A DNA stretch of 64,000 nt from Gemmatimonadota bacterium. Its GTDB lineage: Bacteria > Gemmatimonadota > Gemmatimonadetes > JACCXV01 > JAHWKZ01. Under the pieces are notes generated by a model that was given only the letters and a program-made list of their open reading frames with translations, searched no databases and had not been told where the DNA came from. The stretch spans positions 12,060 to 76,059 of the forward strand of contig DASRVA010000023.1 in assembly GCA_035687745.1 (NCBI GenBank). Direction: 5' to 3'. Numbering within the stretch: the stretch's first letter is position 1; every line of letters starts with the position of its first letter. The position numbers were made by a program, and so were the translations under genes. Of this stretch, positions 1-64,000 are shown one piece after another.

Positions 1-2305
1 ACGGGTACGTCCTCGCGGCTTCCTGGAGGATGGGAAGAGCACCCGCAGGATCGCCCCCCTTCCAGCGGGCGTACCCTTCCATCGAGCGGATCATGCCGTC
101 CTCGAAGCGGGCTTCCAGGGTGTCGCCCTCCGCCACGAGCCGCTCTCTCTCCCGGCGGTGGATCGCGAGGCTTCGCAGGTAGTCGTCCCGCCGGCCGCGG
201 TCGATCGAGTAGATCGCTCCGCAGCCGGTCCTCGCGCTGGGCGTCGAGTCCGACGCGCGCAGGGCGAGGTGTTCGTCCAGCACGGCCTCCGGGATGGGCA
301 CGTCGAGGGAAGTGGCCGAAACCAGTAAGCATGCGGGGAACCAGGGCGGTCCCTCCTCGTCGAGGTACGAAAGGGCGTCGGCCAGCCGCCCCCTCCTGGT
401 CAGGTTTCCCCAGAAGAGGGCGTGGGGTACCTGACGGCCCCCTTCCGCGGCGTGGTCCAAAGCCAGCCGTTCATAGATCTCCCAGAAACCGGGATCGTAC
501 AGGTAGTTGAACACGGTCGAGAGGTCGAGGTCGGTCGACGGAAGAGAATCGAGCAGGGCGTCGCGCCGCGTGGAATCGCCGAAGGCGAGCTCGAGTGCGA
601 CGGCGCCCGCGCGCGCGTTCATCCCCTCCGGGCTCGCTACCAGGAGCTCGGCCACCCGTCGGGCCGCCCGGGCGCTGTCAGGAGGGCTCATGAACGCGAA
701 CTCGGTGGGGTGGAAGCGATAGGGCGCGAACGACGGGTCCAGCTCGACCGCCCGGAGCGCCGTCTGCTCCGCCTCCTCGAGCGTCGCCAGGGCCGAGGTA
801 TGATGATAGTAGATGTCGGCCAGCAGGAACCACGCCTCGGCATCGTCCGGATAACGGCGGGTCACCTCGCGCATCCGTTCGGCGCCTTCGGAGAATCCCA
901 GGTTCAGGAACAGCTCGCCCTCGACGAGGAGCCGCTCCCGTTCCGGAAGCCGGTCTGCGTGTCGGAGCGCCTTCAGCCTGGCTTCGACCACCAGGGGTCC
1001 CGGTTCCGTCCACCCGATGGTCGTGGCCACGCGGTTCCAGGCCAGGGCGAAAGTCGAGTCGGCCTCGACGGCGATCTCGTACAGCTCCCTGGCCGGCGCG
1101 ACCTCGCCGCGGCGGAACAGGGCCTCGCCTTCGAGGAAGGCCTTGAGGGCCGGGATGGAGGTCGTGGTGAGCGCGGCCAGGTTGACCCTGGGGACCTCGC
1201 CCTCGCCCTTTTCGAGAATGACCTCGAGAATCTCGCGCGCGAGACCGTCCACGAGCGCGAAGACGCTGTCCGGCGTCCCCTCGACCTGCCCGGTCCCGAG
1301 ACGCGCTCCGTTCTCGACATTATAGACTTCGGCGAGGAGACGGAGATTCGGGCCGATCGCCACGGCCGACCCGAGGAGGGCGTAGCGGGCCCCGGTCGTG
1401 CGTGCCACACGCAGAGCGGTCTCGGTGTCGGCGCGCTGGCCCTCCGGAACCTGGCGGTCCCACTGGGCGAGGAGCGTGCGGCTGTCGATCCCGCGCAGGT
1501 CTCCGGCTCCATCCAGCGTCGTGGAGAGGAGGGTCACCATCCCCTCCCGCCACTCGTCGAGCCCGGGGCTCGACACCTCGAACGGCAGCACGGCGACGCC
1601 GGGGGCCGCCGCGCCCGCCACGGCCTCCGGTGGCGCGAGGCTCCGGCCGCGATCCCGTATCATGACGTAGACCCCGGCGGCGCCGAAGAGCAGCGCGAGC
1701 GCGATGGCCGCGCCGAGCAGGGGCTCCCTCCTTCCTGTCGGTCGCCCGAGGATCCTTTCCCATCGGCGGCCCGCGGGGCGGGGCTCGCGGGCTTCCCCGG
1801 CCAGCTCCTCGGGCACGGTCGTCAGGGCATAGAGCCGCCACGCCCCCGGCACACCCTTCAGCTCGTGCTCGCCCCGGCCCTCGAACCCGAACCCCGAGCC
1901 GATCTCCGCATCCCGGACCGTCGCCGAGACGAGGACCTCGCCGGGCTGGGCCAGAGCCGCCACGCGCGCGCCGATGTGGACCGCGATGCCACCGACCGCG
2001 CCGTCCGATCGCTCCACCTCGCCCAGATGGAGGCCGCAGCGCACGTCGAGGCCCATGTCGCGCACCGCGTCGCGAATCTCCGCGGCGCAGGCGAGCGCGC
2101 GGGCCGGGCTGTCGAAGACCGCCAGGAAGCCGTCACCAGCGGTCGCGACCTCCCGGCCACCGTAGTGTCGGAGCCGCTCGCGGACGAAGTGGTGATGCTG
2201 CCGGAGAATCTCCTGCCAGCGAAGATCGCCATGGACCGCGGCCTTCTCGGTGGAGGCGACGATGTCGGTGAAGAGGACCGTGGCGATCGAGCGCTGGGGT
2301 CTCAT
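1..2305 (-). CDS. Membrane-anchored class III adenylate/guanylate cyclase (CHD) with C-terminal TPR-like domain; 3' end runs off the window
   Basis: Minus-strand translation from the ATG at 2305..2303 gives MRPQRSIATVLFTDIVASTEKAA...GDGFLAVFDSPARALACAAEIRDAV...GLHLGEVE... (cyclase homology domain motifs). This is followed by a hydrophobic segment (LLGAAIALALLFGAAGVYVMI) and a long helical-repeat region. There is no stop codon inside the window. Plus-strand ORF 422..2389 is its antisense shadow. Confidence 0.8.
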   Translation of the reverse strand, partial: MRPQRSIATVLFTDIVASTEKAAVHGDLRWQEILRQHHHFVRERLRHYGGREVATAGDGFLAVFDSPARALACAAEIRDAVRDMGLDVRCGLHLGEVERSDGAVGGIAVHIGARVAALAQPGEVLVSATVRDAEIGSGFGFEGRGEHELKGVPGAWRLYALTTVPEELAGEAREPRPAGRRWERILGRPTGRREPLLGAAIALALLFGAAGVYVMIRDRGRSLAPPEAVAGAAAPGVAVLPFEVSSPGLDEWREGMVTLLSTTLDGAGDLRGIDSRTLLAQWDRQVPEGQRADTETALRVARTTGARYALLGSAVAIGPNLRLLAEVYNVENGARLGTGQVEGTPDSVFALVDGLAREILEVILEKGEGEVPRVNLAALTTTSIPALKAFLEGEALFRRGEVAPARELYEIAVEADSTFALAWNRVATTIGWTEPGPLVVEARLKALRHADRLPERERLLVEGELFLNLGFSEGAERMREVTRRYPDDAEAWFLLADIYYHHTSALATLEEAEQTALRAVELDPSFAPYRFHPTEFAFMSPPDSARAARRVAELLVASPEGMNARAGAVALELAFGDSTRRDALLDSLPSTDLDLSTVFNYLYDPGFWEIYERLALDHAAEGGRQVPHALFWGNLTRRGRLADALSYLDEEGPPWFPACLLVSATSLDVPIPEAVLDEHLALRASDSTPSARTGCGAIYSIDRGRRDDYLRSLAIHRRERERLVAEGDTLEARFEDGMIRSMEGYARWKGGDPAGALPILQEAARTYP

Positions 2306-2321
2306 GAACGGGGGAAACGTA

Positions 2322-3725
2322 TCACGAACACGGCCGGCGGGGAACGTGCGGACGCCCCCAGAGAAACAGGACGACCATCCCTCCGATGAAGGCGAGGACC
2401 GAGGCCGCCAGAATTGCGAGCTTGGCGACCGCCATGAGCTCACCCTGCCCGAACGCCAGCCCCGCGATGAAGAGCGACATCGTGAACCCAATGCCGGCCA
2501 GCCAGGCCACCCCGTAGAGCTGCGCCCACCGGGCGTCCGACGGGAGGGCGGCCAGGCCGAGCCTGGTCGCCCCCCAGGCGAAGAACGTGATTCCGATCGA
2601 CTTGCCGAGGAGGAGGCCGGCGACGATTCCGAGTGCGATCGGGTGCCCGAGCATCGCCGACGGTGAGCCTTGGATGGTGACCCCGGCATTGGCCAGTGCG
2701 AAGAGCGGGAGGACCCCGAAGACGACCCACGGGTGTAGCGCGTCCTCGAGCCGCTGGAGGGGCGTCTGGACGTGCTCGACGGCCTCTTCGAGCGCGCCCA
2801 GGGCATTCTGCTGGCCGCCGCTCACGAGACGCGCCGAGCGGAACTCGGAGACCTCCTCGAAGTCCTCGAGGATCGAGGCGCTCCGCCGCAGGAACTCCCG
2901 GCTGTCGAGCCGCCGCCGGGCGGGGATCGTTATCGCCACCAGAACACCGGCGATGGTCGCGTGGACTCCGGAGTGCAGGAAGGCCACCCACACCCCGAGG
3001 CCGGCCAGGGCGTAGGGGAGCGGGCTCCGGATCCGGGACGCGTTGAAGAGCGCACAGGCGACGAGCCCCGCCGCCCCGGCGCCCAGCCAGGACCACGACA
3101 CACCGTGGGCGTAGAAGACCGCGATCACCAGGATCGCGCCAAGATCGTCGACGATCGCGAGCGCGGTGAGAAACACCTTGAGCGACGCCGGCACCCGGCT
3201 TCCCAGCACGGAGACGGCCGCCACCGCGAATGCGATGTCGGTCGCCATCGGCACCCCCCATCCCGCTGCGCCCGGTCCGCCGGCGTTGACGACCGCGTAG
3301 ATCGCGGCCGGCGCGAGCATGCCTCCCAGCGCCCCGGCGATCGGCAGCATGGCCTTTCTCGGCTCGGCGAGCTCGCCGGCCACGACCTCGCGCTTGATCT
3401 CGAGCCCCACGACGAAGAAGAACAGCGCCATGAGGCCGTCGTTGATCCAGTGGAGCAGGGACTCGTCCAGGCGGAGACGAGCCACCTCGATCGAGACGTG
3501 GGTCGCCCACAGCTCCTCGTAGGCGGCCCGGAAGGGGGAGTTGGCCCACGCCAGGGCGATGACGGCGCACGCCAGGAGCACCGCGCCCCCGGCGGCCTCG
3601 AGACGCAGGAACTCCCGGAAGGCGCCGCGCAGTCGGATCGCCGGAGCCGCTACGGCGCCTCCTCCTCGATCTCCGCCTCCCAGCCGATCTCGACCGCCCC
3701 ACGCAGCGACGCCGCGGTCGGGCAC
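2322..3725 (-). CDS. nhaA: Na+/H+ antiporter NhaA
   Basis: Carries the NhaA signature FFFVVGLEIKRE and the overall NhaA TM layout (AIVDDLGAILVIAVFY, HATIAGV). The only canonical start, ATG at 3725, overlaps the 3' end of the OsmC-like gene by 76 nt. No ATG/GTG/TTG lies between the OsmC stop and the first conserved NhaA helix. Confidence 0.8.
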   Translation of the reverse strand: MPDRGVAAWGGRDRLGGGDRGGGAVAAPAIRLRGAFREFLRLEAAGGAVLLACAVIALAWANSPFRAAYEELWATHVSIEVARLRLDESLLHWINDGLMALFFFVVGLEIKREVVAGELAEPRKAMLPIAGALGGMLAPAAIYAVVNAGGPGAAGWGVPMATDIAFAVAAVSVLGSRVPASLKVFLTALAIVDDLGAILVIAVFYAHGVSWSWLGAGAAGLVACALFNASRIRSPLPYALAGLGVWVAFLHSGVHATIAGVLVAITIPARRRLDSREFLRRSASILEDFEEVSEFRSARLVSGGQQNALGALEEAVEHVQTPLQRLEDALHPWVVFGVLPLFALANAGVTIQGSPSAMLGHPIALGIVAGLLLGKSIGITFFAWGATRLGLAALPSDARWAQLYGVAWLAGIGFTMSLFIAGLAFGQGELMAVAKLAILAASVLAFIGGMVVLFLWGRPHVPRRPCS

Positions 3726-4114
3726 TTCGACTGATGCCCCGCCAGCGCCCGGTCGACCTTCTCCCGCTCGCCCGGCGGCACCCTCAGCCGGTACCGGATG
3801 TGGATCCGGGTCAGGACGGGAAGCCGGTCCACGATCTCGTTGATCCCCTCGGCCTCGGCCTGGATCGCGTCAGGCTCGAGCCGGACCCCGCGCACCTCCA
3901 GTGCGCCGTTGAGCGTCCCCAGCATTCAGCCCGCGGCGGAGGCGACGATGTAGTCGACCGGCAGCGGCAGATCGGGCGCGTCGATCCGATAGTGCTCCCT
4001 AACCGGTCCGTGCACGCCCATGTCGAACTCCGCTCCGGTGGGGAGCGTCGCCCGGCGATGGACGCCCGCGACCTTTCTCACGGATACGCGACTGACGTAA
4101 AAAGGCTCGCTCAC
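3650..4114 (-). CDS. OsmC/Ohr-family peroxiredoxin-like protein with an in-frame TGA at the peroxidatic Cys position (candidate selenoprotein)
   Basis: Starts at a GTG preceded by AGGAGG plus 6 nt. The translation aligns to E. coli OsmC: IVASAAG-[TGA]-MLGTLNGAL corresponds to IGAAHAA-C-FSMALSLML, and QSKCPTAASLRGAVEI corresponds to KAGCPVSQVLKAEITL. Track ORFs 3926..4114 and 3650..3925 share one frame and are separated only by the TGA at 3926..3928. Confidence 0.65.
3883..3918 (-). other. Candidate bacterial SECIS hairpin downstream of the OsmC in-frame UGA
   Basis: On the minus strand, 7 to 43 nt after the UGA: lower stem GGAC/GUCC, internal loop, upper stem GCGCAC/GUGCGC, apical loop UGGAG. 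Confidence 0.4.
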
Positions 4115-4189
4115 CGTTCACCTCCTGGAATCGAGGGAATACGTAGATGCTGGTCACGACAGCGCGGCGGCGGTTGGGGCTTCACTACG

Positions 4190-5149
4190 CTAGCTCGGGC
4201 GCGTGGGTCCGGCCGCCTTCGAGTTCACGAAGTGGCCCGCTTCTCCGGCGAGCGGAGTGGTGGCTCCTCGGAAGCCGCCCAGCAGGAACGCACGCAGGCG
4301 CAGCCAGCGGTGAAGGCGCTTTCCGATGTCGACGGGCGGATGGCCGATGGCCCAGCGAAGAGCGAGCCGACCCAGCAGGAAGAACACATCCCAGCACCCG
4401 CGTCTCAGGTTCTTGACCAGCATGGCTCCTGTCCCGAACCAGTACGATCGGATCAGCTCGCGTGCCTCGTCACCGGAACGAAAGCCGTAGTGAATGACGG
4501 AAACCGCCGGCGTCTCGTACACCCACCACCCGTGCTCCAGTGCTCGCAGAACGAAGTCGCTCTCCGCGCCCGAGCGAAACGGTGCACCGGCGCCCAGCAT
4601 GGGATCGAACCCTCCCAGACTCTTCCATGCCGCACGTCGCATCGCCATGCAGGCGGAGAGCCCCTCGACGCGGTGCTTCTCTCGAACGCTGCGGGCAAGG
4701 TAGGGCTCGTCTCGATAATAGGCAGGCACGATTTCAGCCCCGTCGTGCGGCGCAGCGCGAACAATGCCCGCCACGACACCGATGCGGGGATCGAGCCGAA
4801 ACGCCGCCTCGAACGCCTCCAGCCAACCGGGCTCCGCCTCGCAGTCGTCATCGATACACACCACGATCCCCTCACGCGCCTGCTCGATCCCCAGGTTTCT
4901 CGCATTGGACACACCGCGCGACGCGGAGCGCATGTATCGCAATCTGGAATCGCCGGCGAGCGGCTGAAGCGCCCGCTCCGTCGCGTCACCGGTGCTCTGG
5001 TCCACGACGATCACTTCGAGCTCCGGATTGCGCGGGGCCAGAACCGAGCGCACCGCCACAGCGGGCAGCGCCCCGCGGTCGCGCGTCGCGATCACCACAG
5101 TCGTCAGTGCCTCCGCGGGCGGGATCCCCGCCTGCCGCGCCTCTCTCAC
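4190..5149 (-). CDS. Glycosyltransferase family 2
   Basis: Motifs VIVVDQSTGD, CIDDDCEAEPGWL. Proposed GTG start overlaps the upstream TGA stop (GTGA) at 5146..5149. The supplied 644-aa ORF is N-terminally over-extended. Confidence 0.75.
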   Translation of the reverse strand: MREARQAGIPPAEALTTVVIATRDRGALPAVAVRSVLAPRNPELEVIVVDQSTGDATERALQPLAGDSRLRYMRSASRGVSNARNLGIEQAREGIVVCIDDDCEAEPGWLEAFEAAFRLDPRIGVVAGIVRAAPHDGAEIVPAYYRDEPYLARSVREKHRVEGLSACMAMRRAAWKSLGGFDPMLGAGAPFRSGAESDFVLRALEHGWWVYETPAVSVIHYGFRSGDEARELIRSYWFGTGAMLVKNLRRGCWDVFFLLGRLALRWAIGHPPVDIGKRLHRWLRLRAFLLGGFRGATTPLAGEAGHFVNSKAAGPTRPS

Positions 5150-6036
5150 TCGTCCGCCTGGCGCACTGCGCGCCGGCCGGCCTCCCAGCAGAACCCGCCC
5201 GCGTTCGCCAGCTCGCCGAGCACGACCAGGGTGGCGATCGGAAGCCCGCCCACCCATCCACGATCCCGAAATGGTTGGGCGAGAAGCCTCGCGTAGAAGC
5301 CCGGGTCGGGCCTGAGCGAGCCGCCTTTGATCCCGGCCCGATGATGAAACCGATAGGCCCCGCGTCCGAAACCCACCTGCTGCCGGAGGAACCCGGCCAA
5401 TCCCATCTCGTGCGCGTGGTTCACCACCGCGAGCGGCTCGTAGACGATCGGCCATCCCCGGCGCGTCCAACGATCGCGGATCTCGCGATCCTCGGCGGTG
5501 CGGAAGGCCTCGTCGAACCCTCCGATCTCCCGGAATCGCTGCGCGGGGACCGCCAGGTTGCTGGAGGACACGAAGCCAACCTCGCTCGCAGTGTTGAAGT
5601 GGCGGGTGGCGGTCGAGCCGATCGTCTGGCTGGCGGCACTGTAGGGGTTCGCGAAAAGCTGGTTCCGGCGGCGGCCCGCGAGCATGGCGCCGGGCGAGCG
5701 CCGTGCGGCCGCGTCCAGGACCGCCAGCCAGTCCGGTTCTGGCGCGCAGTCGTCGTCGGTGAAGGCCAGGACCTGACCACGAGCGACCGCGGCGCCGCGG
5801 TTGCGCGCCGCGGCCGGTCCCTTCCCGTCGATTCGCAGGAGCGTGAGGCGCGGACGGTCCTCGAATGCAGCGATCGCACCGGATGGCGGCTGCGTGCTTC
5901 CGTCGTCGACGACGATGACGTCGAAGGCCTCCCGCGGGTACGTCTGCCGATCCAGGGCTTCCAGGCACACGCCAAGCTGGCGCTCGCGATCGAATGTCGG
6001 GACGATGACCGTGAAGTGGATCGGCTCGCCGCTCAC
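5146..6036 (-). CDS. Glycosyltransferase family 2
   Basis: HFTVIVPTFDRE, VIVVDDGS, FTDDDCAPEPDWL. GTG start at 6036..6034 overlaps the upstream stop (GTGA). Confidence 0.8.
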   Translation of the reverse strand: MSGEPIHFTVIVPTFDRERQLGVCLEALDRQTYPREAFDVIVVDDGSTQPPSGAIAAFEDRPRLTLLRIDGKGPAAARNRGAAVARGQVLAFTDDDCAPEPDWLAVLDAAARRSPGAMLAGRRRNQLFANPYSAASQTIGSTATRHFNTASEVGFVSSSNLAVPAQRFREIGGFDEAFRTAEDREIRDRWTRRGWPIVYEPLAVVNHAHEMGLAGFLRQQVGFGRGAYRFHHRAGIKGGSLRPDPGFYARLLAQPFRDRGWVGGLPIATLVVLGELANAGGFCWEAGRRAVRQADE

Positions 6037-7004
6037 CGGAGATCGACGGATTTCCCCAGGTGTTGCACACGATTGAACTCGAAGGCGGCGAGTCGGGAGA
6101 GCGCGTTTCCAGTGCCGCACGCATAGCCCGCCATCTCGCCCAGGGCGCTCACCACGAGGCCAAGGGCGGCCGTCGGAATGACCCCCTTCGGCATTTGCCG
6201 GGGGGGGCCGCTGGCCAGGTCGGACACCACCCGGCCGAGACGCACGACCGGGATGAGAGGCGACGCCGCGACGTAGAGTGCGCGCCGTCCGACGTTCCAT
6301 TCGCGCGACCGGGTCGACGCGAAAACCCGCCCGCTGAGAAACTTGGCCGCGAGCCAGGGACGGAGGAGCCCGAAGTTGAGGTGGGCCGTGACGGCCCGTG
6401 GCTCCAGGTAGAGTCGATGCCCGCGGGCACGCAGTCGCCAATGATAGGCGCTCTCCGAGGCGAGGGCGTTCTCCATGCCGGGATCGCTGGCGAGCAGGAC
6501 CTCGCGCTTGTAGCTGCTGTTGTGCCCGGGCAGATGACTTCGCTCGCCGGGCTCCGCCGGGGCGAGCCACTCGAGGTAGGAGGTGACGAGATCGGCCCAG
6601 CTCACGCGGTTGCCGGGATTTCCGTTGCGGATGACCGGGCCGACGGCCGCCCAGGGGCCGCGATGGGCCTCGATCAAGGCCGCCGCCCACCCCGGATCGG
6701 GATAGGAATGGTCCTCACAGAGGGCCACCAACGGCGCCGTCGCGTGGCGAACGCCCGCCGCGTACGCCGCCGCGATGTTCACGATTCGCCCGACCTCGAC
6801 CACGCGATGGCCGGCGAACGCCTCGAACTCGTGCGGCGGGGCGTCCAGACCGGCCGTCGAGGAGGCCACGACGACCAGCTCGATCCGATTCGCCGCGGTC
6901 TGGGAGCGCAGGTGACGCACGGTCTCCCGGATCGATCCGTAGCCATCGGACGTAGGAAGAATGGCAGATAGTTCGGGGGTTGAAGCCGGCGCTTCCTCAG
7001 CCAC
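6033..7004 (-). CDS. Glycosyltransferase family 2-like protein
   Basis: ILPTSDGYGSIRETVRHL N-terminus and a CEDHSYPDPGW DxD-like region. GTG start. 8-nt overlap with the upstream oxidoreductase. Confidence 0.7.
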   Translation of the reverse strand: MAEEAPASTPELSAILPTSDGYGSIRETVRHLRSQTAANRIELVVVASSTAGLDAPPHEFEAFAGHRVVEVGRIVNIAAAYAAGVRHATAPLVALCEDHSYPDPGWAAALIEAHRGPWAAVGPVIRNGNPGNRVSWADLVTSYLEWLAPAEPGERSHLPGHNSSYKREVLLASDPGMENALASESAYHWRLRARGHRLYLEPRAVTAHLNFGLLRPWLAAKFLSGRVFASTRSREWNVGRRALYVAASPLIPVVRLGRVVSDLASGPPRQMPKGVIPTAALGLVVSALGEMAGYACGTGNALSRLAAFEFNRVQHLGKSVDLR

Positions 7005-8115
7005 CGGCCACCGTCCCGTTCCTCGGGGCGTCCACGACGGGAACCGGTCGGCCGCGGATGGCCGAGTCGATGGCCGCCAGCACGATCCGGACGGCCTCCC
7101 TTCCCTCGTGAAGCGGGCATTTTGTCTCCCGGTTTTCGCGGACGGCGCCCAGGAAGTCCTCCCACTCGGCCCGGAACGACTCCATCCAGACGCCCCCGGT
7201 GCGAAGACGCGTCACGGTCGCCGGAGTGGCGGCGATCAGGCCCAGACCCCGCCGCGCGCGATTCCGGAGACCACCCTGGTATTCCAAGGAGCTCCACCTG
7301 TCCAGCCCGTCGGATCGATAGGGATTCGAGCGAGCGCACGCGGCGTCTCCAACAACCTCGATCTGATTCGTGTTGGTGGTCCCTTGAGCGAGCGCGGTCA
7401 CGGCAAGGACGCCGGCATCCAGCCGACCCGTAACGACCGAGGACTCCTCGTCCCAGGCGCCGCTCGTCGTCGCCGTCGCGCTCACCTCCTCGACCTCTCG
7501 CCCCGTCAGGAACCGCCACAGATCGAGGTGGTGGACGCCTGTCTCGAAAAACGTGTTCCCGCCGAGATCCGGGTGCTTCCGCCATTCCGGTACCGGTCCC
7601 GCGTAGTCCGCCCGGCCGCAGAACGTCGTCGTCAGCATCCGGATCTCGCCGAGCACGCCCCCGTCCACGTCCGCCTTGAGCTTCCGCACGTGCGGGTGCC
7701 AGCGCAGCGAATGACCTACGGCGGCCCGCAGGCCGCTGGCCTTCACCTCGTTGACCATCCGGTCGCACTCGTCCAGGTCGAGGGCCAGGGGCTTCTCCAC
7801 GAACACGTGCTTGCCGGCACGCAGCGCGGCCACCACCACCTCGGCGTGCTGGGCCGGCGGCACGCACACCGCGACCACGTCGAGCTGCGGGACGTCGAGG
7901 ATCTCCTGAACGTCGGCCGCCGCGCGGGGCACCTGGTAGCGGTCCGCCGCCTCCGAGCGCCGGTGGGGATCGGGGTCGGCGACCGCCAGAATCCGCGCGC
8001 CGTCCATGCGGTCCAGGACCGGCAGGTGGCGGGTCATCGCGACTCGCCCGCAGCCGACGACGCCGATACCGATCCGCGACCGATCCGACACCTTCCTCAT
8101 CCTCACCTTCCTCAT
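6997..8115 (-). CDS. Gfo/Idh/MocA family NAD(P)-dependent oxidoreductase
   Basis: IGIGVVGCGRVAMTRHLP Rossmann N-terminus and EKPLAL motif. Two in-frame ATGs (8115 and 8100) created by a 15-bp tandem duplication; the ATG at 8100 has the better SD (AGGAAGGTGAGG). Confidence 0.8.
   Translation of the reverse strand: MRKVRMRKVSDRSRIGIGVVGCGRVAMTRHLPVLDRMDGARILAVADPDPHRRSEAADRYQVPRAAADVQEILDVPQLDVVAVCVPPAQHAEVVVAALRAGKHVFVEKPLALDLDECDRMVNEVKASGLRAAVGHSLRWHPHVRKLKADVDGGVLGEIRMLTTTFCGRADYAGPVPEWRKHPDLGGNTFFETGVHHLDLWRFLTGREVEEVSATATTSGAWDEESSVVTGRLDAGVLAVTALAQGTTNTNQIEVVGDAACARSNPYRSDGLDRWSSLEYQGGLRNRARRGLGLIAATPATVTRLRTGGVWMESFRAEWEDFLGAVRENRETKCPLHEGREAVRIVLAAIDSAIRGRPVPVVDAPRNGTVAGG
8086..8115. 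repeat. 15-bp perfect tandem duplication (cctcaccttcctcat x2) spanning the oxidoreductase start
   Basis: Read directly in the sequence. Encodes the duplicated MRKVR-MRKVS N-terminus. Confidence 0.6.
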
Positions 8116-8852
8116 CCTCCCGACGGCGGGGCGTCGAGAGTGAGCCCCGCATGGATGTCACGGGCGGCGGCCGCCAGCAGATCGGCGTCGCGTGCCCTGA
8201 GAACCACCTTGCAGCGATAGCGGCCGTCCAGGAACACCGGATACGAGCCGATCCCGACCCCGGGGTGCCGTCCCTGGATCGCGGCCAGGGTCTCGGAGAA
8301 ATCCCCCTCCTTGCCGAGCACCCAGAGCGTCTCCTTGTAGAACGGGTCCGAGAGGAGTTGATCGGCGGCGGACTCGAAGACGTCGCGCAGGAGGTCCGGC
8401 ACGCCGGGGAACGCCAGCACGCCGCCCACGCGGAAGGCGAAGGCGAGCCGCTGGCGCCCACGCAGAAGGCGCGCCCCGCGCGGGAGCTCGGCCATACGCC
8501 GTTCGGCCGGCGTGAGGCGATCGCCGTAATCGACAGCCAGGAGCTCCTCGGCGTCGGGCTGAACCTCGAGCGGGAGCTCGAGCGCAGCCGCGACCGCCTG
8601 CCGCGTCACGTCGTCATGGGTCGGCCCGAGGCCCCCGGTCAGGATCACGTAATCGTTGTCGCGCGCCTGGCGCCGGACCTCGTCCGCGATCTCCTCGAGC
8701 CGGTCGCCCACGACCACGATCCGGCTGACCCGGATCCCCAACTCCCACATGCGGCGCGCCAGGAACGGGGTGTTCAGGTCCTGGACCTCGCCGGAGAGGA
8801 TCTCGTCGCCGACGATGACCAGGGCCGCCGAGCGCGGCCCGGAGGGGCTCAC
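8112..8852 (-). CDS. Molybdopterin-binding (MoaB/MogA/CinA N-terminal-like) domain protein
   Basis: ALVIVGDEILSGEVQDLNTPFLARRM...YVILTGGLGPTHDDVT. GTG start overlaps the FNR stop (GTGA). ATGA overlap with the downstream oxidoreductase. Confidence 0.7.
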   Translation of the reverse strand: MSPSGPRSAALVIVGDEILSGEVQDLNTPFLARRMWELGIRVSRIVVVGDRLEEIADEVRRQARDNDYVILTGGLGPTHDDVTRQAVAAALELPLEVQPDAEELLAVDYGDRLTPAERRMAELPRGARLLRGRQRLAFAFRVGGVLAFPGVPDLLRDVFESAADQLLSDPFYKETLWVLGKEGDFSETLAAIQGRHPGVGIGSYPVFLDGRYRCKVVLRARDADLLAAAARDIHAGLTLDAPPSGG

Positions 8853-9847
8853 TCGCTCTTCCACTTCTCTTCGGTGGAGTGCCCAGGGAAGGCGCGCGCG
8901 TCCGGATCGATAAAGGTCTTGGCGAAGTTGACCGCGACCGCCGCCTCGCCGAAGCCGGTGGCGATCAGGTCCAGCTTGCCGTCGTGATCGGTGACGTCCC
9001 CGGCCGCGTAGACGCCCGGCAGGTTGGTCTCCATCCGCTCGTTGACCACGATCCCGTTCTTGTGCATCTCCAGGCCCCACTCCTTGATCGGACCCAGGTC
9101 GGCCTTGAACCCGACGTTGATGAGGAGCGAATCCACCTGATGGATCTGCTCCTCGTCGGTCCGGTTGTCGAAGATCGTCACCTCCTCGAGATGGCTGTTG
9201 CCGGCCACCGAGCGGACCTCGTAGTGGGTCATGATCCGGCAGAAGCCGCCTTCCTGGACGTACTTGATCGTCGCCTCGTGGGCGCGGAACCCCTCGCGCC
9301 GGTGAATCAGGGTCATCGACCGGGCCACGTCCTCCAGGTTCTGCGCCCAGTCGAACGCGCTGTCGCCGCCGCCGACGATCATGATCCGTTTCCCGGCGAG
9401 CGCCTTCTTGTCCCGGACGAGGTACTGGACGCCGCGTCCCTCGAAACTCTCGAGACCCTCGACCTTGAGCCGCCGGGGCTCGAAGGCCCCGATCCCGGCC
9501 GAGATCACGATCGTCCGGGTGCGGTACGCGCTCTTGTCGGTGGTGAGGAGCCAGACACCGTCATCCTCCCGTTCCAGCGTGCGCACGGTCTCACCGAGGA
9601 CCACGCTCGGCTGGAACTGGAGCGCCTGGTCCACCAGTCCGGTGGCCAGGTCCTTGGCCAGGATCTTCGGGAAGCCGCCGACGTCGTAGACGTACTTCTC
9701 CGGATACAGGGTCATGAGCTGCCCACCGAGCTCCTCGAGGGAGTCGAGGATCAAGGTCTTCATGTGCCGCATTCCGGCGTAAAAGGCGCCGAAGAGGCCG
9801 GTCGGGCCGGCGCCCAGGATGGCGACGTCGTAGATCTCGTGGGTCAT
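8849..9847 (-). CDS. Ferredoxin-NADP+ reductase, thioredoxin-reductase-like type (YumC-like)
   Basis: High similarity along its length to B. subtilis YumC (LYPEKYVYDVGGFPKI, LIATGFGEAAVAVNFAK, two GxGxxG motifs). Confidence 0.85.
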   Translation of the reverse strand: MTHEIYDVAILGAGPTGLFGAFYAGMRHMKTLILDSLEELGGQLMTLYPEKYVYDVGGFPKILAKDLATGLVDQALQFQPSVVLGETVRTLEREDDGVWLLTTDKSAYRTRTIVISAGIGAFEPRRLKVEGLESFEGRGVQYLVRDKKALAGKRIMIVGGGDSAFDWAQNLEDVARSMTLIHRREGFRAHEATIKYVQEGGFCRIMTHYEVRSVAGNSHLEEVTIFDNRTDEEQIHQVDSLLINVGFKADLGPIKEWGLEMHKNGIVVNERMETNLPGVYAAGDVTDHDGKLDLIATGFGEAAVAVNFAKTFIDPDARAFPGHSTEEKWKSE

Positions 9848-9857
9848 CGAAACGTCC

Positions 9858-10310
9858 TCAGAGCGTGTCGAGAAGGCGCTGCAGCGTGACGAGAAGCTGC
9901 CGCTGCCCCTGGATCCCCAGGGTCGCGGTCACGCGGTGCCGGAGCCGGGTCTGCCGATCGGTCAGGACGCGCTCCAGCTCCCGGGCGCGCGGAGTCAAAT
10001 ATAGCCGCTTCACCCGGTGGTCCGAAGGGTCCCTGTCGAGCCGTACGTAGCCGTCCTGGACGAGTCCGCGGACGATCGTCGTCATGGACGACTTGGCGAG
10101 CCCCGCACTGGCCGCCACCTCGCTGATCGGCAGCCCATCCTCGTCGAACAGGGGCAAGAGAACCTGGCAGGTCGTGCCCGTCACCCCGGGGAAGCCGGCC
10201 GCCCGACACCCCTCCACCAGCCGCTGGAGCCAGCGCTCCGCCCCTCCGGCGAGAAGGGCGCCGAGATCGGGGTTCCCCGCCACGGAGGGATAAGTACGCA
10301 TTCGAACCAA
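9858..10310 (-). CDS. MarR family transcriptional regulator
   Basis: Winged-helix region LPISEVAASAGLAKSSMTTIVRGLVQDGYVRLDRDPSDHRVKRLYLT. Confidence 0.8.
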   Translation of the reverse strand: MVRMRTYPSVAGNPDLGALLAGGAERWLQRLVEGCRAAGFPGVTGTTCQVLLPLFDEDGLPISEVAASAGLAKSSMTTIVRGLVQDGYVRLDRDPSDHRVKRLYLTPRARELERVLTDRQTRLRHRVTATLGIQGQRQLLVTLQRLLDTL

Positions 10311-10342
10311 TCACCGTCAAGGGGCAACGGTTCGCAGGCGTA

Positions 10343-10744
10343 CTATTCGCCCGGCCCCCCGAGAGCCATGAGAATCGGGTGGTTGGCCCCGGGCATGTCC
10401 AGTCTCCGGCACTCCTCCGGCGTGACCCACCGCCAGCGGGTCGATTCGGGCGCCGACGGCGTCCCGCCCGGCGCCAGCGGCGCGCAGAGGTACGCGTACA
10501 GGGCGACCCGGCGATCGGGGTAGGCATGACAGTGGGCCGACAGGAGCTCGCCGACCCGGACCGCCATCCCGGTTTCTTCGGCGACCTCGCGGGCCACGGC
10601 CGCCTCGCGCGCCTCGCCGGGAGCGATCTTCCCGCCCGGAAACTCCCATACCGCCCCCAACCCCGGGTCGCGTTGGCGCTTCTGGACCAGGACCCGGCCG
10701 GCCTGGACGACGAGCCCCAGGGCGATCTCGTCCGGCTCCCTCAT
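10343..10744 (-). CDS. NUDIX hydrolase (MutT-like)
   Basis: Nudix box GGKIAPGEAREAAVAREVAEETG. ATGA overlap with the upstream gene. Confidence 0.85.
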   Translation of the reverse strand: MREPDEIALGLVVQAGRVLVQKRQRDPGLGAVWEFPGGKIAPGEAREAAVAREVAEETGMAVRVGELLSAHCHAYPDRRVALYAYLCAPLAPGGTPSAPESTRWRWVTPEECRRLDMPGANHPILMALGGPGE

Positions 10745-12594
10745 GACGCGCGGCTCGGGGAGGGCGACTTCACGACGAACGCCTCGATGGCGAAGTAGGC
10801 CGGCAGGCCCAGCTCCTCGAGCATGCCCGCGGTCCCCCGGTTTCTATCCTCGACCCGCTTCCAGAACTCGCGCTCATCCGGACCCGGGAAGGGCGCCTTG
10901 TCCTTCTGTGATTCGTGCTTGAAGATGGCGAGGATCTTACGTCTCAGCTCCGCCTCGGAAAGCGGCACGAGCACGCTGGCCTCGCTGACCGGCCACTCCT
11001 CCCACGCGCCACGGTACAGCCAGAGTTCGGGAGTTGGCTGGCCGTAGCGCTGAAGCGCCCTTTCAACGGCCTCAAGGCACATTCGGTGGGTGCCGTGAGG
11101 GTCCGAGAGATCGCCGGCGGCGAACACCATGTCCGGCCTCACCTCCTCGAGCAGCCGGTGGACGAGCTCCACGTCGCGCTCGCCGATCGGATCTTTGCGC
11201 ACCTGACCGGTCCGGTAGAAGGGCAGGTTCATGAACCGCGCCCTGTCACGGGGAATCCCCAGCGAGGCGAGCGCCGCCACCGACTCCGACTCGCGGATGG
11301 CGCGCTTGATCTCCTGGACCTCGGGGATATCCACCTGGCCCGGCGTCTTCACATCGAGGAAGGATTCGATGCGGTCTCGCAGCTCCATGAGCGGGGCGAC
11401 ATCCAGATCGAACCCGCGCTCCACCCTCTCCATCAGATCCAGGTATCGTCGCACCTCGTAATCGAATACGGCGATGTTCCCGGAGGTCTGGTAGGCGACG
11501 GTGATCTCGTTGCCGTTCGATTGAAGCTTGTGGAGAATCCCGCCCATCGAGATCACGTCGTCATCCGGGTGTGGCGAAAAGACGAGGATCCGACGACCCG
11601 AGGGGAGCTTGCTCCGGCCACGGATCTTGGCCATCAGCGTGTTGAACACCTCTCCGTTGATGGGCCCCGCCGAGCCATGGCGGGCGATCAGCATGCTGAG
11701 GTGGTGGTCCCGGTAGTCCTGGTCACTGAGCCGGAGAATCGATTTGCCGGCCTGCCCGCTCAGCCAGATCACGGCTTGGATCTCACGCCGCGGCGACCAT
11801 TCCACCTCGTCCAGGAGCCACGGCGTCCCGACCCGGGTCAGCTCCGCCGCCGCCGGAGGATCGAGGAAAATCGTCGCGTTGGGATGCTCCTGGACATAGG
11901 TCGCGGCGACATCGGGAGAGATCGGACCTTCCACGGCGCGCCGCACGATGCGCGCCTTGTGCTCGCCGGTGACCAGCAGCAGCACTTCACGTGCTTCGAG
12001 GATCGTGGCCACCCCCATCGTGATCGCGCGCGACGGCACGCTATCCTCGCCAAAGAAGTCCGCCGCGGCATCCCGGCGCGTGATCGTGTCGAGGTACACG
12101 ACCCGGGTCCTCGAGTCGCGGCCCGAGCCTGGCTCGTTGAATCCGATGTGGCCGGTCCGGCCGACCCCCAGGAGCTGGATATCGATGCCGCCCGCGCTGC
12201 GGATCGCCGCTTCGTAGCGGCGGCATTCCTCCTCCACATCCGTCTCGGGAACGTCGCCCCGCGGCAGGTGCACGTTCGCGGGATCGATGTCGATACGCTC
12301 GAAGAAGTTCTCCCACATGTACCGGTGGTAGCTGTGGAGGCTCTGCGGCTCCATGGGGAAGTACTCGTCGAGATTGAACGTGACGACGTGCCGGAAGGAG
12401 AGCCCGTCCTCGCGATGCATCCGGATCAGCTCGCGGTAGACGTCGAGCGGCGTCGAACCGGTGGCAAGCCCGAGCACGGCGGGCCGGCCGGCGGCGTCGC
12501 CGGCGCGGATCAAGGCCGCGATCCGCTCAGCCACGACCACGCCGAGCTCCGCGAAGTTCTCGATCACGACGGTCTGGATCCGCTCCGGGCTCAC
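10741..12594 (-). CDS. Fusion protein: glucosamine-6-phosphate deaminase/isomerase (NagB-like) N-domain plus LmbE/PIG-L family N-acetylglucosaminyl deacetylase C-domain
   Basis: N-terminal half: LGLATGSTPLDVYRELIRMH...GVGRTGHIGFNEPGS (NagB fold). C-terminal half: ILVFSPHPDDDVISMGGIL...DPHGTH (LmbE-like). Confidence 0.8.
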   Translation of the reverse strand: MSPERIQTVVIENFAELGVVVAERIAALIRAGDAAGRPAVLGLATGSTPLDVYRELIRMHREDGLSFRHVVTFNLDEYFPMEPQSLHSYHRYMWENFFERIDIDPANVHLPRGDVPETDVEEECRRYEAAIRSAGGIDIQLLGVGRTGHIGFNEPGSGRDSRTRVVYLDTITRRDAAADFFGEDSVPSRAITMGVATILEAREVLLLVTGEHKARIVRRAVEGPISPDVAATYVQEHPNATIFLDPPAAAELTRVGTPWLLDEVEWSPRREIQAVIWLSGQAGKSILRLSDQDYRDHHLSMLIARHGSAGPINGEVFNTLMAKIRGRSKLPSGRRILVFSPHPDDDVISMGGILHKLQSNGNEITVAYQTSGNIAVFDYEVRRYLDLMERVERGFDLDVAPLMELRDRIESFLDVKTPGQVDIPEVQEIKRAIRESESVAALASLGIPRDRARFMNLPFYRTGQVRKDPIGERDVELVHRLLEEVRPDMVFAAGDLSDPHGTHRMCLEAVERALQRYGQPTPELWLYRGAWEEWPVSEASVLVPLSEAELRRKILAIFKHESQKDKAPFPGPDEREFWKRVEDRNRGTAGMLEELGLPAYFAIEAFVVKSPSPSRAS

Positions 12595-12720
12595 GATCGA
12601 CGGAATGTAACCCCGGGCCGCGTTCGTTGACGTCGCCGGCGGTCGACGCTATTCGTTGGCCGGCCCGGCCGCCGTCGGGAGCCGGGAACTCCCACCTCCG
12701 CTGGAAGGGATGCGCCCCCC

Positions 12721-13110
12721 ATGGAACTCCGCTGCCCGCAGTGCGGGACGGTCTACGACGTGAGCGGCTATGCGCCCGGCCACACGTTCGCGTGCGCCTG
12801 CGGCCAGACCCTCAAGGTCTCGGCAGCGCCGGTCGGCGGCGCGCCCCCGCAGGTACGCGGGCCCGACCCGGGCCTGCCGGGCCTCGTCAAGGCGCTCGTC
12901 TTCTTCGCCAACCTGTGCTTCAGCCCGCTCTCGGCGATCATCGCGCTCATCGTGTGGCTCCTGATCCGCGACGACAAGCCGCGCACGGCCGACGACCTCT
13001 GCAAGTTCACCTGGATCCCGTTCGTGCTCTGGATCCTGCTGGTCGGGCTGTACATGGTGTTCGCGGTCATGTTCGGGTTGATGGATTCGATGGGAGGGCT
13101 CGGCCAGTGA
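12721..13110 (+). CDS. Zinc-ribbon domain membrane protein (hypothetical)
   Basis: N-terminal CPQCG...CACG zinc ribbon followed by two hydrophobic helices. Confidence 0.6.
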   Translation: MELRCPQCGTVYDVSGYAPGHTFACACGQTLKVSAAPVGGAPPQVRGPDPGLPGLVKALVFFANLCFSPLSAIIALIVWLLIRDDKPRTADDLCKFTWIPFVLWILLVGLYMVFAVMFGLMDSMGGLGQ

Positions 13111-13532
13111 CGGACTGCTTCCTGGCGCGGGCGGGTTCGGCCCGGCCGCCCGGCGCGCGACCGCCGATCCTGCGTCCGGGCCCTGGGCTCAGGAGCCCCG
13201 TCGCGCTCGCGCTCGGCTGCCACGGCCACCCGGACCGGTGCCTAGGGTGGCGAGGCCACCCGATGCCGGTCTGTGCGCGCTGCACGGGGATCCTGATCGG
13301 GAATCTGGCCGCGCTACCGTGGTTCGCCGCCCACGGGCTCCCCGGGACGGGTCCGGCGCTGGCGGGTCTGGCGCTGCTCCTCCCGGCCGCGCTGGACGGC
13401 GGCCTCCAGCTCGCGACCCGTTACCGGAGCGGTCCCGCGCGCCGTCTCTCGACCGGCCTCGCGGCCGGCTTCGGCCAGGCCCTGCTCGCACTGGGCCTCC
13501 TGGCCGCGCTGTTCGGTCTCCCTACGGGCTGA
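13107..13532 (+). CDS. DUF2085 family membrane protein
   Basis: CHGHPDRC...PVCARCTGI motif typical of DUF2085. The start is uncertain: the GTG at 13107 overlaps the upstream TGA (GTGA), and an alternative ATG lies at 13263. Confidence 0.55.
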   Translation: MTDCFLARAGSARPPGARPPILRPGPGLRSPVALALGCHGHPDRCLGWRGHPMPVCARCTGILIGNLAALPWFAAHGLPGTGPALAGLALLLPAALDGGLQLATRYRSGPARRLSTGLAAGFGQALLALGLLAALFGLPTG

Positions 13533-13536
13533 ACCA

Positions 13537-14091
13537 ATGGCGTGGATCCGGACGATCGACGAGAGCGACGCGGAGGGACCGCTGGCCGAGCTTTATCGCC
13601 GGCTCCAGCGGGCCGACGGCGGCGTGGACAACATTCTCAAGATCCATGGGCTGAACCCGCCTTCTCTCACCGGCCATTACGACTACTACCGCACGATCAT
13701 GCGCGGCCCTTCGCCCCTCACGCGCGCTCAGCGCGAGATGATCGCGGTCGTCGTATCAGCCGTGAACCAGTGCCACTATTGACTGGTCCATCACGGAGCG
13801 GGTCTCCGTAAGCTCACGAAGGATCAGGATCTGGTGGCCGCTCTGGCCGACGACTACAGGCAGGCCAGGCTGAGTACGGCGGATCGAGCGATGCTCGATT
13901 ACGCGGTCAAGCTGACACGCGAGCCCTGGGGTATGGAAGCCGCCGACCTCGAGCCTCTGCGCGAAGCCGGCTTCGTGGACGCTGCGATCCTCGACATCGC
14001 CCAGGTCACCGCGTACTACGCCTACGTGAATCGGCTGGCCGATGGGCTCGGCGTGGAACTGGAAGACTACTGGAATCAGATCAAGTCCTAG
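13537..14091 (+). CDS. AhpD/carboxymuconolactone-decarboxylase-family (peroxidase-related) protein with an in-frame TGA in the CxxC motif (candidate selenoprotein, CxxU)
   Basis: Track ORFs 13537..13782 and 13834..14091 are in one frame, separated only by the TGA at 13780..13782. The translation reads VNQCHY-[TGA]-LVHHGAGLR, matching the AhpD-like N-x-C-x-x-C-x-x-x-H active-site motif with the second Cys replaced by TGA. Full length 184 aa is typical for the family. Confidence 0.65.
13793..13809 (+). other. Candidate bacterial SECIS hairpin downstream of the AhpD-like in-frame UGA
   Basis: Stem ACGGAG/CUCCGU with apical loop CGGGU, beginning 10 nt after the UGA. Confidence 0.4.
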
Positions 14092-14266
14092 GGCCTCTTC
14101 CGCTGGACCCATCCAGACCATCCGTTTCAGAACTGATCTTGACCCTTGGGCTCGGGATCAAGGCGCCACTGAACTTCTCGGTCTTCTCGGCGTCGGCCGG
14201 AGCGTTTCTGTTAGCGGCGCGCCCACGAGCGTAGACTCGAGGACGGAGATGAAAAGCTGGATCGGG

Positions 14267-14476
14267 TCATGACCCGGCGGGGGCGTTCTCCGTCGGCGGG
14301 TGTCCTTCGGCGGGCTCCTCGTGTTCCACGCTTGCGGCCGGACCGCGGTCTACGGGCGGCACGGCCGTCGCCGCGGCGGCGTACCCGCCTCCGGTCGATT
14401 GGAGGTTCGGCCGCTCCAGCCAGCAGGCGGCGGCCAGCGGCAGGAGGCCCAGGGCGGCGATTCGAACGACACGCAT
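14267..14476 (-). CDS. Small putative lipoprotein (hypothetical)
   Basis: MRVVRIAALGLLPLAAAC signal peptide with a lipobox, followed by a low-complexity tail. Weak support. Confidence 0.3.
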   Translation of the reverse strand: MRVVRIAALGLLPLAAACWLERPNLQSTGGGYAAAATAVPPVDRGPAASVEHEEPAEGHPPTENAPAGS

Positions 14477-14632
14477 CGTTCCGCGCGGGAGCCTAGCGGG
14501 AGGCACCGCAAAGCGCCACGCGGGCCGAGCTGCCCGCTCGACCGTGCCCGTGGCCCTGAAGGCCGTTCGATCAGGAACGCCCAGTATCGTATACTATGGC
14601 ACGAATGGTGCGACGAGCGGACCGATCGTCCG

Positions 14633-15736
14633 ATGTGGCTACCGGCCGCCCTCCTCGCCCTCTGGCTTTCCGTTCTGCCCCACCTGCTCGCCGTCCTGGG
14701 CTCCCCGCCGAAGGTCGTGCCGGGCGGGTCCGGACCAGCCAATGGCCTGAGCATCGCGGCGAGCCGGGGCGACTCGACCGCCGAGCAGGTGGTGGCTGTC
14801 CTCCACCTCCGCAGGGAGAACCTCCCCCACGCGATCCGGGGCGAGATCTATCCGGTCGCGCGGATCGTCGGCGACCGCTACGAGGATGCGCTCGTCACCG
14901 GACCGAATCCGCTCACCGACGAGTCGCCGTCACCCCTCGCGAGGAGCGCGCTCGATTCCGCCCGCGCCTTCACGGTCTACGACCGGGGGGCGCCCATCGG
15001 GACCTTTGCCGTCACCGACATCGGTCCCGCCGTCTACAGCTGCCGCGGAGTCATGGTCGGGTTCGGCCGCCTGGAGATCCCCGAGCGTTACGTCCGCTTC
15101 GGTCGCTTCGATCCGCGTGTCCACTCTCTCAGCGTGTCCGGGCAGGGCGTGCGGTACGAGTACACGCTCAACTACTACCTGGCCCTCGGCCGGCCCGTCC
15201 CGCAGGACGGGTTCCGCGCCGACTCTACCGCCGACCGGAGCGCGGCATCGCGGCTTCGCGCGGCTGTCTGGACCGAGGGCGTGAAGGCGCTCAGCGAGTA
15301 CGGCGAGGGTCCCTGGCTCCCCGGCGCGCGGTGGGAGAACCCGCGCTGGAGCCTGGAGGAGGGTTTCCAGGTCTTCGACCTGGACCGGGACGGGCGGATG
15401 GAGGGAATGGGCGTCCTGGAAGCGATCGTCACCGACGAGGGGGCTCCGATCGACGCCGGTCTCGGCCCCAGCCAGTACGTGGCGACGGCCATCGTATGGG
15501 CGTCGGACCGCAGCGCGGAAGGCCGCCCGTCACCGCTTCTCGTCCTGCGCCACGCGCGCGAGGTCCGGCACTGGAACTTCGGCTACCACCTGGCCGAGGT
15601 GATGGACCTCGACGGCGACGGCCGGGCCGAGCCCTTCTACCAGGTCGAGGCGTGGGAGTACTACGGGTTCCAGATCTACGCGCTGCGAGGGGAGCGGCTG
15701 GAGGAGGTCTTCAACGGCGCGGGATACGGCTGCTGA
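14633..15736 (+). CDS. Secreted hypothetical protein
   Basis: The ATG at 14633 gives the signal peptide MWLPAALLALWLSVLPHLLA. The upstream part of track ORF 14300..15736 is low-complexity and probably not coding. Confidence 0.6.
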   Translation: MWLPAALLALWLSVLPHLLAVLGSPPKVVPGGSGPANGLSIAASRGDSTAEQVVAVLHLRRENLPHAIRGEIYPVARIVGDRYEDALVTGPNPLTDESPSPLARSALDSARAFTVYDRGAPIGTFAVTDIGPAVYSCRGVMVGFGRLEIPERYVRFGRFDPRVHSLSVSGQGVRYEYTLNYYLALGRPVPQDGFRADSTADRSAASRLRAAVWTEGVKALSEYGEGPWLPGARWENPRWSLEEGFQVFDLDRDGRMEGMGVLEAIVTDEGAPIDAGLGPSQYVATAIVWASDRSAEGRPSPLLVLRHAREVRHWNFGYHLAEVMDLDGDGRAEPFYQVEAWEYYGFQIYALRGERLEEVFNGAGYGC

Positions 15737-15821
15737 TCGCTCGGCGCCGTCGTTCCACTTTCCTTGGCTGGCTTCACCACGACAGCAGTCCGCTCATCGA
15801 GCTTCAGATGAACAGGGAGTG

Positions 15822-16217
15822 TTATGAGTCCGCCCACCAGTTCTCCACCATCTCGCCGTCCGCGGCGCCGGTGCGCGGGGCGCCGAAGACGAGGATCTCG
15901 ATCCCCTCGGGCCCGGCCTCGAAGCAGCGCATCTTCTCGGGCGCCACCCGCACGGCATCCCAGGCCCGCAGCTCCCTCACCTCGTCGTCGATCTTCACCC
16001 GCCCGCTGCCGCTGACGATCACGTAGAGCTCCTCCTGCACCTCATGCTTGTGCCCGAAGGGGGAGCGGAAGCCGGGCGCCAGCCGCTGGTAGCTGACGCC
16101 TGACTTCTGCATCTCCAGCGGCTCGTTGGCGAAGCGGGCCTCGAGGTTGGGGGCGAGCCCGAACTTCGGCGCCTGATCCTCGACTTCCTTCAGGTTCACG
16201 ATCGTGTATCCGGACAA
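15822..16217 (-). CDS. Cupin domain protein
   Basis: Conserved cupin barrel motifs (GHKHEVQEELYVIVSGSGRV). Confidence 0.8.
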   Translation of the reverse strand: MSGYTIVNLKEVEDQAPKFGLAPNLEARFANEPLEMQKSGVSYQRLAPGFRSPFGHKHEVQEELYVIVSGSGRVKIDDEVRELRAWDAVRVAPEKMRCFEAGPEGIEILVFGAPRTGAADGEMVENWWADS

Positions 16218-16268
16218 GGGATTCCTCCTGGTTGGAATGAAGGTGCGGAGCCTTCGGAAGCGACGACC

Positions 16269-17360
16269 TCAGCCTCCCGGCAGCACCCGGTAGAGGGCCT
16301 GCATACCCCCCACGATGTGGTCGTCGACGTGGCAATGGAACATCCAGATCCCCGGGTTGTCGGGCACCATGTCGACCTCCAGCGTGATCCCCGGCAGAAG
16401 GCCCACCGTGTCGGTCCGGAGTCCGGCTTCGATCCCGGTGTTGCCGTGCCAGTGCGCGGTGTGGATGTCGGCCTCGTTGCCGAGCCCGAGCACGTACCAG
16501 CGGACGCGCTCCCCCGCCCGCATCGTCATCACCGGCATGTTCCCGTACACGTAGCCGTTGATCGCGTGGAGGAGGTTGCTCTCGACGAACCCCTCCTCGT
16601 CGACGTCGACGCCGTCCGGATCGCCGGCATGGGCGCGGACGTTGGCATCCAGGTACGGGCTCAGGTTCTCGTCGTAGATCTTGAACAGCGTGACGAACTC
16701 GCGGTCCACGTCGGACGGCGTCGCGTCCTCACGCGCGCGATCGCGCGCGGTCACCACGATCGCCCCGATCAAGCCGGCGTTGGTGTCGCCCGGGGTCGAA
16801 ACGTGGGAGTGGTAGAGCCATACGACCGAGCTGGGATCATTGGGTCCGGGACCCGCGCGCTCGGGGACGGGCCACACGTAGGCGTGGGTTCCACCGGGCG
16901 GCACGCGGTCGTCGAGCGTGTCGGGGCCGGAGGTGCCATCCGCGCCGCCGGCGCCTTCCGAGTCCTTCGCGTAGAAAACGCCGTGGGGGTGGACGCTGAA
17001 CGGGAAGCGGGTCCGGTTCCGGAAGACGACCCGGAGCGTGTCGCCGACGACCGCCCGAAGGACGGGACCCACCGCGCCCAGGTGCTCCCATTCCGGCGGG
17101 ATCGGCATCGGGGTCGTGAACGTGCTGTCGGTGTAGACCCGGTAGAAGGCCTTCGTGTAGACGCGCCCGATCCGGTGCGGGCCGGACGCGACGAAGGTTT
17201 CCTCCATCGGTCCGAACGGCATCCCCATGACGAGGTTCCGGCCCGCCGGCGCGTAGTCCCACTCGACCTCCACGGCGGCCAGGTACGTCGTCCGGGTGGT
17301 CGGGCGAAGCGGCTCCCGGGCGTGAGCCGGCGGCGGGCCGGCCAGGTGGGCCAGCGTCAT
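16269..17360 (-). CDS. Multicopper oxidase (two-domain type)
   Basis: Copper ligand motifs HPHGV, WLYHSH, HTAHWHG, HCHVDDH. Confidence 0.8.
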   Translation of the reverse strand: MTLAHLAGPPPAHAREPLRPTTRTTYLAAVEVEWDYAPAGRNLVMGMPFGPMEETFVASGPHRIGRVYTKAFYRVYTDSTFTTPMPIPPEWEHLGAVGPVLRAVVGDTLRVVFRNRTRFPFSVHPHGVFYAKDSEGAGGADGTSGPDTLDDRVPPGGTHAYVWPVPERAGPGPNDPSSVVWLYHSHVSTPGDTNAGLIGAIVVTARDRAREDATPSDVDREFVTLFKIYDENLSPYLDANVRAHAGDPDGVDVDEEGFVESNLLHAINGYVYGNMPVMTMRAGERVRWYVLGLGNEADIHTAHWHGNTGIEAGLRTDTVGLLPGITLEVDMVPDNPGIWMFHCHVDDHIVGGMQALYRVLPGG

Positions 17361-17388
17361 AACGGCGGCGAGGAGCGCGCGAATGGCC

Positions 17389-18327
17389 CTAGCGCAGGTC
17401 TTCGGCGCCCTCGGCCACCGACGCCGTCGGCGCCGGGGCGTTCGCGGCCAGCGTCCGGACGCGCGACTCGATCCACCGTGCGATGGCCGGATGGGGCAGG
17501 ATGGGCGTCCCGTCGTAGACGATCGGCAGCCCCTCGAGGTCGGCGGGGATCTTCTCCGCGCTGACGCGGCCCGAGCTGATCAGGATCGGCACGACGACGA
17601 CGTCCCTGCCCGACGCCGCGTGCTGGAGCTGGATCGTCTCGCGGATCCCCCGGACCGCCTCGGCGCGGACCGCCTCCGGGGCGTCGTCCCGGACCAGCCC
17701 CACCTTGACGTCGGCGAAGCCCGCCTCCTCGCGGACCCGCTCCGCCACATGCCGGAGGTTCTCCATCCAGGCGGCGTGATCCTCGGCGGAGTTGGGACCG
17801 TGCCCGACGAGAAAGAGCGACCGCTCCGCCGGGTCGTCGGCCAGCGCCAGGGCGCGGTCCGTGAGGACCCGCGCCAGCTCGGGGGAGTCGTCGAGCGCCG
17901 CCGCCAGCTCGACCGGCACGGCGACGTCGGGGCGCTCGATCCCGGCATGGTGCAGGTGCTCGATCATGATCGGCGACAGGGTGTCGGTCTCCCCCGCCAG
18001 CCACCGCATCTGCTCGTAGTGGCCGCTGTGGCTCGAGACGAAAAGGGGGACCACGACCACCCTGTCCGCCCCGGCCTCGACCAGCGCCCGGACGGCGTCC
18101 TGGAACCGCCGCTCGGCGGCCGCCGGCCCCATCAGGAACGCGACCTCGACCGGACCGGCCGTGTCGGCCTGTCGGGCGGTCTCCAGGACGGGCGCGTTCC
18201 ACTCCGGATTGGCGCCGTGGGCGACGACGAGCGTGCCAACCGTCTCCTGCGCGACCGCCGGCCACGCGCCCCCCAGAATCATCGACGCCGCGAGGCCCAG
18301 CCCGATCGTGAGCCCGGAGCGGGTCAC
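17389..18327 (-). CDS. Periplasmic CbiX/SirB-family chelatase-like protein (two CbiX repeats, signal peptide)
   Basis: Two repeated halves, each carrying a VAHGANP / VGHGPNS motif and VVVVP. N-terminal signal peptide. Confidence 0.7.
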   Translation of the reverse strand: MTRSGLTIGLGLAASMILGGAWPAVAQETVGTLVVAHGANPEWNAPVLETARQADTAGPVEVAFLMGPAAAERRFQDAVRALVEAGADRVVVVPLFVSSHSGHYEQMRWLAGETDTLSPIMIEHLHHAGIERPDVAVPVELAAALDDSPELARVLTDRALALADDPAERSLFLVGHGPNSAEDHAAWMENLRHVAERVREEAGFADVKVGLVRDDAPEAVRAEAVRGIRETIQLQHAASGRDVVVVPILISSGRVSAEKIPADLEGLPIVYDGTPILPHPAIARWIESRVRTLAANAPAPTASVAEGAEDLR

Positions 18328-20507
18328 GGCAGGTCCGCCCGAAAGGCGTACTCGAGCGCCACGATCAGGTGCCGGCCCGGCTCCATGCTCCCCCCGAACG
18401 GCTCGCTGTAGACCTTATCGGCCAGGTTCTCCAGGCGCGCCCGAAGCGTCAGCGGATAGCCCGCCACCGGCGCCAGATCGACCGAACCGTGGAGGTCGAC
18501 GACCCCGAAGCCGGCCGTCCGCAGGGTCCCCTCCGGAACCCGGTTCTGCTCCGCCACGAGCCTCGCGGTCGCCCCCGCGGCAAAGCGCCCGGCGGCGTCC
18601 TGCCACCCCGTCCCGACGACCAGCTTCACCGGCGGCACGAAGAGCGGACCGTCCTCGCTCAGGTTCCGGCCACGGTTCAGCGTGAACGACCCGAACGCGC
18701 TCCACGTCGAGCCCCAGCCCGCGGTGCGCGCCTCGACCGCCGCCTCGACGCCCTGGATCCGGGCGTCCCCGACGTTGTCGACCGTGGTCACGGGGCTCCC
18801 GCCGAAGGTGGAATCGCCCATGAACGTGGCCGGCACGAACGTGATGTAGTCGTCGATCCGGTTGTGGAAGTACGTCGCCGAGGCGGCCAGCCGGGACGTC
18901 CGCAGCTTGAGGCCCACGTCCAGGTTGAGGCTGGTCTCGTTGTCGAGGTCGGGATTGGGCACCGACAGACCCCCCTGGGATCCCGGACCGAAGAAGTACC
19001 GCTCGATCAGGTTCGGCGTCCGGAAGGCACGCCCCACGCCGGCCGTCAGGTGGACGCGCTCGTCGATCTCGTAGAGAACGCCGAGGCTCGCGCTCACGGC
19101 GTCCTCGGTGCGGCTCTCGGCGGGGATCCCCCCCTCCGGCCGCTCGAGGGGCTCGATCTGGATGTCGAACCGGTCGTAGCGGACGCCGGGAAGGAGGACC
19201 AGACGGCCGGCCCGCACCTCGTCCTGGAGGTAGACGCCGGCCCCCTGGAAGGTCCCGTCGGGCGTCGTCGGATCGTCGTCCACGGTGGTCTCAGTCATGC
19301 CCGGCGGACCCGGCGCCGTGGGCACGAACTGCTGGGTGGTCACCTCATGGCGTGTCTCTTCCACGTCGTCCCGGAATAGCTCGAACCCGTAGGTCAGGAA
19401 GTGGGTTCCGCCCAGCGCGGCGTCGGCCTGGAGGTCGAAGCCGACCGTCCGGACGTCGCTCCGGCGGCGGGTCTCGGCGTCGATCAGGAGCTGGAAGGGG
19501 CCCGCCGGAATGGCGGGCAGGTCGAGAAGGGTCGCGAAATCCTCCTCCTGGTCCTGCACGTAGAAGCCGGCCTTGAAGGAGGAGAGCGGTCCCGGACCTT
19601 CCCCCTCGTAGCGCAGGCTCACCTTGTCGCGGGTCGTGCGTGGAAAGAAGCCGGTGAACACGCCGGTCGCCCCGGGCACGCCGATGTCCTCGCCGCGAAA
19701 CGACTCGACGTCGAGGGAGAGCCGGGCGTCCGGGGCAGGCCGGACTTCCAGGGACGCGCTCACGTTGCGGGTCTCGGCGGCAGAATTGGCGATCACGCCG
19801 CGCGGCGACTCGAAGTCGTCGGCATCCCGGAGTCCGCCCTGCACCTGGAGGCTCACGGAAGGACTCGTCAGGTAGACCTCGAGCTGTCCCGAGCGTTGAT
19901 CCCCGGCCGAGCCGTAGCGGGGTCTCAGCCTTCCGCCGATCACGAGACCCTGCTCGGGGGCGGGAGGCTTCCGGGTCCGGATGTTGACGATGCCGCCCAG
20001 CGCGTCGGTCCCATAGAGGACGGACGCCGGCCCCCTGAGGACCTCGATCTCCTCGATCTCGCCGACGTCGACCAGCGACGGCTGGACGCCGCCGAAGTTG
20101 ACGGCCTCGCGGCTGTTGTTCATCCGCTGGCCGTCGACGAGGAGGAGGACCCGGTTCCCCGAGAGGCCTCGGACGACCGGAAGGCCGAGGAACGGCCCGG
20201 AGCCCTCGACCTCGAGCCCGGGCTCGAGAGCGAACAGGTCGCCCGGTCGTGCCGGCTGCTCGCGCTCGATCTCGCTCTCGCCGATCACCGACACCGGGGC
20301 CGGGACCTCGAACCCGCTCCGCTCGGTACGGGTCGCCGTCACCTGGATCTCCTCCATGATGAAGAGGGGCGCGCGCGCGGTCAGCTCGAGGCTGTCCGCG
20401 GGCTCGGCCTCCTGCGCGACCGCGGGATCCCCGATCGCGACCGTCATGACGAGGGCCGACGAAGCCACGATCGCCATCCGCCTGCGAGTCATGCGGAGCT
20501 TCTCCAT
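18324..20507 (-). CDS. TonB-dependent outer membrane receptor
   Basis: Signal peptide, plug-domain motifs (VLRGPASVLYGTDALGGIVNI), and a C-terminal beta-barrel ending in an aromatic residue. 4-nt overlap with the downstream cbiX-like gene. Confidence 0.85.
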   Translation of the reverse strand: MEKLRMTRRRMAIVASSALVMTVAIGDPAVAQEAEPADSLELTARAPLFIMEEIQVTATRTERSGFEVPAPVSVIGESEIEREQPARPGDLFALEPGLEVEGSGPFLGLPVVRGLSGNRVLLLVDGQRMNNSREAVNFGGVQPSLVDVGEIEEIEVLRGPASVLYGTDALGGIVNIRTRKPPAPEQGLVIGGRLRPRYGSAGDQRSGQLEVYLTSPSVSLQVQGGLRDADDFESPRGVIANSAAETRNVSASLEVRPAPDARLSLDVESFRGEDIGVPGATGVFTGFFPRTTRDKVSLRYEGEGPGPLSSFKAGFYVQDQEEDFATLLDLPAIPAGPFQLLIDAETRRRSDVRTVGFDLQADAALGGTHFLTYGFELFRDDVEETRHEVTTQQFVPTAPGPPGMTETTVDDDPTTPDGTFQGAGVYLQDEVRAGRLVLLPGVRYDRFDIQIEPLERPEGGIPAESRTEDAVSASLGVLYEIDERVHLTAGVGRAFRTPNLIERYFFGPGSQGGLSVPNPDLDNETSLNLDVGLKLRTSRLAASATYFHNRIDDYITFVPATFMGDSTFGGSPVTTVDNVGDARIQGVEAAVEARTAGWGSTWSAFGSFTLNRGRNLSEDGPLFVPPVKLVVGTGWQDAAGRFAAGATARLVAEQNRVPEGTLRTAGFGVVDLHGSVDLAPVAGYPLTLRARLENLADKVYSEPFGGSMEPGRHLIVALEYAFRADLP

Positions 20508-20556
20508 GTCGTATGTTCAGTAATGATTGCGAATTAGTTGAGACTGGGTCTCAAAG

Positions 20557-20584
20557 AGAATATCCCGGATAACGGACCTGTCAA
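20557..20584 (-). promoter_or_regulatory. Sigma70-like promoter for the TonB-receptor operon
   Basis: On the minus strand: -35 TTGACA, 16-nt spacer, -10 TATTCT, about 75 nt upstream of the receptor ATG. The leader contains the perfect palindrome GAGACccaGTCTC. Confidence 0.4.
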
Positions 20585-20711
20585 GTCCGCTTTGCGATCG
20601 GCGGTGCCGGCGGGCCGCTGACGCCCCACCCGTGCCGCGGTAAAATGGACGCCTGCGGGCGCCGGCTCCCTGCGGCCCCAGGCAAAGGATCCTTGCCGAA
20701 AGCGGTGAATC

Positions 20712-21554
20712 ATGGTGCAATGGAGATCGGGACGCCGAAGCACGAACGTCGAGGATCGGCGCGGCATGAGTCCCGGCATCGCCGTCGGCGGCGGCATGGG
20801 CTTCCTCGTGCTGCTCCTTGTCGTCTGGTGCCTCGGGGGCGACCCGCTGGCGCTCCTCCAGAACGCTCCCCAGGCGCCACCCACCCAGGAGGGGCCGGCG
20901 CCGGCGCCACCCGCGGCGGACGAGGATGCGCAGTTCGTGTCCGCGATCCTCGCCAGCACCGAGGACGCGTGGAGCGGGATCTTCACCGAGAACGGCACTT
21001 CCTACCCGCCACCGACCCTCGTCCTCTTCACCGACATGGTCCGTTCCGGATGCGGGACGGCGGGAGCGGCCACCGGGCCCTTCTACTGCCCGCTCGACCA
21101 GAAGGTGTACCTCGATCTGGGGTTCTTCCGCCAGCTCGCCCAGCTGGGCGGCCCCGGCGACTTCGCGGCGGCGTACGTGGTCGGCCACGAGGTGGGACAC
21201 CACGTCCAGAACGTGGTCGGAACGGCCGAGGAGGTGCGCGCCCTCCAGCAGCGGACCCCGGGCGCCGCCAACGACCTCTCGGTCCGCCTGGAGCTCCAGG
21301 CCGACTGCTACGCGGGCGTCTGGGCGCACCGCACCCACCAGGATCGGGGAGGGCAGTTCCTGGAGGCCGGGGACGTCGAGGAGGGCCTGGCGGCCGCCGC
21401 CGCGATCGGCGACGATCGGCTCCAGCGGCACGCGGGGCGGGCGGTGTCCCCGGAGTCGTTCACCCACGGTACGTCCGAGCAGCGGCAGTCATGGCTCCGG
21501 CGGGGCCTCGAGTCCGGCGATGTCGACGCCTGCGACACGTTCCAGGGGGTCTGA
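20712..21554 (+). CDS. ypfJ: YpfJ-family putative neutral zinc metallopeptidase
   Basis: Collinear with E. coli YpfJ: the N-terminus MVQWRSGRRSTNVEDRRG matches MRWQGRRESDNVEDRR, and the HEVGHHVQ motif and ELQADC are present. Confidence 0.85.
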   Translation: MVQWRSGRRSTNVEDRRGMSPGIAVGGGMGFLVLLLVVWCLGGDPLALLQNAPQAPPTQEGPAPAPPAADEDAQFVSAILASTEDAWSGIFTENGTSYPPPTLVLFTDMVRSGCGTAGAATGPFYCPLDQKVYLDLGFFRQLAQLGGPGDFAAAYVVGHEVGHHVQNVVGTAEEVRALQQRTPGAANDLSVRLELQADCYAGVWAHRTHQDRGGQFLEAGDVEEGLAAAAAIGDDRLQRHAGRAVSPESFTHGTSEQRQSWLRRGLESGDVDACDTFQGV

Positions 21555-21730
21555 CGGGCGCTTCCGGCGTGGCGTCGACCCTTTGACGCTTCGCCTCGGG
21601 CGATCCACCGGGGTGGTTTCTCCGTGCGCGAAGGAGAGGCTCCGGCGCGGATCGTGCGGCGACTGGACCTCGGCTTGTTCTCGAGATCCATGGATGGTAC
21701 GATGGGCGATCGTAGCGAGGAGGTTCCCGG

Positions 21731-22321
21731 ATGACCCGCGACCCTATCCCTCCTGAAGGCACCCTTCTCACGATCGAGGAGTTCGAGCACCTCCCCGATG
21801 ACGGGTGGCGATGCGAGCTGGTGCGTGGAGTGGTCGTACGGGAGCCCCCCGCCGGCTTCGAGCATGGCCGTCTGGCCAACAGGATCCTCTATATTCTGAC
21901 CGCCTTCGCTGAGAAGCATGGTCTGGGCGAGGTTCTCGCCTCCGAAACCGGGTTCGTGCTCTTCGAGGAGCCGCCGACCGTCCGGGCACCGGACGCTGCC
22001 TTCGTGGCCGAGGGCCGCGTTTCATCTCCGGCACCCCCCGGCTTCGGCCGTCTCGCGCCCGATCTGGCGGTGGAGGTCGTGTCTCCCTCGAATACGATCG
22101 CGCAGATCCACTCCAAGGTGCTCGATTACCTGGATGCGGGCTCGCGCCTCGTGTGGGTGGTGGATCCGGCTACCCGTACCGTGATTGTGTACCGTTCGCG
22201 GAACGAGATCCGGCTGCTCACCGGGTACGAGGAGCTGGATGGCGGGGAGGTGCTGCCTGGATTTCGGGTCGACCTGCCGGCGATCTTCGGCCCAAAGAAG
22301 GCCGAAGATCGCCAGGTGTGA
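21731..22321 (+). CDS. Uma2-family (DUF820) PD-(D/E)XK endonuclease-like protein
   Basis: Typical Uma2 architecture (EEFEHLPDDGWRCELVRGVVV...PDLAVEVVSPSN). Confidence 0.8.
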   Translation: MTRDPIPPEGTLLTIEEFEHLPDDGWRCELVRGVVVREPPAGFEHGRLANRILYILTAFAEKHGLGEVLASETGFVLFEEPPTVRAPDAAFVAEGRVSSPAPPGFGRLAPDLAVEVVSPSNTIAQIHSKVLDYLDAGSRLVWVVDPATRTVIVYRSRNEIRLLTGYEELDGGEVLPGFRVDLPAIFGPKKAEDRQV

Positions 22322-22492
22322 ACGTCGCCCGGACTTTTGCCCCTGCTTCACTACTGTTTGCCGTCCAACTGCGTGCGGATCGCTTGCCCTCCGGCTCTAT
22401 TCGCTTGATGGCCGAGGTCGTCTGAAGTCAGAAGTTCCTTTCGCTAATGGGCAATCCCACAGCGACCGCGCTACGCTATCGAATTGATCAGC

Positions 22493-23041
22493 CTACTGCG
22501 GCAGCTCGTCCCTGTGGGTCGCGGGATCGAACCCGGTCGGCGGGGGTGCCGCCTCGGGGATGTCGGCGGTCATCTCGTCGAACTCGATCCGCTCGCCCAT
22601 GAGCCCGCTCCCCGACCTGCGATAGGCCCGGATCGCCTCGTCGAGCGCGTTCCACCCGAGGAGCGCGCACTTGATCCGGACGGGGAGCTTGGCCACGCCC
22701 TGGAGCGCCTGTAGATCGCCGAGCGCGCGATCCCGCTGCGCTCCTTCGTCCCCGTGCATGAGGTCGAGGAAGCGCCGCTCGAGCGCGAGCGCATCATCGA
22801 GCGAGCGGCCCGCCAGGGCCTCGGTCATCATCGACGCCGACGCCTGGCTGATCGAGCAACCCTGCCCCCTGAAACGGATCTCGGCGACCCGGTCCTCCTC
22901 GATGCCGAGCATGAGCTCGATTTCATCTCCGCAAAGGGGGTTCCGCATGGAGACCGTGACCGTCGGGTCCTCGAGTGCGCCCTTGTTCTTAGGCCGGCGG
23001 TAGTGGTCGAGGATTAGCTCCCTGAAGATCGACTCGAGCAT
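22493..23041 (-). CDS. sufU: SUF system Fe-S cluster scaffold protein SufU/NifU-like
   Basis: Motifs NPLCGDEIEL and GQGCSISQASASMM. 1-nt stop/start overlap (TGATG) with sufS. Confidence 0.85.
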   Translation of the reverse strand: MLESIFRELILDHYRRPKNKGALEDPTVTVSMRNPLCGDEIELMLGIEEDRVAEIRFRGQGCSISQASASMMTEALAGRSLDDALALERRFLDLMHGDEGAQRDRALGDLQALQGVAKLPVRIKCALLGWNALDEAIRAYRRSGSGLMGERIEFDEMTADIPEAAPPPTGFDPATHRDELPQ

Positions 23042-24345
23042 CAGCCGACCCCGAAGATCTCCTCCGCCCGGTGGAGACCCCGGACGAGCGCCTCGAGATC
23101 GTCCGCGTCGTTGTAAAGGTAGAACGACGCCCGCGCCGTGGCGGCCACCCCCAGGCGCCTCATGAGCGGCTGGCAGCAGTGGTGGCCGGCCCGGACGGCG
23201 ACCCCCTCGTGGTCGAGGATCGTCGCCAGGTCGTGGGGATGGATGTCGGCCAGCGTGAAGGAGACGACGCCGGCCCGCGGAGTAGCCGGATCCGGGCCGT
23301 GGAGGCGGATCCGCGGGAACTCGTCGGCCAGGCGCGCGAGCGCGAGCTCGGCCATCCTGCGCTCGTGGGCGTGGATCCGGTCACGGCCGACCTCGTCCAG
23401 GAAGTCGGCCGCCGCCGCCAGGCCGATCGCGCCCGCGATGTGCGGCGTTCCGGCCTCGAACCGATAGGGGACCCGCGCGTAGGTCGAGCGCTCGATCCGG
23501 ACCTCCTCGATCATCTCGCCGCCCCCCTGGTAGGGGGGCATCGCGTCCAGCAGCTCCTTGCGCGCCCACAGGACGCCGATCCCGGTAGGGCCGCACATCT
23601 TGTGGCCGCTGAAGGCGTAGAAGTCGCAGCCGATCGCGCGCACGTCGAATGGCATCTGGGGCGCGGCCTGGGCGCCGTCGACGAGATATCGGGCCCCGGC
23701 GCCCCTGGCCCGGCGCGCGATCTCCGCGACCGGGTGAAGCGTGCCGAGCGCGTTCGAGACGTGACCGGTCGCGACCAGCCGGACACGGCCCTCGGCCAGC
23801 CGGCGGTCCAGGTCTTCCAGGTCCAGCTCGCCCTGGTCGGTCATGCCGACGGCCTCGATCCCGGCTCCGGTCGCCTCGCAGGCGAGCTGCCACGGCACCA
23901 GGTTCGAGTGGTGCTCCATCTCGGTCACGAGGACGATGTCACCCGGCCCCAGGTTGGCGCGTCCCCACGACGCGGCCACCAGGTTGATCGACTCGGTGGT
24001 CGAGCGCGTGAAGACGATCTCGTCCGCCCGCCCCGCTCCCGCGAACCGCGCCATCCGCCGGCGCGCCTCCTCGTAGCGGTCGGTCGCCCGCACCGCGAGC
24101 GTGTGGGCGCCCCGGTGGACGTTGGCGTGGTCGCGCAGGTAGTAGTCCCTTACCGCGTCGATCACGGCATCCGGCTTCTGGGACGAGGCCGCGCTGTCCA
24201 GGTAGGCGAGCCGGTGGCCGTGGACCTCCTGGTCCAGCACCGGGAACCGGCGCCGGATGGCGGCCGTGTCGAGCGGCGGGGCTTGTCCCGCTTCGACCAC
24301 GGTCGTGGCGTTGGTGGAGCCGGCTTCCTGGATTCTGTCGCTCAT
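23041..24345 (-). CDS. sufS: Cysteine desulfurase SufS
   Basis: PLP-lysine motif FSGHKMCGPTGIGVL and RAGHHCCQPLM. ATG at 24345 with GAGGG upstream. Track ORF 23041..24531 is N-terminally over-extended. Confidence 0.85.
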   Translation of the reverse strand: MSDRIQEAGSTNATTVVEAGQAPPLDTAAIRRRFPVLDQEVHGHRLAYLDSAASSQKPDAVIDAVRDYYLRDHANVHRGAHTLAVRATDRYEEARRRMARFAGAGRADEIVFTRSTTESINLVAASWGRANLGPGDIVLVTEMEHHSNLVPWQLACEATGAGIEAVGMTDQGELDLEDLDRRLAEGRVRLVATGHVSNALGTLHPVAEIARRARGAGARYLVDGAQAAPQMPFDVRAIGCDFYAFSGHKMCGPTGIGVLWARKELLDAMPPYQGGGEMIEEVRIERSTYARVPYRFEAGTPHIAGAIGLAAAADFLDEVGRDRIHAHERRMAELALARLADEFPRIRLHGPDPATPRAGVVSFTLADIHPHDLATILDHEGVAVRAGHHCCQPLMRRLGVAATARASFYLYNDADDLEALVRGLHRAEEIFGVG

Positions 24346-24374
24346 CCGCGCACGCGAGCCCTCGGCCGCCCCGG

Positions 24375-24716
24375 TCACTCCGGCGGCATGTCGAGGGTGT
24401 CGGGGTCGGGGACGGCGACCCAGACCTCGCCGTCGCGGACCTCGAGCGGGAACATGGGGAGCGGCTTGGTGGCAGGGAGCGTCTTCACCTCGCCTGTTCG
24501 CAGGTCGAACGATGCGCCGTGGAAGTCGCACGTCAGCCGCTCGCCCATCAGAAACCCCTGAGTGAGCTGGTACTGCTGGTGGGTGCAGCAGTCGTGGAAG
24601 GCGTAGAAGCTTCCGTCCACGTGGGCGATCCCGACCAGGACGCCGTTGACCTCGAACGCCTCCATCTCGCCGTCGGGGATGGCGTCCGTCGTCGTCAGCT
24701 TCACGAACTCGGCCAT
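24375..24716 (-). CDS. Rieske [2Fe-2S] ferredoxin-like protein embedded in the suf operon
   Basis: Rieske motifs CTHQ and CDFHG. Confidence 0.85.
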   Translation of the reverse strand: MAEFVKLTTTDAIPDGEMEAFEVNGVLVGIAHVDGSFYAFHDCCTHQQYQLTQGFLMGERLTCDFHGASFDLRTGEVKTLPATKPLPMFPLEVRDGEVWVAVPDPDTLDMPPE

Positions 24717-24717
24717 G

Positions 24718-26109
24718 TCACCCGAGCTTCTTCTGGATCACGCGGCTCAGCCGCTCGTGAAGCCACTCCACCTCGAGCCGCGACAGGACCTCCTCGAAGA
24801 AGCCGCTCACGATGAGCTTCTCGGCCTGCTGGCGGGTCAGCCCGCGGCTCATCAGGTAGAAGATCTGCCGCTCGTCCTGCTGGCCGATCGTGGCCCCGTG
24901 CGAGCAGCGCACGTCGTCGGCCTCGATCTCCAGGTTGGGAAGCGAATCGGCGTGCGCGTCCTCGGAGAGGATCAGGTTCCGGTTCGTCTGGTAGGCGTCG
25001 GTGCCCTGGGCGCCCGGGAGAACGCGGATCATGCCACGGAAGACCGACCGGGCGCGGTCCTTGAGGGCCCCCTTGTAGAGCAGGTCCGACCCGGCGTGCG
25101 GGGCCTGGTGGAGCTGATACGTGTAGTGGTCGAAGTGCTGGTTGGAGTCGCCGAGGTAGAGTCCCAGCATCTCCGAGTGGGCGCCCTCACCCTGGAGATC
25201 CGTCTCGACGTCCGACCGCGCCACCCGCGCCCCGAGCGTCACCAGGAACGACTGGATCTGGGCGTCCTTGTGCGCGAATACGCGGGCCGCCTGGTAATGG
25301 AACACGTGCCGGCCCCACTCCTGGACGATCGCGTACCGCACGTTGGCGCCTTCCTCGGCCACGATCTCCGTCACCCCGCAGTTCATCGCCCACCCCTCGA
25401 CGGCCCGGGCGGGGGACCGGCATTCCTCGACGTACGTCACCTTGCTCTGCGGGCCCGCGATCAGGAGCGTGTGCGGGAAGACGGCGGCTCCTTCAAGGTC
25501 GAGCCAGCGGAAGGTCGAGAGCGGTAGCTCCACCTCGACTCCGGCCGGGACGTACACGACCGTCCCGCCCGAGACGAACGCGCCATGGAGCGCCGCCAGC
25601 TTGCCGAACTCCGGGGTCACGGCCGAGGTCATGAAATACTTGCGAAGAAGGTCGGGGTGCTCGCGGACGGCGGTCTCGAAGTCGAGGAACAGAACCCCCC
25701 TCGCGGTCAGTTCGTCCGCCACCCGCCGGTGGACCTGGACGCCGTTGACCTGGATCCCGAAGGCGGCCGACCCGCCCTCCTCGCTCACGGCCTCGCGAAG
25801 CTCCTCCGGCAGCCGCGCCGGATCCTCGACTCCAGCCGGCCGCTCCGGCAGGTGCATCATGAGCTCCTGCCAGGGGATCTTCGAGAGGTCGGTGTAGCGC
25901 CACTCCTCGGTCTTGGTCGTGGGCGTCGGGGTCTCCTGGTACACCTCCCAGGCCCGCCGCCGGCGCTCGGCCATCCAGTCCGGCTCGCCGCGGTCCCGGA
26001 CGATCGCCTCGACGGTCTCGGGGCCGACCTCCCCCCGGACGGACGGCGCCGTGTCGATGTCCCTCGTCAACGTCTCGCTCACTCCTCCTCCTCGGACATG
26101 TCGATCCAT
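24718..26109 (-). CDS. sufD: Fe-S cluster assembly protein SufD
   Basis: SufB/SufD-family C-terminal beta-helix region. The ATG at 26109 is chosen here. An alternative GTG at 26082 has the strong SD GGAGGAGGA. Track ORF 24718..26901 extends into sufB and is not used. Confidence 0.75.
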   Translation of the reverse strand: MDRHVRGGGVSETLTRDIDTAPSVRGEVGPETVEAIVRDRGEPDWMAERRRRAWEVYQETPTPTTKTEEWRYTDLSKIPWQELMMHLPERPAGVEDPARLPEELREAVSEEGGSAAFGIQVNGVQVHRRVADELTARGVLFLDFETAVREHPDLLRKYFMTSAVTPEFGKLAALHGAFVSGGTVVYVPAGVEVELPLSTFRWLDLEGAAVFPHTLLIAGPQSKVTYVEECRSPARAVEGWAMNCGVTEIVAEEGANVRYAIVQEWGRHVFHYQAARVFAHKDAQIQSFLVTLGARVARSDVETDLQGEGAHSEMLGLYLGDSNQHFDHYTYQLHQAPHAGSDLLYKGALKDRARSVFRGMIRVLPGAQGTDAYQTNRNLILSEDAHADSLPNLEIEADDVRCSHGATIGQQDERQIFYLMSRGLTRQQAEKLIVSGFFEEVLSRLEVEWLHERLSRVIQKKLG

Positions 26110-26192
26110 GGATCTGTCTCGGGAAACCCGGGCACGGAGCCGGACCGCAGCGCTCGACCCCGAGCGGCCTCCGACCTCGTCGGAAAGGCGGA

Positions 26193-27602
26193 TCAGCCGA
26201 CCGACCCCTCCATCTCGAGCTCGACCAGCCGGTTCAGCTCGACCGCGTACTCGAGCGGGAGGTTCTTCGAGATCGGCTCGATGAAGCCGCGCACGACCAT
26301 CGTCCGCGCCTCGTCCTTGCCGAGCCCGCGCTGCATCAGGTAGAAGAGCTGCTCGTCGCCGATCTTCGAAACCGTCGCCTCGTGACCGATCGAGGCGTCG
26401 TTCTCGTCGATCTCGATGTACGGATATGTGTCCGTGCGGGCCTCCTCGTCCAGCAGCAGGGCGTCGCACTCCACGTTCGACGACGCGTGGTGGGCGCCCT
26501 TCTCGACCTTGACCAGGCCGCGGTAGGAGCTGCGCCCCCCGCCCTTGGAGATCGACTTGGAGACGATCTCGCTGCTCGTGTACGGGGCGGCGTGGATCAT
26601 CTTGCCCCCGGCGTCCTGGTGCTGGCCGGCGCCGGCGTAGGCGATCGACATGATCTCGCCCGAAGCGCCGCGGCCCATCAGATAGCAGGACGGGTACTTC
26701 ATGGTCACCTTGGAGCCCAGGTTGCCGTCCAGCCACGCCATCCGGGCGTCCTCCTCGACCCGCGCGCGCTGGGTCACCAGGTTGTACATGTTGTTGGACC
26801 AGTTCTGGATCGTCGTGTAGCGCACGTTGGCGCCCCGGCTGACGATGATCTCGATGACGCCGGAATGGAACGAGTCGGTGGAGTAGGTCGGCGCCGTACA
26901 CCCCTCGATGTAGTGGAGCTTCGCCCCCTCGTCGGCGATGATAAGCGTCCGCTCGAACTGCCCCAGCTTCTCCGAGTTGACCCGGAAGTACGCCTGGAGG
27001 GGGATGTCGACCTCGACGCCCGGCGGCACGTAGATGAACGACCCGCCCGACCAGACGGCCGAGTTGAGCGCCGCGTACTTGTTGTCATGGGGCGGGATCA
27101 CGGTGGCGAAGTACTTCCGGAAGAGATCAGGGTGGTTCTTGAGGCCGTCCTCGATCGAGTCGAAGATCACGCCCTTGTCGGCCAGCTCGTCCTTGATCTT
27201 GTGGTACACCATCTCGGACTCGTACTGGGCGCCCACGCCGGCCAGCGACTTGCGCTCGGCCTCCGGGATTCCGAGCCGGTCGAAGGTGCGCTTGATGTCT
27301 TCCGGGACTTCGTCCCACGAACGGCCCTCGCCCTCGGAGGGCTTCACATAGAAGTAGATTTCGTCCATGTTCAGGCCCGAGAGGTCAGCACCCCACGTCG
27401 GTACCGGCTTCCGCTCGTAGATCTCGAGCGCCTTCAGGCGGAACTTGAGCATCCACTCGGGCTCCTCCTTCATCGCCGAGATCTGCTCCACGACACCCTT
27501 CGAAAGACCCTTCTCCGCCTTGAAGACGTACTTCTCCGGGTCCTTGAACCCATACTTGTACTCGTCCAGGTTGAGTGCCGCTACGGTCTGGTCGTATGGC
27601 AT
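26193..27602 (-). CDS. sufB: Fe-S cluster assembly protein SufB
   Basis: Highly conserved SufB sequence ([22 protein letters not shown]...). ATG at 27602. Confidence 0.9.
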
Positions 27603-27618
27603 CGCTCGTCTCCTTCCG

Positions 27619-28425
<807 letters not shown>

Positions 28426-28459
28426 GGAATCGGTTCGTCGAATCCGGTCGTAGCGTCTC

Positions 28460-28960
28460 TCAGGCGGGGGCCCTGGTCGGCGCCTCCCCGGCCGGGGCCA
28501 CCTCGACCGGACCCCAGGTGATGTCGATCAGCTCGCGGACGCCCGCCTCGCGGTCCCCGATCAGGTCGCTGAGGCGGATATCCGAGAGGAGCGCGTCGAT
28601 CCTCCGGCGGAGCGCGAACCAGACCGGGCGGATCGAGCAGTCGTGGGTCTCGCCGCACCGCTCCGGGCCCACCGGATGCTCCCTGCAGTTGATCTCGAAC
28701 GTAGACCCCTCGGTGGCGTCGATCACGTCCTTGACCGAGATCTCGTCCGGGTCGCGCGCGAGCTGGAAGCCGCCGGAGACCCCCCGCACCGCCGTCACCA
28801 GGCCCGCCTGGCGGAGCCGGCGCAGGATCTTCTCGGTGTAATCCGCCGGCAGGTTCTCGATCTCGGCCATCTCGCGGGCCGCCACCGGACCACGTTCGGC
28901 GTGACGCGCCAGATGAAGGCTGCAGATGAGCCCGTACTCGGCCTGCGTCGTGAACCTCAT
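28460..28960 (-). CDS. Rrf2-family transcriptional regulator (IscR/SufR-like), first gene of the suf operon
   Basis: Rrf2 HTH (MRFTTQAEYGLICSLHLARH) and a C-terminal Cys cluster CRE...CGETHDC consistent with Fe-S sensing. Confidence 0.8.
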   Translation of the reverse strand: MRFTTQAEYGLICSLHLARHAERGPVAAREMAEIENLPADYTEKILRRLRQAGLVTAVRGVSGGFQLARDPDEISVKDVIDATEGSTFEINCREHPVGPERCGETHDCSIRPVWFALRRRIDALLSDIRLSDLIGDREAGVRELIDITWGPVEVAPAGEAPTRAPA

Positions 28961-29226
28961 CGTCCGGCGAACCTACTATTCCGGAGTGAATCGGTCAAGA
29001 TTAAGGAATGGTTCCCGTTCTCAACCGCCTGCTCCGAGCCGGACGGAGGCTTCCACGGGTGATCCGCGGGGAGGATGATCCCGTTCGCACCGCTTCTGCG
29101 CCTTATGCAACGAGGCGGCTGCCGGCGGACCTGCTCGAACGTCACCGAGAACCTGTGCTCGGTTGGCCTGGACCGGGAGGGTGGCAGCGAGTAAGGCCGC
29201 CGCATCCGCACCCCTTGTACCCCCCT

Positions 29227-29263
29227 AGCGAGGTGGGCGACCCGTTCGCCCGCCTCGCTTTTT
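29227..29263 (+). terminator. Rho-independent terminator-like hairpin on the plus strand with no annotated upstream plus-strand gene
   Basis: GCGAGGTGGGCGA-cccgt-TCGCCCGCCTCGC followed by TTTTTT. Confidence 0.35.
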
Positions 29264-29306
29264 TCGGTCCCGCCGACCGCCCACGGTCCCTTCAAGGCCA
29301 CCCACG

Positions 29307-29339
29307 AAAAAACGAGAGGGGGCGATCGCTCGCCCCCTC
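29307..29339 (-). terminator. Rho-independent terminator for the cupredoxin lipoprotein gene
   Basis: On the minus strand: GAGGGGGCGA-gcga-TCGCCCCCTC followed by UUUUUU. Confidence 0.55.
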
Positions 29340-29395
29340 GTCGTGAATCGCGGAGCTGGTGTCCGGAGCCGCCGCGGGCGGCGTCTCGGATCCCC

Positions 29396-29995
29396 TTACT
29401 GGCGTACTCCGGCGCTGCCGTCGGCCGAGACCTCGAAGGGCAGGTGCATGCCGGCCACCGCGTGACCCGCGATGTAGCAGATCATCACGTACTCGCCAGC
29501 CGTGTCGGTCGTGAACGTCAGGGTCGCGGTGCCGTTGGGGGCGGTGCCGGTCGTGCCGGCATCGGGGCTGATCGCGCCCGCGAAGACCGGCTCCGGGCTC
29601 TCGAAGGTGGCCGGATAGCTGTCCATCGCCTCGTCGATCCCCACCGAGTGCGGCTGGTTCGGATCGGCGTTGGTGAAGTTGATCGTCACCGAGTAGCCCT
29701 GGGGAACGACGATCGCTCCCTCGCCGGCGTAGAGGCCGTTGAAGTTCCAGCGGTTGTTGGCTTCGGTCTCACCGGCCACGATGTCCATGGACACGGTCTG
29801 CGCCGTCTCGTCCAGCGTCATCCAGGCGGGGGTCGAGAGCGAACCCGCCGGGCCGGCCATGTCGGCCGGCTCCTCGACCATCGCCGTCGTGTCCACGGCG
29901 GTCGTGTCTTCGGTCGCGCCCTCGTCCGCGGCACCGCCGCAGGCGAGAAGGCCCAGGGTGAGCAGAAGGGTGGTCAGAGAAGCGGAAATGCGCAT
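29396..29995 (-). CDS. Cupredoxin-domain (plastocyanin/sulfocyanin-like) blue-copper lipoprotein
   Basis: Lipobox LLAC. Type-1 copper site ...CYIAGHAVAGM (Cys-x4-His-x4-Met). ATG at 29995 has an SD (GGGAGTGAGGA). The track start at 30010 is a TTG. Confidence 0.75.
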   Translation of the reverse strand: MRISASLTTLLLTLGLLACGGAADEGATEDTTAVDTTAMVEEPADMAGPAGSLSTPAWMTLDETAQTVSMDIVAGETEANNRWNFNGLYAGEGAIVVPQGYSVTINFTNADPNQPHSVGIDEAMDSYPATFESPEPVFAGAISPDAGTTGTAPNGTATLTFTTDTAGEYVMICYIAGHAVAGMHLPFEVSADGSAGVRQ

Positions 29996-30121
29996 GGTCC
30001 TCACTCCCAATGAAGTTGGTCGCGTTGGCTGGGCAGGGATTCTTTCGAAGAGGCGAATATAGCCTCACCCGGACCGGTCGGGCGACCGCCCGGCGTCAGG
30101 CGGTCGGGCGACCGCCCATGG

Positions 30122-30583
30122 TCAGCCGGACTCGCTGGTGTGGTCGTGGACGATGACCCAGCGGCCTTCCACGTCCCTGAGGATGAGCGTGAAGATGCCG
30201 CCCCGTGGCCCCTCCGCGGTGTCCAGCGCCCAGCGACCCAGGACCCAGGCGCTTCCGCGTCCGAGGGCGTGGACCTCGAGGTCGGAGAACGAGAGCGTCC
30301 CCATGGTCTCGGTCCGCTCCCCATAGGCTGCCCGATATCGGTCGAGCGTGGTCTTCCATCCGCGCTGGACGCGGCCGCCCGACGTGAAAACCAGGTCCGG
30401 GCTCCGCCAGTAGCCGTCCATGAAGCCCTCCAGGTCGCCCTGGTTCCAGGCCTGCACCTGGCTCCTGAGGACGCCCAGGACGTGCTCCCGCACGTCGGCC
30501 TCGCCGCCCGCCCCCATGGAAGCGCACCCCGACCCGAGCGCGATCAGGGCGATGGGCATCGTGCCGGCCAACCACGGCTTCAT
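30122..30583 (-). CDS. SnoaL-like/DUF4440 (NTF2-fold) lipoprotein
   Basis: ATG at 30583 overlaps the upstream TGA (ATGA). Signal peptide plus lipobox MKPWLAGTMPIALIALGSGC. Track ORF 30122..31675 is over-extended into the peptidase gene. Confidence 0.7.
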   Translation of the reverse strand: MKPWLAGTMPIALIALGSGCASMGAGGEADVREHVLGVLRSQVQAWNQGDLEGFMDGYWRSPDLVFTSGGRVQRGWKTTLDRYRAAYGERTETMGTLSFSDLEVHALGRGSAWVLGRWALDTAEGPRGGIFTLILRDVEGRWVIVHDHTSESG

Positions 30584-32484
30584 CGGGCTTCCTCGAGGTC
30601 GATGTCCAGCTCGAGCGGCCGCCCGTCGCGCTCGACGACCAGCCGGGCCGACCCGCCGGGGATGCTGCGCTGGAGCGCGCGGACGTAGTCGTAGATGGAT
30701 TCGACCGGAATCCCGTCCAGCGAGAGGACCCTGTCGCCGGGCTCCACGCCGGCCTGATCCGCCGGCGAGCCCGCCTCGATCCGCTCGACGACGACCGGCT
30801 CGCCCGGACCGGCAGGGACGGGCACCGCGCCGAGCCGGCGCCCGACGCTCACCGGCCGGTCGGGGGGCTGCGTGGCCGGGGTCTCGGAGCGCTTCTCCGC
30901 CAGCTCGTACGGGCTCGGTTGGAAGGTGGGACTCTTCCCCGTGCCGGCGAGCCGTCCGACGAGCTGACGGACGAAGGTCGACACCTGTGTCAGCCCCTCG
31001 TAGTCGAGCAGGTCGGCGTCGTCGGAGGCCCGGTGGTAGTCCTGGTGGACGCCGGTGAACAGGGCGAGCACGGGCACCTGGCGCAGGTAGAAGGGAGCGT
31101 GGTCGGAGGGTCCATACCCCTCGGCCATGAGGCGCAGGGGAAGGTCGAGGTCCTCGTTGGCCTTCTGCAGCAGGTCGGGCCACGCTCCGCTGGATCCGAC
31201 CCCGTAGACGATGAGCTCGTTCCGCAGCCGTCCCACCATGTCCATGTTGATCATGGCCGTCACGCTCGAAAGCGGGACGACCGGGTGGCTCACGAAGTGG
31301 GCCGACCCGAGCATCCCCTCCTCTTCGGCCCCAAACGCCACAAATACGATGGTGCGCGCGGGCCGGTTTGCGCGGAAGGAGAAGTGCTGCGCGAGCTCGA
31401 TCAGCGCGGCGACCCCGCTGGCGTTGTCGTCCGCGCCGTTGTGGACCTCCCCCGGGACCGGCTCCAGCGAGCCCTCGCCGCCGAGACCCAGGCCGTCGTA
31501 GTGGGCGCCCACGACCACCGCTTCGCTCGCGAGATCCGCGTCGTGCCCCCCGACGATCCCGATCACGTTGTGGGTGGTCCGGGTCCGGGGCTTCAGGTCC
31601 GAGCGGAGATTCACGACGGCGTCCGCGACGACGCGGCTCCTGGGCTCGAGCGAGCCGTCGATCTCGCGCTGCCAATGGGCCAGATCCCCCCCGCCCATGC
31701 CCGCGATCCGCTGCCCGACCGCCTGGCTGACCGAGAGGGCCACGATGCCGAGGCTGCCCGGTTCGGCATCCATCTGGAACGGGATCAGCCGGTCGATCTC
31801 GTCGGTCGCCGGACCGCTCACGAACAGGATCGCCCGGGCGCCGTGGGCGGCGGCGGTGGCGGCCTTGTAGCGCTCGGAGAGGAAGCGGCCGAAGCGGCCG
31901 GCCGGATCGTCGCCGCCGGGCGCGTACCGCAGGACCATCACCACCTTGCCGCGGACGTCGATGCCGGCGTAGTCGTCGTACTCCATCTCGGGGGCGCTGA
32001 TCCCGTAGCCGGCGAAGACAACCGGCTGGACCACGCGGTCGGCGAGCGATCCGGCCAGCGGCAGGAAGTCCCGGCCGGGCTCGTACACGATCACGCGCCG
32101 GTCACCGTGCTGGAGGACGAGCCGGTTCTCGCGTCCCAGCTCGACCCCGATCGCGAACTCGAACGTCTGGAGGTAGGCCGGATGGTCGGACGGGGCCTCG
32201 AGGCCGGCCGCCTTGAACGCCCGCACGACGTACCGGGCCGCGCGCTCGGCGCCCGGTGTGCCGGCCCGCCGACCCGCCAGCTCGCTGTCGGCCAGATGGC
32301 CGACATGCCCCTCGAGCTCCCCGCGTGTGATGAGCGGGGACGCATCGCCGACCGATGCCGCTCCGGAGCCTACCGCGCCCGCGACCTGGGCCAGCGAGCG
32401 GTCGACGGGGACGGCCCCGAGGGCGCACACGAGCGCGAGACCCGCCAGCCGGCGGCCGATGCCTCGTTCCGGGAACGACGTCAC
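30580..32484 (-). CDS. M28-family peptidase with PA and C-terminal PDZ domains (secreted)
   Basis: M28 zinc-ligand motifs HYDGLG, NGADDNASG, FGAEEEG. C-terminal PDZ-like region. Signal peptide. Confidence 0.85.
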   Translation of the reverse strand: MTSFPERGIGRRLAGLALVCALGAVPVDRSLAQVAGAVGSGAASVGDASPLITRGELEGHVGHLADSELAGRRAGTPGAERAARYVVRAFKAAGLEAPSDHPAYLQTFEFAIGVELGRENRLVLQHGDRRVIVYEPGRDFLPLAGSLADRVVQPVVFAGYGISAPEMEYDDYAGIDVRGKVVMVLRYAPGGDDPAGRFGRFLSERYKAATAAAHGARAILFVSGPATDEIDRLIPFQMDAEPGSLGIVALSVSQAVGQRIAGMGGGDLAHWQREIDGSLEPRSRVVADAVVNLRSDLKPRTRTTHNVIGIVGGHDADLASEAVVVGAHYDGLGLGGEGSLEPVPGEVHNGADDNASGVAALIELAQHFSFRANRPARTIVFVAFGAEEEGMLGSAHFVSHPVVPLSSVTAMINMDMVGRLRNELIVYGVGSSGAWPDLLQKANEDLDLPLRLMAEGYGPSDHAPFYLRQVPVLALFTGVHQDYHRASDDADLLDYEGLTQVSTFVRQLVGRLAGTGKSPTFQPSPYELAEKRSETPATQPPDRPVSVGRRLGAVPVPAGPGEPVVVERIEAGSPADQAGVEPGDRVLSLDGIPVESIYDYVRALQRSIPGGSARLVVERDGRPLELDIDLEEAR

Positions 32485-32529
32485 AGGGGGTAAATATGAA
32501 ACCGCGAGCGCGCGTTGGCGAACCGCGAT

Positions 32530-33285
32530 TCAACGCCCTCGCCGGGCCACGACCTCCAGCCATGAGTTCCATCCCATCGCGTCGAACCCGCGGTGGACGA
32601 TCCGCTGCCACGGTCCCCGTCTCTTGGCGTCCGCCCGCGTCCGGGCATGCAGCGGTTGGAAGCCGTGCTTCTCCAGCAGCCGGATCAGGGTCCCGCGCTC
32701 GAAGAACGTCAGGTGGTGTCCCGGAGAGAGGTGCCGGAAGGGGCGCGGCTTGAGACCCAGGCGGCTCCAGAAGCTCTTCGAGCGGGACGTGAAGCTCGCC
32801 TCGTTCGGGACGAGCAGGTGCATGATCCCGGTCTCCACCAGCAGGCGGCGGACGGCGACCAGAAACCGGTTCGGGTCGAGGACGTGCTCGAGCACGTGAT
32901 GAGCGGCCACGACGTCGAACGGAGGCAGGTCCAGCTCCTCAACCGGTCCCACGTGGAAGGGAATCCCGGCGCGGGCGAAGGCCGCCTCGTTGGCGGACGA
33001 GATGTCCGCGCCGACCAGCCGGCCGAACCGTCCGCTGTCCCGTGCCAGACGGAGAAAGCTTCCCGTTCCCGCACCCACGTCGAGAAGCGAGGGCCGCTCC
33101 CGGGGCCGGAAGCGGAGGATCAGCTCGATCGAGGCCGCGTCCCGCTCCCGGACCAGGTCGCCCCCTTCCGCATCACGCTCCCGCGCGCGATGGCGCTCGA
33201 AGTAGCGGCTTCCGTAGATCCGCCGGTTCTCCTCGGGGCTTCGGCGAGGATTCAGATAGCGCAGGCCGCACCTGCGGCACCGCAC
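32530..33285 (-). CDS. Class I SAM-dependent methyltransferase (N-terminal zinc ribbon possibly truncated by the start call)
   Basis: SAM motif LLDVGAGTGSF. GTG start at 33285. An in-frame upstream CPLC...(x17)...CRRC zinc ribbon extends to 33369 with no canonical start. Confidence 0.75.
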   Translation of the reverse strand: MRCRRCGLRYLNPRRSPEENRRIYGSRYFERHRARERDAEGGDLVRERDAASIELILRFRPRERPSLLDVGAGTGSFLRLARDSGRFGRLVGADISSANEAAFARAGIPFHVGPVEELDLPPFDVVAAHHVLEHVLDPNRFLVAVRRLLVETGIMHLLVPNEASFTSRSKSFWSRLGLKPRPFRHLSPGHHLTFFERGTLIRLLEKHGFQPLHARTRADAKRRGPWQRIVHRGFDAMGWNSWLEVVARRGR

Positions 33286-33365
33286 GATCCGATGACCCTG
33301 GTACTCGAGGCCCCACGGCTCGCCGTCGTCCGTTTCGCAGAGCGGGCAGTCGACATGCTCTTCGC

Positions 33366-34292
33366 TCAGGGGGATCCCTCGGCCCGGCGATCGGGATTCA
33401 GCCAGCGGGTCGCCTTGTCGGCGAGCCGGGCGTGCTCGATCTCGAAGTCACGCCGGAGGGCCTGCTGCCCCGCCCGATCCGAGACGTTGTCGATCGACAG
33501 CATCCGGAGCTGATCCCGTGTGACGGGCGGGGTCGGGAGCACGATCTCCATGACCGTCGCCGCCAAACGCAGCGGGGCCACGGGCATGGAAAGGATCGGC
33601 CGCCGGTGCCCGGTGACCTCCATCAGCGTCCGGACGATCTCCTTCAGCGTCATGATCTCGGGCCCGGCCACGTCGTACGCCGGCTCCGCCGTCCGGTGCA
33701 TGCGGGTCGCCTGCAGGAAGCACTCCGCCACGTCGCCGAGCCAGACGGGCTGGAAACGGGACCGGCCGCCTGCCGGGAGCGGCACGACGGGGCTCCACTC
33801 GAGGATCCGGACGAAGCGGTTGAAGAAGTCGTCGTCGCGCCCGAAGACCACGGACGGCCGGAAGATCGTGCTCTCGAGCCCCGCCTCGCGCACGATCTCC
33901 TCCGCCCGCCACTTGGTGCGGTAGTAGTCGCTGGCGTCCTGGCCCGCCTCGACCCCGAGGGCGCTCATGTGGACGTACCTCGAGATCCCGGCTCGTCGGG
34001 TCGCTTCGACAACGTTCCGCGTGCCCGCCACGTGGACGTCCTCGTAGGACTGGGCGCGCGTTTCGACGATGATGCCGACCAGATGGACGACGGTCTCGAC
34101 CCCTTCGAGCGCCTCGTGGAGCTCGTCCGGCCGGGATACATCGCCCCGGAAGAGCTCCACGTGCGGAAGACGGCCGAGCGCTTCGGCTTGCTCCGGATGG
34201 CGCGCCAGCCCGCGGACCCGCCAGCCCCGGCGGCTCGCCCGCCGCAGGATTTCGGCGCCGATGAAGCCGGTGGCTCCGGTGACCAGGATCAC
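33366..34292 (-). CDS. NAD(P)-dependent epimerase/dehydratase (NmrA/SDR-like) protein
   Basis: GTG start giving MILVTGATGFIG overlaps the trmB stop (GTGA). Track ORF 33366..35180 is over-extended. Confidence 0.75.
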   Translation of the reverse strand: MILVTGATGFIGAEILRRASRRGWRVRGLARHPEQAEALGRLPHVELFRGDVSRPDELHEALEGVETVVHLVGIIVETRAQSYEDVHVAGTRNVVEATRRAGISRYVHMSALGVEAGQDASDYYRTKWRAEEIVREAGLESTIFRPSVVFGRDDDFFNRFVRILEWSPVVPLPAGGRSRFQPVWLGDVAECFLQATRMHRTAEPAYDVAGPEIMTLKEIVRTLMEVTGHRRPILSMPVAPLRLAATVMEIVLPTPPVTRDQLRMLSIDNVSDRAGQQALRRDFEIEHARLADKATRWLNPDRRAEGSP

Positions 34293-35269
34293 TCCGGTCT
34301 CCGGCGATACCGCGCGCGATGGATCGGGCGCCCCTCGGCCCGGTACTTCCGCTCGTAGTTGGTGAGGTCCACCATGTCGGCCGGGACCTCCGCCGCCTCC
34401 AGGCGGGGCTCGGCGTCCAGGACGGCTCTCGCCTCGTCGAAGTACTCGCCGTGATCGGTGACGAGCCGGAGCTCGCCGCCCGGCTCGAGCGCCTCGGCCA
34501 GCGCGCCCGCGAAGGCCGGCGTGACGAGCCGCCGCTTGTGGTGCCGCTTCTTGGGCCACGGATCGGGGAAGTAGACGTGGACGGCGCGCACCGAGCCGGT
34601 CGGCACGGCCTCCTCGAGGAGCCGCCCGGCGTCCGCCCTCACCACACGGACGTTCCTCAGGTCGCGACGGCGAATCCGGTCGCGCAGCCCCTCGGCATAG
34701 GCCCCCGCCCATTCGATCGACAGGAACGCGGTGTCGGGGGAGCGCGTCGCAGCGTCCACCAGAAAGCCGCCCTTGCCCGAGCCGATTTCGATCTCGACCG
34801 GACCCGGCCGGCCGAAAATCGCCTCCCAGTCGAGCGGCCTGGAGAGCCCGCTCTGGGGAAGCCGCGGGTCCCATTCCCCGGGCTCCGGATCGGGGGCGTA
34901 GCGGTAGCGATCGGTGAGGAAGTCCGGGATCGTGGTGCGGTCGATCTCCACGTCGGGATGATGGCGGACCACGGCCTCCGCCACGAGCGCGATCATCCGC
35001 TTGACCGACGGCGTCACGTCGAGCGGCGGCACCGGATAGGGTCTGACGACGACGCTGGCGTCGCCTTCCCGCTGCGAGAGATGCACGAAGAAGCGTCGCG
35101 GACGGCCGTCCCGGACGACGAGGCACTCGGCGAGGGCGTGATGTCCGTCGCCGTTCAGGAACAGGTCCCTCAGCCGCCACACCGTGTCTCCCGCGCGCTC
35201 GACGAACGGGTCGATCCCCTCGATCAGCTCGTGGAGGGGGGAGCTCGTTTCAAGGACGACGTGGGGCAC
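34289..35269 (-). CDS. trmB: tRNA (guanine-N7)-methyltransferase TrmB with N-terminal extension
   Basis: C-terminal core EIGSGKGGFL...VYFPDPWPKKRHHKRRL is diagnostic of TrmB. Confidence 0.8.
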   Translation of the reverse strand: MPHVVLETSSPLHELIEGIDPFVERAGDTVWRLRDLFLNGDGHHALAECLVVRDGRPRRFFVHLSQREGDASVVVRPYPVPPLDVTPSVKRMIALVAEAVVRHHPDVEIDRTTIPDFLTDRYRYAPDPEPGEWDPRLPQSGLSRPLDWEAIFGRPGPVEIEIGSGKGGFLVDAATRSPDTAFLSIEWAGAYAEGLRDRIRRRDLRNVRVVRADAGRLLEEAVPTGSVRAVHVYFPDPWPKKRHHKRRLVTPAFAGALAEALEPGGELRLVTDHGEYFDEARAVLDAEPRLEAAEVPADMVDLTNYERKYRAEGRPIHRARYRRRPE

Positions 35270-35339
35270 GGTCTCAGCGGGCCGGCGTGGCCCTGTCTCA
35301 CACGGAGGTTTCGAACTTCAGGAGGCCATATTCAGCGGC

Positions 35340-36125
35340 CTACCCGGAAATCTCTTCGCCGCCGTCCACCCCGATCACATTCCCCGTGATCCATCGGGTC
35401 TCCGGCCGCGCCAGCGCGATCAGCGCCTGCGCGACGTCCTCCGGCGTCGTCAGCCGGCGGTGCGGGTTGCGGGCACGGGCGGCCTCGACCATCCGCTCGT
35501 GGCCGGGGATCTTGCGGAGGGCCGGGGTGTCGGTGACGCCCGCCCGGATGGCGTTCACGGTGATGCCGAGGGGAGCCAGCTCCAGCGCGAGCTGGCGCGT
35601 GTGGGCCTCCAGGGCCGCCTTGGCCGCCGACACGGCGCCGTACGTGGGCCAGGCGTGGCCGTCGCCGGTCGATGTCATCGAGAAGACGCGGCCGCCTTCC
35701 CCCATCAGGTCGGCCCGCACGAGCTCCTGGATCCAGTACACCAGGGTGTTGGCCATGACATCGAGGGTCATGTCGAGCTCGCGTTGGGCCAGCCCCGCCT
35801 TCCCCTCCGGATCGATGTACGGCTTGAGGGTCCCGAAGGCGAGCGAGTGGAGGACGACCCGCACCTTCTCGCCCGACTCCGCGAGGCGTTCGGCGACGTG
35901 CTGCACGACCTCCCCGCGCTTCTCTGGGTCGGCGGCGTTCACGTTGAAGAACTCGACCTCGACACCGGTCTCCTTGATCGCCTCAACGACCTCGTCGACG
36001 TGACCGAGCGTCGACTTCCGATCGAGATGAACGCCGAAGACGTTCGTGCCGGCGGCGGCGAAGGCGCGGGCGGCGGCCTCCCCGAAGCCGCTCGATGAAC
36101 CCAGGATGAGTGCCCAGTCGGCCAC
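35340..36125 (-). CDS. Short-chain dehydrogenase/reductase (enoyl-ACP reductase FabL-like)
   Basis: GTG start with SD AGGAGC. LILGSSSGFG NAD(P)-binding motif. Catalytic YxxxK region (PTYGAVSAAK). Confidence 0.75.
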   Translation of the reverse strand: MADWALILGSSSGFGEAAARAFAAAGTNVFGVHLDRKSTLGHVDEVVEAIKETGVEVEFFNVNAADPEKRGEVVQHVAERLAESGEKVRVVLHSLAFGTLKPYIDPEGKAGLAQRELDMTLDVMANTLVYWIQELVRADLMGEGGRVFSMTSTGDGHAWPTYGAVSAAKAALEAHTRQLALELAPLGITVNAIRAGVTDTPALRKIPGHERMVEAARARNPHRRLTTPEDVAQALIALARPETRWITGNVIGVDGGEEISG

Positions 36126-36144
36126 GTTCGCTCCTGCGGATGGA

Positions 36145-36206
36145 GGGCGAGGATTCGTCCTCTGACGCGGCCGAGGATTCGTCCTCTGACGCGTCGGAGG
36201 ATTCCG
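36145..36206. repeat. Tandem 24-bp-period repeat (three copies of GAGGATTC; two full copies contain the palindrome GAGGAttcgTCCTC) in the divergent promoter region
   Basis: Direct reading: copies begin at 36149, 36173 and 36197. Confidence 0.6.
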
Positions 36207-36319
36207 GCCGCTGCGCGGCGAGCCGCGCGGATCGGGCGCACAAGGTAGCCGTGCCCGCGCGGCCCTGCTACCGGCTTCCGCGTGGGGCGGTGGGTTGAGG
36301 GGACGGCTAATTTGGGCCC

Positions 36320-37717
36320 GTGCCGACTGGTGGACCAGGCCCGCTGCGATCGATCGTGTTCGGGCTCGCGGTCGCGGCGGCCGTCGGGTGCGCTCCCTCC
36401 ACCGGTGGCGAGGACGGGCTTCCCGACTGGCCGGACCGCCTGCCGGCCGCCGCCTCGTTCGGGGCCCCCCGGGGCCTGCTCCCGCGCCGCGCCATCGTCC
36501 ACGTCCACTCGGTCTACAGCCACGATGCATGTGACGAAGCCGCGCAGGACGAGCTCGGGCGGACGAACGAGCCCTGCCTGGAGCGGTTCCGCCGCGCGCT
36601 CTGCCAGGCCCGGGTCGACGTCGCCTTCCTGACCGAGCACGACCGCTGGCTGGTGCGGGCCGACTCGCTGGCCGAGGCGCTGCTCTTCCGGGCCGGAGAC
36701 CGGCCGGTGACGGTCGAGGGCCGGCTGGTGGGCAACCGGCTTTCCTGCGGCACGCTCCTCTTCGCGGGGGCGGAGAACGTCCTCATGCCGGTCGCGTTCG
36801 ACTCGCTCCCGGGCGGATCGCGCGAGGAGCGCCAGGCCTTCTACGACGCCCAGGGGCCGGACGCGACGGAGGCGTTCCATCGCTACGGCGCGGTCGTGCT
36901 CATGCCGCACCCCGAGAGCGCGTCCCTCGCACGAATCTCCGCCCTCCGACCGGACGGGATCGAGGTCTACAACCCGCACTCGAACTTCGCGCCGAGGCAC
37001 CGGCGGGCGCAGGGGCTGTCGCGGCTGGGAGCGTTCGTCGGGCTGGCCCCGTTCGTCCTGCGGCTCACCGACGCCCATCCCGACCTCGCCCTCTTCTCCA
37101 TCTTCCACGCCAACCATGCCGCCATCGATCGGTGGGACGCGCTCCTCTCACGGCGCATGGTATTCGGCTTCGGGGCCTCGGATGCGCACGAGAACGCGCT
37201 GCCGATCGTTCTCGCCGACGGCGACCGGGGCGACTCGTACTTCCGTATGCTGCCCTGGGTCACGAACGCCTTCCTGGTCGAGCCGCCGGGTGGCCCCGCC
37301 CAAGTCGAGGCCGCGCTTCGCAGGGGCCGTTTCTACGCGGTCATCGAGGCGTGGGGGACGCCGGCGGGATTCGACTTCCACGTCCGGGACCGGCGCGGGG
37401 CGGTGGAGATGGGGAGGACTCTCCGCTTCGTCCCGGGGCAGCGGCTGGTCGTCCGGCGGCCGGTCGTCCACGGCCGCGCGGCCACGCTCGCGGAGCCGGA
37501 GATCCGGATCCGGATCTACCGGATCGAAGGCCGGTCACGGACGGTGGTGGCCGAGAGCGGAGGATCGCTCGACGTGCCGGTGCCCGGGCCGGGCGCCTAC
37601 CGGGTCGAGGTGGGGATCGTTCCGCGCCATCTATCCCCCTACCTCGGGAACGGCGACGGGTACGATCTTCCCGAGGTGCCCTGGATCTATTCGAATCCCG
37701 TTCGGATCCTCCCATGA
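36320..37717 (+). CDS. Lipoprotein with PHP-like metal-dependent phosphoesterase motif (hypothetical)
   Basis: Lipobox AAVGCA. HVHSVYSHDA motif. Confidence 0.55.
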   Translation: MPTGGPGPLRSIVFGLAVAAAVGCAPSTGGEDGLPDWPDRLPAAASFGAPRGLLPRRAIVHVHSVYSHDACDEAAQDELGRTNEPCLERFRRALCQARVDVAFLTEHDRWLVRADSLAEALLFRAGDRPVTVEGRLVGNRLSCGTLLFAGAENVLMPVAFDSLPGGSREERQAFYDAQGPDATEAFHRYGAVVLMPHPESASLARISALRPDGIEVYNPHSNFAPRHRRAQGLSRLGAFVGLAPFVLRLTDAHPDLALFSIFHANHAAIDRWDALLSRRMVFGFGASDAHENALPIVLADGDRGDSYFRMLPWVTNAFLVEPPGGPAQVEAALRRGRFYAVIEAWGTPAGFDFHVRDRRGAVEMGRTLRFVPGQRLVVRRPVVHGRAATLAEPEIRIRIYRIEGRSRTVVAESGGSLDVPVPGPGAYRVEVGIVPRHLSPYLGNGDGYDLPEVPWIYSNPVRILP

Positions 37718-38106
37718 CCGGCATGGCGCGGCGCCTGAGGAGGCTCGTGGTCCATGACGTCCGGACCGGGGAGACCGACGCCTACCCCGACCTCAAGCCG
37801 CTCGACCTCCCGCTCGGACCCGGTCCCGCCTTCGCGGCCGCGCTGGCCGCCGCGCGATCGATGCCCGGCTGGACGATCGCGTCGGCCGATCCCGAGACGG
37901 GCGAGATCCGGGCCGAGGCGCGGACCCCCCGCCTGGGATTCGTCGACGACGTCCGGATCCGGGCTCGTCCGCTCTCCGGCGGCGGGACCCGGGTCGACGT
38001 CCGCTCGACCTCACGGGTCGGGATCTACGATTTCGGGACGAACGCCCGGCGGATCCGGGCCTATCTGGAGCGGCTCGCCCTGCGAGCGTCGCCCGGCACC
38101 GGATAG
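37714..38106 (+). CDS. DUF1499 family protein
   Basis: ATG overlaps the upstream stop (ATGA). Conserved LGFVDDV...VDVRSTSRVGIYDFG. Confidence 0.7.
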   Translation: MTGMARRLRRLVVHDVRTGETDAYPDLKPLDLPLGPGPAFAAALAAARSMPGWTIASADPETGEIRAEARTPRLGFVDDVRIRARPLSGGGTRVDVRSTSRVGIYDFGTNARRIRAYLERLALRASPGTG

Positions 38107-38111
38107 CGCCG

Positions 38112-39773
38112 ATGGGCGGCCACCGTGTCGCGGGCATCGCCTTGATCACGCTCGGGCTCGTCCTCGCGCTCGGCTCCGGCGCGGCTTCCGCCCAGACCGC
38201 GAGCCGGGACTACGAGGATCTGGTCCGACTCTTCGACGACTGGCGGGCGTTCCAGCGCCCCGCCCAGGTCGACGGCGTCCCCGACTACACGGCGGAAGCG
38301 ATGGCGGCCCAGCACGCGCGCCTGGCCGACTATCGGCGCCGGCTCGCGGCGATCGACCCGGGCGAATGGCCGATCCCGGAGAAGGTCGACTACGAGCTGG
38401 TCCGCGCCGAGATGAACGGCCTCGACTTCGATCACCGGGTGCTCCGTCCCTGGGCGCGGAACCCGGCCTTCTACGTCATGGTCTTTCCGTCTCCGACCGA
38501 CGTTCCTGCGCGCGAAGGGCCGCACGTGGACGGGGTGATCGAGCTGTGGACCTACCCGCTGCCGCTGGCGCCCGATCGATCGGCCGAGCTCGCGGAGCGG
38601 CTAGGCACGATCCCGCCGCTCCTCGACCAGGCCCGGCGGAACCTGACCGGGGACGCCCGCGACCTGTGGATCGCCGGGATCGGATCCATGCAGGGGCAGA
38701 GCGCGACCCTGGCCGAGCTGGCCGACCGGGCCGCCCAGAGCGACGCCCTGCTCGCGGCCGCGGCCCGACGCGCCCGCGAGGCGACCGACGCGTTCGTGGC
38801 CTGGCTCGAGGGGGAGGCCCGGACCCGAAACGGCCCGTCGGGGATCGGCGCCGAGCACTACACCTGGGTCCTCCGGAACGTCCATCTGGTCCCCTACACC
38901 TGGCAGGAGCAGGTGACGATGGTTCGCCGGGAGCTCGTTCGCGCCCATGCCGCGCTCCGGCTCGAGGAGCACCGGAACCGCGATCTCCCACCGCTCGAGC
39001 CGATCGGCGACGCCGCCGACTACGATCGTCGCTTCGGGGCGGCCGTCGACGAGTACATGGCGTTCCTGGAGGAGGAGGAGGTCGTTTCGATCCGGCCCTA
39101 TCTCGAGCCCGCGCTCCGCGCCCGTGTCGGCCGCTTCGCCCCCGCCGACGGCCCACGCGAGTTCTTCGCCGAGGTCGACTACCGCGAGCCGCTCATCATG
39201 CGAACCCACGGCTACCACTGGTTCGATCTCGCTCGGATGGCCGAGGAGCCGCATTCCAGCCCGATCCGGCAGGGGCCCCTCCTCTACAACATCTTCGACG
39301 GCCGGGCCGAGGGCCTGGCGACCGGTATGGAGGAGATGATGATGCACGCCGGGCTTCTCGACGGCCGGCCTCGCGCCCGGGAGCTCGTCTGGGTCCTACT
39401 GGCGCAGCGCGCCGCGCGGGCTCTGGCCTCGCTCAGGATGCACGCCGGGGAGCTGACCTTCGACGAGGCGGTCGCGTTCACGTCGGAGTGGACACCGCGA
39501 GGCTGGCTACGGGAGGACGGCGAGACCGGCCGCTGGGAGCAGCACCTCTACCTCCAGCAGCCCGGCTACGGGACGAGCTATGTCGTCGGCAAGATCGAGT
39601 TCGAGGAGCTCCTCGCCGAGCGCGCGCGCCAGCTCGGAGCCGACTTCACGCTGCGGGGGTTCATGGACGAGGTCGATCGGGCCGGGCTGATCCCGGTCTC
39701 TCTCATCCGCTGGGAGCTGACGGGCGACGCGACTCGGGTCGAAGGGATGACCGTGGGCGCTTCGGCTCCCTGA
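38112..39773 (+). CDS. DUF885 family secreted protein
   Basis: Signal peptide. Length and motifs typical of DUF885. Confidence 0.8.
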   Translation: MGGHRVAGIALITLGLVLALGSGAASAQTASRDYEDLVRLFDDWRAFQRPAQVDGVPDYTAEAMAAQHARLADYRRRLAAIDPGEWPIPEKVDYELVRAEMNGLDFDHRVLRPWARNPAFYVMVFPSPTDVPAREGPHVDGVIELWTYPLPLAPDRSAELAERLGTIPPLLDQARRNLTGDARDLWIAGIGSMQGQSATLAELADRAAQSDALLAAAARRAREATDAFVAWLEGEARTRNGPSGIGAEHYTWVLRNVHLVPYTWQEQVTMVRRELVRAHAALRLEEHRNRDLPPLEPIGDAADYDRRFGAAVDEYMAFLEEEEVVSIRPYLEPALRARVGRFAPADGPREFFAEVDYREPLIMRTHGYHWFDLARMAEEPHSSPIRQGPLLYNIFDGRAEGLATGMEEMMMHAGLLDGRPRARELVWVLLAQRAARALASLRMHAGELTFDEAVAFTSEWTPRGWLREDGETGRWEQHLYLQQPGYGTSYVVGKIEFEELLAERARQLGADFTLRGFMDEVDRAGLIPVSLIRWELTGDATRVEGMTVGASAP

Positions 39774-39794
39774 GGACACACGAGGTGGCGGAGC

Positions 39795-40091
39795 CTAGTC
39801 GGGCCGCTCGGCGTGGATCGAGGGCTCGCCCAGGTCGTCGTACTCCACCGTGACAGCGTACGTCCGCCCGCACGTCTCGCACTCCTCGGCGAACTCCTGG
39901 ACGGGGCGGCCGGGGTCGGGCTCGAGGAACAGGTCGTTCTCCTCGCCGCAGTAGGGGCACGGGAAGGTCGAGTCCCCGGTGGTGCGCCCCGGGGGGATCG
40001 GCGCCGGGTGTCCGAGTTCGTCGTCCTGCACCTCGTCCACCAGGTCACGGGGCTCGGGATCGTCGTCGTAAAGGTCTCTGGGATCGGTCAT
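39795..40091 (-). CDS. CPXCG-motif cysteine-rich small protein
   Basis: CPYCGEEN...CETCG motif. ATG at 40091 (MTDPRDLYDD). Confidence 0.65.
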   Translation of the reverse strand: MTDPRDLYDDDPEPRDLVDEVQDDELGHPAPIPPGRTTGDSTFPCPYCGEENDLFLEPDPGRPVQEFAEECETCGRTYAVTVEYDDLGEPSIHAERPD

Positions 40092-40239
40092 GGCGATTCC
40101 TCCTCTCGAAGGTGCTATCCCCACCGCCCGGCCTGGGTTCCGGTGCGGTCGCCCGCCGTGTGCCGGTTGCCCCACCAGGGAGGGGCCCGTATCTTCAGGA
40201 TCTCGTTGGCGTGCCGCTAGATGCGGGCGCGCTGCGCAC

Positions 40240-40315
40240 TCCCCGGTAGCTCAGTTGGTAGAGCAGGTGGCTGTTAACCACCGTGTCGCTGGTTCGAGTC
40301 CGGCCCGGGGAGCCA
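40240..40315 (+). tRNA. tRNA-Asn (anticodon GTT), CCA encoded
   Basis: Cloverleaf folded by hand: acceptor TCCCCGG/CCGGGGA, anticodon stem GGTGG/CCACC with loop CTGTTAA, T-arm GCTGG-TTCGAGT-CCGGC, 3' GCCA. Followed by TTCTTCTTTTTC. Confidence 0.9.
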
Positions 40316-40432
40316 TTCTTCTTTTTCGATCACCAGATCATGAGGACGCGGTCGACGGTCGCCCCGCGAGACGGACTCGCGGGGCTTCGCTTCGAACGCC
40401 GTCTGGCGCAGGCAGGCAGGCCATCGTGGAGC

Positions 40433-40461
40433 TTGACGGCCGGTCTTCGACGTGGTATATA
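40433..40461 (+). promoter_or_regulatory. Sigma70-like promoter giving a near-leaderless ArsR transcript
   Basis: -35 TTGACG, 17-nt spacer, -10 TATATA ending 11 nt before the ATG at 40473. Confidence 0.45.
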
Positions 40462-40472
40462 ACTAATCGTTT

Positions 40473-40934
40473 ATGCAACCGAGACGTTATAAAGGCAAGC
40501 CCGCCTCGTCCCGGCGAGGACGCCGGCCACGAGCCGATCGCCTCGACGCGACGTTCGCGGCGCTCGCCGACCCCACGCGGCGGGCGATCCTGGCCAGGCT
40601 CGCCTCGGGAGAGGCGTCGGTGACGGAGCTCGCCCGGCCGTTCGCGATGACCCAGCCGGCGATTTCCAAGCACCTCAAAGTGCTGGAGCGGGCGGGGCTG
40701 GTTTCGCGCGGCAAGGACGCGCAGCGGCGGCCCCGCCGGCTCGAGGCAAGGCCGCTCGCCGAGGCCACCGAATGGCTGGAGGGGTACCGCCGATTCTGGG
40801 AGGGCCGGTTCCAGCGCCTCGACGCCCTCCTCGACGAGCTGAAGGCCGTTCAGAAGGAACTTGGAACGCGCGAAATGAAAAACAGGTCACCCGTGAACAG
40901 AAACCCCATCCCGAAGGGCAGGAGCCACGCATGA
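40473..40934 (+). CDS. ArsR/SmtB-family transcriptional regulator
   Basis: HTH LADPTRRAILARLASGEASVTELARPFAMTQPAISKHLKVLERAGLV. Confidence 0.8.
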   Translation: MQPRRYKGKPASSRRGRRPRADRLDATFAALADPTRRAILARLASGEASVTELARPFAMTQPAISKHLKVLERAGLVSRGKDAQRRPRRLEARPLAEATEWLEGYRRFWEGRFQRLDALLDELKAVQKELGTREMKNRSPVNRNPIPKGRSHA

Positions 40935-41305
40935 AGCCGAGAGCGGTGGACTTCGTCTCGTACAGCGTGACCGACATGGACCGATCCGAGGCATTCTATC
41001 GGGACGTGCTCGGGCTGGACGTGGAGGTCGCGCGCGGAAAGCCGGGCACCCGCGCCGCCGGCTACATGGAGCTCGACGCCGGCGGGACGGCGATCTCGCT
41101 CACCGTCCTGCCTCACCTCCATCCGAACGCGATCGTGGCGCTGGCGGTGGAAGACGTGCACGCCGCGGTGGAGGAGCTGCGCGGCAAGGGCGTTCCGATC
41201 TCGATGGAGCCGCTCGAGGCCCCCGGCTGTTTCATGGCGGTCGTGGCGGACCCGGACGGCAACCAGATTTTGATCCACCAGCGGAAGGACGGTTCGTTCG
41301 GCTAA
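40931..41305 (+). CDS. VOC/glyoxalase-family protein
   Basis: ATGA overlap with arsR. Glyoxalase fold motifs. Confidence 0.8.
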   Translation: MKPRAVDFVSYSVTDMDRSEAFYRDVLGLDVEVARGKPGTRAAGYMELDAGGTAISLTVLPHLHPNAIVALAVEDVHAAVEELRGKGVPISMEPLEAPGCFMAVVADPDGNQILIHQRKDGSFG

Positions 41306-41366
41306 GACCGGAGTCCCCGTCCGGAGACGGCGTGGTTGGCATGATGCGCGAACGAGGAGAGGGACG

Positions 41367-41882
41367 ATGAGGAGCTCGGAGACTCTGGTCGTGACGACGC
41401 CTACCGACCGCGAGATCAGGATGACGCGCGTCTTCGACGCTCCACGCAGCCTGGTCTTCGACGCGATGACCAAGCCCGAGCTGCTCAGGCGCTGGTTTTT
41501 CGGGCCGGACGGCTGGTCGCTCGCGGTCTGCGAAATCGATCCGAAGGTGGGCGGCAAGTATCGCTACGTGTGGCGACGCGACTCGGACGGAACAGAAATG
41601 GGGATGAGCGGCGTCATTCTTGAAATAGTTCCGCCGGAGCGGTTCGTCGGAACCGAGAGGTTCGACGAGTCGTGGTACCCCGGTGAGGCGGTGGGTACGA
41701 TCGTTCTGATCGAGAAGGACGGCAGGACCACGCTCACGAACACGATCCGGTACGAATCGAAGGAGGCTCGGGACGCGGTTCTCCGGTCGCCCGCCAAGGA
41801 CGGCATGGAGGTCGGTTACGACCGGCTGGCCTCGGTGCTGGCATCGCTCCAAGCTGGTCGAAGCTCGCACGACGAAAACTGA
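41367..41882 (+). CDS. SRPBCC (Aha1/AHSA1-like) domain protein
   Basis: Typical AHSA1 bacterial homolog (RSLVFDAMTKPELLRRWF). Confidence 0.8.
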   Translation: MRSSETLVVTTPTDREIRMTRVFDAPRSLVFDAMTKPELLRRWFFGPDGWSLAVCEIDPKVGGKYRYVWRRDSDGTEMGMSGVILEIVPPERFVGTERFDESWYPGEAVGTIVLIEKDGRTTLTNTIRYESKEARDAVLRSPAKDGMEVGYDRLASVLASLQAGRSSHDEN

Positions 41883-41947
41883 GCCGCGACGGCACGAGGC
41901 ACGCACGGTGGCCGCCTCCGGGGATGATCCGGAGCGCGTGACCCGCC

Positions 41948-43243
41948 TTACGCCTCCCGCAGATAACCCCAGTTGTGCAGCCGGTCGTGGTCCTCGAACC
42001 AGCGGTCGCCGATGTCGGTCCGGTAGTACATGTTGGGGATCATGATGTTGCCTATCCGGTTATAGGCCTGCGCCTGGGCCCGGCGCATGGTCTGCCCCAT
42101 TCCGACCACGATCAGCACGACCCCCGATGTGCCGGTAATCACCCACTCACCGTTGACCAGCTTCACGTCCTCGATGTGGACGCCCGCGGTGTCCGGCTTC
42201 CGGAAGATGAGGACGCGCTCCTCCGAGTTGGCCTCGAAGGTCTTGGGATCGTCGAAGGGGAAGGGCGGCACCACGATCCGGACCCCGACCTGGAACCCGG
42301 ACCGCGCCTTGAGCTCGAGCTTCTCGCCGCGCGCCATCGCGGCCAGCAGCTCCCCCATCGGGGTCGTCAGCCCCTCCTGCTGGATCGAGATCGTGGGGTA
42401 GCCGAAGCGCGCCGTGAACTCGAGCGGATAGATGCCCTGCGAATTCACGATGCAGTTCAGGTCGATGTACCCGACGTACCCCTCCTCGCGGAGCTTGTCC
42501 TCCATCTTCTTCAGCGTCTGATTGAAGATCCGGTTCGGCTGGCTCCAGTACATCGCCGTTCCCATCTCGCCGGTCGACGGGCCGATGTTCCCGGGAAAGA
42601 GCTTCTTGTGCTCGAAGTTGACGTTGATCGGCGTCAGGAACTCGCTCCCGTTGAAGAACGCGCCGACCGCGATCTCGACGCCGGTCCGGCGCTGCTGGAG
42701 CTGGAAGGTGCGGACCCGGTCGGCGTAGACCTTCTTGTACGACTCGAGCACGTGGATGACGTCCGTGCCGTCCTCGTCCTCGCCGACGAACAGGAGCCGC
42801 TTGATGTTCTGGGCCTCGCCGCTCGGCTTGATCACGTACCGCACCGGGTTGGCCTTCACGTAGGCGATCGCCTCGTCGAAGGAGGAATACTCCTCGAAGG
42901 GAATGATCGGGATCCCGAAACTGCGGAGCTCGTTCTGCCCGAAGGCGCGGTCGTCCTCCAGCCTGTCGGTGTACGGCGTCCCCCCGACGACCGCCTTGCC
43001 CGTCTTGCGAAGGCGATGGGCGTCTTCCCCCATCCCCAGCACGTCGTCGAAGACGACGACGTCGGCCCATTCCGCGTCCGCCTTCCAGTCGGTGGACTTG
43101 GGCACGAAGCCGTCCCCGATCGACCGCGCCGCCTTCTTCTTGATGTAGTAGCGGACTTCGTGCCCCTCCTTGACCACCTGCCAGGCAATGTCGGTGATCA
43201 GGGCGTCGAAGGACACGAACAGGAAACGGGTCTTGTCGCTCAT
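41948..43243 (-). CDS. PurD (phosphoribosylamine-glycine ligase)-like ATP-grasp protein
   Basis: ATP-grasp motifs (VIKPSGEAQ, GPSTGEMGT, PLEFTARFGYP) resembling GARS. ATG at 43243 with GGAAGG SD. The pur context is absent. Confidence 0.7.
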   Translation of the reverse strand: MSDKTRFLFVSFDALITDIAWQVVKEGHEVRYYIKKKAARSIGDGFVPKSTDWKADAEWADVVVFDDVLGMGEDAHRLRKTGKAVVGGTPYTDRLEDDRAFGQNELRSFGIPIIPFEEYSSFDEAIAYVKANPVRYVIKPSGEAQNIKRLLFVGEDEDGTDVIHVLESYKKVYADRVRTFQLQQRRTGVEIAVGAFFNGSEFLTPINVNFEHKKLFPGNIGPSTGEMGTAMYWSQPNRIFNQTLKKMEDKLREEGYVGYIDLNCIVNSQGIYPLEFTARFGYPTISIQQEGLTTPMGELLAAMARGEKLELKARSGFQVGVRIVVPPFPFDDPKTFEANSEERVLIFRKPDTAGVHIEDVKLVNGEWVITGTSGVVLIVVGMGQTMRRAQAQAYNRIGNIMIPNMYYRTDIGDRWFEDHDRLHNWGYLREA

Positions 43244-43335
43244 GCCGCCTTCCGTACGGGATTCGGAACCTCCGCTCGCCTGCGCATGAAGGAGCCGGCG
43301 CCGGCGCCGGGCCAAACCTACTACAATGAGGCATC

Positions 43336-44232
43336 ATGATGCCGAACTTCCTGGTCATCGGCGCGGCCCGGTCTGGCACGACGTCGCTCCATCATTATCT
43401 GGGGTCGCATCCCGAGATCTACATGAGCCCGCTGAAGGAGCCGAACTTCTTCGCCTTCGAGGGTGGGCGGTTCGATCTCGAGCATGATGCGCCCGGCTGG
43501 CAGAACTGGTCCCGATACTCCACTTCCGATCTGGACGACTACCGCGCCCTCTTCCGCGACGTCAAGAACGAGAAGGCGATCGGCGAGGTCAGCCCGAGCT
43601 ACATGCGGAGTCCCGAAGCGGCCGAGCGTATCCGGCGGGCGATCCCGGACGCCCGCCTGGTCGCCATTCTGCGCGACCCCTCCGCCCGTGCGTACGCGAA
43701 CTACATGGGCCGCCTGCGAGACGGGACGGAGCGCAACCCGGATCCCCGCGACGCGCTCGGCGGCGCGCTGAATGGCCGCGGCCCCGGCTGGCGGAGGAAG
43801 CTCTACGTCGACGTCGGTTTCTACCACGAACGCCTGCGACCCTTCTACGAGCGGTTCGACCGGGATCAGATCCGAGTCGTCCTGTTCGACGACTTCGTCG
43901 GGGACGCCCAGGCCGTTTTGCGTGACCTGTTCTCCTTCCTGGGCGTGGATCCGGGATTCGTGCCCGATACGTCGATCGCCTACAACTCGTCGGGGACGGT
44001 CCGGAATCCCTTGCTCCGCCTCGCCTGGACGCACTCGCATGCGATCCGCCCCCGGATTCAGCCCTGGCTGCCACGCTCCATCCGCGAGGCAGGCTGGGCG
44101 TTCGTCCAGGGGAACCTCGCGCGGCCGCCCCTCCCCGAGGACCTCAGGGCCGCGCTGGTCGAGCTGTATCGTCCCGACATCCTCGCGCTGGAGAAGCAGC
44201 TCGGACGGGATCTCTCCGCCTGGCGGCGCTGA
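43336..44232 (+). CDS. Sulfotransferase family protein
   Basis: 5'-PSB loop GAARSGTTSL and 3'-PB RDP motif. Confidence 0.8.
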   Translation: MMPNFLVIGAARSGTTSLHHYLGSHPEIYMSPLKEPNFFAFEGGRFDLEHDAPGWQNWSRYSTSDLDDYRALFRDVKNEKAIGEVSPSYMRSPEAAERIRRAIPDARLVAILRDPSARAYANYMGRLRDGTERNPDPRDALGGALNGRGPGWRRKLYVDVGFYHERLRPFYERFDRDQIRVVLFDDFVGDAQAVLRDLFSFLGVDPGFVPDTSIAYNSSGTVRNPLLRLAWTHSHAIRPRIQPWLPRSIREAGWAFVQGNLARPPLPEDLRAALVELYRPDILALEKQLGRDLSAWRR

Positions 44233-44280
44233 CCTCCGCGCGGGGGCCGGCGGGCCGACCGGCGGTTAGCTTCGGGTCGC

Positions 44281-44784
44281 GTGGAGACGCCCGCTCTCGC
44301 CGCCCTCCTCGTCCTGCTCATGATCCCCTGCCTGTTCCTGATCCCGCTGGGTCTTCCGGGCACGTGGATCATGCTCGGCCTCCTCGGGCTGGCCGTCTGG
44401 TCGGGAGAGGTGGCGTGGTGGCTCTGGCTCGTCCTGATTCTGGTGGCGGGAGCGGCCGAGGTCGCCGAGTTCTTCATCGTGCGCCACGCGAACCGGGCCT
44501 ACGGGGGATCGCGCCGGGCCTTCTGGGGGGCGATTGCGGGCGGCGCGCTCGGGGTCTTCCTCGGCGTCCCGTTCCCGGTGCCGGTCGTCGGCTCGCTGGT
44601 CGGCGGCCTGGTCGGGACGTTCGCCGGCGCCGCTCTCGTCACCTACCGGGAGACGCGGCGGGTCAGGTCGGCCGGCCGTGTCGCGTGGGGCACCCTGATC
44701 GGGCGAGCCTTCGCGGCCGCCGCCAAGACCGCGGCCGGCGTCGTCGTCCTGGTCGTCGGCGCAGCCTCGCTGGTCCTTCGATGA
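44281..44784 (+). CDS. DUF456 family membrane protein
   Basis: GLPGTW motif and four predicted TM helices. Non-ATG start. Confidence 0.7.
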   Translation: METPALAALLVLLMIPCLFLIPLGLPGTWIMLGLLGLAVWSGEVAWWLWLVLILVAGAAEVAEFFIVRHANRAYGGSRRAFWGAIAGGALGVFLGVPFPVPVVGSLVGGLVGTFAGAALVTYRETRRVRSAGRVAWGTLIGRAFAAAAKTAAGVVVLVVGAASLVLR

Positions 44785-45434
44785 GGATCGACGCCGTCGT
44801 CTTCGATCTGGACGGCACCCTGGCCGACACGCTGGAGGACATCGCCGCGGCGATGAACTACGCGCTCGACCGGCACGGGTTGCCGGAGCGTCCCGCCGAC
44901 GAGTACCGCGACCTGGTCGGCGAGGGCGTCCGGCGGCTGGTCGAGCGGGCGCTGCCGCCGGACCGGCCCGATCTGCGCGAGCCGGTCCTGGCCGACCTCG
45001 GGCTCCACTACGTCGAGCACATGCTGGATCGGACGCGGCCCTATCCCGGCGTGCCCGAGATGCTGGACGCGCTCGCCATCCCGGCCGCCGTCCTCAGCAA
45101 CAAGCCCCAGGCCGCCACCACGTGGATGGTGGAGCGGCTCTTCCAGGGGCACCGGTTCGCGGCCGTCCACGGCGGCCGGGACGACGTCCCCTTGAAGCCC
45201 GACCCCGCGCCGCTCCTGGCGATCGTCCGCGAGCTCGGGGTCCAGGCCGGCCGGACGGCCTACGTCGGCGACACGCGCACCGACATGGAGACGGCGGTGG
45301 CGGCGGGCGCCGTCCCGGTCGGGGTGGAGTGGGGCTTCCGGGACCGCGTCGAGCTGGTCGAGCACGGCGCCCGGGCCGTCGTCGCGACCCCCGCCGAGCT
45401 GCTCGACCTGCTCGACGGCCGGCACCGCGCGTGA
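44781..45434 (+). CDS. HAD-family hydrolase (phosphoglycolate phosphatase-like)
   Basis: FDLDGTL motif I, SNKP motif II, GDTRTD motif IV. ATGA overlap with the upstream gene. Confidence 0.8.
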   Translation: MRIDAVVFDLDGTLADTLEDIAAAMNYALDRHGLPERPADEYRDLVGEGVRRLVERALPPDRPDLREPVLADLGLHYVEHMLDRTRPYPGVPEMLDALAIPAAVLSNKPQAATTWMVERLFQGHRFAAVHGGRDDVPLKPDPAPLLAIVRELGVQAGRTAYVGDTRTDMETAVAAGAVPVGVEWGFRDRVELVEHGARAVVATPAELLDLLDGRHRA

Positions 45435-46153
45435 GCCCGATCCTGGCCGTCCTCCGCTTCCGGCGGGTCGAGGACCCCGAGCGCGGCCGGCCGCGGCCGC
45501 CGCACGCGGTCCCGGGACCGGTCTTCGCACGCGCCCTGGCGTGGCTCCTGAGGAACGACTGGACGGTGATCGACGCCGAGCGCCTGATCAGGGGCCTCGA
45601 TGATCCGGACGCGCTTCCCGGGCGATCGGCGCTGGTCACGATCGACGGGCCCTACCGTTCGCTCATCCGGGACGCGCTGCCGACCCTCCGCGCGCACGCG
45701 CTGCCGGCCGTGCTCTTCGTCCCCGTCCACTTCATCGGCCGGGAAGCCGCGCTCGAGCCATCGACGCTGCCGGCTCCTGTCTGCACGCTGAACGACCTCC
45801 GCTACCTGGAGAAGCAGGGGGTGTCGGTCCAATCCCTGGGCGTGACAGGCCGGAGCTTCGATGCGCTCTCCGAGACCGAGCGCGAGTGGGAGGCGATGCG
45901 GTCGCGGCAGGCCCTGGAAGCCGCGCTCCAGGTGCCGATCGAGCTGTTCGCCTTCCCGCGCGGCGACCCCGGCCCGGAGCCGGTCACGACCGGGCGGATG
46001 ATCCTGCGCTGCGGCTACCGGGCGGCCTTCGCCTGCCGGGGCTCCGCCAACCGTCTTCGCGAGGCCGACCGCTTCCGGCTGGCCCGGGTTACGGTCGGTC
46101 CGACCACCGACCTCTCGGCCGCCCTCGGCGAGCGGGTGACCCGGCTTGCCTGA
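45431..46153 (+). CDS. Polysaccharide deacetylase (NodB-homology) family protein
   Basis: GTG start overlaps the HAD stop (GTGA). NodB-like layout (VTIDGPYRS, HALPAVLFV). Confidence 0.75.
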   Translation: MSPILAVLRFRRVEDPERGRPRPPHAVPGPVFARALAWLLRNDWTVIDAERLIRGLDDPDALPGRSALVTIDGPYRSLIRDALPTLRAHALPAVLFVPVHFIGREAALEPSTLPAPVCTLNDLRYLEKQGVSVQSLGVTGRSFDALSETEREWEAMRSRQALEAALQVPIELFAFPRGDPGPEPVTTGRMILRCGYRAAFACRGSANRLREADRFRLARVTVGPTTDLSAALGERVTRLA

Positions 46154-46967
46154 TCCCGGCCCGCCATGGAGCACGGGAGCGGCTCGCCCCGCGGCGCTCG
46201 TGACCGGCGCCTCGAGCGGGATCGGGCGCGAGCTGGCCGACCTCTTCGCCGCCGACGGCCATGAGCTGGTGCTGGTGGCGCGGCGGGAGGATCGGCTCAG
46301 GGAGACCGCGGCCGATCTCGAAGCCCGCCACGGGGCCCGGGCCCACGTCGTTCCCGCCGACCTGGCCCGGCGGGACGCCGCCGAGCGGATCGGCGACGCC
46401 GTGAACCGGCTGGGCCTCACGATCGACCACCTGGTCAACAACGCCGGCTTCTCGGTCTACGGCCCGTTCGCGGAGACCGACCTGGACGCCGAGCGGGACT
46501 TGATCGCCGTCAACGTGACGGCCGTCACGTCTCTCGCCAAGCGATTCCTTCCGGCCATGGCCGCCCGAGGATCGGGACGGATCCTCAACGTGGCCTCGAC
46601 CGCGGCCTTCCAGCCGGGGCCGCGGATGGCCGTCTACTACGCCAGCAAGGCGTACGTCCTGTCGTTCTCGGTGGCGCTCTCGGTGGAGATGGAGGGAACC
46701 GGAGTGACGGTCACCGCCCTCTGCCCGGGCCCCTCCCCCACGGGGTTCGCCGAGCGCGCGAAGGCCCTGCGGACCCCGCTCTTCAAGACGGATTGGTTTT
46801 CCACGGATGCCCGGGTCGTTGCCCGGGCCGGCTACGAGGGCATGCGTCGCGGGGAGCGGATCGTCGTGCCGGGGGCCATCCACAAGGCCCACGACCTGGC
46901 GGTCCGTCTGGTGCCGCGCTCGTTCGCGGCGCGGATCGTCGCGAGGATCCAGGCTCCAACGGCCTGA
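46146..46967 (+). CDS. SDR-family oxidoreductase
   Basis: TGASSGIGRE NAD-binding motif, NNAG, and YYASKAY catalytic motif. Confidence 0.8.
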   Translation: MPDPGPPWSTGAARPAALVTGASSGIGRELADLFAADGHELVLVARREDRLRETAADLEARHGARAHVVPADLARRDAAERIGDAVNRLGLTIDHLVNNAGFSVYGPFAETDLDAERDLIAVNVTAVTSLAKRFLPAMAARGSGRILNVASTAAFQPGPRMAVYYASKAYVLSFSVALSVEMEGTGVTVTALCPGPSPTGFAERAKALRTPLFKTDWFSTDARVVARAGYEGMRRGERIVVPGAIHKAHDLAVRLVPRSFAARIVARIQAPTA

Positions 46968-46991
46968 TGGGTCTGACGGGCCCGGCGGACG

Positions 46992-47018
46992 CGGCGGCGG
47001 CGGATCCCGCCGCCGCCG
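46992..47018. terminator. GC-only 12-bp hairpin (CGGCGGCGGCGG-atc-CCGCCGCCGCCG) between convergent genes; no U-tract
   Basis: Direct reading. Confidence 0.35.
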
Positions 47019-47033
47019 GCGACGCCGATCGGT

Positions 47034-47309
47034 CTAGGCCTCCTTGAGGTGGCCGTTCACCAGCTTGGTCATCTCGAACATGCTGACCTTGGCCTTGCCG
47101 TTGAAGACCGGCTTCAGGTTCGCGTCCGCGACGATCATGCGCTTGTTGGTCGGATCCTGGAGCTTGTGCTTCTTGATGTAGTCCCAGAGCTTCTTGGTCA
47201 CTTCGGTGCGGGGCTTCGGCTCGGCTCCGACGACCTTGGCCAGCGCGTCGTCGGGGCGCATCGGCTTCATGAAGGCGGGGTTCGGCTTCCGTTTCTTCTG
47301 CTGCGCCAT
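47034..47309 (-). CDS. SWIB/MDM2-domain protein
   Basis: ATG at 47309 (MAQQKKRKPNP...). SWIB core LWDYIKKHKLQDPTNKRMIVADANLKPVF. Confidence 0.75.
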   Translation of the reverse strand: MAQQKKRKPNPAFMKPMRPDDALAKVVGAEPKPRTEVTKKLWDYIKKHKLQDPTNKRMIVADANLKPVFNGKAKVSMFEMTKLVNGHLKEA

Positions 47310-47515
47310 CCTTCGCTCTCCCAGGACGAGGTCAGGGTCGGTGTGACTGGAAACGGTGACGGTGAGGGTGGCGTCCGCGAGCGGACCCGGGGGCAGCGCT
47401 CTGGCCCCCCTCTTCGTAAAACGATCACGGCCCGCGCGCAAGAGCCACGGCCCGGGCCGAATCTAACACCCCGGCTCCCCCGGGCGAGCCCCGGGCAATA
47501 GGTTGGCCGTTCTCG

Positions 47516-48229
47516 ATGTCTTCGTCCGCGCACCCGGCCGCCGTCACGACCCGCACGCTCGCGGACCGATTGTGGGTCGCCGAGCACCCGATGAAGGCGA
47601 TGGGGATGGAGCTCGGCCGGCGCATGACGGTCGTCCGGCTGAGGGACGGTGGACTGTGGCTCCACTCCGTCGGACGTCTCACGCCGGAGGTTCGCGGCTG
47701 GCTCGACGGCCTGGGCCGGGTCGCCTTCGTCGTCTCGCCGAGCCAGGCCCACCGTCGCTGGATGGAGACGTACGCCACGGCCTACCCCGACGCCGCGCTC
47801 GTCGCCTCGCCGGGCCTCGCGGAGAAGCGCCCCGACCTCGCCTTCCACCGCACCCTGGGCGACGTACCCGAGCCCGAGTGGGCCGGAGATCTCGACCAGG
47901 CGGTGTTCCCGGTCCGGGGTCGCTACGGCGAGGTTGTCTTCCTGCACCCGCCTACCCGGACCCTGATCCTGACCGACCTGTGCTTCCAGATCCCGGCCGG
48001 CCGCGGTCTCGTGACGACCGCCCTGGCCCGGACCTTCGGCTATTACGAGCGGTGCGCGGCGAGCCGCCTCCTCAAGCTCATGCTGGCCGACCGCGCGGCC
48101 GCCCGCGCGGTCCTCGGTCGGATCCTGACATGGGACTTCGACCGCGTCATCATCGGCCACGGCGACATCGTCGAGTCGGGCGGCAAGCCCGCCCTGGAAC
48201 GCGCCTTCGCCTGGCTGTTGAAGGGGTAA
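47516..48229 (+). CDS. DUF4336 domain protein
   Basis: Conserved VVFLHPPTRTLILTDLCF block. Confidence 0.6.
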   Translation: MSSSAHPAAVTTRTLADRLWVAEHPMKAMGMELGRRMTVVRLRDGGLWLHSVGRLTPEVRGWLDGLGRVAFVVSPSQAHRRWMETYATAYPDAALVASPGLAEKRPDLAFHRTLGDVPEPEWAGDLDQAVFPVRGRYGEVVFLHPPTRTLILTDLCFQIPAGRGLVTTALARTFGYYERCAASRLLKLMLADRAAARAVLGRILTWDFDRVIIGHGDIVESGGKPALERAFAWLLKG

Positions 48230-48244
48230 GATCTTAAAACCACG

Positions 48245-48362
48245 AGGCCGCTCAAGACGGGCGAGATCAAGGCGCGTGAGGAGGGACGTCCGAGGCGCAC
48301 TGTAAAGTGCGCCGCAGGACGGCACGACGAGCGCAACGCAGATCTCGCCCGTCTTCAGCGGC
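48245..48362 (-). terminator. Large compound hairpin immediately after the gdhA stop: 23-bp inverted repeat (1 mismatch) enclosing nested hairpins, followed on the minus strand by GGUUUUAAG
   Basis: Arms are 48245-48267 and 48340-48362. Inner stems CGTCC/GGACG and GCGCACT-gtaa-AGTGCGC. Confidence 0.45.
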
Positions 48363-48363
48363 C

Positions 48364-49674
48364 TTACTGCACCCCGTAAGCGAGCATGGCGTCGGCCACC
48401 TTCCTGAACCCCGCCACGTTCGCCCCCCGCACGTAGTCCACCCGGCCGTTCGATTGCCCCTGCTCCACGCATTGCTCGTGGATCCGGCGCATGATCCGCT
48501 GGAGCCGCTCGTCGATCTCCTCTCTGGACCAGCTCATCCGGATCGCGTTCTGCGTCATCTCGAGCCCGGAGATCGCGACCCCGCCGGCGTTGACGGCCTT
48601 GCCGGGCGCGTGGAGGACGCCTGCCGCCGCCAGCACCCGCGCCCCCTCCGGCGAGACCGGCATGTTCGCGCCCTCGCAGACCGCCCGGCAGCCCCCTTTC
48701 GCCAGCTCGCGCGCGTCTCCCTCCTGGATCTCGTTCTGCGTCGCGCAGGGGAAGGCGAGCTCGGCGGGGATCGACCACGGCTTCTGCCCCGCCCTCCACT
48801 CGAGCCCGAACTCCCGGGCGTACTCGCTCAGGCGCCCATGGCGGTTCGTCTTCAGATCGATCAGCCAGGCGAGCCGCTCGGCGGTGACACCGTCCGGCTC
48901 GTGGACGGTGCCCTCCCGATCCGAGAAGGAGACCACGCGCGCGCCCAGCTCGAGGAGCTTCTCGGCCGCGTACTGGGCCACGTTGCCGGAGCCCGAGACC
49001 ACGCACCTGCGGCCCTCGACACCGTCGTGCTCGCCCAGCATCTCGCGGGCGAAGTACACCGCTCCGTAGCCGGTCGCCTCGGTCCTGAGGAAGCTCCCGC
49101 CGTAGGCGGCGCCCTTCCCGGTCAGTGCACCCGTCCACTCGTTCTGGAGGCGCTTGTACTGCCCGAACAGGTAGCCGATCTCCCTCGCCCCGACGCCGAT
49201 GTCGCCGGCGGGGACGTCGACGTCCTTGCCGATGTACCGGAAGAGCGCGGTCATGAACGACTGGCAGAAGCGCATCACCTCGTCGTCGGAGCGTCCTTTG
49301 GGGTTGAAGTCGGATCCCCCCTTGGCGCCGCCCATCGGCAGGGTGGTGAGGCTGTTCTTGAGGGTCTGCTCGAATCCCAGGAACTTGAGGATGCTGAGGT
49401 TGACGGAAGGGTCGAACCGGAGGCCGCCCTTGTAAGGACCGATCGCGTTGTTGAACTGGACGCGATAGCCGCGGTTCACGTTGACCTTGCCCGCGTCGTC
49501 CTCCCACACCACCCGGAACATGATGACGCGATCGGGCTCGGTCATTCGCTCCAGGATCCGTTCCTCGGCGTAACGCGGGTTCGCCTGGACGACAGGGATC
49601 ACGCTCTCGGCGACCTCGTGGACGGCCTGGTGGAACTCCGGCTCGCCCCAGCTTCGCCGGACCACCTCCTGCAT
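48364..49674 (-). CDS. gdhA: NADP-specific glutamate dehydrogenase
   Basis: Catalytic lysine region LTTLPMGGAKGGSDF. Full-length alignment to GdhA. ATG at 49674. The upstream part of track ORF 48364..50157 overlaps the aquaporin gene and was not used. Confidence 0.9.
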   Translation of the reverse strand: MQEVVRRSWGEPEFHQAVHEVAESVIPVVQANPRYAEERILERMTEPDRVIMFRVVWEDDAGKVNVNRGYRVQFNNAIGPYKGGLRFDPSVNLSILKFLGFEQTLKNSLTTLPMGGAKGGSDFNPKGRSDDEVMRFCQSFMTALFRYIGKDVDVPAGDIGVGAREIGYLFGQYKRLQNEWTGALTGKGAAYGGSFLRTEATGYGAVYFAREMLGEHDGVEGRRCVVSGSGNVAQYAAEKLLELGARVVSFSDREGTVHEPDGVTAERLAWLIDLKTNRHGRLSEYAREFGLEWRAGQKPWSIPAELAFPCATQNEIQEGDARELAKGGCRAVCEGANMPVSPEGARVLAAAGVLHAPGKAVNAGGVAISGLEMTQNAIRMSWSREEIDERLQRIMRRIHEQCVEQGQSNGRVDYVRGANVAGFRKVADAMLAYGVQ

Positions 49675-49688
49675 GAAGTCGTCGACGT

Positions 49689-50339
49689 TCAGGCGCTCGC
49701 CTCCGTACCGGGGCTCTGGAACCGGTACACTCCCGCCGCGACGAACGCGCCGACCAGCGGCGCCACCACGTAGAGCCAGGCGTTCGCGAAGGTCCCGCCC
49801 TCGACCAGGCCCTGGAACAGGATCGGGCCGAGCCCGACGGCCGGGTTGAACGCGCCCCCCGAGATCCCGCCGCCCGCGTAGGCGCCGGCCGACACCGTGA
49901 AGCCGATCGCCAGGCCGTAGAAGGAGTTGCCCTTCGTCCCGGGATCCGTGGCCGTGTGGAGGACGACGAGGGCGAGGGCGAAGGTGAACAGGAGCTCGAC
50001 CAGGAGGGCCCCGACGACGGTGGCGGTGGCCCCTGGCGCCGGCGCGTACGTGTCCCAGGTGATGGCCCAGGTCGCCGCGGCCCCCAGGAAGCCGCCCACG
50101 AGCTGGGCAATCCAGTACGGAACGACCTCCCCGGCCCTCATCGCCCCGCGCGTCCACACGGCGAGCGTCACCGCCGGGTTGTAGTGGGCCCCGGAGACGT
50201 GTCCGCCCATGTACACCATGACCATCAGCGCGGACCCGATGGCCAGGGGTGCGCCCGGAACCTGGCCGATCACGACGAGTCCGATCGTCAGCACGAGGAA
50301 GAAGGTCCCGATCGTCTCGGTCAGGAGCTTACGCGCCAT
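49689..50339 (-). CDS. Aquaporin/MIP-family channel
   Basis: Two NPA motifs (GAHYNPAVT, GGAFNPAVG). Confidence 0.85.
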   Translation of the reverse strand: MARKLLTETIGTFFLVLTIGLVVIGQVPGAPLAIGSALMVMVYMGGHVSGAHYNPAVTLAVWTRGAMRAGEVVPYWIAQLVGGFLGAAATWAITWDTYAPAPGATATVVGALLVELLFTFALALVVLHTATDPGTKGNSFYGLAIGFTVSAGAYAGGGISGGAFNPAVGLGPILFQGLVEGGTFANAWLYVVAPLVGAFVAAGVYRFQSPGTEASA

Positions 50340-50452
50340 GATCGCCTCCGGTGGGAAGAACGTAACCGCGTCAGCCTCGCTCTAAGACGATGGCCGTGCG
50401 ATGTATCTAAACCGGGCTCTCGACCGGAATCAAGCGCCCCGGGGAGAGGGCT

Positions 50453-53400
50453 TCAGGGGGCGGTGCCGGCGCGGTCGACGGGCTGGACGTGGGGGCCGAG
50501 GCGGGCATTCCGTGGATGGTCCAGGAACGCTTCCCGCCGGTCGGGGGGCAGGTTTTCCGCGAGAAGAAACATGGCCCGGGCCGCTCTCGACAGAGCCATC
50601 GCCTCCGCCGGGGCGTCCCCGAGCGCGGCGTGCACACCGGCCAGCCGCTCGGCCGCAGCCCGCTCCAGCGAGACGATCCCCATCCGCGCCGCCTGCTCCA
50701 CGACCTGGCCCAGCTCCTGGACCACCCGCGGGTTCGGCTCGGGCGCGGCCTCGGCATCCGCATGCAACCAACGGAGAAGGGTCGAATAGGGAAGGCTCCG
50801 GATCTCGAGCCCCGCTTCCCGCCCGGGATCCGGCCTGCCGGCCCGGATCGCGGCCCGCCGCCGGTGGGCCGCGGCCAGGGCGATCTGGGTGGGAGCGGCG
50901 TGGTCCCGGGCTTCGGCCTCCGCGCGGGCGAATACCAGGACCGCCTCCTCCCACCGGTCCCGGGCGATCAGCAACCGCCCTTCCCGCAGGAGGATCTCGT
51001 GGAGCTCCTCCGGCCTGGCGGTCTCCTCCACGACCGCCCGCGCCTCGACCAGCGTCTCCGCCGCGAGGTCATCGGCGAGCATCCGGTACCAGGCATCGAA
51101 CAGGAAGATCCGGGTCGTGACCCGGTTCACCGGACCGAGCACGGTGTCGCCCCGGTCGCGGCAGATGCGCAGGTGGCGGACCGCGTCGCCGAGCCGGCCA
51201 AGGGCGATCTCGCAGTCGGCCCGGTTCTGGAGCGTCACGTAGCGCGCGAACGACCAGCCGATCTCCTCCAGCACGCGCTCGGCCCGGTCGAGCGTCTCCA
51301 GCGCCTCCCGCCACTCACCGCGCTCGGTCGCGACGCGCCCCAGGTTGTTCAGCGCCGAGTAGCGCATCTGCCGATCACCGATCGACTCCGCCGCCTCGTA
51401 GGCGTCCCGGTAGTACCGCTCCGCGTTGTCCAGATCCTCCCGCAGGTCCAGAAAGACGCTGCCGATGTTGAGCAGGCACTTGGCCATCCCGAGCCGGTCG
51501 CCGTCGCCTTCTCGCAGCTCGAGCGCCCGCGAGATGTGATCGAAGGCGAGGTCGGGCAGCCCCTGGTAGTGATGGACCAGTCCCAGACCGTTGTGGAGAT
51601 CGGCGGCGAGTCCCGGCTCCCCCTCGGGAAGGTTTTCGAGCCCCGCCTCGTAAAGGCGGGCCGACTCGGGCAGGTCGCCGCGATACCAGGCCACCCTGGC
51701 CCGCCGCTCCATGCCACGCACGATCCATTCCCGGCGCTCCTCCACCCGCCCCCGGTCCTCCAGCCGGCCGAACCATATCTCGGCCTCGGCAAGATCCCCG
51801 CGCTGGATCAGGACGTCGCCGAGCGTCCGGGCGAATCCCGCCCGCTCGACGGGATCCGGGAGGGCGTCGGGATCCGGTCCCAGGACCTCCGCGGCCCGCC
51901 GCAGGTACCTCTCGGCGGTCGGCAGATCGTAACGGGAAAACGCGGCCCTGCCGGCGCTCCAGAGGTGGGGGAGCGCCGCTTCGGACAGCCCCGCCAACCA
52001 GTAGTGGTGCGCGAAGAACTCCGCCTCGAGATCGCGACGATCGGCGAAGAGCTCCTCGCCGATCCGGGCCGCCGACTCGTGGAGGACGTTCCGTACGCTC
52101 TGGAGCAATCCCCCGTAGGCCACCTCCTGCATCAGCGCGTGCCGGAACCCCCGCTCCTCCGGGCCGAGCTCCTCGATGAAACCGCGCTCCCTGAGGGCGT
52201 GGACGGCCGGCTCGAAACCGATCGGCTGGGATTCGAGCGCGTACATCCGCGACAGGAGGCGGGTCGGGAAGTGCATCCCCAGAACGGCGGCCATCTGCAG
52301 GAGGAGCTGAAGCGGCGGCTCCAACCGGTCGATGCGCGACTTGATGAGACCCTGGACCGTTCCCGGAACCGAGCGCCGGGCGTCACCGCCGGCATCCGTC
52401 CAGTCTCGCACCAGCTCCTCGAGAAAGAGGGGGTTCCCCTGGCCGCGCCGGATCAGCTCCCGCCGGTCCTCGGGGGCGAGCTCCTCGAGCCGTCCGCCGA
52501 CGAGCGCCTCGGCAGCGGCGTCGTCGAGCGGGCCGATCGTGAGCCGCTCGACCCCGGACAGACGGCCGTTCTCCCCCCCGGGCCTCGAGGTCAGGAGAAC
52601 GGGAATTCCCTTCTCCGTCGTCGCCGGCACGAGGAAGTCCAGGAGCTCCTGGGCCGTCTCGTCGGCCCAGTGGACGTCCTCGAACAGGAGAACCATCCGG
52701 CTCCGCCGGGCGGCGGCCTGGAGCAGCGCCGTCAGCGCGAGCCACCGGTTCTGCCGCGCCGCTTGTGGGTCCTCCCCGGTCGGCCGGACTTCCGATCCGT
52801 CTCCGTGGACCTCGCGCAGGAGGCCGTCGATCCCGCGGCGGTGGGTTTCGAAGGCGGGCCCGAGGAGATCCCGCGCCCGCTCCTCGGCCGAGCCCTCCCC
52901 CTGGCTCGCCAGGCGATCGAAGAGCACGACCTCGGGCGCCCGCTGGCCCGGCAGGCGGATCTGCGAGAAGGCGACCGTGAGCGCCGGGAGTCCGGATTCC
53001 GCCAGGGATTCGGCCACGAGCCGGCTCTTGCCGTTGCCGGCCTCCCCCTCGACGACGAGCGCTCCGGCTGGAGCGGTGCCGGCCCTCTCGAGGAACGCCT
53101 TCAGGCGGGTGAGCTCCTCCTGGCGGCCCGCGAACGGGCTCCACGCGCGCACGGGGCTGGCGCCGCCCCCCGAGTATCGCACGATCCGGAAGGCCCGGAC
53201 CGGCTCGCTCTTCCCCTTCAGGGCAAGTGGCGGCAGCTCGACCTCCTCGAATCGATCCTCGATCCGGCTCTGGACGGCCTCGCTCACCAGGACGGTGTTG
53301 GGCTCGGCCGCCGACTCGAGCCGCGAGGCCACGTTGACCGTGTCCCCCAGCACCGTGTACTGGAGCTGCATCTCCGACCCCAGGTGAGCGGCCACGACCT

Positions 53401-53908
53401 CGCCCAGATGGATGCCGACCCGGAGCGCCAGCGGGGTATCGGCGCCGGCGTTGTAGTCGGCCAGCACGTCGAGCATGCCGAGCCCTGCCAGCACGGCGCG
53501 CTCGGCGTCGTTCTCGTGGGCCAGCGGGGCGCCGAAGAGGGCCATCACCGCGTCGCCGATGAACTTGTCGACGTACCCCTCGTAGTCGTAGACCGCGCCG
53601 GCCAGACGCTGGAGGAGGGTGTTCATGAGGAGCGTCACTTCCTCGGGATCGAGCCGCTCGCTGAGCGCCGTGTATCCCTTGAGGTCGGCGAACAGGACGA
53701 CCACCTCCCGGCGATCGCCCCGGAGCTGCGTCCGGGCGGCCTCGAACTTGGCCCTGAGCCCAGGGGGGAGCTCGATGGGCGGGGCGACGCCCGCGGCCTC
53801 GGGAAGCGCCGACTCCGCCTGAAGTGGAACCCGGGTTCCACATTCGGGGCAGAACTTTGCCGCTTCGGGGAGACCCGCACCGCACTCGATGCAGAAGCTC
53901 ATGGGCAC
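50453..53908 (-). CDS. Zinc-ribbon + class III nucleotidyl cyclase (CHD) + STAND/AAA+ ATPase + TPR multidomain protein
   Basis: N-terminal CIECG...CPECG zinc ribbon. Cyclase motifs VVVLFADLKGYT...GDAVMALFG. Walker A GEAGNGKS. C-terminal TPR repeats. Confidence 0.85.
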   Translation of the reverse strand: MPMSFCIECGAGLPEAAKFCPECGTRVPLQAESALPEAAGVAPPIELPPGLRAKFEAARTQLRGDRREVVVLFADLKGYTALSERLDPEEVTLLMNTLLQRLAGAVYDYEGYVDKFIGDAVMALFGAPLAHENDAERAVLAGLGMLDVLADYNAGADTPLALRVGIHLGEVVAAHLGSEMQLQYTVLGDTVNVASRLESAAEPNTVLVSEAVQSRIEDRFEEVELPPLALKGKSEPVRAFRIVRYSGGGASPVRAWSPFAGRQEELTRLKAFLERAGTAPAGALVVEGEAGNGKSRLVAESLAESGLPALTVAFSQIRLPGQRAPEVVLFDRLASQGEGSAEERARDLLGPAFETHRRGIDGLLREVHGDGSEVRPTGEDPQAARQNRWLALTALLQAAARRSRMVLLFEDVHWADETAQELLDFLVPATTEKGIPVLLTSRPGGENGRLSGVERLTIGPLDDAAAEALVGGRLEELAPEDRRELIRRGQGNPLFLEELVRDWTDAGGDARRSVPGTVQGLIKSRIDRLEPPLQLLLQMAAVLGMHFPTRLLSRMYALESQPIGFEPAVHALRERGFIEELGPEERGFRHALMQEVAYGGLLQSVRNVLHESAARIGEELFADRRDLEAEFFAHHYWLAGLSEAALPHLWSAGRAAFSRYDLPTAERYLRRAAEVLGPDPDALPDPVERAGFARTLGDVLIQRGDLAEAEIWFGRLEDRGRVEERREWIVRGMERRARVAWYRGDLPESARLYEAGLENLPEGEPGLAADLHNGLGLVHHYQGLPDLAFDHISRALELREGDGDRLGMAKCLLNIGSVFLDLREDLDNAERYYRDAYEAAESIGDRQMRYSALNNLGRVATERGEWREALETLDRAERVLEEIGWSFARYVTLQNRADCEIALGRLGDAVRHLRICRDRGDTVLGPVNRVTTRIFLFDAWYRMLADDLAAETLVEARAVVEETARPEELHEILLREGRLLIARDRWEEAVLVFARAEAEARDHAAPTQIALAAAHRRRAAIRAGRPDPGREAGLEIRSLPYSTLLRWLHADAEAAPEPNPRVVQELGQVVEQAARMGIVSLERAAAERLAGVHAALGDAPAEAMALSRAARAMFLLAENLPPDRREAFLDHPRNARLGPHVQPVDRAGTAP

Positions 53909-54025
53909 AAGCCTTGACCTGAGCGTTCCAAGCCGGGTATTGTAGGGTGCGCTGTCATTTCCCCACGGTAACCCTCCAGGCCCGACAGCATCCAGGTGTG
54001 CGCACTCTTCCTCCCAGGAGGTAGC

Positions 54026-55270
54026 ATGCTTCGAGCCTTTCTATTGTCACTGAGCCTGGCCGCAACCGGGTTTTTCCTGGCCTGCAACGAAGGGTCGGTC
54101 GACCCTGTCGCCTCGACCGGCGAGATCGCGGGTGCCGGCAAAGTCGACTGCCCGCTCACGGAGGAGATCGCCGACGTCTTCAGCGACGCGGGGCTGAAGA
54201 ATGCGGTCACCAAGCAGTGCCAGAACATCGCCGGCGAGCTCGATCAGGGAGACACTCCCGGCGCCGTCGAGAAGGCCTTCAGCCTGATCGACAAGATTCT
54301 CGGGCACCACGCGGACGGAGAGACGACAGGCGATGACGAGGCCGCCGCCACTCTCCTGAACGCGCTGCTCGAGTTGGTCGGCCTGGAGGGCATCTTCCCG
54401 GCCACGGTCGACGAGAATACGGGGGGCGGCACCTGCGACAGCGGCGGCTGCACGATCGTGAACCAGAGCGGTCTGGCGGGCATCAGCGTTCCGCCGCAGA
54501 CGTCCGAGGGAATCGGCATGTGCTACATCACCTTCAACCTGCTCGATTTCAACCCGGACCTCTTCGCCGGCTTCGACAACTACCCCTTCCAGTTCGATTA
54601 CGAGATCGTCTGCGCGGACGAGGCGACCGGCGGTTTGGAGCTCGCCCAGGAAGAGGCGATCTACGACCCGCCCGCCATCGTCGGGGTCTGCTTCGCCGAC
54701 CCGCCGCTGGGACCGACCCTCGAGGAAGTTCCGAACGAGAACCGGCAGCTCGCCCACCTGCCCGACGGGGAAGAGGAGCCCGAGCTCCTGCCCGTCGCGG
54801 AGGCCACCTTCCTGAGCGACGAGGACTGCGCGGAGGCCAGCGACGGCGGGGAGGCCTCGCTGCCCTTCCGGGCTCTCGCCAAGCTCGAGCCGATCTCCGA
54901 GTTCTTCGTCTCGCCGCTCTGGGCCAACCCCGGCCGGCTGGGAGGCGCGATCGCAGCCCACAGCCCGATAGGCCCGGTGGACAACCGGGGGGTGGAGGAG
55001 GACGGTGGCATCGAAGGCACGGTGATCGGTTGCTTCGAAAGCGTCGTCGCCGGCGCGCAGGTCGATCTCTTCACCAGTGGTGAGGAGCTGTTCGGCTCGA
55101 CCACCAGCGACGCCAGCGGGTTTTACAGCTTCACAGAGGTCCCCCCGGGCGACTATTTCCTGACAGCCTCGTCCCCTGGTCTCACTTTTTCGTCCGAGGA
55201 GGCGACCGTCGTCTCGGGCGAGACAACGCAGGTGAACATCGGACCGCCCACCTCGGGTTGCATCGGCTAG
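54026..55270 (+). CDS. Lipoprotein, paralog A (C-terminal carboxypeptidase-regulatory-like beta-sandwich)
   Basis: ATG at 54026 with SD CAGGAGGT. Lipobox FFLAC. C-terminal VIGCFESVVAGAQVDLF...SGFYSFTEVPPGDYFLT region. Paralogous to 55599..56915. Confidence 0.65.
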   Translation: MLRAFLLSLSLAATGFFLACNEGSVDPVASTGEIAGAGKVDCPLTEEIADVFSDAGLKNAVTKQCQNIAGELDQGDTPGAVEKAFSLIDKILGHHADGETTGDDEAAATLLNALLELVGLEGIFPATVDENTGGGTCDSGGCTIVNQSGLAGISVPPQTSEGIGMCYITFNLLDFNPDLFAGFDNYPFQFDYEIVCADEATGGLELAQEEAIYDPPAIVGVCFADPPLGPTLEEVPNENRQLAHLPDGEEEPELLPVAEATFLSDEDCAEASDGGEASLPFRALAKLEPISEFFVSPLWANPGRLGGAIAAHSPIGPVDNRGVEEDGGIEGTVIGCFESVVAGAQVDLFTSGEELFGSTTSDASGFYSFTEVPPGDYFLTASSPGLTFSSEEATVVSGETTQVNIGPPTSGCIG

Positions 55271-55301
55271 CACCTTTCGGGCTGGGCCGGAACGCGAAGT
55301 C

Positions 55302-55336
55302 GGGGGCGATTCCTCAGGAATCGCCCCCTTTTCTTG
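55302..55336 (+). terminator. Rho-independent terminator after lipoprotein paralog A
   Basis: Perfect 12-bp stem GGGGGCGATTCC-tca-GGAATCGCCCCC followed by TTTTCTTGT. Confidence 0.6.
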
Positions 55337-55598
55337 TGGATTCAGGAAGCGGGGCTCGGCCGAATCCCGCCGAAGTGGAATGGGAATTCCCATGTGCGCG
55401 GACGGCCGCTTCCGTTTCCGTGGCCGCTCCCTACCACCCCTCTACAGCCGCCCGCCCCGCCTTTCCGTGGTGACGGAAAACGTCTTGCAGCCACCCCGGA
55501 GGCTCTCGTATGCTTGCGTTCCCTCGTGCGATGCGCGGCTCTCGACCGCGCGGTACTTCCCCCGGGCAGCGAGACCCCCTCCTCGCCAAGGAGGCTAT

Positions 55599-56915
55599 AT
55601 GCATCGCACGCTCCATGTCGTCCTGTTCCTGTCCTCGACCGCGCTCCTGTCCGCCTGTCAGGGATCGGGCGACCAGCTCCCTTCCGCTCCGGCCTCCGGC
55701 GAGGTTTCATCCAGCCCCGAGGCGGAGCAGATCCAGGAGCTGATTCGGGCCGTCTTCCCCGAGCCGGGCCTCGAGGACGCGACCCTGGCGCGCTTCCGCA
55801 ACATCGAGCGCAAGCTCGGCCAAGGGCTGACCGATGAGGCGATCGAAATGATGTTCGCCGAGATCGGGTTCACGCTCCATCATTACGAGAAGGGTCGGCT
55901 GGAGGGTGATCCCGGCCCGCTCATCAATGCCTGGCTCGCGTTCGTCGGGCTCGATCCCATCGCGCCCGATCTCGATGACCCGGACGCGGCGTTCGTGATG
56001 TGCGTCGGCGCAGAAGGATGCCGGGCCATTACCGGGACCAGGTTCGCGGGCGTGGTGTTCCCTCCCGGCGCCCTTCCCGGCACGCACTTCGTGTCGATCC
56101 GGCGGCTGGGGAACGATCCCGGTCCCTTCGACGATTTCGGCTTCCCGGTCGGCGAAGGGTCGTTTCCGCTCTTCTACGATTTCAGCATCACTCCGGAGAC
56201 CGGCTTCGGCCCGGGTGTGGTCGGGGGCGTCTGCGTCGTGGACCCGCCCGACCCGTTCGCGCCCCCCGATCCGGTCGTCGGTCGGCTGCGGCTAGCCCAT
56301 CTGGTGGAAGGGGCGGGGGGACCCGAGGTCGAGATCCTGCCCCTCGCGAACGCCGACTTCCTCGACTGCACGGGGGCCTCCACGGCGCCGGCCCTGACCG
56401 GTCTGGACGCGTGGGGGGCGCGGACCCTGGCGGCGTTCGAGCCCCTGTCCAACTTCCTGGTGGCGCCCCTCTGGGCTTCGCCGGGAAGGCTCGGGGCCAC
56501 GATCGCGGCGTTCAGCCCGTTCGGGGCCGTCGATCCCGAGTTCGAGGAAGGGCCGGGAGAGCCGGTGCCGACGACGACGATGCTCGTATTCCAGGATCCG
56601 ACGCTGATCGCCGGGCAGGTCACGACCGCGACCGCGACCGTGGCCCCACCGCCCGACGATTCCCTGGCCCCTTTCGTCAACATCGTGTTCTCGAGCCTGC
56701 CGGGCGGGGCCGGAACGACGGTCGTCGCACCCCTCGAAGACGGGGAGGCCGTCATCACGGTCAAGTGCGACCCGCAGAACCAGTTCCCCGACGACGCGGA
56801 CGTCGAGGTCCGGGTGACCGTCTTCGCGCGCGCGGTCTTCCCGGGGGTGGAAGGGTTCCTTCCCAGCGCCTCGAACTCGTTCCAGATCCTGGCCTGCTCG
56901 GCGCCCATCGGGTAG
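55599..56915 (+). CDS. Lipoprotein, paralog B
   Basis: ATG at 55599 with SD AAGGAGG. Lipobox LLSAC. Shares blocks with paralog A (LAHL..G...PE...LP.A.A.FL.......A....L....A...EP.S.F.V.PLWA.PGRLG..IAA.SP.G.VD). Confidence 0.65.
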   Translation: MHRTLHVVLFLSSTALLSACQGSGDQLPSAPASGEVSSSPEAEQIQELIRAVFPEPGLEDATLARFRNIERKLGQGLTDEAIEMMFAEIGFTLHHYEKGRLEGDPGPLINAWLAFVGLDPIAPDLDDPDAAFVMCVGAEGCRAITGTRFAGVVFPPGALPGTHFVSIRRLGNDPGPFDDFGFPVGEGSFPLFYDFSITPETGFGPGVVGGVCVVDPPDPFAPPDPVVGRLRLAHLVEGAGGPEVEILPLANADFLDCTGASTAPALTGLDAWGARTLAAFEPLSNFLVAPLWASPGRLGATIAAFSPFGAVDPEFEEGPGEPVPTTTMLVFQDPTLIAGQVTTATATVAPPPDDSLAPFVNIVFSSLPGGAGTTVVAPLEDGEAVITVKCDPQNQFPDDADVEVRVTVFARAVFPGVEGFLPSASNSFQILACSAPIG

Positions 56916-56946
56916 TCGGGATCCTGCATCCCGGTCCGAAATCAAG

Positions 56947-56980
56947 AAGGGGCGGCCGCGAAACGCGGTCGCCCCTTTCT
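56947..56980. terminator. Bidirectional terminator hairpin between convergent genes
   Basis: AAGGGGCGGCCGCG-aaa-CGCGGTCGCCCCTT with T-rich flanks on both strands. Confidence 0.5.
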
Positions 56981-57000
56981 CAGGTCTCCGATGCCCGGCT

Positions 57001-57864
57001 TCAGTCGTCGAGCGCCGTCTCCGCGATCGCCGAAGGGACGTGGTAGTCGACGAGCTGGAGCTCGACGGCAGAGACCTCGCCGCCATGGCCGTAGGCGAAC
57101 GACGTGAACCCGAGTCCGGGGACGAAGGTCCAGACGGCGTGCCGGGAGGCCGTTCGCTGGCTCACGCTGTAGAGAACGGGATCGGGGATCTCCTCGCTGC
57201 CGCGGACGGCGCGCAGGTCGGCCGGTCCCTCGTCGACGACCGACCAGCATGCGGCCGCCGGCGTGTCAGGGGTCATCGGCGGGCAGATCGGTTTCCCGCC
57301 CCGAAGCGGAAGCTCGAGCACGAACTCCTCGGGAAGGGCGAGCCCGTCCAGCGTGTCCTCGCGATCCTGGACCCGCCGCCACACGTCCCAGGCCCGCTGG
57401 CCGCCGACCAGGAAGACGCGGGGACCGGCGTTCTTGCGACCCCGGAGCAGAAGCACGTAGGTGCCCCGCGCGCGACCGTGCTGGGACCCGAGCAGATCGT
57501 AGGGGTGGCCTTCCAGCATGGCCGCGGTCCAGCCACGGCGGTGCTTCACGTCGGTGACCTCGCTCGTCCAGGTGACGTGCTCCCGGTAGATCCCGATCCG
57601 GTGCCGGGGGATCCACCAGACCTGCCCGACGTAGGTCCAGCTGCTTCCGATCTCCAATGGGAACGCGGGCGGTCGACGGGCCGGGTCGTGCGTGGGATGG
57701 GCTGGCGCGGGCGTGCGAGGGGCCGGCGCGGGCTCGACCGTCTGCGCCTCCGCCAGACGCTGAATGAAGGCGACCGCCAGCGCGACCACCAGAAAGACGC
57801 GCAGGAGCGCCCGGCAAAGTGCCGCCGGGTCGGTCCCGGTGCGAGGGGTTGGTGAGTCGATCAT
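57001..57864 (-). CDS. Hypothetical membrane-anchored protein
   Basis: N-terminal hydrophobic helix LLRVFLVVALAVAFI. No recognizable domain. Confidence 0.55.
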   Translation of the reverse strand: MIDSPTPRTGTDPAALCRALLRVFLVVALAVAFIQRLAEAQTVEPAPAPRTPAPAHPTHDPARRPPAFPLEIGSSWTYVGQVWWIPRHRIGIYREHVTWTSEVTDVKHRRGWTAAMLEGHPYDLLGSQHGRARGTYVLLLRGRKNAGPRVFLVGGQRAWDVWRRVQDREDTLDGLALPEEFVLELPLRGGKPICPPMTPDTPAAACWSVVDEGPADLRAVRGSEEIPDPVLYSVSQRTASRHAVWTFVPGLGFTSFAYGHGGEVSAVELQLVDYHVPSAIAETALDD

Positions 57865-57945
57865 ATAGGGCTTTATGTAAGCGAATCTGACCGATGGGCA
57901 CCGCTCGTCGGGCCCGGGGGAAAGTTCGTGCAGGAATCACGCCGC

Positions 57946-58371
57946 TCAGGAGAGCGGAGGCGGGCCGTCTCCGAGCCACTCCTCGAGGCGCCGCCCGATC
58001 TCGTCCCGCGCCCGTCGGAAAGCGTCCAGACGGTCCGCTTCGGACCCGCCCGTGCGGGCTGGATCCTCGATCGGCCAATGGAGCCGGCGCACCGATCCGG
58101 GGAAGACGGGACAGACTTCCTCCGTGCACAACGTCACCACGACGTCCACCCGGTCGACCGGGATCTCGTCGACCGACTTCGAACGGTGGTTCGAGATGTC
58201 GATCCCGATCTCGGCCATCGCGCGGACGGCGAGCGGATTCACCGAGGCCGGTTCGGACCCGGCGCTGTAGACACGGGTTCCGGGGGGCGCCAGGCGCCGG
58301 GCAAGACCTTCGGCCATCTGGCTGCGCGCGGAGTTCGCGACGCACAGGAAGAGAAGACCGTCCGAGGTCAT
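57946..58371 (-). CDS. Low-molecular-weight phosphatase family protein (ArsC-like arsenate reductase/LMW-PTP)
   Basis: P-loop [16 protein letters not shown] (C-x5-R). The second Cys of the thioredoxin-coupled ArsC P-loop is replaced by Ala. Contains LCTEEVCP. Confidence 0.75.
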
Positions 58372-58384
58372 CTACCGAGCCTAC

Positions 58385-61300
58385 ATGACACCCGACGGGT
58401 CCGGCCAGCGGCCGTGCATGCGATCACCAGCGTCTCCAATAGATTCCCGGCTCATGCGATGCCCCCGATGCCGAACGGCGCTCGAGTCCGGCGCCCGTTT
58501 TTGCTCCGCCTGCGGAGCCGCCGTGGCGATTCCGGGCGGATCCGACGGGCCGTCGGCTGGATCACCGGCTGAGGACCAGACCCGACTCGTGACCATCCTG
58601 TTCGCCGACCTGAGCGGCTCGGTGGCCGCCACCCACGGCCTGGATCCCGAGGACGCCGTAGGTCGTGTGAACCAGACCCTCGACCTGATGGCGCGCTCGG
58701 TGACCGCTCACGGGGGGCGCGTCGACCGGTACCTGGGGGATGGCCTCCTCGCCCTCTTCGGCACACCCCGCGCTCACGAGGACGACCCTCTGCGTGCGAT
58801 CAAGGCGGCGATCCAGATCCGCGACGCGATCGGCGCCACAGGCCTCACGGCCACCGTCGGGATCAACACCGGCGAGGTGTACGTCGGCCGGATCGGCGGC
58901 GACGCCCACCGCGAGTACTCGGCGATGGGACCCGTGGTCAATCTGGCGGCGCGTCTCCAGTCGAAAGCCCGGGCCGGCCAGATCCTGACCGGCGAGGCGA
59001 CCTACCGGCTCGCGCGGCGGGCCTTCGGGTTCTCGCCGCTCACCCTGCAGATCAAGGGTGTGCCCCACCCGGTCGTGGCGTACGCGGTCGAGCAGCCGCT
59101 CCCCCATCCCGAGCTGGCGCGCGGGATCGAGGGGATGAGCGCCGAGCTGACGGGCAGGGCCGGAGAGATCGCGCGGCTCGTCGAGGCGGTCGAAGGTGTC
59201 GGCTCCGGCGGTCGGGCGGCGGCGATCGTCGGCGAGGCGGGGGTTGGAAAGTCGCGGCTCCTCTCGGAGCTCAAGAGCCGCTGCGAGGCGACCGGAGCCC
59301 GGAGCGAGCCCATTCTCTGGCTCGAGGGCCGCTGCTTCGAGAGCACCCTGTCCGCCGGATATGGGCCGTTCGTGGACCTCCTGAGGAGCCACTTCGCGTG
59401 GGGCATCCGGGCCGATCCGGCGGAGCGCGAGGCCCGGGTGGCGGGATCGCTGGAGGCGATGGTGTCGGCCGGGAACCTCGACGCTGAGCGCGCGGGCGAC
59501 CTGGAGGCGGTCCTCCTGCACCTCCTGGCCGCCGGGGGCGGGACACGAGGGGGACCCCTCGTCGGCGCTTCGCCCGAGCTGATCCGCGACCAGACCTTCC
59601 GCGCCGTGCGCGATCTCTTGCGGGCGCTGGCGGGCCGGCGTCCGGTGGTGGTCGTCCTCGAGGACCTCCACTGGGCGGACACCCTCTCGATCGAACTGGC
59701 CGCCACGCTGCTCGATGACCTGGACGAGCTTCCCGCGCTCCTGCTCTGCGCCTATCGCCCGGAGGCCCGACCGCGGATCCGGCTCGTGGAGGGGGCCCTC
59801 GAGCGGCTCTCGGCCGAGCGCCGCCTCCGGATCGACCTCCGGCCCCTGTCGGCGGACCACACCCGCGGGATGCTTTCCTCGCTGCTCGGCGGAGAGGCGC
59901 TTCCCGAGAGCTGGCGTGCGGCGATCCTCGAAAAGGCCCAGGGGAATCCGTTTTTCGTGGAGGAAGTGGTGCGCTCGCTGGTCGACGACGGCCGCCTCGT
60001 GCGCGAGAACGGCGGCTGGCGGGTCGCTCGCGGGCTCGTAGATCTGGACGTTCCGGCGACGATCCAGGGGATCGTCCTCAGCCGGATCGACCGCCTTTCG
60101 GAGCCGCTCAAGGGAATCCTGCAACGCGCCTCCGTGATCGGGCGGGCCTTCGGCACGGAGCTGCTGTCGGCGGTGTCGGAAGACCACCTCGATCTCGAGG
60201 TCGCGCTCCGGGAGCTGGAAGGTGTCGACCTGATCTACCTGGAGCGGGTCGCCCCGGAGGAGCAGTACTCGTTCCGCCACGTCTTCACGCGCGACACCGT
60301 GTACCGGAGCCTTCTGAAAGCCCGTCGAGCCGCCCTGCACGGTACGGTCGGAGAGGCGATCGAGCGTCTCTACGCCGATCGGCTCGACGAGCACATCGAG
60401 GAGCTCGCCCATCACTTCGAACGCTCGACGGACGCAGTGAAGGCGGCGGAGTATCTCGTCCGGGCGGGCGAGAAGGCGACCGCCGCGTACGCCAACGAGG
60501 AGGCCTTCGCCTATCTCGAGCGGGGTCTCGGGCGCCTCGATGGCGCCCTGTCCGGCGAGCGCGAAGCATGGGCCGGAGAGGTCCGCCGGCGCGCTCGGGT
60601 CTGCCTCGGAGACCTGCTCGAGCGGACGGGTCGGCACGAGGAGGCGGTCGCGGCGTTCCAGAGCGTTCTCGCCGAGATGGGGTCGCAGGATCCTCCGTCG
60701 CGAGCGCGGCTCCTGCGCAGGATCGGCGCGAGCCTCCAGATCCAGCGTCGGTTCCCGGAGTCATTGGCGGCCTTCCAGGAGGCGTTGGACGTGCTCGCCG
60801 GAACGCCGTCCGCCGGCGCCGAGGATGGATGGCGTTCCGAGCGGCTCGACACCGTGCTGGGAAAGCTGATGCTCCATTACTTCATGGCCGCGCAGGAGGA
60901 GATCGCGAGCACGATCGCCCGGTATCGAGACGAGTTTCTGGCTCACGGCTCCCTCCTCCAGCGCGGGCGGCTCTACAACATCATGGCTGTCGCCGGTCTC
61001 CAGCGGGAACGCTACGTCGCATCGTCCGAGACCGTGGAAAGCGCCAGGCGGGCCTGGGAGACGATCGAGCCGAGCGGCGTTCTCCACGAGGCCGGTCACG
61101 CCCGCTTCGTCCACGGCTTCGCCTCCATGTGGGCCGGACGGCTGGAGGATGCCGAGCGCGAGCTCTCGGCCACGCTGGCTCTCGCCGAGCGGATCGGCGA
61201 CGTCACCCTGGAGTCTCGGTGCGTCACCTATCTGGCGTTGACCCATCGGAAGCAAGGCGACGTCCCGGCGGCCCGCCGGTACGCGCTCCGCGCCCTGGAG

Positions 61301-61684
61301 GTCTCCGAGGCGGGAGGGATGACCGAGTACCTCGCGGCGGGCCACGCGCACCTGGCCTGGGCCGCGGGTCGGGAAGGACGATGGGACGAGGCGGAGCGTG
61401 AGGGCCGGATCGCCCTGGAGCTTTGGGAGCAGATCGGGGGGCCCTACCGCCTCTTCCTCTGGATGCCGGTCTGGCCTCTCCTGGGAGCGGCTCTGGCGCG
61501 CGGTCGCCTTGATGATGCCGCACGCCACGCGCGGGTTCTCCTGGACCCCGAGCGCCAGCCGATGCCGGAACCGCTCCGGGAGGCGCTCGAAGGCGCCGTA
61601 GCGGCGGTCGGGAAGAAGGAGACCGACGCCCGAGCGCTCTTCTCCACGGTGGCCGACCTGGCGCGCCCCCCCGGCTACCTGTAG
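58385..61684 (+). CDS. Zinc-ribbon + class III nucleotidyl cyclase (CHD) + STAND/AAA+ ATPase + TPR multidomain protein
   Basis: CPRC...CSAC zinc ribbon. VTILFADLSGSV...GDGLLALFG cyclase motifs. Walker A GEAGVGKS. TPR tail. A start at the in-frame ATG at 58454 (MRCPRCR) is more plausible given the 13-nt gap to the divergent gene. Confidence 0.85.
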   Translation: MTPDGSGQRPCMRSPASPIDSRLMRCPRCRTALESGARFCSACGAAVAIPGGSDGPSAGSPAEDQTRLVTILFADLSGSVAATHGLDPEDAVGRVNQTLDLMARSVTAHGGRVDRYLGDGLLALFGTPRAHEDDPLRAIKAAIQIRDAIGATGLTATVGINTGEVYVGRIGGDAHREYSAMGPVVNLAARLQSKARAGQILTGEATYRLARRAFGFSPLTLQIKGVPHPVVAYAVEQPLPHPELARGIEGMSAELTGRAGEIARLVEAVEGVGSGGRAAAIVGEAGVGKSRLLSELKSRCEATGARSEPILWLEGRCFESTLSAGYGPFVDLLRSHFAWGIRADPAEREARVAGSLEAMVSAGNLDAERAGDLEAVLLHLLAAGGGTRGGPLVGASPELIRDQTFRAVRDLLRALAGRRPVVVVLEDLHWADTLSIELAATLLDDLDELPALLLCAYRPEARPRIRLVEGALERLSAERRLRIDLRPLSADHTRGMLSSLLGGEALPESWRAAILEKAQGNPFFVEEVVRSLVDDGRLVRENGGWRVARGLVDLDVPATIQGIVLSRIDRLSEPLKGILQRASVIGRAFGTELLSAVSEDHLDLEVALRELEGVDLIYLERVAPEEQYSFRHVFTRDTVYRSLLKARRAALHGTVGEAIERLYADRLDEHIEELAHHFERSTDAVKAAEYLVRAGEKATAAYANEEAFAYLERGLGRLDGALSGEREAWAGEVRRRARVCLGDLLERTGRHEEAVAAFQSVLAEMGSQDPPSRARLLRRIGASLQIQRRFPESLAAFQEALDVLAGTPSAGAEDGWRSERLDTVLGKLMLHYFMAAQEEIASTIARYRDEFLAHGSLLQRGRLYNIMAVAGLQRERYVASSETVESARRAWETIEPSGVLHEAGHARFVHGFASMWAGRLEDAERELSATLALAERIGDVTLESRCVTYLALTHRKQGDVPAARRYALRALEVSEAGGMTEYLAAGHAHLAWAAGREGRWDEAEREGRIALELWEQIGGPYRLFLWMPVWPLLGAALARGRLDDAARHARVLLDPERQPMPEPLREALEGAVAAVGKKETDARALFSTVADLARPPGYL

Positions 61685-62643
61685 TCAGCCCCCTGCGCGG
61701 CAGCGACCATGTCCCGTGCGAGCTCCCGCATTTCCTCGGGCTCGAGGAGCTCGGCTTCGGGACCGTACGAGAGCACGTGGCGGACGATCCAGCGCGGGTC
61801 GGCGACCCGGTGGCGGACGATGATCGAGCCGTCGGGCCGCTCTTCGACCTCCTCGCGCTCGATGATCCAGCGGGCGATCTGGCGCGAGTAGCGGACGGTC
61901 GCCTCGACCTCCTCGCCGGCCCGGAACACGGCGCCCTCCTCGACGTAATCCGCCGGATCGAAGTCGCTCGGGATCTCGAACGTCTCGGCCGTGGGCTCGG
62001 CCTCGAGCACACGGTCGAGACGGAATACACGCACGGCGTCCGCTTCCTCGGAATGACCGATGACGTACCAGTGGCCGCGGGAGAATACGAGCGCATAGGG
62101 GGCCACGAGCCGGCGCTCGGGCTCCGATTCGCCGGGCTTGAGATAGGCGAGACGACACCGGCAACGCTCGACCGCGCCGTTCCGCACGAGCGCGAGCAGA
62201 CCGTTTCCGTGCGGATCGCCGCCGTCGAGCGCGAAGCTCGCCGTCATGGGCTCGGCGGGCACGGACGCCAGTCCCGCATCGAGGCGCCCCGCGAGCGCGA
62301 GCAGCTCCTCGCGCCTGGCGCCCTCGGTCCCGTCCGCCAGGAGCCTCAGCCCGAGCGCCAGGGCCAGCGCCTCACGCGGGGAGAGCCGGACCGGACGCCG
62401 GAACTCGCCCGTCGTCCAGACCGTCACCGCGTCCTCCTCGACCGAGATCTCGAGGTCCGTGACCCAGCCGGCCGGATGATAGTAGTCGCGCGCGGTCACC
62501 TCCTCGATGTCACGGAGGATGCGCTCCCGACTGACACCCAGCTCCGCCGCCAACTCGGCCAGGGATGCGCCTTCCGGACCTGACGCCCGGGGGACCAGGT
62601 AGAGGATCCGCTCGAGTTGTCGGGACGCGAGCTCCGCGGCCAC
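61675..62643 (-). CDS. WYL-domain transcriptional regulator (PafC-like)
   Basis: N-terminal HTH (LERILYLVPRASGPEGASLAELAAELGVS) plus WYL/WCX regions. Confidence 0.75.
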   Translation of the reverse strand: MAAELASRQLERILYLVPRASGPEGASLAELAAELGVSRERILRDIEEVTARDYYHPAGWVTDLEISVEEDAVTVWTTGEFRRPVRLSPREALALALGLRLLADGTEGARREELLALAGRLDAGLASVPAEPMTASFALDGGDPHGNGLLALVRNGAVERCRCRLAYLKPGESEPERRLVAPYALVFSRGHWYVIGHSEEADAVRVFRLDRVLEAEPTAETFEIPSDFDPADYVEEGAVFRAGEEVEATVRYSRQIARWIIEREEVEERPDGSIIVRHRVADPRWIVRHVLSYGPEAELLEPEEMRELARDMVAAAQGADYR

Positions 62644-62644
62644 C

Positions 62645-63751
62645 CTAGCGGTCCCCGGCGTACAGGGCCGCCACCTGCTCGACCAGGTCCGCGTATTCCC
62701 GCCGTAGCTCCGGCGGATCCACGATCTCGGCCTCGCCGCTCAGGGAGAGGATCCAGCGCAGGAACGGGTTCACCTGGTGCAGCCGGAAGGTGCGCACCGA
62801 CGAGCCGTCGGCGGCCGTCTCGTCGGGCTCGCCGTACCCGTTGCGCTCCACCCACAACGACGTGGGGAAGTCGAACCGGACGCGGGCGACCAGCGCAGCC
62901 TCCTCCCCCTCGCCCAGCTCCCAGGCTTCACGGTTTCGATAGGCGTTCAGATCGAAGTCCCCGGGCACCACGTAATCCGGCGTGTCGGGCGTCTTCCTGT
63001 TGGGCTCGGGATCTTCCATCCGGTCGACGCGAAAGACGCGCCTGGCGTCACGCAGGGCGTCGTGCCCGACCAGGTACCAGTTGCCGCCCAGGAACAGCAG
63101 CCCGTACGGGGCGACGTCGCGATCCGTCGGCTTCCCGCGGTAGATCCCGTGGTAACGGAAGCGGACCCGCTTGCGGGCCTGCAGGGCGTCGTTGAGGACC
63201 CGTAATCGGTCGCGTACCTCGCCAGCCTCCGGCCGGTCGAGCGCGAGCACGGCGTCCGGCCGGCCGGGCCCCAGGTCGAACGCCAGCTTGCGGAGGGCCG
63301 AACGCGCCTCCTCCCGCAGCAGGAAGGACGGGATCGCCGCCGCGAAGGAGAGCGCGTCGCGGGCGGCGTGTGCCTCCTCGGGCCGGATGTCGAACACGTC
63401 CGCGCGTGGGGCCCCGCCCGGTGCGGCGGCCGAGGCATCGCCCCCGCCGCCGATCAGCCTCAGATAGGGCAGGTAGAAGTCGCGGCGCGCGAGGCGATAG
63501 CCCGAGGTCTGCTCGGCCCCCCGCACGCTGAACTCGACCGTCTCGATCGGGATCCCTAGCTCCCTGAGCTCCTTCTTGTCGCGCTCGAACATGCGGCGGA
63601 CGCTCTCGTCGGCGGTCGGGTCGCCGTCCGGGGCCCGTGCGTACGCCGGGACCGCCTCCATGATCTCGTCCACCGAGACCGGATAGTGCCGCCCGATCAG
63701 GAAGGCGATCAGGTCGAGCCACCGCTGGAGTTTCGTGATCTTTTCGGTCAC
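62645..63751 (-). CDS. WYL-domain transcriptional regulator (PafB-like)
   Basis: N-terminal HTH (KLQRWLDLIAFLIGRHYPVSVDEIMEAV), WYL domain, 1-nt gap to the downstream WYL paralog. Confidence 0.75.
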   Translation of the reverse strand: MTEKITKLQRWLDLIAFLIGRHYPVSVDEIMEAVPAYARAPDGDPTADESVRRMFERDKKELRELGIPIETVEFSVRGAEQTSGYRLARRDFYLPYLRLIGGGGDASAAAPGGAPRADVFDIRPEEAHAARDALSFAAAIPSFLLREEARSALRKLAFDLGPGRPDAVLALDRPEAGEVRDRLRVLNDALQARKRVRFRYHGIYRGKPTDRDVAPYGLLFLGGNWYLVGHDALRDARRVFRVDRMEDPEPNRKTPDTPDYVVPGDFDLNAYRNREAWELGEGEEAALVARVRFDFPTSLWVERNGYGEPDETAADGSSVRTFRLHQVNPFLRWILSLSGEAEIVDPPELRREYADLVEQVAALYAGDR

Positions 63752-63795
63752 GACCGCAGGATACGCCCTCCGTCCGACGGGGTCGAGGCGCGGTC

Positions 63796-64000
63796 TACCA
63801 CGACTCGGTCCGGTTCTGCGCGGTCAGGTAGAGGATCCGCTCCTTGACCGGCTCGCCGGTCAGCCCCTCCCAGCACTCGGCGTAGAGATCGACCTGGGCG
63901 CGATAGACGGCGAGGCGCCGGTCGAGCTCGGCCGGGTCCGCGACCTCGTCCGTCTTGTAGTCGGCGATCACCCAGCCGCCCTCCTCGCGGAAGGCGAGGT
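63796..64000 (-). CDS. PD-(D/E)XK (RecB-family) nuclease domain protein, C-terminal fragment (5' part beyond window)
   Basis: Minus-strand translation ...GGWVIADYKTDEV...RAQVDLYAECW... contains the DYK and QxxxY motifs of RecB-family nucleases. Stop TAG at 63796-63798. Confidence 0.5.

What the first reader, a model, noticed from the sequence alone, without database searches (positions are those of the whole stretch)
3650..4114. OsmC-like peroxidase with in-frame TGA exactly at the peroxidatic cysteine: candidate selenocysteine OsmC
Two adjacent track ORFs (3926..4114 and 3650..3925, minus strand) are in one frame, separated only by TGA at 3926-3928, and together make a 154-aa OsmC/Ohr-family protein. 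Alignment to E. coli OsmC puts the TGA precisely on Cys59: AAHAA-C-FSMAL versus ASAAG-TGA-MLGTL. The C-terminal KCP cysteine is also conserved. The gene has a strong SD (AGGAGG-6 nt-GTG). Within 7-43 nt after the UGA there is a two-part hairpin (GCGCAC-UGGAG-GUGCGC on a GGAC/GUCC lower stem) with a G-rich apical loop like bacterial SECIS elements. TGA is clearly an ordinary stop elsewhere in the window, so this is not a reassigned genetic code. OsmC-like has been reported as a rare selenoprotein family in metagenomes.
Basis: partly seen in the sequence, partly recalled or inferred. Interest (0 to 1): 0.85.

Follow-up and report, generated by a model that had tools for sequence, protein, structure and literature searches.

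The report
Selenocysteine OsmC-type peroxidase gene, mis-annotated as truncated
This is one intact gene for a small antioxidant enzyme of the OsmC/Ohr family whose catalytic cysteine is very probably replaced by selenocysteine (encoded by UGA plus an RNA hairpin); the same arrangement occurs in more than 160 related bacteria, mostly Gemmatimonadota, but public annotation cuts the gene in two.

Summary
Window 4114..3650 (minus strand) is one 154-codon OsmC-superfamily gene with a single in-frame TGA (3928..3926) at the catalytic-cysteine column.

- **Conservation of the TGA:** it is present in all 163 homologous copies I could score (151 unique sequences), mostly Gemmatimonadota MAGs and soil metagenomes. 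Both halves are equally conserved (68% and 68%).
- **Cys homologs:** a few homologs carry Cys at that column.
- **Hairpin:** 19 nt after the UGA lies a 6–7 bp stem with loop U-GGA-G. It pairs in 151/151 sequences, has compensatory changes at three pairs, has invariant loop G30/G31, and meets all four published bacterial SECIS criteria.
- **Control:** Cys-form genes encode the same peptide but have lost the loop G (5 of 6 distinct) and the stem (4 of 6 distinct).
- **Alternatives excluded:** the codon after TGA is CTC, CTA or CTT in 32/151, so re-initiation fails. TGA ends 21/30 confident ORFs in the window, so the code is standard.

OsmC-like selenoproteins have been known since 2005. This clade fails the curated NF041052 model (21.6 vs 95 bits) and has a different motif. 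It is therefore a new, widespread and systematically truncated member of a known kind.

Not shown: selA, selB, selC and selD in the genome.

The parts
3650..4114 (-). Complete coding sequence of a 154-residue OsmC/Ohr-superfamily protein (GTG start at 4114..4112; Sec63 encoded by TGA; TAG stop at 3652..3650).
   Evidence: Single frame. Pfam OsmC 46.8 bits. Both halves are conserved in 79 genomes at a mean 68% and 68% identity. A Cys-form homolog is predicted to have the OsmC/Ohr fold.
4121..4126 (-). Shine-Dalgarno sequence AGGAGG, 6 nt upstream of the GTG start.
   Evidence: Read directly from the sequence.
3926..3928 (-). In-frame TGA: predicted selenocysteine codon (residue 63) at the peroxidatic-cysteine column.
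   Evidence: TGA in all 163 homologous copies scored. Cys in full-length database homologs. Aligned to the catalytic Cys of 1ukk OsmC.
3890..3906 (-). SECIS core. The stem is columns 23-28 paired with 34-39, plus a U29-G33 closing pair. The apical loop is G30 G31 A32 (3899..3897). The stem starts 19 nt after the UGA and the loop 26 nt after it.
   Evidence: Pairing in 151/151 unique sequences at all six stem pairs. Compensatory states GC/GU/CG, CG/UA/GU and AU/GC/GU. G30 and G31 invariant. 0 of 500 shuffles reach the observed value; slid controls pair 15-71%. RNAalifold recovers the same stem. MFE of the 17-mer is -9.7 kcal/mol.
3880..3923 (-).
   Evidence: Predicted in the single sequence. 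Not conserved in homologs. Probably not part of the functional element.
3722..3724 (-). TGC codon of Cys131 (K-C-P-T-A motif), the predicted resolving cysteine, 68 residues after Sec63.
   Evidence: Invariant C-P-T-A in alignment A1. Aligned to the second catalytic Cys of 1ukk. A pair of catalytic cysteines about 60 residues apart is the hallmark of the Ohr/OsmC family (PMC5384416).

Best explanation
Window 4114..3650 (minus strand) encodes a single 154-residue thiol/selenol peroxidase of the OsmC/Ohr superfamily, in which the peroxidatic cysteine is replaced by selenocysteine.

Proposed mechanism of decoding: when the ribosome reaches UGA63, the downstream stem-loop (a 6-7 bp G+C-rich stem with apical loop U-GGA-G, 26 nt from the UGA) recruits SelB-GTP-Sec-tRNA(Sec). 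Sec is inserted instead of translation terminating.

Proposed catalysis: Sec63, at the N-terminus of the long helix, attacks a hydroperoxide. The resulting selenenic acid is resolved by Cys131 (the KCPTA motif) to a selenenylsulfide, which a thiol reductant then reduces.

Shown here:
- One conserved reading frame spanning the TGA.
- Sec/Cys pairing with homologs at that column.
- A conserved, covarying hairpin that fits the SECIS consensus.
- OsmC/Ohr family and fold.

Inferred, not shown:
- That SelB and tRNA-Sec exist in this organism.
- That selenium is actually incorporated.
- That the enzyme is a peroxidase, and what reduces it.
For: (1) The TGA is at the catalytic column in all 163 copies scored: 83 from genomes, the window and three independent assemblies of the same gene; 79 from metagenomes; and 1 more. 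These give 151 unique 60-mers.

(2) The N-terminal and C-terminal halves are equally conserved, at a mean 68% and 68% identity over 79 genomes. No copy has another lesion.

(3) Full-length database homologs carry Cys at that column.

(4) Hairpin: 100% of 539 cells are paired. 27 cells change on both sides. 0 of 500 shuffles reach the observed value. Slid controls pair only 15-71%. Pooled over 151 sequences, pairs 23-39, 26-36 and 27-35 each show two or three pair types, and G30 and G31 are invariant.

(5) Synonymous sites are frozen only inside the hairpin. Gly column 24 is C in 78/79, whereas Gly column 12 uses all four bases. Leu column 30 is G in 79/79, whereas Leu columns 9 and 18 vary.

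(6) Control: Cys-form genes encode the same G-A-L-E-V-R peptide. Column 30 is C in 5 of 6 distinct genes and the stem is broken in 4 of 6. Fisher p = 8e-9 for the loop G.

(7) All four bSECIS consensus criteria quoted in PMC13188914 are met:
- apical loop of 3 nt (5 nt if U29-G33 is left unpaired);
- stem of 6-7 bp;
- loop pattern N1-G-G-N-N2;
- 26 nt spacing and MFE -9.7 kcal/mol.

(8) OsmC family by Pfam, by PDB sequence search, and by fold: all of the top 50 Foldseek hits are OsmC, Ohr or YhfA-type structures.

(9) TGA is the normal stop in this window, ending 21 of 30 confident ORFs.
Against: No selA, selB or selD homolog was found in the 64-kb window or the roughly 1.27 Mb of related loci then held. 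No tRNA-Sec was found in the window or the roughly 1.6 Mb held later. This is uninformative, because it samples well under 1% of each genome, but it means the machinery is unverified.

I found no paper documenting the Sec trait in Gemmatimonadota.

No Rfam family matches the hairpin, even at E <= 10.

In the single sequence, the hairpin's energy is not significantly better than shuffles.

The catalytic Arg and Glu of characterized OsmC/Ohr enzymes are not clearly conserved. Asp54 sits at the Glu column, and Arg43 is variable among homologs. Peroxidase activity is therefore an inference from family membership.
Confidence: 0.9

Rival explanations
1. UGA63 is read through, but another amino acid is inserted. 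One route is Cys delivered by a tRNA-Sec-like tRNA or by SelB carrying a mis-acylated tRNA. Another is Trp or Gly from near-cognate suppression stimulated by the hairpin.
For: The sequence data show only that the UGA must be decoded and that the hairpin is under selection. They do not identify the amino acid. Natural recoding of Sec UGA sites to Cys has been reported (my own knowledge: Mukai et al. 2016; not checked here). The Sec machinery was not found in the DNA held.
Against: The hairpin matches the SelB-type bSECIS consensus exactly, including the invariant GG in the apical loop. The site is a redox-active catalytic Cys, the classic place for Sec (PMC1088965). If Cys were the product, a TGC codon would be simpler. 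Lineages that do switch to TGC lose the hairpin, as expected when dedicated machinery is being abandoned.
Confidence: 0.06
2. There are two separate genes. Translation stops at TGA, giving a 62-aa peptide, and re-initiates at the adjacent ATG, giving the 91-aa 'OsmC family protein' that public databases annotate.
For: In the window the TGA is followed directly by ATG (TGAATG). Gene callers annotate the 91-aa product (HET6340811.1) and a 62-aa hypothetical protein.
Against: The codon after TGA is a Leu codon in 53 of 151 unique sequences, and 32 of those are CTC, CTA or CTT, which cannot initiate. The split would delete the catalytic residue and cut the OsmC fold within its central helix (H55-75 in the model). 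The boundary falls exactly on the Cys column of full-length homologs.
Confidence: 0.01
3. It is a pseudogene, or a sequencing or assembly error (TGC or TGT miscalled as TGA).
For: A single in-frame stop in a MAG-derived contig is a common artefact when only one sequence is seen.
Against: The identical gene occurs in three independent assemblies (L081, L082, L083). TGA is present in all 163 copies scored, from about 80 different genomes and about 80 metagenome contigs. Both halves are equally conserved. None has a frameshift or a second stop.
Confidence: 0.005
4. The organism uses a reassigned genetic code in which TGA is a sense codon (Trp or Gly).
For: One JGI contig (L173, P0003) was translated with TGA as Trp by its annotator.
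Against: TGA terminates 21 of 30 confident long ORFs in this window. No other convincing TGA-interrupted gene is present in the window. In L173 the Trp translation also runs through the gene's real stop, which points to an annotation artefact.
Confidence: 0.005

Closest known systems
OsmC-like selenoprotein family (Sargasso Sea, Zhang/Fomenko/Gladyshev 2005, PMC1088965; listed in reviews PMC9312934 and PMC13188914; presumably the family modelled by NCBIfam NF041052 'OsmC-related (seleno)protein')
   Same: It belongs to the OsmC superfamily (PF02566). Sec is encoded by an in-frame UGA in the N-terminal catalytic region, with a SECIS hairpin immediately downstream that has G in its apical loop. 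Cys-containing homologs exist.
   Different: The published family is COG1765/YhfA-type with motif UxxT. Here the motif is U-[ML]-[LT]-G-T, with G invariant at +3 and T at +4. The window protein scores 21.6 bits against NF041052 (cutoff 95). Five TGA-form relatives drawn from the near and distant clades, plus a Cys form, score 14-25 bits. The published family was rare (3 sequences in the Sargasso data). This clade was found in 356 genome stretches and at least 524 metagenome stretches, and the TGA form predominates.
OsmC (E. coli OsmC, T. thermophilus 1ukk) and Ohr organic hydroperoxide reductases
   Same: The fold is the same. There are two redox residues: the first at the start of the long helix, the second in a C-terminal C-P motif 68 residues later. 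Both align to the catalytic cysteines (Cys59 and Cys125 in E. coli; PMC5113044, PMC5384416).
   Different: The first redox residue is Sec rather than Cys. The protein falls well below the OsmC subfamily cutoff (TIGR03562: 20.1 vs 85.8 bits). Identity to solved structures is 13-20%. The catalytic Glu column holds Asp, and the OsmC-type Arg is not invariant. A conserved V-H-R-R motif lies in the first beta-hairpin, which is where Ohr has its Arg.
Bacterial SECIS elements (bSECIS consensus model; E. coli fdhF type)
   Same: It lies inside the coding region just 3' of the UGA. It has a small apical loop whose first unpaired bases are GG, a 6-7 bp upper stem, and 26 nt between UGA and loop. All of this is within the consensus.
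   Different: Only the short upper stem is conserved. There is no conserved lower stem or bulged U. It matches no Rfam family. The sequence is unusually invariant (G-G/C-C-G-C-R-C-U-G-G-N-N-G-Y-G-C-G-S) across clades that are only 36-43% identical in protein.

Membership tests
OsmC/Ohr superfamily (Pfam PF02566) | Score above the Pfam gathering threshold | tested here: met
   46.8 bits against a 27.5-bit cutoff, residues 50-145, with TGA read as Cys.
OsmC/Ohr superfamily (Pfam PF02566) | Two conserved redox residues about 60 aa apart (Cp and Cr) | tested here: met
   Sec63 (Cys in homologs) and Cys131, 68 residues apart, align to both catalytic Cys of 1ukk. The hallmark is quoted from PMC5384416.
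OsmC/Ohr superfamily (Pfam PF02566) | OsmC/Ohr alpha/beta fold | tested here: met
   AlphaFold model of the Cys-form homolog P0007 (56% identical; pLDDT 78.8). All of the top 50 Foldseek PDB hits are OsmC, Ohr or YhfA-type, each with probability 1.00. This is a proxy, not the window protein itself.
OsmC/Ohr superfamily (Pfam PF02566) | Catalytic Arg and Glu of the active OsmC and Ohr subfamilies | tested here: inconclusive
   In the 1ukk alignment, Asp54 sits at the Glu column and Arg43 at the Arg column. Arg43 is R, K or G among homologs. An invariant H-R-R lies in the first beta-hairpin.
OsmC/Ohr superfamily (Pfam PF02566) | Thiol-dependent hydroperoxide reductase activity | not testable with these tools
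   Needs an enzyme assay.
OsmC subfamily proper (NCBIfam TIGR03562) | Score above the curated cutoff | tested here: not met
   20.1 bits against an 85.8-bit cutoff.
Curated OsmC-related (seleno)protein (NCBIfam NF041052) | Score above the curated cutoff | tested here: not met
   Window protein 21.6 bits against 95. Five relatives from the near and distant TGA clades, plus the Cys form P0007, score 14.3-24.9 bits.
Published OsmC-like selenoprotein (COG1765, UxxT) | Redox motif UxxT | tested here: not met
   The motif here is U-M-L-G-T, or U-L-T-G-T in the distant clade. Position +3 is invariably G.
Bacterial selenoprotein (SelB/SECIS-dependent UGA decoding) | In-frame UGA conserved among orthologs, with both flanks conserved as protein | tested here: met
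   163 of 163 copies scored. Flanks are 68% and 68% identical.
Bacterial selenoprotein (SelB/SECIS-dependent UGA decoding) | Cys-containing homologs aligned to the UGA | tested here: met
   16 Cys-form proteins, with TGC confirmed in 7 loci.
Bacterial selenoprotein (SelB/SECIS-dependent UGA decoding) | bSECIS consensus: loop of 3-9 nt, stem of 4-16 bp, G in the first two loop positions, 16-37 nt from the UGA, MFE <= -7.5 kcal/mol | tested here: met
   Loop GGA (or UGGAG), stem 6-7 bp, 26 nt spacing, -9.7 kcal/mol. Criteria are from PMC13188914.
Bacterial selenoprotein (SelB/SECIS-dependent UGA decoding) | Hairpin under selection as RNA (covariation, and loss in Cys forms) | tested here: met
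   for covariation. for the Cys-form control. for the synonymous-site contrast.
Bacterial selenoprotein (SelB/SECIS-dependent UGA decoding) | selA, selB, selD and tRNA-Sec present in the same genome | not testable with these tools
   None found in the window or in the fragments of relatives held (about 1.27 Mb for the sel genes, about 1.6 Mb for tRNA-Sec). The SelB-like hits were IF2.
Bacterial selenoprotein (SelB/SECIS-dependent UGA decoding) | Selenium in the protein | not testable with these tools
   Needs 75Se labelling or mass spectrometry.

The most novel reading that the evidence does not exclude
This may be a second Sec-using lineage within the OsmC fold, distinct from the 2005 'OsmC-like' (UxxT, COG1765, NF041052) selenoprotein and so far undescribed. 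Sec would be the ancestral and overwhelmingly dominant state, Cys forms would have arisen several times by reversion, and a nearly invariant 17-nt SECIS would have been kept across clades only about 40% identical in protein. It could be the signature selenoprotein of the largely aerobic soil and marine phylum Gemmatimonadota, which is not discussed in the selenoproteome literature I could search. It would give an unusually clean natural system of matched Sec and Cys orthologs for asking why Sec is retained.
Probability: 0.5. Interest if true: 0.55.

Novelty: new member of a known kind. Interest (0 to 1): 0.45.

Why it matters
**Annotation.** Hundreds of public entries for this gene are wrong. 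NCBI and JGI list a 91-aa 'OsmC family protein' plus a 62-aa hypothetical protein, or in one case a Trp read-through. The curated NCBIfam selenoprotein model does not catch it. A dedicated model plus the 17-nt SECIS signature would fix this.

**Biology.** The gene implies that many Gemmatimonadota maintain the whole Sec-decoding apparatus. It adds a well-populated Sec/Cys ortholog set in a peroxidase fold other than Prx or GPx, which is useful for testing what catalytic advantage Sec gives.

**Method.** It is a good example of why a single hairpin's energy is not evidence for a SECIS (z = -1.6). The synonymous-site contrast and the Cys-form control are what carry the case.

Tried and rejected
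- **Rfam.** Nothing matched at the gathering threshold over the whole window. Nothing matched at E <= 10 on 3840-3960. No curated RNA family covers this hairpin.
- **Single-sequence folding significance.** Not significant: z = -0.53 for 76 nt and -1.61 for 51 nt.
- **Search for the Sec machinery.** ARAGORN found no tRNA-Sec in the window or in all held loci, where only 17 tRNAs were found in total. tblastn of E. coli SelA, SelB and SelD (from L084 and L085) against the window plus 1.27 Mb of loci gave only SelB-like hits. These proved to be IF2, in a nusA-infB-rbfA-truB operon.
- **Literature on the Sec trait in Gemmatimonadota.** Nothing specific was found.
- **Other TGA-interrupted genes in the window.** A GC3-based scan gave 10 candidates. 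Only the OsmC gene translates to a plausible protein on both sides.
- **Conserved gene neighbourhood.** NhaA lies directly downstream in only 8 of 74 loci, so there is no conserved operon for the TGA forms.
- **The 'Trp-form' homolog P0003.** Rejected: its DNA has TGA.
Not conserved.
- **Membership of NF041052 or TIGR03562.** Tested and not met.
Full report
**1. The observation**

On the minus strand, 4114..3650 is one reading frame. It has a GTG start at 4114..4112, preceded by AGGAGG (4126..4121) with a 6-nt spacer. After 62 sense codons comes TGA at 3928..3926, then 91 more codons, then TAG.

With TGA read as Cys, the 154-residue product matches Pfam OsmC (PF02566) at 46.8 bits against a gathering score of 27.5. 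Its best solved relative by sequence is Thermus thermophilus OsmC, 1ukk (E = 8e-7). In that alignment the TGA column falls on the first catalytic cysteine, and Cys131 of the K-C-P-T-A motif (3724..3722) falls on the second. These two cysteines (Cys59 and Cys125 in E. coli OsmC) form the active site (PMC5113044). A pair of peroxidatic and resolving cysteines about 60 residues apart is the hallmark of the Ohr/OsmC family (PMC5384416).

In the single sequence, however, it is not better than shuffled controls: z = -0.53 for 76 nt and -1.61 for 51 nt.

**2. Not an error, a pseudogene or two genes**

- The exact 91-aa C-terminal product is encoded on three independent assemblies (two ENA, one Logan).
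- A scan of one genome per species found 356 related stretches. All of the best 80, almost all Gemmatimonadota or Longimicrobiales MAGs, have TGA at this codon. In each, an in-frame N-terminal half is conserved upstream: FYVSR..V.KV.GVHRRA.L..G..FDMGVHG.I.EHY...LPLPVDY.VA..G.
- A metagenome scan seeded with the Cys-form profile gave 80 loci. The 79 that could be scored all have TGA. They include a distant clade only 36-43% identical, with the motif TLDYVVAAAAG-U-LTGT[LF]GGALEARGI.
- In total, 163 copies (151 unique 60-mers) have TGA.
- The N-terminal and C-terminal halves are equally conserved relative to the window, at a mean 68% each over 79 genomes.
- The codon after TGA is ATG in 98 sequences. 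It is a Leu codon in 53, and 32 of those are CTC, CTA or CTT, which cannot initiate. Termination followed by re-initiation is therefore excluded.
- TGA ends 21 of 30 confident long ORFs in the window, so the genetic code is standard.

**3. Sec/Cys pair**

The full-length database homologs (150-160 aa, 53-61% identical) carry Cys at exactly this column, in G-C-M-L-G-T-L. TGC was confirmed in the DNA of seven loci.

One apparent Trp form (P0003) is TGA in its DNA. It was simply translated under another code.

**4. The hairpin is a selected RNA element**

Positions are numbered from the U of UGA as column 1.

- Columns 23-28 pair with columns 34-39. U29 pairs with G/A33. The apical loop is G30-G31-A32. 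RNAalifold independently predicts exactly this stem and nothing else.
- On 77 genome sequences, 539 of 539 cells are paired and 27 cells change on both sides. No shuffle out of 500 reaches the observed pairing or covariation. Sliding the 3' partner drops pairing to 15-71%.
- Pooled over 151 unique sequences, all six stem pairs form in 151/151:
  - pair 23-39: GC 133, GU 14, CG 4;
  - pair 26-36: CG 146, UA 4, GU 1;
  - pair 27-35: AU 67, GC 75, GU 9;
  - G30 and G31 invariant.
- Several of these changes are amino-acid swaps that preserve pairing, such as Ala-GCA…Val-GUG changing to Val-GUG…Ala-GCA.
- Synonymous sites are frozen only inside the element. The Gly third position at column 24 is C in 78/79, while the Gly codon at column 12 uses all four bases. 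The Leu third position at column 30 is G in 79/79, while the Leu codons at columns 9 and 18 vary freely.
- Decisive control: Cys-form genes encode the same G-A-L-E-V-R peptide. Column 30 is C in 5 of 6 distinct genes and the stem is broken in 4 of 6. Fisher p = 8e-9 for the loop G.
- The element meets every constraint of the published bacterial SECIS model: a 3-9 nt loop, a 4-16 bp stem, G in the first two loop positions (N1-G-[G|U]-N-N2), 16-37 nt from the UGA, and MFE <= -7.5 kcal/mol (PMC13188914). Here the loop is U-GGA-G, the stem 6-7 bp, the spacing 26 nt, and the MFE -9.7 kcal/mol.

**5. Most likely mechanism**

This is SelB/SECIS-dependent insertion of selenocysteine at codon 63 of an OsmC/Ohr-fold peroxidase. 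Sec63 would act as the peroxidatic residue and Cys131 as the resolving residue.

The fold assignment rests on an AlphaFold model of a Cys-form homolog (pLDDT 78.8). Its top 50 PDB matches are all OsmC, Ohr or YhfA-type structures.

What remains inferred:
- The existence of selA, selB, selC and selD in this organism. None was found in the window or in the fragments of relatives held (about 1.27 Mb searched for sel genes, about 1.6 Mb for tRNA-Sec). SelB-like hits were IF2.
- Actual selenium incorporation.
- Peroxidase activity. The catalytic Glu column holds Asp, and the OsmC-type Arg is not invariant.

The main surviving rival is read-through with another amino acid, such as Cys. I put that at about 6%.

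**6. Comparison with what is known**

OsmC-like proteins are an established, rare prokaryotic selenoprotein family. The Sargasso Sea study reported 3 sequences, COG1765, with motif UxxT (PMC1088965). The family is still listed in the 2022 and 2026 reviews. NCBIfam has a model, NF041052 'OsmC-related (seleno)protein'.

The window protein scores only 21.6 bits against that model's 95-bit cutoff. Five TGA-form relatives drawn from the near and distant clades, plus one Cys form, score 14-25 bits. The motif here is U-x-x-G-T rather than UxxT. The protein is equally far from OsmC proper (TIGR03562: 20.1 against 85.8 bits).

So it works like the known OsmC-like selenoprotein, but it is not a member of the curated family. 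It is a separate and much more populous clade. Public annotation misses it: NCBI names only the 91-aa fragment 'OsmC family protein' (HET6340811.1), and JGI calls the 62-aa N-terminal piece hypothetical.

**7. Evolutionary note (inference)**

In a neighbour-joining tree rooted on the distant TGA clade, the 16 Cys forms fall into four separate pure-Cys clades nested among TGA forms. Two Cys-form genes still keep an intact stem (L166, L169). This suggests Sec is ancestral and Cys derived.

The main Cys clade has a conserved position next to ctaA-ctaB-cox genes. TGA forms have no conserved neighbourhood.

**8. Verdict**

The finding is real and the Sec interpretation is well supported (confidence about 0.9). 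It is a new member of a known kind, not a new kind. Interest is moderate. It corrects a systematic annotation error, implies Sec decoding across Gemmatimonadota, and provides a large natural Sec/Cys ortholog set. The biology it reveals follows the established rules for bacterial selenoproteins.

Noticed in passing
L173:89-613 (JGI contig Ga0568858_0346657; protein P0003): The database protein shows Trp at the Sec column, but the DNA has TGA. The contig was translated with TGA as a sense codon and also reads through the gene's real TGA stop, adding a spurious C-terminal tail.
   Followed up: yes
L166:1-6462, L167:1-6462, L168, L170, L171: The main Cys-form clade of this OsmC family always lies divergently next to a ctaA(COX15)-ctaB(UbiA)-cytochrome c-coxB-coxA-coxC cluster, with a GHL15 glycosyl hydrolase and a squalene/phytoene synthase on the other side. 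The TGA forms do not share this context.
   Followed up: partly
L115-L165 (soil metagenome contigs): A distant clade (36-43% identical, motif TLDYVVAAAAG-U-LTGT[LF]GGALEARGI) carries the same TGA and an almost identical 17-nt SECIS stem-loop. Its taxonomic origin was not determined.
   Followed up: partly
window 2322-3581 (minus strand): An NhaA-type Na+/H+ antiporter gene (Pfam Na_H_antiport_1 in the identical locus L081) starts 69 nt after the OsmC stop. The adjacency is found in only 8 of 74 related loci, so it is probably not a functional operon partner.
   Followed up: yes
L081:3625-5077 (same organism as the window; about 5-6 kb upstream of the OsmC gene, same strand): A MarR-family regulator is followed by a thioredoxin-reductase-like flavoprotein (Pyr_redox_2, 332 aa). 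This is a possible redox regulator and reductase pair near the peroxidase gene. Any link is untested.
   Followed up: no
L062 (VXNP01000066.1, binned 'Gammaproteobacteria') and L071 (VXWG01000098.1, 'Ca. Palauibacter irciniicola'): The two sponge-associated MAG contigs carry the same OsmC sequence, with identical protein context and an identical 60-nt SECIS region. The 'Gammaproteobacteria' bin is probably a mis-binned Gemmatimonadota contig.
   Followed up: no
L077:11262-17801 (also L074, L065, L075, L027): In Longimicrobiales loci a nusA-infB-rbfA-truB operon lies about 1-4 kb downstream of the OsmC gene. Its IF2 produced false 'SelB' tblastn hits.
   Followed up: yes
window 40240-40315 (plus strand): The only tRNA gene in the window is tRNA-Asn (GTT).
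   Followed up: no

What the first reader, a model, noticed from the sequence alone, without database searches (positions are those of the whole stretch)
13537..14091. AhpD/CMD-family protein with CxxC converted to CxxU by an in-frame TGA, followed by a SECIS-like hairpin
Track ORFs 13537..13782 and 13834..14091 are in the same frame and together give a 184-aa AhpD-like (carboxymuconolactone decarboxylase family) protein. The sequence reads VNQCHY-TGA-LVHHG, the family's N-x-C-x-x-C-x-x-x-H redox motif with the second Cys replaced by TGA. Ten nt downstream is the hairpin ACGGAG-CGGGU-CUCCGU with a GGU-containing apical loop, matching bacterial SECIS geometry. AhpD-like is a known selenoprotein family. 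This is a second, independent TGA-at-catalytic-Cys event 10 kb from the OsmC case, which makes sequencing error unlikely.
Basis: partly seen in the sequence, partly recalled or inferred. Interest (0 to 1): 0.85.

Follow-up and report, generated by a model that had tools for sequence, protein, structure and literature searches.

The report
Known AhpD-like selenoprotein gene, unannotated
This is an ordinary member of the long-known AhpD-like family of selenium-containing antioxidant enzymes, in which one TGA "stop" codon is read as selenocysteine; it matters mainly because public gene calls cut it into two nameless fragments.

Summary
Window 13537..14091 (+) is one reading frame of 184 codons with a single in-frame TGA at 13780-13782. 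The context is VNQ-C-H-Y-TGA-LVHH, and the hairpin ACGGAG/CGGGU/CUCCGU lies 10 nt downstream.

The interpretation also holds. With Cys in place of the TGA, the protein matches NCBIfam TIGR01926 over its full length (159 bits; cut-off 81.8). All 158 closest DNA homologues I could read have TGA at exactly this codon. They span Gemmatimonadota, Chloroflexota, Acidobacteriota, Planctomycetota, Marinimicrobia and other phyla. True Cys forms also exist.

Codon choice at the hairpin positions is strongly biased towards the pairing bases, for example Arg CGT 77% against 12% elsewhere in the same genes. The encoded G-A/E-G tripeptide is kept in Sec forms but not in Cys forms. Three independent assemblies carry the identical TGA. 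TGA is the normal stop in the window.

A second selenoprotein candidate, OsmC-like, lies 9.9 kb away and its TGA is conserved in a related genome.

No Sec machinery (selA, selB, selD, tRNA-Sec) lies in the window, so that check remains open.

The family "AhpD-like protein, TIGR01926, CxxU" has been published since 2005, so this is real but already known. Interest is low.

The parts
13537..14091 (+). Complete coding sequence of the AhpD-like (TIGR01926) selenoprotein: 184 residues, ATG start, TAG stop at 14089-14091, one internal UGA
   Evidence: Translation. TIGR01926 159.1 bits over residues 2-174, and Pfam CMD. The N-terminus MAWI and the length match full-length homologues. Both halves show more synonymous than non-synonymous differences against the closest homologues.
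13780..13782 (+). In-frame TGA, predicted selenocysteine codon (U82). It corresponds to the second Cys of the CxxC motif (Cys133 of M. tuberculosis AhpD).
   Evidence: Sequence. TGA at the aligned codon in 80/80 genome loci and 78/78 readable metagenome loci. TGC/TGT in Cys forms. Identical TGA in three independent assemblies.
13771..13773 (+). TGC, Cys79: first Cys of the CxxU motif and predicted resolving residue
   Evidence: Invariant column in alignment A1. Maps to position 130 of the TIGR00777 AhpD profile.
13735..13737 (+). GAG, Glu67: predicted proton-relay glutamate, 12 residues before Cys79
   Evidence: Invariant in A1. Same spacing as Glu118-Cys130 in MtAhpD and Glu36-Cys48 in PA0269 (PMC3141380).
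13792..13794 (+). CAC, His86: predicted proton-relay histidine (CxxU-x3-H). It overlaps the start of the hairpin.
   Evidence: Invariant in A1. Corresponds to His137 of MtAhpD and His55 of PA0269.
13793..13809 (+). Predicted bacterial SECIS element: a 17-nt hairpin with a 6-bp stem ACGGAG/CUCCGU and the apical loop CGGGU, starting 10 nt after the UGA
   Evidence: Sequence. The same hairpin sits at the same offset in homologues: 85% of pair cells are paired, against 29-55% when the partners are slid. Codon choice at its positions differs sharply from the rest of the same genes: GGR 96% vs 39%, GCG 85% vs 35%, GGT 53% vs 16%, CTC 81% vs 32%, CGT 77% vs 12%. Single-sequence folding is not significant.
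13263..13532 (+). Upstream DUF2085 membrane-protein gene. Its stop is 4 nt before the ATG of the selenoprotein gene, so the two are probably co-transcribed (context, not part of the recoding device).
   Evidence: Pfam DUF2085, 80 bits. Public gene call at the same place. The gene order is kept in related Gemmatimonadota loci L005, L006, L008, L009 and L106.
3650..4114 (-). Second selenoprotein candidate in the window: an OsmC-like gene with in-frame TGA at 3926-3928 (context VASAAG-TGA-MLGTLNG). It supports the view that this organism decodes UGA as Sec.
   Evidence: Translation. The Pfam OsmC match spans the TGA. The TGA is conserved in the homologue of Gemmatimonadota MAG locus L008. The hairpin GCGCAC/UGGAG/GUGCGC lies downstream.

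Best explanation
13537-14091 (+) encodes a 184-residue selenoprotein of the AhpD-like / 'peroxidase-related enzyme' family (TIGR01926, CMD fold).

Recoding (inferred from the established bacterial Sec pathway). UGA at codon 82 is not a stop. During translation, the 17-nt hairpin 10 nt downstream (13793-13809, apical loop CGGGU) acts as a bacterial SECIS. It recruits SelB-GTP carrying Sec-tRNA(Sec), and selenocysteine is inserted.

Enzyme (inferred from homology to M. tuberculosis AhpD, P. aeruginosa PA0269 and D. radiodurans DR1765). The product is a small all-helical thiol/selenol oxidoreductase. Its active site is the proton relay Glu67 - Cys79 - Tyr81 - Sec82 - His86. Sec82 occupies the place of the attacking Cys133 of MtAhpD. 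It would react with a peroxide, or with an oxidised partner peroxidase, to give a selenenylsulfide with Cys79. A cellular dithiol system would then re-reduce that bond.

What is shown here: the frame, the family membership, conservation of the TGA, the sequence constraint on the hairpin, and purifying selection on the part after the TGA.

What is inferred: Sec insertion itself, the SelB interaction and the enzymatic role.
For: 1. Family. The match to TIGR01926 is full length, 159.1 bits against a cut-off of 81.8. Pfam CMD also matches. Solved relatives are 2pfx, 3c1l, 6k40, 2oyo and 2prr, at E 1e-33 to 1e-26.

2. TGA conservation. TGA is at the identical codon in 80/80 best genome loci from at least 9 phyla and in 78/78 readable metagenome loci, 158 in total. 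There is no TGG among them.

3. Cys forms. Real Cys codons occur at the same site in L166-L170, and 49 of the 120 best database proteins have Cys.

4. Selection after the TGA. The part downstream of the TGA is as conserved as the upstream part, with synonymous differences exceeding non-synonymous ones. Invariant residues such as R166 and G170-L171-G172-V173 lie after the TGA.

5. Hairpin. It sits at a fixed offset with strongly biased synonymous codons that create the stem and loop. 85% of pair cells are paired, against 29-55% in slid controls. Seven cells carry compensatory double changes; 0 of 500 shuffles reach that number. The G-A/E-G tripeptide encoded by the hairpin is present in 38 of 48 Sec forms but 3 of 49 Cys forms.

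6. Standard genetic code. TGA terminates 23 of 34 Pfam-supported ORFs in the window.

7. Reproducibility. The identical TGA appears in three independent assemblies.

8. Second candidate. An OsmC-like gene with a conserved in-frame TGA lies in the same window.

9. Active site. Glu67, Cys79, Tyr81 and His86 are invariant. Their spacing is that of the AhpD proton relay.

10. Literature. The family with this exact motif is published as a selenoprotein family.
Against: - No selA, selB, selD or tRNA-Sec lies in the 64-kb window, nor was any tRNA-Sec found in 60 related loci. A window this small could not be expected to show them either way.
- The hairpin is short, with 6 bp. In this sequence alone it is not more stable than shuffles.
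- RNAalifold gives no consensus structure.
- Raw folding energy is only weakly better than synonymous-codon resampling, with mean z -0.78.
- No Rfam family matches.
- The p-values ignore the relatedness of the sequences.
- No experimental evidence for Se incorporation exists for this gene.
Confidence: 0.9

Rival explanations
1. UGA82 is recoded, but not to selenocysteine. It might be read as Cys through a tRNA-Sec-like tRNA(Cys) and a SelB-like factor. Alternatively, near-cognate read-through might insert Trp, Cys or Arg.
For: The Sec machinery could not be examined. Natural variants of this family carry Arg (AGA), Leu (TTA) or Gly (GGA) at the site. The position therefore tolerates other residues in some lineages. 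SelB-dependent Cys recoding has been proposed in some bacteria (my own recollection of the literature, not checked here).
Against: The site is the redox-active second Cys of CxxC, which is the classical Sec/Cys exchange position. The family is a published selenoprotein family. A conserved structured element at the SelB-type distance is unnecessary for simple leaky read-through. A second Sec/Cys-type TGA occurs in the same window.
Confidence: 0.04
2. TGA is a true stop. The locus makes an 81-residue fragment, and perhaps a separate 85-residue product from GTG 13834, as public gene calls have it.
For: Automatic gene callers split the locus into unnamed 81-aa and 85-aa ORFs. The hairpin alone is thermodynamically unremarkable.
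Against: The split would cut the CxxC-x3-H active site in two and sever a single compact domain that matches TIGR01926 end to end. The 17 codons between the TGA and GTG 13834 are conserved in frame in all homologues. The GTG start is not conserved as a start in the alignment. TGA at exactly the Cys codon in 158 homologues across phyla cannot be a termination signal kept by chance.
Confidence: 0.03
3. The gene is a pseudogene, or the TGA is a sequencing or assembly error: a nonsense mutation of TGC/TGT (Cys) or TGG.
For: A single base separates TGA from TGC, TGT and TGG.
Against: Three independent assemblies (ERZ27257128, ERZ27257132, SRR5195114) hold the identical gene with TGA. All 158 closest homologues have TGA. 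Purifying selection persists downstream of the TGA.
Confidence: 0.02
4. The organism uses a genetic code in which TGA is a sense codon everywhere (code 4, TGA = Trp, or code 25, TGA = Gly).
For: Public databases translate many homologues with W at this position. 48 of the 120 best hits have W and 6 have G.
Against: TGA ends 23 of 34 Pfam-supported ORFs in the window. The one W entry whose DNA I read (P0001 / L001) is TGA in a gene that does not translate to the database protein under code 11. This is consistent with a gene-caller artefact on short contigs. The lineages involved (Gemmatimonadota, Chloroflexota and others) are not known to use code 4 or 25 (own knowledge).
Confidence: 0.01

Closest known systems
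AhpD-like selenoprotein family ('AhpD-like protein', COG2128 / TIGR01926, motif CxxU; Zhang, Fomenko & Gladyshev 2005; 'AhpD-like 1' in the GOS study of 2008; listed in the 2026 review PMC13188914)
   Same: The HMM family is the same: TIGR01926 above cut-off. The CxxU motif is the same, with Sec at the second redox position. A short SECIS-like hairpin with G in the apical loop follows directly after the UGA. Sec and Cys forms coexist. The phylogenetic spread is wide.
   Different: Nothing essential. This copy comes from a high-GC (69.7%) genome, probably Gemmatimonadota. In public gene calls it is split into two unnamed ORFs.
Mycobacterium tuberculosis AhpD (TIGR00777): reductase of the peroxiredoxin AhpC, with weak peroxidase activity
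   Same: The CMD/AhpD helical fold family is shared. The proton relay has the same spacing, E-x11-C-x-[H/Y]-C-x3-H: Glu67/Cys79/Tyr81/Sec82/His86 here against Glu118/Cys130/His132/Cys133/His137.
   Different: It scores far below the TIGR00777 cut-off, 21.4 against 191.95 bits. It has Tyr instead of His at the third relay position, as in PA0269. No ahpC neighbour turned up among the roughly 46 window ORFs that I scanned. It has Sec instead of Cys.
Deinococcus radiodurans DR1765 (PDB 6k40) and the structural-genomics proteins 2pfx, 3c1l (Mlr4105), 2oyo and 2prr: Cys-containing TIGR01926-type AhpD-like proteins
   Same: These are the closest solved relatives, at E 1e-33 to 1e-26 over nearly the whole length, with the motif N-x-C-x-Y-C-L-x-x-H-G. 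A DR1765 deletion mutant is H2O2-sensitive, and complementation depends on the CxxC cysteines (PMC8945050).
   Different: All of them are CxxC proteins. None contains Sec.
Escherichia coli fdhF-type bacterial SECIS
   Same: It is a stem-loop inside the coding sequence directly 3' of the UGA, with a small apical loop containing G and U. The 17-nt hairpin here starts 10 nt after the UGA. From memory, the minimal E. coli element is a 17-nt upper stem-loop 11 nt from the UGA.
   Different: There is no sequence similarity and no bulged U. SelB binding was not tested. No Rfam model matches.
NF041238 'AhpD_rel_CFYUT' alkylhydroperoxidase-related (seleno)protein ('hypothetical protein 1' of the Sargasso Sea study)
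   Same: It has a distantly related AhpD-type domain and a CxxU motif.
   Different: It is a different, longer family with a 357-position profile. The score is 56 against a cut-off of 175, so this gene is not a member.

Membership tests
AhpD-like selenoprotein family (TIGR01926, CxxU) | Protein matches the TIGR01926 'peroxidase-related enzyme' model above its curated cut-off, over the full length | tested here: met
   159.1 bits against a cut-off of 81.8. Residues 2-174 match profile positions 1-174 of 178.
AhpD-like selenoprotein family (TIGR01926, CxxU) | In-frame TGA aligned with the second Cys of the CxxC redox motif of Cys-containing homologues | tested here: met
   The context is C79-H-Y-TGA. 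The aligned residue is Cys in 49 of the 120 best database homologues. It is TGC or TGT in L166-L170.
AhpD-like selenoprotein family (TIGR01926, CxxU) | TGA conserved at that codon in orthologues from different organisms | tested here: met
   80/80 genome loci and 78/78 readable metagenome loci have TGA. The exceptions found elsewhere are AGA (1), TTA (1 sequence in 2 records) and GGA (1).
AhpD-like selenoprotein family (TIGR01926, CxxU) | Sequence downstream of the TGA is conserved as protein, showing that it is translated | tested here: met
   Invariant residues lie after position 82. Synonymous differences equal or exceed non-synonymous ones downstream, as they do upstream.
AhpD-like selenoprotein family (TIGR01926, CxxU) | Bacterial SECIS-like stem-loop immediately 3' of the UGA with G in a small apical loop | tested here: met
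   The hairpin is at 13793-13809 with loop CGGGU. It is conserved in register. Codon bias at hairpin positions is strong. The hairpin-encoded tripeptide is specific to Sec forms. Caveat: single-sequence energy, RNAalifold and the energy-resampling test are weak or negative.
AhpD-like selenoprotein family (TIGR01926, CxxU) | Host genome encodes the Sec machinery (selA, selB, selC, selD) | not testable with these tools
   None is present in the 64-kb window. The rest of the genome is not available. Indirect support: a second conserved Sec-type TGA in an OsmC-like gene.
AhpD-like selenoprotein family (TIGR01926, CxxU) | Selenium actually incorporated at the UGA position | not testable with these tools
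   This needs 75Se labelling or mass spectrometry.
Canonical AhpD (TIGR00777, M. tuberculosis type, AhpC reductase) | Match to the TIGR00777 model above its cut-off | tested here: not met
   21.4 bits against a cut-off of 191.95. Only residues 62-100 align.
Canonical AhpD (TIGR00777, M. tuberculosis type, AhpC reductase) | Proton-relay residues Glu-x11-Cys-x-His-Cys-x3-His | tested here: met
   Glu67, Cys79, Tyr81 (Tyr as in PA0269), Sec82 and His86. Glu67, Cys79, Tyr81 and His86 are invariant.
Canonical AhpD (TIGR00777, M. tuberculosis type, AhpC reductase) | Genetic linkage to ahpC (peroxiredoxin) | tested here: not met
   No AhpC-TSA or Redoxin domain was found among the roughly 46 window ORFs scanned. 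There is no conserved neighbour across 160 loci. An AhpC-TSA/Redoxin gene does lie near the Leu-variant homologue in L003/L004.
NF041238 AhpD_rel_CFYUT (seleno)protein | Match above the curated cut-off | tested here: not met
   56 bits against a cut-off of 175.
Gamma-carboxymuconolactone decarboxylase (PcaC enzymes of the CMD Pfam family) | CMD domain, plus the context of beta-ketoadipate pathway genes | tested here: inconclusive
   The CMD domain is present (46.1 bits). No pca-type neighbours were seen. The best model is the peroxidase-related subfamily, not a decarboxylase.

The most novel reading that the evidence does not exclude
In this Gemmatimonadota lineage, the Sec-containing AhpD-like protein and the Sec-containing OsmC-like protein, encoded 5-10 kb apart, may form a dedicated all-selenium peroxide-detoxifying relay. 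The AhpD-like selenol would re-reduce the OsmC-like selenoperoxidase, by analogy with the AhpD-to-OsmC electron path reported in Corynebacterium glutamicum. The conserved co-transcribed DUF2085 and Zn-ribbon membrane proteins might tether the relay to the membrane. The evidence that does not exclude this: both genes carry conserved TGA codons and stay close to each other in the related MAG locus L008. The AhpD/OsmC link is cited in PMC8945050. Nothing here tests the interaction.
Probability: 0.1. Interest if true: 0.4.

Novelty: already known. Interest (0 to 1): 0.15.

Why it matters
Biologically it adds little. AhpD-like CxxU selenoproteins have been catalogued since 2005 and are among the most abundant selenoprotein families in marine metagenomes.

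The practical value lies in annotation.

- The exact locus is stored in public gene calls as two unnamed fragments of 81 and 85 residues.
- Many homologues in large protein databases carry a false Trp at the catalytic position.
- In the closest few hundred relatives, across at least nine phyla, the Sec form appears to be the rule rather than the exception.

This is a useful reminder for selenoproteome surveys of soil and sediment phyla such as Gemmatimonadota, Chloroflexota and Acidobacteriota. The two Sec-type TGA codons in one window mark the source organism as a probable Sec user.

Tried and rejected
- Rfam. I searched at gathering threshold on the whole window and at E<=10 on 13500-14150. 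Nothing matched except a tRNA-Asn.
- ARAGORN. There is no tRNA-Sec in the window or in 60 related loci.
- Pfam scan of about 46 window ORFs for SelA, SelB or SelD. None was found.
- Single-sequence folding of the hairpin region. It is not significant, and the 36-nt minimum-energy fold is another structure.
- RNAalifold on 82 aligned sequences. It gave no consensus structure.
- Folding energy against synonymous-codon resampling. The signal is weak, with mean z -0.78. Some Cys forms fold as well or better. I therefore dropped energy as a statistic in favour of position-specific codon usage.
- Metagenome scan seeded with a Cys-form alignment. It was meant to harvest Cys-form DNA as a control, but every readable locus it returned had TGA. 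I fetched Cys forms one by one instead.
- Conserved-neighbour clustering over 160 loci. No universal partner gene emerged. One clade has a histidine-ammonia-lyase-like gene downstream in 19 loci. A Gemmatimonadota-specific gene order also appeared.
- Code 4 or 25 reassignment. Rejected on stop-codon usage.
- Literature search for Sec machinery in Gemmatimonadota. It gave nothing usable.
- Looking up the protein with U in the exact-match index. The tool does not accept U.
Full report
**1. The observation**

Window 13537-14091 on the + strand translates as a single frame of 184 residues ending in TAG. It has one internal TGA at 13780-13782, in the context ...REMIAVVVSAVNQ-C-H-Y-TGA-L-V-H-H-G-A-G-L-R-K-L.... 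The hairpin is ACGGAG (13793-13798), CGGGU (13799-13803), CUCCGU (13804-13809). It starts 10 nt after the TGA.

Taken alone, the hairpin is not remarkable. The z-score is -1.18 for a 61-nt stretch and -0.33 for 36 nt. The 36-nt minimum-energy fold is a competing structure. Any claim that this is more than chance has to rest on comparison with other sequences.

**2. What the protein is**

With Cys substituted for the TGA, the protein matches NCBIfam TIGR01926 ('peroxidase-related enzyme') from end to end. The score is 159.1 bits against a cut-off of 81.8. It also matches Pfam CMD (PF02627).

- It is far below the cut-off of the canonical AhpD model TIGR00777 (21.4 against 191.95 bits).
- It is also below the cut-off of the separate selenoprotein family NF041238 (56 against 175 bits).
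- The closest solved structures are the Cys-containing AhpD-like proteins 2pfx, 3c1l, 6k40 (D. radiodurans DR1765), 2oyo and 2prr, at E 1e-33 to 1e-26. They carry the same N-x-C-x-Y-C-L-x-x-H-G motif.

The gapless match to the 177-position TIGR00777 profile places query residues 62-100 on profile positions 113-151. This puts Glu67, Cys79, Tyr81, codon 82 and His86 on positions 118, 130, 132, 133 and 137. These are the proton-relay residues Glu118, Cys130, His132, Cys133 and His137 of M. tuberculosis AhpD. P. aeruginosa PA0269 has Glu36, Cys48, Tyr50, Cys51 and His55 (PMC3141380). Glu67, Cys79, Tyr81 and His86 are invariant in my alignment of 25 family members. The TGA thus sits exactly at the second redox Cys.

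**3. Is the TGA conserved?**

The protein search gave a first hint. Among the 120 best full-length hits, the aligned residue was C in 49, W in 48, G in 6, R in 2, L in 2 and S in 1. All of these residues can be encoded by a codon one base away from TGA.

Reading the DNA settled it.

- The best 'W' protein, P0001, does not translate to its database sequence under code 11. Its codon is TGA.
- One R is a genuine AGA and one L a genuine TTA.
- One G, in a complete Latescibacterota chromosome, is a genuine GGA.

I then fetched DNA for the 80 best relatives in one-genome-per-species contigs. All 80 have TGA at this codon. They come from Gemmatimonadota (best hits 83%, 75% and 73% identity), Chloroflexota, Acidobacteriota, Planctomycetota, Marinimicrobia, SAR324, Calditrichota, Bacillota and Bacteroidota.

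A metagenome scan seeded with Cys-form proteins again returned only TGA forms, 78 of 78 readable loci. No locus has TGG.

Real Cys forms were recovered individually: L166, L168, L169 and L170 have TGC, and L167 has TGT. This Sec/Cys pairing at a redox Cys, with the TGA conserved across phyla, is the standard signature of a selenoprotein gene.

**4. Is the part after the TGA translated?**

Many invariant residues lie after position 82: His86, Leu90, Leu126, Pro130, Arg166 and Gly170-Leu171-Gly172-Val173. Against the closest homologue, L005, the 98 downstream codons show 26 synonymous and 19 non-synonymous differences. The 81 upstream codons show 19 and 9. The other five comparisons behave alike. 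Codon-position GC is that of a coding region in both halves. The region is therefore under purifying selection as protein.

**5. The hairpin as a SECIS**

In a gapless alignment of 82 distinct sequences, the six proposed pairs form standard pairs in 85% of cells. When the 3' partner is slid by 1-3 columns, the figure is 29-55%. Seven cells carry compensatory double changes, and 0 of 500 shuffles reach that number. An example is the synonymous His change CAC to CAU, matched by the Arg-to-His change CGU to CAU, in L034, L050, L052 and L078.

One Chloroflexota clade has a different solution, GGAGC/CGGGCU/GCUCC, with the 3' arm shifted. The loop Gs stay in place.

Because the hairpin encodes a conserved peptide, I tested the synonymous sites directly. 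The test used 156 distinct Sec-form genes, compared with the same amino acids elsewhere in those genes.

| Codon after the TGA | Observed codon | At this position | Elsewhere in the same genes |
|---|---|---|---|
| Gly +5 | GGA or GGG | 96% | 39% |
| Ala +6 | GCG | 85% | 35% |
| Gly +7 | GGT | 53% | 16% |
| Leu +8 | CTC | 81% | 32% |
| Arg +9 | CGT | 77% | 12% |

These are exactly the choices that build ACGGRG-CGGGU-CUCCGU. The binomial p-values ignore relatedness, but the effect sizes are large and span many phyla.

The tripeptide G-A/E-G encoded by the 5' arm and loop is present in 38 of 48 'W' (that is, Sec) database proteins, but in only 3 of 49 Cys forms. This suggests that the RNA element, not the protein, imposes it.

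The negative or weak results are these.

- RNAalifold predicts nothing.
- Folding energy beats synonymous resampling only slightly, with mean z -0.78. Two Cys forms, L167 and L168, keep good hairpins, which may be fossil elements.
- No Rfam family matches.

The geometry is a 17-nt hairpin 10 nt after the UGA, with G and U in a small apical loop. It agrees with what I remember of the minimal E. coli fdhF SECIS and the bacterial SECIS consensus. That comparison is from memory. [quoted passage not shown]

**6. Alternatives**

- Sequencing error or pseudogene. Three independent assemblies (ENA ERZ27257128, ENA ERZ27257132 and Logan SRR5195114) carry the identical 555-nt gene with TGA. All close homologues share the TGA.
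- Genome-wide TGA reassignment. TGA terminates 23 of 34 Pfam-supported ORFs in the window.
- True termination with two products. This would bisect the active site and a single domain. The inter-ORF codons are conserved in frame.
- Recoding to something other than Sec. This cannot be formally excluded without the machinery or protein chemistry.

**7. Sec machinery and context**

The window holds only a tRNA-Asn. Pfam scans of about 46 ORFs found no SelA, SelB or SelD. No tRNA-Sec lies within the flanks held for 60 related loci (at most 6 kb on each side). This test is therefore open, not failed.

Indirect support comes from a second candidate, an OsmC-like gene at 3650-4114 (-).

- It has an in-frame TGA at 3926-3928, in the context VASAAG-TGA-MLGTLNG.
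- The Pfam OsmC match spans the TGA.
- The hairpin GCGCAC/UGGAG/GUGCGC lies 19 nt downstream.
- The TGA is conserved in the homologue of Gemmatimonadota MAG locus L008.

The selenoprotein gene starts 4 nt after the stop of a DUF2085 membrane-protein gene (13263-13532). A Zn-ribbon/transmembrane ORF (12721-13110) precedes that. The order Zn-ribbon/TM, DUF2085, AhpD-like is kept in the closest Gemmatimonadota loci L005, L006, L008, L009 and L106. The unknown protein that follows downstream is also kept in L006, L008, L009 and L106. Across all 160 loci there is no universal neighbour.

**8. Mechanism**

Shown here: the frame, the family, the conserved TGA at the second redox Cys, sequence-level constraint on the downstream hairpin, and selection on the C-terminal half.

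Inferred from the established bacterial pathway: SelB-GTP carrying Sec-tRNA(Sec) binds the hairpin and delivers Sec to UGA82.

Inferred from homology: the product is an AhpD-fold selenol/thiol oxidoreductase. Sec82 is the attacking residue, equivalent to Cys133 of MtAhpD. Its role as the nucleophile is from my memory of the MtAhpD mutagenesis work. Cys79 resolves to form a selenenylsulfide, assisted by Glu67, Tyr81 and His86. Re-reduction would come from a lipoamide-type or thioredoxin-type system. The DR1765 knockout phenotype (H2O2 sensitivity, dependent on CxxC) supports an antioxidant role for this subfamily (PMC8945050).

**9. Comparison with what is known, and novelty**

The Sargasso Sea study of 2005 reported 27 'AhpD-like protein' selenoprotein sequences (COG2128, motif CxxU) with predicted SECIS elements. 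It also reported OsmC-like selenoproteins (PMC1088965). The GOS study lists 'AhpD-like 1' (COG2128, CxxU) with 299 selenoprotein sequences, the fourth most abundant family (PMC2398784). A 2026 review tabulates 'AhpD-like protein, TIGR01926, CxxU' (PMC13188914).

The gene in this window meets every sequence-level criterion of that family. It is therefore already known in kind. It is an unannotated instance, not a new variant.

**10. Verdict**

- The finding is a real feature.
- Confidence that this is a Sec-decoded AhpD-like selenoprotein gene is about 0.9.
- Novelty: already known.
- Interest: 0.15.
- The remaining value is for annotation: the public gene calls are split, and many database homologues carry a false Trp. 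The finding also marks the source organism as a probable Sec user.

Noticed in passing
window 3650-4114 (-), TGA at 3926-3928: This is an OsmC-like gene with an in-frame TGA at the position of the first (peroxidatic) Cys. The context is VASAAG-TGA-MLGTLNG, and the Pfam OsmC match spans the TGA. The 6-bp hairpin GCGCAC/UGGAG/GUGCGC lies 19 nt downstream. The TGA is conserved in the homologue on Gemmatimonadota MAG locus L008 (1007-1417, -). OsmC-like is also a published selenoprotein family.
   Followed up: partly
proteins P0001-P0120; locus L001:1299-1301: 48 of the 120 best database homologues carry Trp at the Sec position, and 6 carry Gly. The one W entry whose DNA I read is TGA. No TGG occurs among the 166 DNA loci that I tabulated. 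The W residues therefore look like code-4-style mistranslations by gene callers on short contigs. The exact window locus is stored as two unnamed ORFs of 81 and 85 aa.
   Followed up: partly
L002:342-344 (AGA), L003:2397-2399 and L004:1631-1633 (TTA), L165:6244-6246 (GGA): Natural variants have Arg, Leu or Gly in place of Sec, each one base from TGA. L002 keeps the hairpin intact. L165 is in a complete Latescibacterota chromosome. These may be Sec losses that leave a one-Cys protein, errors in single reads, or inactive copies.
   Followed up: partly
L167:1001-1561 and L168:1001-1546 (Cys forms): Two Cys-form genes keep a strong hairpin at the SECIS position. L167 folds at -21.7 kcal/mol and resembles the Sec-form hairpin of L043, L048, L161 and L164. 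These could be fossil SECIS elements left after a recent Sec-to-Cys conversion. In L168, the neighbouring genes are a Se_S_carrier (PF11823) protein, a class-V aminotransferase and a pyridine nucleotide-disulphide oxidoreductase.
   Followed up: no
alignment A2 columns 10-12 (window 13789-13791): The first His codon after the TGA (+3) is CAT in 70% of Sec-form genes, against 32% for His elsewhere in the same genes. This position is outside the 6-bp stem and the bias is unexplained. It could be a spacer or lower-stem requirement of the SECIS.
   Followed up: no
L021, L031, L054, L057, L064, L071-L073, L150, L153, L157 (40 nt after the TGA): One clade uses a differently registered hairpin, GGAGC/CGGGCU/GCUCC. 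Those of its loci that come from named genomes are Chloroflexota. The peptide here is GAGLLRL instead of GAGLRKL. The loop Gs stay at the same distance from the UGA.
   Followed up: partly
window 12721-13110 (+), 13263-13532 (+), 14300-15736 (+): The gene order Zn-ribbon/transmembrane protein, DUF2085 membrane protein, AhpD-like selenoprotein is conserved in Gemmatimonadota MAG loci L005, L006, L008, L009 and L106. The unknown protein with no Pfam match that follows downstream is also conserved in L006, L008, L009 and L106. The DUF2085 stop is 4 nt from the selenoprotein ATG.
   Followed up: partly
L085-L104 and related loci, about 380 nt downstream of the TGA: In 19 loci of the CFY-U-INHH clade, a histidine/phenylalanine ammonia-lyase-like gene of about 506 aa directly follows the AhpD-like selenoprotein gene on the same strand. 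I assigned it from the look of its sequence alone and did not scan it against any family library.
   Followed up: no
window 5-2821 (-), 50456-54040 (-), 58271-61684 (+): The window holds three large paralogous signalling proteins. The two complete ones have the architecture Zn-ribbon, adenylate/guanylate cyclase, AAA_16 ATPase and TPR. The third shows only cyclase and TPR matches; its ORF segment reaches base 2 of the window, so it may be cut off there.
   Followed up: no
window 23044-28972 (-): This is a Suf iron-sulfur cluster assembly cluster. It contains an Rrf2-family regulator, a SufC-like ABC ATPase, SufB/D, a small Rieske-like ORF (24375-24737, with motifs CCTHQ and CDFHG) and a class-V aminotransferase (SufS-like). 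SufS-type enzymes can also act as selenocysteine lyases, but no link to the selenoprotein genes was tested.
   Followed up: no
window 8852-10310 (-): A thioredoxin-reductase-like pyridine nucleotide-disulphide oxidoreductase lies next to a MarR-family regulator. The pair sits between the two selenoprotein candidates and could be a reductant system, but this was not tested.
   Followed up: no

What the first reader, a model, noticed from the sequence alone, without database searches (positions are those of the whole stretch)
32530..33369. Methyltransferase zinc ribbon truncated by the only canonical start; possible CTG start overlapping the upstream TGA
The SAM methyltransferase is called from the GTG at 33285. 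The same frame continues upstream for 28 codons to 33369, encoding SEEHVDCPLCETDDGEPWGLEYQGHRIVRCRRCG, a complete C-x2-C...C-x2-C zinc ribbon of which the GTG start keeps only the second half. There is no ATG/GTG/TTG in this stretch, only a CTG at 33369..33367 that overlaps the epimerase stop as CTGA, with GAGGGA 4 nt upstream. GTGA/ATGA coupling is the rule in this genome, so a CTG start (or a sequence error) is plausible.
Basis: seen in the sequence. Interest (0 to 1): 0.5.

Follow-up and report, generated by a model that had tools for sequence, protein, structure and literature searches.

The report
Methyltransferase start codon mutated to CTG
In this Gemmatimonadota lineage one G-to-C change turned the conserved GTG start of a zinc-ribbon methyltransferase into CTG, so gene finders start the gene 28 codons late and cut its zinc site in half; the gene is otherwise intact and is probably still read, weakly, from the CTG.

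Summary
On the minus strand the methyltransferase frame is open from 33447. Its first ATG/GTG/TTG is GTG 33285. CTG 33369-33367 overlaps the epimerase stop as CTGA. The 28 codons in between encode the first Cys pair (CPLC) of a CxxC...CxxC ribbon.

All close orthologs (76-96% identity, 278-284 aa) carry the full ribbon. They start at or 3-5 codons upstream of the CTG-equivalent codon, always with GTGA or ATGA overlapping the epimerase stop. The nearest relative reads tccccGTGAgc; the window reads tccccCTGAgc. That is one G-to-C change, synonymous (CCG to CCC) in the epimerase.

The same CTGA is present in four other assemblies (99.8-99.97% identical), so it is not a sequencing error. GTG 33285 is an ordinary Val codon (GTC/GTT in orthologs). 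The deposited 251-aa protein (HET6340843.1) is therefore N-terminally truncated by annotation.

dN/dS (0.11-0.12) shows no relaxation, but the test has little power.

Most likely the gene is still initiated at CUG, helped by coupling to the epimerase, at a much reduced rate. This is inferred, not shown. The main rival is a young start-loss allele.

The case is a rare but known kind of event: modest interest.

The parts
32530..33369 (-). Full-length methyltransferase reading frame: 279 codons plus TGA. It consists of an N-terminal zinc ribbon and a class I SAM methyltransferase domain.
   Evidence: Translation. Pfam Methyltransf_23 scores 71.5 bits against a cut-off of 27. Orthologs of 278-284 aa cover 99-100% of it. 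AlphaFold2 gives pLDDT 93 and pTM 0.91.
33367..33369 (-). CTG at the position of the ancestral start codon. This is the proposed non-canonical initiation codon.
   Evidence: It aligns with the GTG or ATG start of L009, L010, L011-L016, L017 and L003. The same CTG is found in L005-L008.
33366..33368 (-). TGA stop of the upstream SDR-type epimerase/reductase gene. It overlaps the CTG as CTGA.
   Evidence: Gene calls on L005/L006 end the 308-aa epimerase here.
33283..33285 (-). GTG used as the start by gene callers (deposited 251-aa protein HET6340843.1). It is really Val29 of the protein.
   Evidence: The codon is GTC or GTT in orthologs L001-L004, so it is not a conserved start.
33337..33348 (-). 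First zinc knuckle, CPLC (Cys8, Cys11). The annotated start removes it.
   Evidence: C8 is invariant and C11 nearly invariant in 27 orthologs.
33268..33279 (-). Second zinc knuckle, CRRC (Cys31, Cys34).
   Evidence: C31 and C34 are invariant.
33373..33380 (-). Shine-Dalgarno-like GAGGGATC inside the end of the epimerase gene. The GAGG core lies 7 nt upstream of the CTG.
   Evidence: Duplex with a generic anti-SD is -6.4 kcal/mol, against -3.8 for GTG 33285. However, 31% of background positions reach -6. With the longer generic 16S tail it is -11.0, against -8.5 and -6.1 in the nearest relatives. This is weak evidence.
33369..33373 (-). Run of five C directly before the TGA, created by the same G-to-C change. 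It is the site of the speculative -1 P-site slip into the methyltransferase frame.
   Evidence: Read from the sequence. There is no downstream stimulatory structure: z = +1.37.
33366..34292 (-). Upstream partner gene: a 308-aa NAD(P)-binding SDR 'epimerase'. Its own GTG start overlaps the TrmB stop as GTGA (34292-34289).
   Evidence: Pfam NAD_binding_10 and Epimerase. HpnA-like, but below the curated cut-off. Junction listed. Gene calls.

Best explanation
The real gene is the 279-codon frame 33369-32530. It encodes an N-terminal four-cysteine zinc ribbon fused to a class I SAM methyltransferase.

In the ancestor its GTG start overlapped the TGA of the upstream epimerase gene as GTGA. This is a stop-start overlap of the kind used for termination-reinitiation coupling.

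In this species-level lineage one G-to-C transversion changed GTG to CTG. The change is silent in the epimerase (Pro308, CCG to CCC). Gene callers accept only ATG, GTG and TTG. They therefore fall back on an internal Val codon (GTG 33285) and report a 251-aa protein with half a zinc site.

Most likely ribosomes finishing the epimerase, held by the GAGG Shine-Dalgarno-like motif, still initiate with fMet-tRNA on the CUG. The rate would be a small fraction of the ancestral one, so the full-length enzyme is made at a lowered level.

Shown: the anatomy, the ancestral start, the single substitution, its reproducibility and the intact frame. Inferred: that CUG is used, and how efficiently.
For: 1. 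Family-wide conservation of the ribbon.
- All 26 orthologs aligned have the full ribbon (C8, C31 and C34 invariant, C11 in at least 90%) and lengths of 276-308 aa.
- 86 of 108 family proteins fetched have CxxC...CxxC. Among the 22 exceptions are short or N-terminally cut calls, more distant homologs and this window's own call.

2. Ancestral start at the DNA level. L009/L010 read tccccGTGAgc, L011-L016 tcccgGTGAgc, L017 tccccATGAag, L003 tctccGTGAac, L004/L018 ggaATGAtc, L001 ggGTGAgc and L002 ggATGAgc. Every one is an NTGA overlap with the epimerase stop.

3. Uniqueness. Among about 70 family loci with a full ribbon, only the window type lacks a canonical start between the upstream in-frame stop and Cys1.

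4. Reproducibility. The CTGA is identical in L005 (ERZ27257128), L006 (ERZ27257132), L007 (SRR5195115) and L008 (SRR5195114). These contigs differ from the window by 10, 7, 1 and 1 SNPs.

5. The annotated start is not conserved. GTG 33285 is GTC or GTT in orthologs.

6. No sign of decay.
- dN/dS is 0.114 for window-L009 and 0.121 for window-L011, against 0.142 for L009-L011.
- The window's terminal branch has 12 synonymous and 5 non-synonymous changes, no indel and no stop.

7. Structure. The ribbon is predicted with pLDDT 80-96 as three strands (16-21, 27-31, 37-39). A start at residue 29 would remove two of them.

8. Literature.
- CUG initiates at about 1-2% (range 0.02-3%) of AUG in E. coli (bioRxiv 10.1101/063800).
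- GUG-to-CUG switches are documented, at 1 in 5,080 ancestral GUG starts (PMC5622118).
- Four-nucleotide overlaps support termination-reinitiation (PMC6728339).

9. Accessibility. The RNA just downstream of the CTG is no more structured than shuffled sequence (z = +1.37).
Against: - No expression data exist for this uncultured organism.
- CUG is a poor initiator. Initiation complexes on CUG are less stable than on AUG, GUG or UUG (PMC11497404).
- Re-initiation in E. coli still needs fMet-tRNA and IF2 and is checked by IF3 (PMC2268962). Coupling therefore does not obviously relax codon choice.
- The selection test has little power. The substitution could be recent, and only about 2-5 changes fall in the 27 upstream codons.
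- The SD-like motif is not distinctive in this 70% G+C sequence: 31% of background positions score as well.
- Other in-frame near-cognate codons exist upstream: ATC 33375 and CTG about 33405.
Confidence: 0.6

Rival explanations
1. Start-loss allele. The G-to-C change effectively silenced the gene, or left only a truncated product from GTG 33285 that lacks two of the four zinc ligands. On this reading the methyltransferase is a very young pseudogene, or a dispensable gene on its way out.
For: - CUG is strongly discriminated against in bacteria.
- Such switches are extremely rare among conserved genes: 1 in 5,080.
- The change is silent in the epimerase, so it could hitch-hike or drift.
- Linkage of this methyltransferase to the epimerase is clade-specific, so the enzyme may be dispensable.
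Against: - The allele is fixed in five assemblies with strain-level SNPs.
- The 840-nt frame has no stop or indel, and all four Cys are kept.
- dN/dS is not raised relative to sister lineages.
- GTG 33285 has a weaker SD-like context (-3.8 kcal/mol) and is not a start in any relative.
Confidence: 0.3
2. Minus-one frameshift fusion. The substitution also created T-CCC-CC-TGA. While the ribosome pauses on the stop codon, peptidyl-tRNA-Pro could slip back one base on the C run. The ribosome would then read CTG as Leu and continue into the methyltransferase frame. The product would be an epimerase-methyltransferase fusion of about 587 aa (...AEGSP-LSEEHVDC...).
For: - The frame geometry fits. The methyltransferase frame is -1 relative to the epimerase, and CCC re-pairs perfectly one base back.
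- A stop codon in the A site is a known context for P-site slippage. This point rests on my own knowledge and was not checked here.
Against: - There is no X-XXY-YYZ heptamer.
- There is no downstream stimulatory structure (z = +1.37).
- The SD-like motif is 3 nt from the P-site codon. As I recall, that spacing is the one associated with +1 rather than -1 shifting.
- No natural epimerase-methyltransferase fusion appears among the 93 homologs, which are 214-402 aa long.
- Relatives make two separate proteins.
Confidence: 0.04
3. Sequencing or assembly error: the true base is G and the start is an ordinary GTG.
For: The window comes from a metagenome-assembled genome. Single-base consensus errors do occur in such assemblies.
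Against: - The identical CTGA is seen in four other contigs, from two ENA assemblies and two Logan assemblies of different runs.
- Each of these contigs carries its own SNPs elsewhere.
Confidence: 0.02

Closest known systems
Start-codon switches to CUG in prokaryotes (Belinky, Rogozin and Koonin 2017, PMC5622118)
   Same: A reconstructed ancestral GUG start is replaced by CUG in one lineage while the gene stays intact.
   Different: Here the start overlaps the upstream stop, and the change is synonymous in that upstream gene. It is documented in an uncultured Gemmatimonadota population, with the ancestral state seen in relatives about 95% identical in DNA.
Near-cognate initiation in E. coli (CUG, AUU, AUC, AUA; bioRxiv 10.1101/063800)
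   Same: The codon is CUG, expected to be read by the initiator tRNA with a first-position mismatch.
   Different: The efficiencies were measured in E. coli reporters with strong ribosome-binding sites. Nothing has been measured for this organism or for a re-initiation context.
NUGA stop-start overlaps translated by termination-reinitiation (Huber et al. 2019, PMC6728339; Yoo and RajBhandary 2008, PMC2268962)
   Same: Co-directional genes, a 4-nt overlap, an SD-like motif inside the upstream gene, and an arrangement conserved in all close relatives.
   Different: The N of NUGA is C. The studied pairs use AUG or GUG. Dependence on upstream translation has not been tested here.
Sugar C-3'-methyltransferases TcaB9, KijD1 and MtmC (PDB 3ndi, 5t6b, 4rv9)
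   Same: They are the best full-length structural matches to the model (TM-score 0.65-0.69 on the query, about 300 aligned columns). As I recall, they also have an N-terminal four-Cys zinc domain packed on a Rossmann methyltransferase domain.
   Different: Sequence identity is only 13-17%. They are about 405-419 aa long with an extra C-terminal domain that is absent here. No Pfam Methyltransf_13 or Methyltransf_14 match was found. The substrate here is unknown.

Membership tests
Class I SAM-dependent methyltransferase (Pfam Methyltransf_23, PF13489) | Profile match above the curated gathering score | tested here: met
   71.5 bits against a cut-off of 27, residues 74-241.
Class I SAM-dependent methyltransferase (Pfam Methyltransf_23, PF13489) | Glycine-rich SAM-binding motif I (D/E-x-G-x-G-x-G) | tested here: met
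   LLDVGAGTGSF is present. D97, G99 and G101 are invariant in 27 orthologs.
Class I SAM-dependent methyltransferase (Pfam Methyltransf_23, PF13489) | Rossmann-like alpha/beta fold | tested here: met
   The AlphaFold2 model has pLDDT 93. Foldseek finds more than 1,000 solved-structure chains at E <= 0.001, and the top 50 are almost all methyltransferases.
Zinc-ribbon-bearing sugar C-methyltransferases (Pfam Methyltransf_13 plus Methyltransf_14; TcaB9-like) | Match to the Methyltransf_13 zinc-binding domain profile | tested here: not met
   No such hit even at E <= 10 for the first 60 residues. Only sub-threshold zinc-ribbon hits were found: InsA ribbon E = 0.009, 16.2 bits against 26.1.
Zinc-ribbon-bearing sugar C-methyltransferases (Pfam Methyltransf_13 plus Methyltransf_14; TcaB9-like) | C-terminal Methyltransf_14 domain, total length about 400 aa | tested here: not met
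   The protein is 279 aa and has no such Pfam hit.
Bacterial genes initiated at a non-canonical CUG codon | No ATG/GTG/TTG in frame upstream of a conserved N-terminal domain, with a near-cognate codon at the position of the orthologous start | tested here: met
Bacterial genes initiated at a non-canonical CUG codon | The codon is real, not a sequence error | tested here: met
   Five concordant assemblies.
Bacterial genes initiated at a non-canonical CUG codon | Experimentally mapped N-terminus or initiating ribosome at the CUG | not testable with these tools
   The organism is uncultured and no proteomic or ribosome-profiling data are available here.
Translationally coupled pairs with a 4-nt stop-start overlap (termination-reinitiation) | Co-directional genes with the start codon overlapping the upstream stop by 4 nt, conserved among relatives | tested here: met
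   GTGA or ATGA in every relative examined; CTGA in the window.
Translationally coupled pairs with a 4-nt stop-start overlap (termination-reinitiation) | Shine-Dalgarno motif inside the upstream gene | tested here: inconclusive
   GAGG gives -6.4 kcal/mol, but 31% of background positions score as well.
Translationally coupled pairs with a 4-nt stop-start overlap (termination-reinitiation) | Downstream translation depends on upstream translation | not testable with these tools
   This needs a reporter with a premature stop in the upstream gene.
Programmed -1 ribosomal frameshift site | Slippery heptamer X-XXY-YYZ | tested here: not met
   The zero-frame codons are TCC CCC TGA. Only single-tRNA P-site slippage is possible.
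Programmed -1 ribosomal frameshift site | Stimulatory RNA structure a few nucleotides downstream | tested here: not met
   The 75 nt downstream fold at -21.4 kcal/mol against a shuffle mean of -25.7, z = +1.37.

The most novel reading that the evidence does not exclude
The single G-to-C change did two things at once. It removed the start codon, and it created a C5-UGA slip site. On this reading the methyltransferase is now made mainly as a -1 frameshift fusion to the epimerase (...AEGSP-LSEEHVDC...), turning two coupled proteins into one bifunctional enzyme.

A milder novel reading is that CUG is kept by selection to lower the methyltransferase:epimerase ratio. It would be compensated by the lineage-specific E306G change in the epimerase, which extends the SD-like motif to GAGGGAUC.
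Probability: 0.04. Interest if true: 0.6.

Novelty: new member of a known kind. Interest (0 to 1): 0.3.

Why it matters
Practical consequences:
- The deposited protein (HET6340843.1, 251 aa) and every automated call on this lineage are N-terminally truncated. They lack half of a conserved zinc site.
- The correct product is 279 aa.
- This shows how gene finders limited to ATG, GTG and TTG silently mis-annotate start-codon variants. Ortholog-aware checking of starts recovers them.

Biological interest:
- This is a clean natural case of a GUG-to-CUG switch at a 4-nt stop-start overlap, with the ancestral state preserved in relatives about 95% identical.
- It would make a convenient substrate for asking whether re-initiating ribosomes tolerate CUG better than de novo initiating ones.

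The phenomenon itself (rare non-canonical starts, start-codon turnover) is already known.

Tried and rejected
- An exact-pattern scan of metagenome contigs for the junction, degenerate at the start codon, found nothing. That collection evidently does not hold the JGI samples that carry the L011 type.
- The profile-based scan returned mostly distant homologs. It was useful only for the start-codon survey.
- A sequence search of the PDB gave no hit covering residues 1-40.
- Pfam on the first 60 residues gave only sub-threshold zinc-ribbon hits.
- NCBIfam gave no family assignment for the methyltransferase; BioC scored far below its cut-off.
- The promoter and terminator scan of 30000-36600 found nothing. 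It is uninformative for this phylum.
- A second CTGA junction whose CTG (26196-26194) lies in frame with the downstream gene was checked. The 29 upstream codons do not look like coding sequence, so it is not a second case.
- The two SNPs inside the methyltransferase among window-type contigs are synonymous. This cannot count as evidence of selection, because those contigs were retrieved by exact protein identity.
- The SD comparison with relatives assumes a generic 16S 3' tail and is only suggestive.
- A literature check of the TcaB9 zinc site failed because the paper is not in the library. That statement rests on memory.
Full report
**What is in the sequence**

All features are on the minus strand.
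- A 308-aa NAD(P)-binding SDR 'epimerase' gene (34292-33366) ends with TGA at 33368-33366.
- One base upstream of that TGA, in the -1 frame, lies CTG 33369-33367, so the two overlap as CTGA.
- That frame is open from the stop at 33450-33448 down to the TGA at 32532-32530.
- It has no ATG, GTG or TTG before GTG 33285-33283.
- The 28 codons from the CTG to that GTG read LSEEHVDCPLCETDDGEPWGLEYQGHRI.
- CPLC lies at 33348-33337 and the second pair, CRRC, at 33279-33268.

Two details need correcting. GAGGGA is 5 nt, not 4 nt, from the CTG. ATGA/GTGA overlaps are common in the window (9 junctions in a rough gene model) rather than 'the rule'.

**What the gene is**

- From the CTG the frame encodes a 279-aa protein with a Methyltransf_23 class I SAM methyltransferase domain (71.5 bits, cut-off 27).
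- The window is from a Gemmatimonadota metagenome-assembled genome.
- The protein as deposited is the 251-aa form starting at GTG 33285 (HET6340843.1).
- AlphaFold2 with 27 orthologs gives a confident model (pLDDT 93, pTM 0.91).
- In the model, residues 16-21, 27-31 and 37-39 form a small three-stranded sheet ahead of the Rossmann domain (pLDDT 80-96).
- The best full-length matches among solved structures are the sugar C-3'-methyltransferases MtmC, KijD1 and TcaB9 (TM-score 0.65-0.69 on the query).
- As I recall, these also carry an N-terminal four-Cys zinc domain. The paper could not be retrieved, so this is not checked.
- The window protein is not a member of that family. It has no Methyltransf_13 or Methyltransf_14 match and lacks their C-terminal domain.
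- Its substrate is unknown.

**Orthologs**

- A search of 5.8 billion proteins returned 93 homologs.
- The 26 closest full-length ones (38-91% identity, 276-308 aa) all carry the ribbon. C8, C31 and C34 are invariant and C11 is present in at least 90%.
- Members of the 90% cluster that holds the window's own protein are 279-283 aa. They begin V/MSKEHVDCPICE, MKGERVECPICE or MIPVNGERVDCPICE.
- Of 108 family proteins fetched, 86 have CxxC...CxxC. The 22 exceptions include short or N-terminally cut calls, more distant homologs and the window's own 251-aa call.

**The junction at the DNA level**

I fetched the encoding contigs and read the junction in register.

| Locus | Note | Junction |
|---|---|---|
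| L009/L010 | 94.5% nt identity; GCA_050732815.1 | gaggaatccccGTGAgcaag |
| L011-L016 | 95.5% nt identity; six JGI samples | gaggaatcccgGTGAgcaag |
| L017 | | ggggaatccccATGAagggg |
| L003 | | ggagtctccGTGAacgtg |
| L004/L018 | | gaggaATGAtccct |
| L001 | | gaagggGTGAgcgcg |
| L002 | | gaaggATGAgcgtg |
| window | | gagggatccccCTGAgcgaa |

- In every relative the methyltransferase start overlaps the epimerase stop as GTGA or ATGA.
- Against L009 the difference at the start is one G-to-C transversion. It is synonymous in the epimerase (Pro308, CCG to CCC) and converts GTG to CTG in the methyltransferase.
- In a survey of about 70 family loci with a full ribbon, only the window-type contigs lack a canonical start between the upstream in-frame stop and the first Cys.
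- The codon that gene callers use, GTG 33285, is GTC or GTT in orthologs. It is simply Val29.

**Not an error**

- The exact 251-aa protein is called on four further contigs from four samples: ENA ERZ27257128 and ERZ27257132, and Logan SRR5195115 and SRR5195114.
- All four have the identical CTGA.
- They are 99.79-99.97% identical to the window over 2.4-4.8 kb and carry their own SNPs: 10, 7, 1 and 1.
- The allele is therefore real and fixed in a species-level population. Its nearest sampled relatives, about 95% identical, keep GTG.

**Is the gene decaying?**

- Pairwise dN/dS for the methyltransferase is 0.114 (window-L009) and 0.121 (window-L011), against 0.142 for L009-L011.
- The neighbouring epimerase and M28 peptidase give 0.18-0.21.
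- By parsimony the window's terminal branch carries 12 synonymous and 5 non-synonymous nucleotide changes (K3E, I10L, I273V, P279R). There is no indel or stop. The sister branches show 17:7 and 12:7.
- So there is no sign of relaxed constraint.
- The power is low. The start mutation may be recent, and only a handful of changes fall in the 27 upstream codons.

**Mechanism**

The conserved NTGA overlap places this pair among the stop-start overlaps shown to be translated by termination-reinitiation (PMC6728339). The following points bear on whether the CUG is used.
- An SD-like GAGG lies 7 nt upstream of the CTG. It pairs at -6.4 kcal/mol with a generic anti-SD, against -3.8 for GTG 33285. However, 31% of background positions do as well.
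- The RNA just downstream is not unusually structured (z = +1.37).
- In E. coli, CUG initiates at roughly 1-2% (range 0.02-3%) of AUG (bioRxiv 10.1101/063800).
- CUG complexes are intrinsically less stable (PMC11497404).
- Re-initiation still requires fMet-tRNA and IF2 and is checked by IF3 (PMC2268962).

My best reading is that the full-length protein is still made from the CUG, by ribosomes delivered by epimerase translation, at a much reduced level.
- The evolutionary and annotation part of this statement is close to certain.
- The claim that CUG is used is an inference. I put it at about 0.6.
- A lineage-specific E306G change in the epimerase (GAA to GGA) extends the motif to GAGGGAUC. That pairs better with a generic 16S tail: -11.0 against -8.5 and -6.1 in the nearest relatives. 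It could be compensatory, but this is only suggestive.

**Rivals**

- **(a) A young start-loss allele (about 0.3).** The gene is silent or yields only a truncated product with half a zinc site. This fits the poor efficiency of CUG and the rarity of such switches: 1 in 5,080 ancestral GUG starts (PMC5622118). It is not excluded by the weak selection test.
- **(b) A -1 P-site slip on the newly created C5 run before UGA (about 0.04).** This would fuse the epimerase to the methyltransferase. The frames fit. However, there is no slippery heptamer, no stimulatory structure and no natural fusion among the homologs.
- **(c) Sequencing error (about 0.02).** This is rejected by five concordant assemblies.

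**Verdict**

- It is a new instance of a known, rare kind of event: a canonical start replaced by CTG at a coupled gene junction, leading to a systematically truncated annotation.
- It is worth correcting in the annotation. It is also a neat natural test case for CUG re-initiation, but it is not a new kind of system.

Noticed in passing
L002 2988-3030 (JBOHRQ010000002.1) versus protein P0005: The deposited ortholog P0005 starts at a GTG (MAVTGERVDC). An ATG two codons upstream overlaps the epimerase stop as ATGA (MSVAVTGERVDC). Start annotation is therefore inconsistent among orthologs even where the starts are canonical.
   Followed up: partly
window 33375-33377 (-), epimerase codon 306: There is a lineage-specific E306G change (GAA to GGA), 6-8 nt upstream of the CTG. 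It turns GAGGAA into GAGGGA(TC) and improves predicted pairing with a generic 16S 3' tail: -11.0 against -8.5 and -6.1 kcal/mol in the nearest relatives. It may compensate for the weak start codon, or it may be coincidence.
   Followed up: partly
L005 2856-4706 versus L006 2802-4706 (window 30580-32484, -): The M28/PDZ peptidase downstream of the methyltransferase is called as 616 aa on one contig and 634 aa on a near-identical one. The cause is probably the SNP at window 32430, which lies between the two alternative starts.
   Followed up: no
protein P0033 (281 aa, 35% identity; JGI/Logan/ENA): This distant homolog begins MRGGAHQRWGLGVATRIVRCRRCG, so it has only the second Cys pair. It may be another mis-called start, or a natural half-ribbon variant.
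   Followed up: no
window 30122-35269 (-): Five co-directional genes run in order: TrmB-like (326 aa, with a long N-terminal extension), epimerase, methyltransferase, M28/PDZ peptidase and a SnoaL/DUF4440 protein. Three of the four junctions are 4-nt overlaps: GTGA at 34292-34289, CTGA at 33369-33366 and ATGA at about 30586-30583. The order is conserved in relatives L009 and L011. More distant methyltransferase homologs have different upstream neighbours: an E2 succinyltransferase-like gene in L020 and a glycosyltransferase-like gene in L022. Both of those identifications are by eye from the translation.
   Followed up: partly
window 40240-40315 (+): A tRNA-Asn (GTT) gene. It is the only Rfam or ARAGORN hit in the 64-kb window.
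   Followed up: no
window 26196-26194 (-): A second CTGA junction has its CTG in frame with the downstream gene, whose first ATG lies 29 codons later. The intervening peptide ([29 protein letters not shown]) does not look like coding sequence, so this is probably chance.
   Followed up: partly
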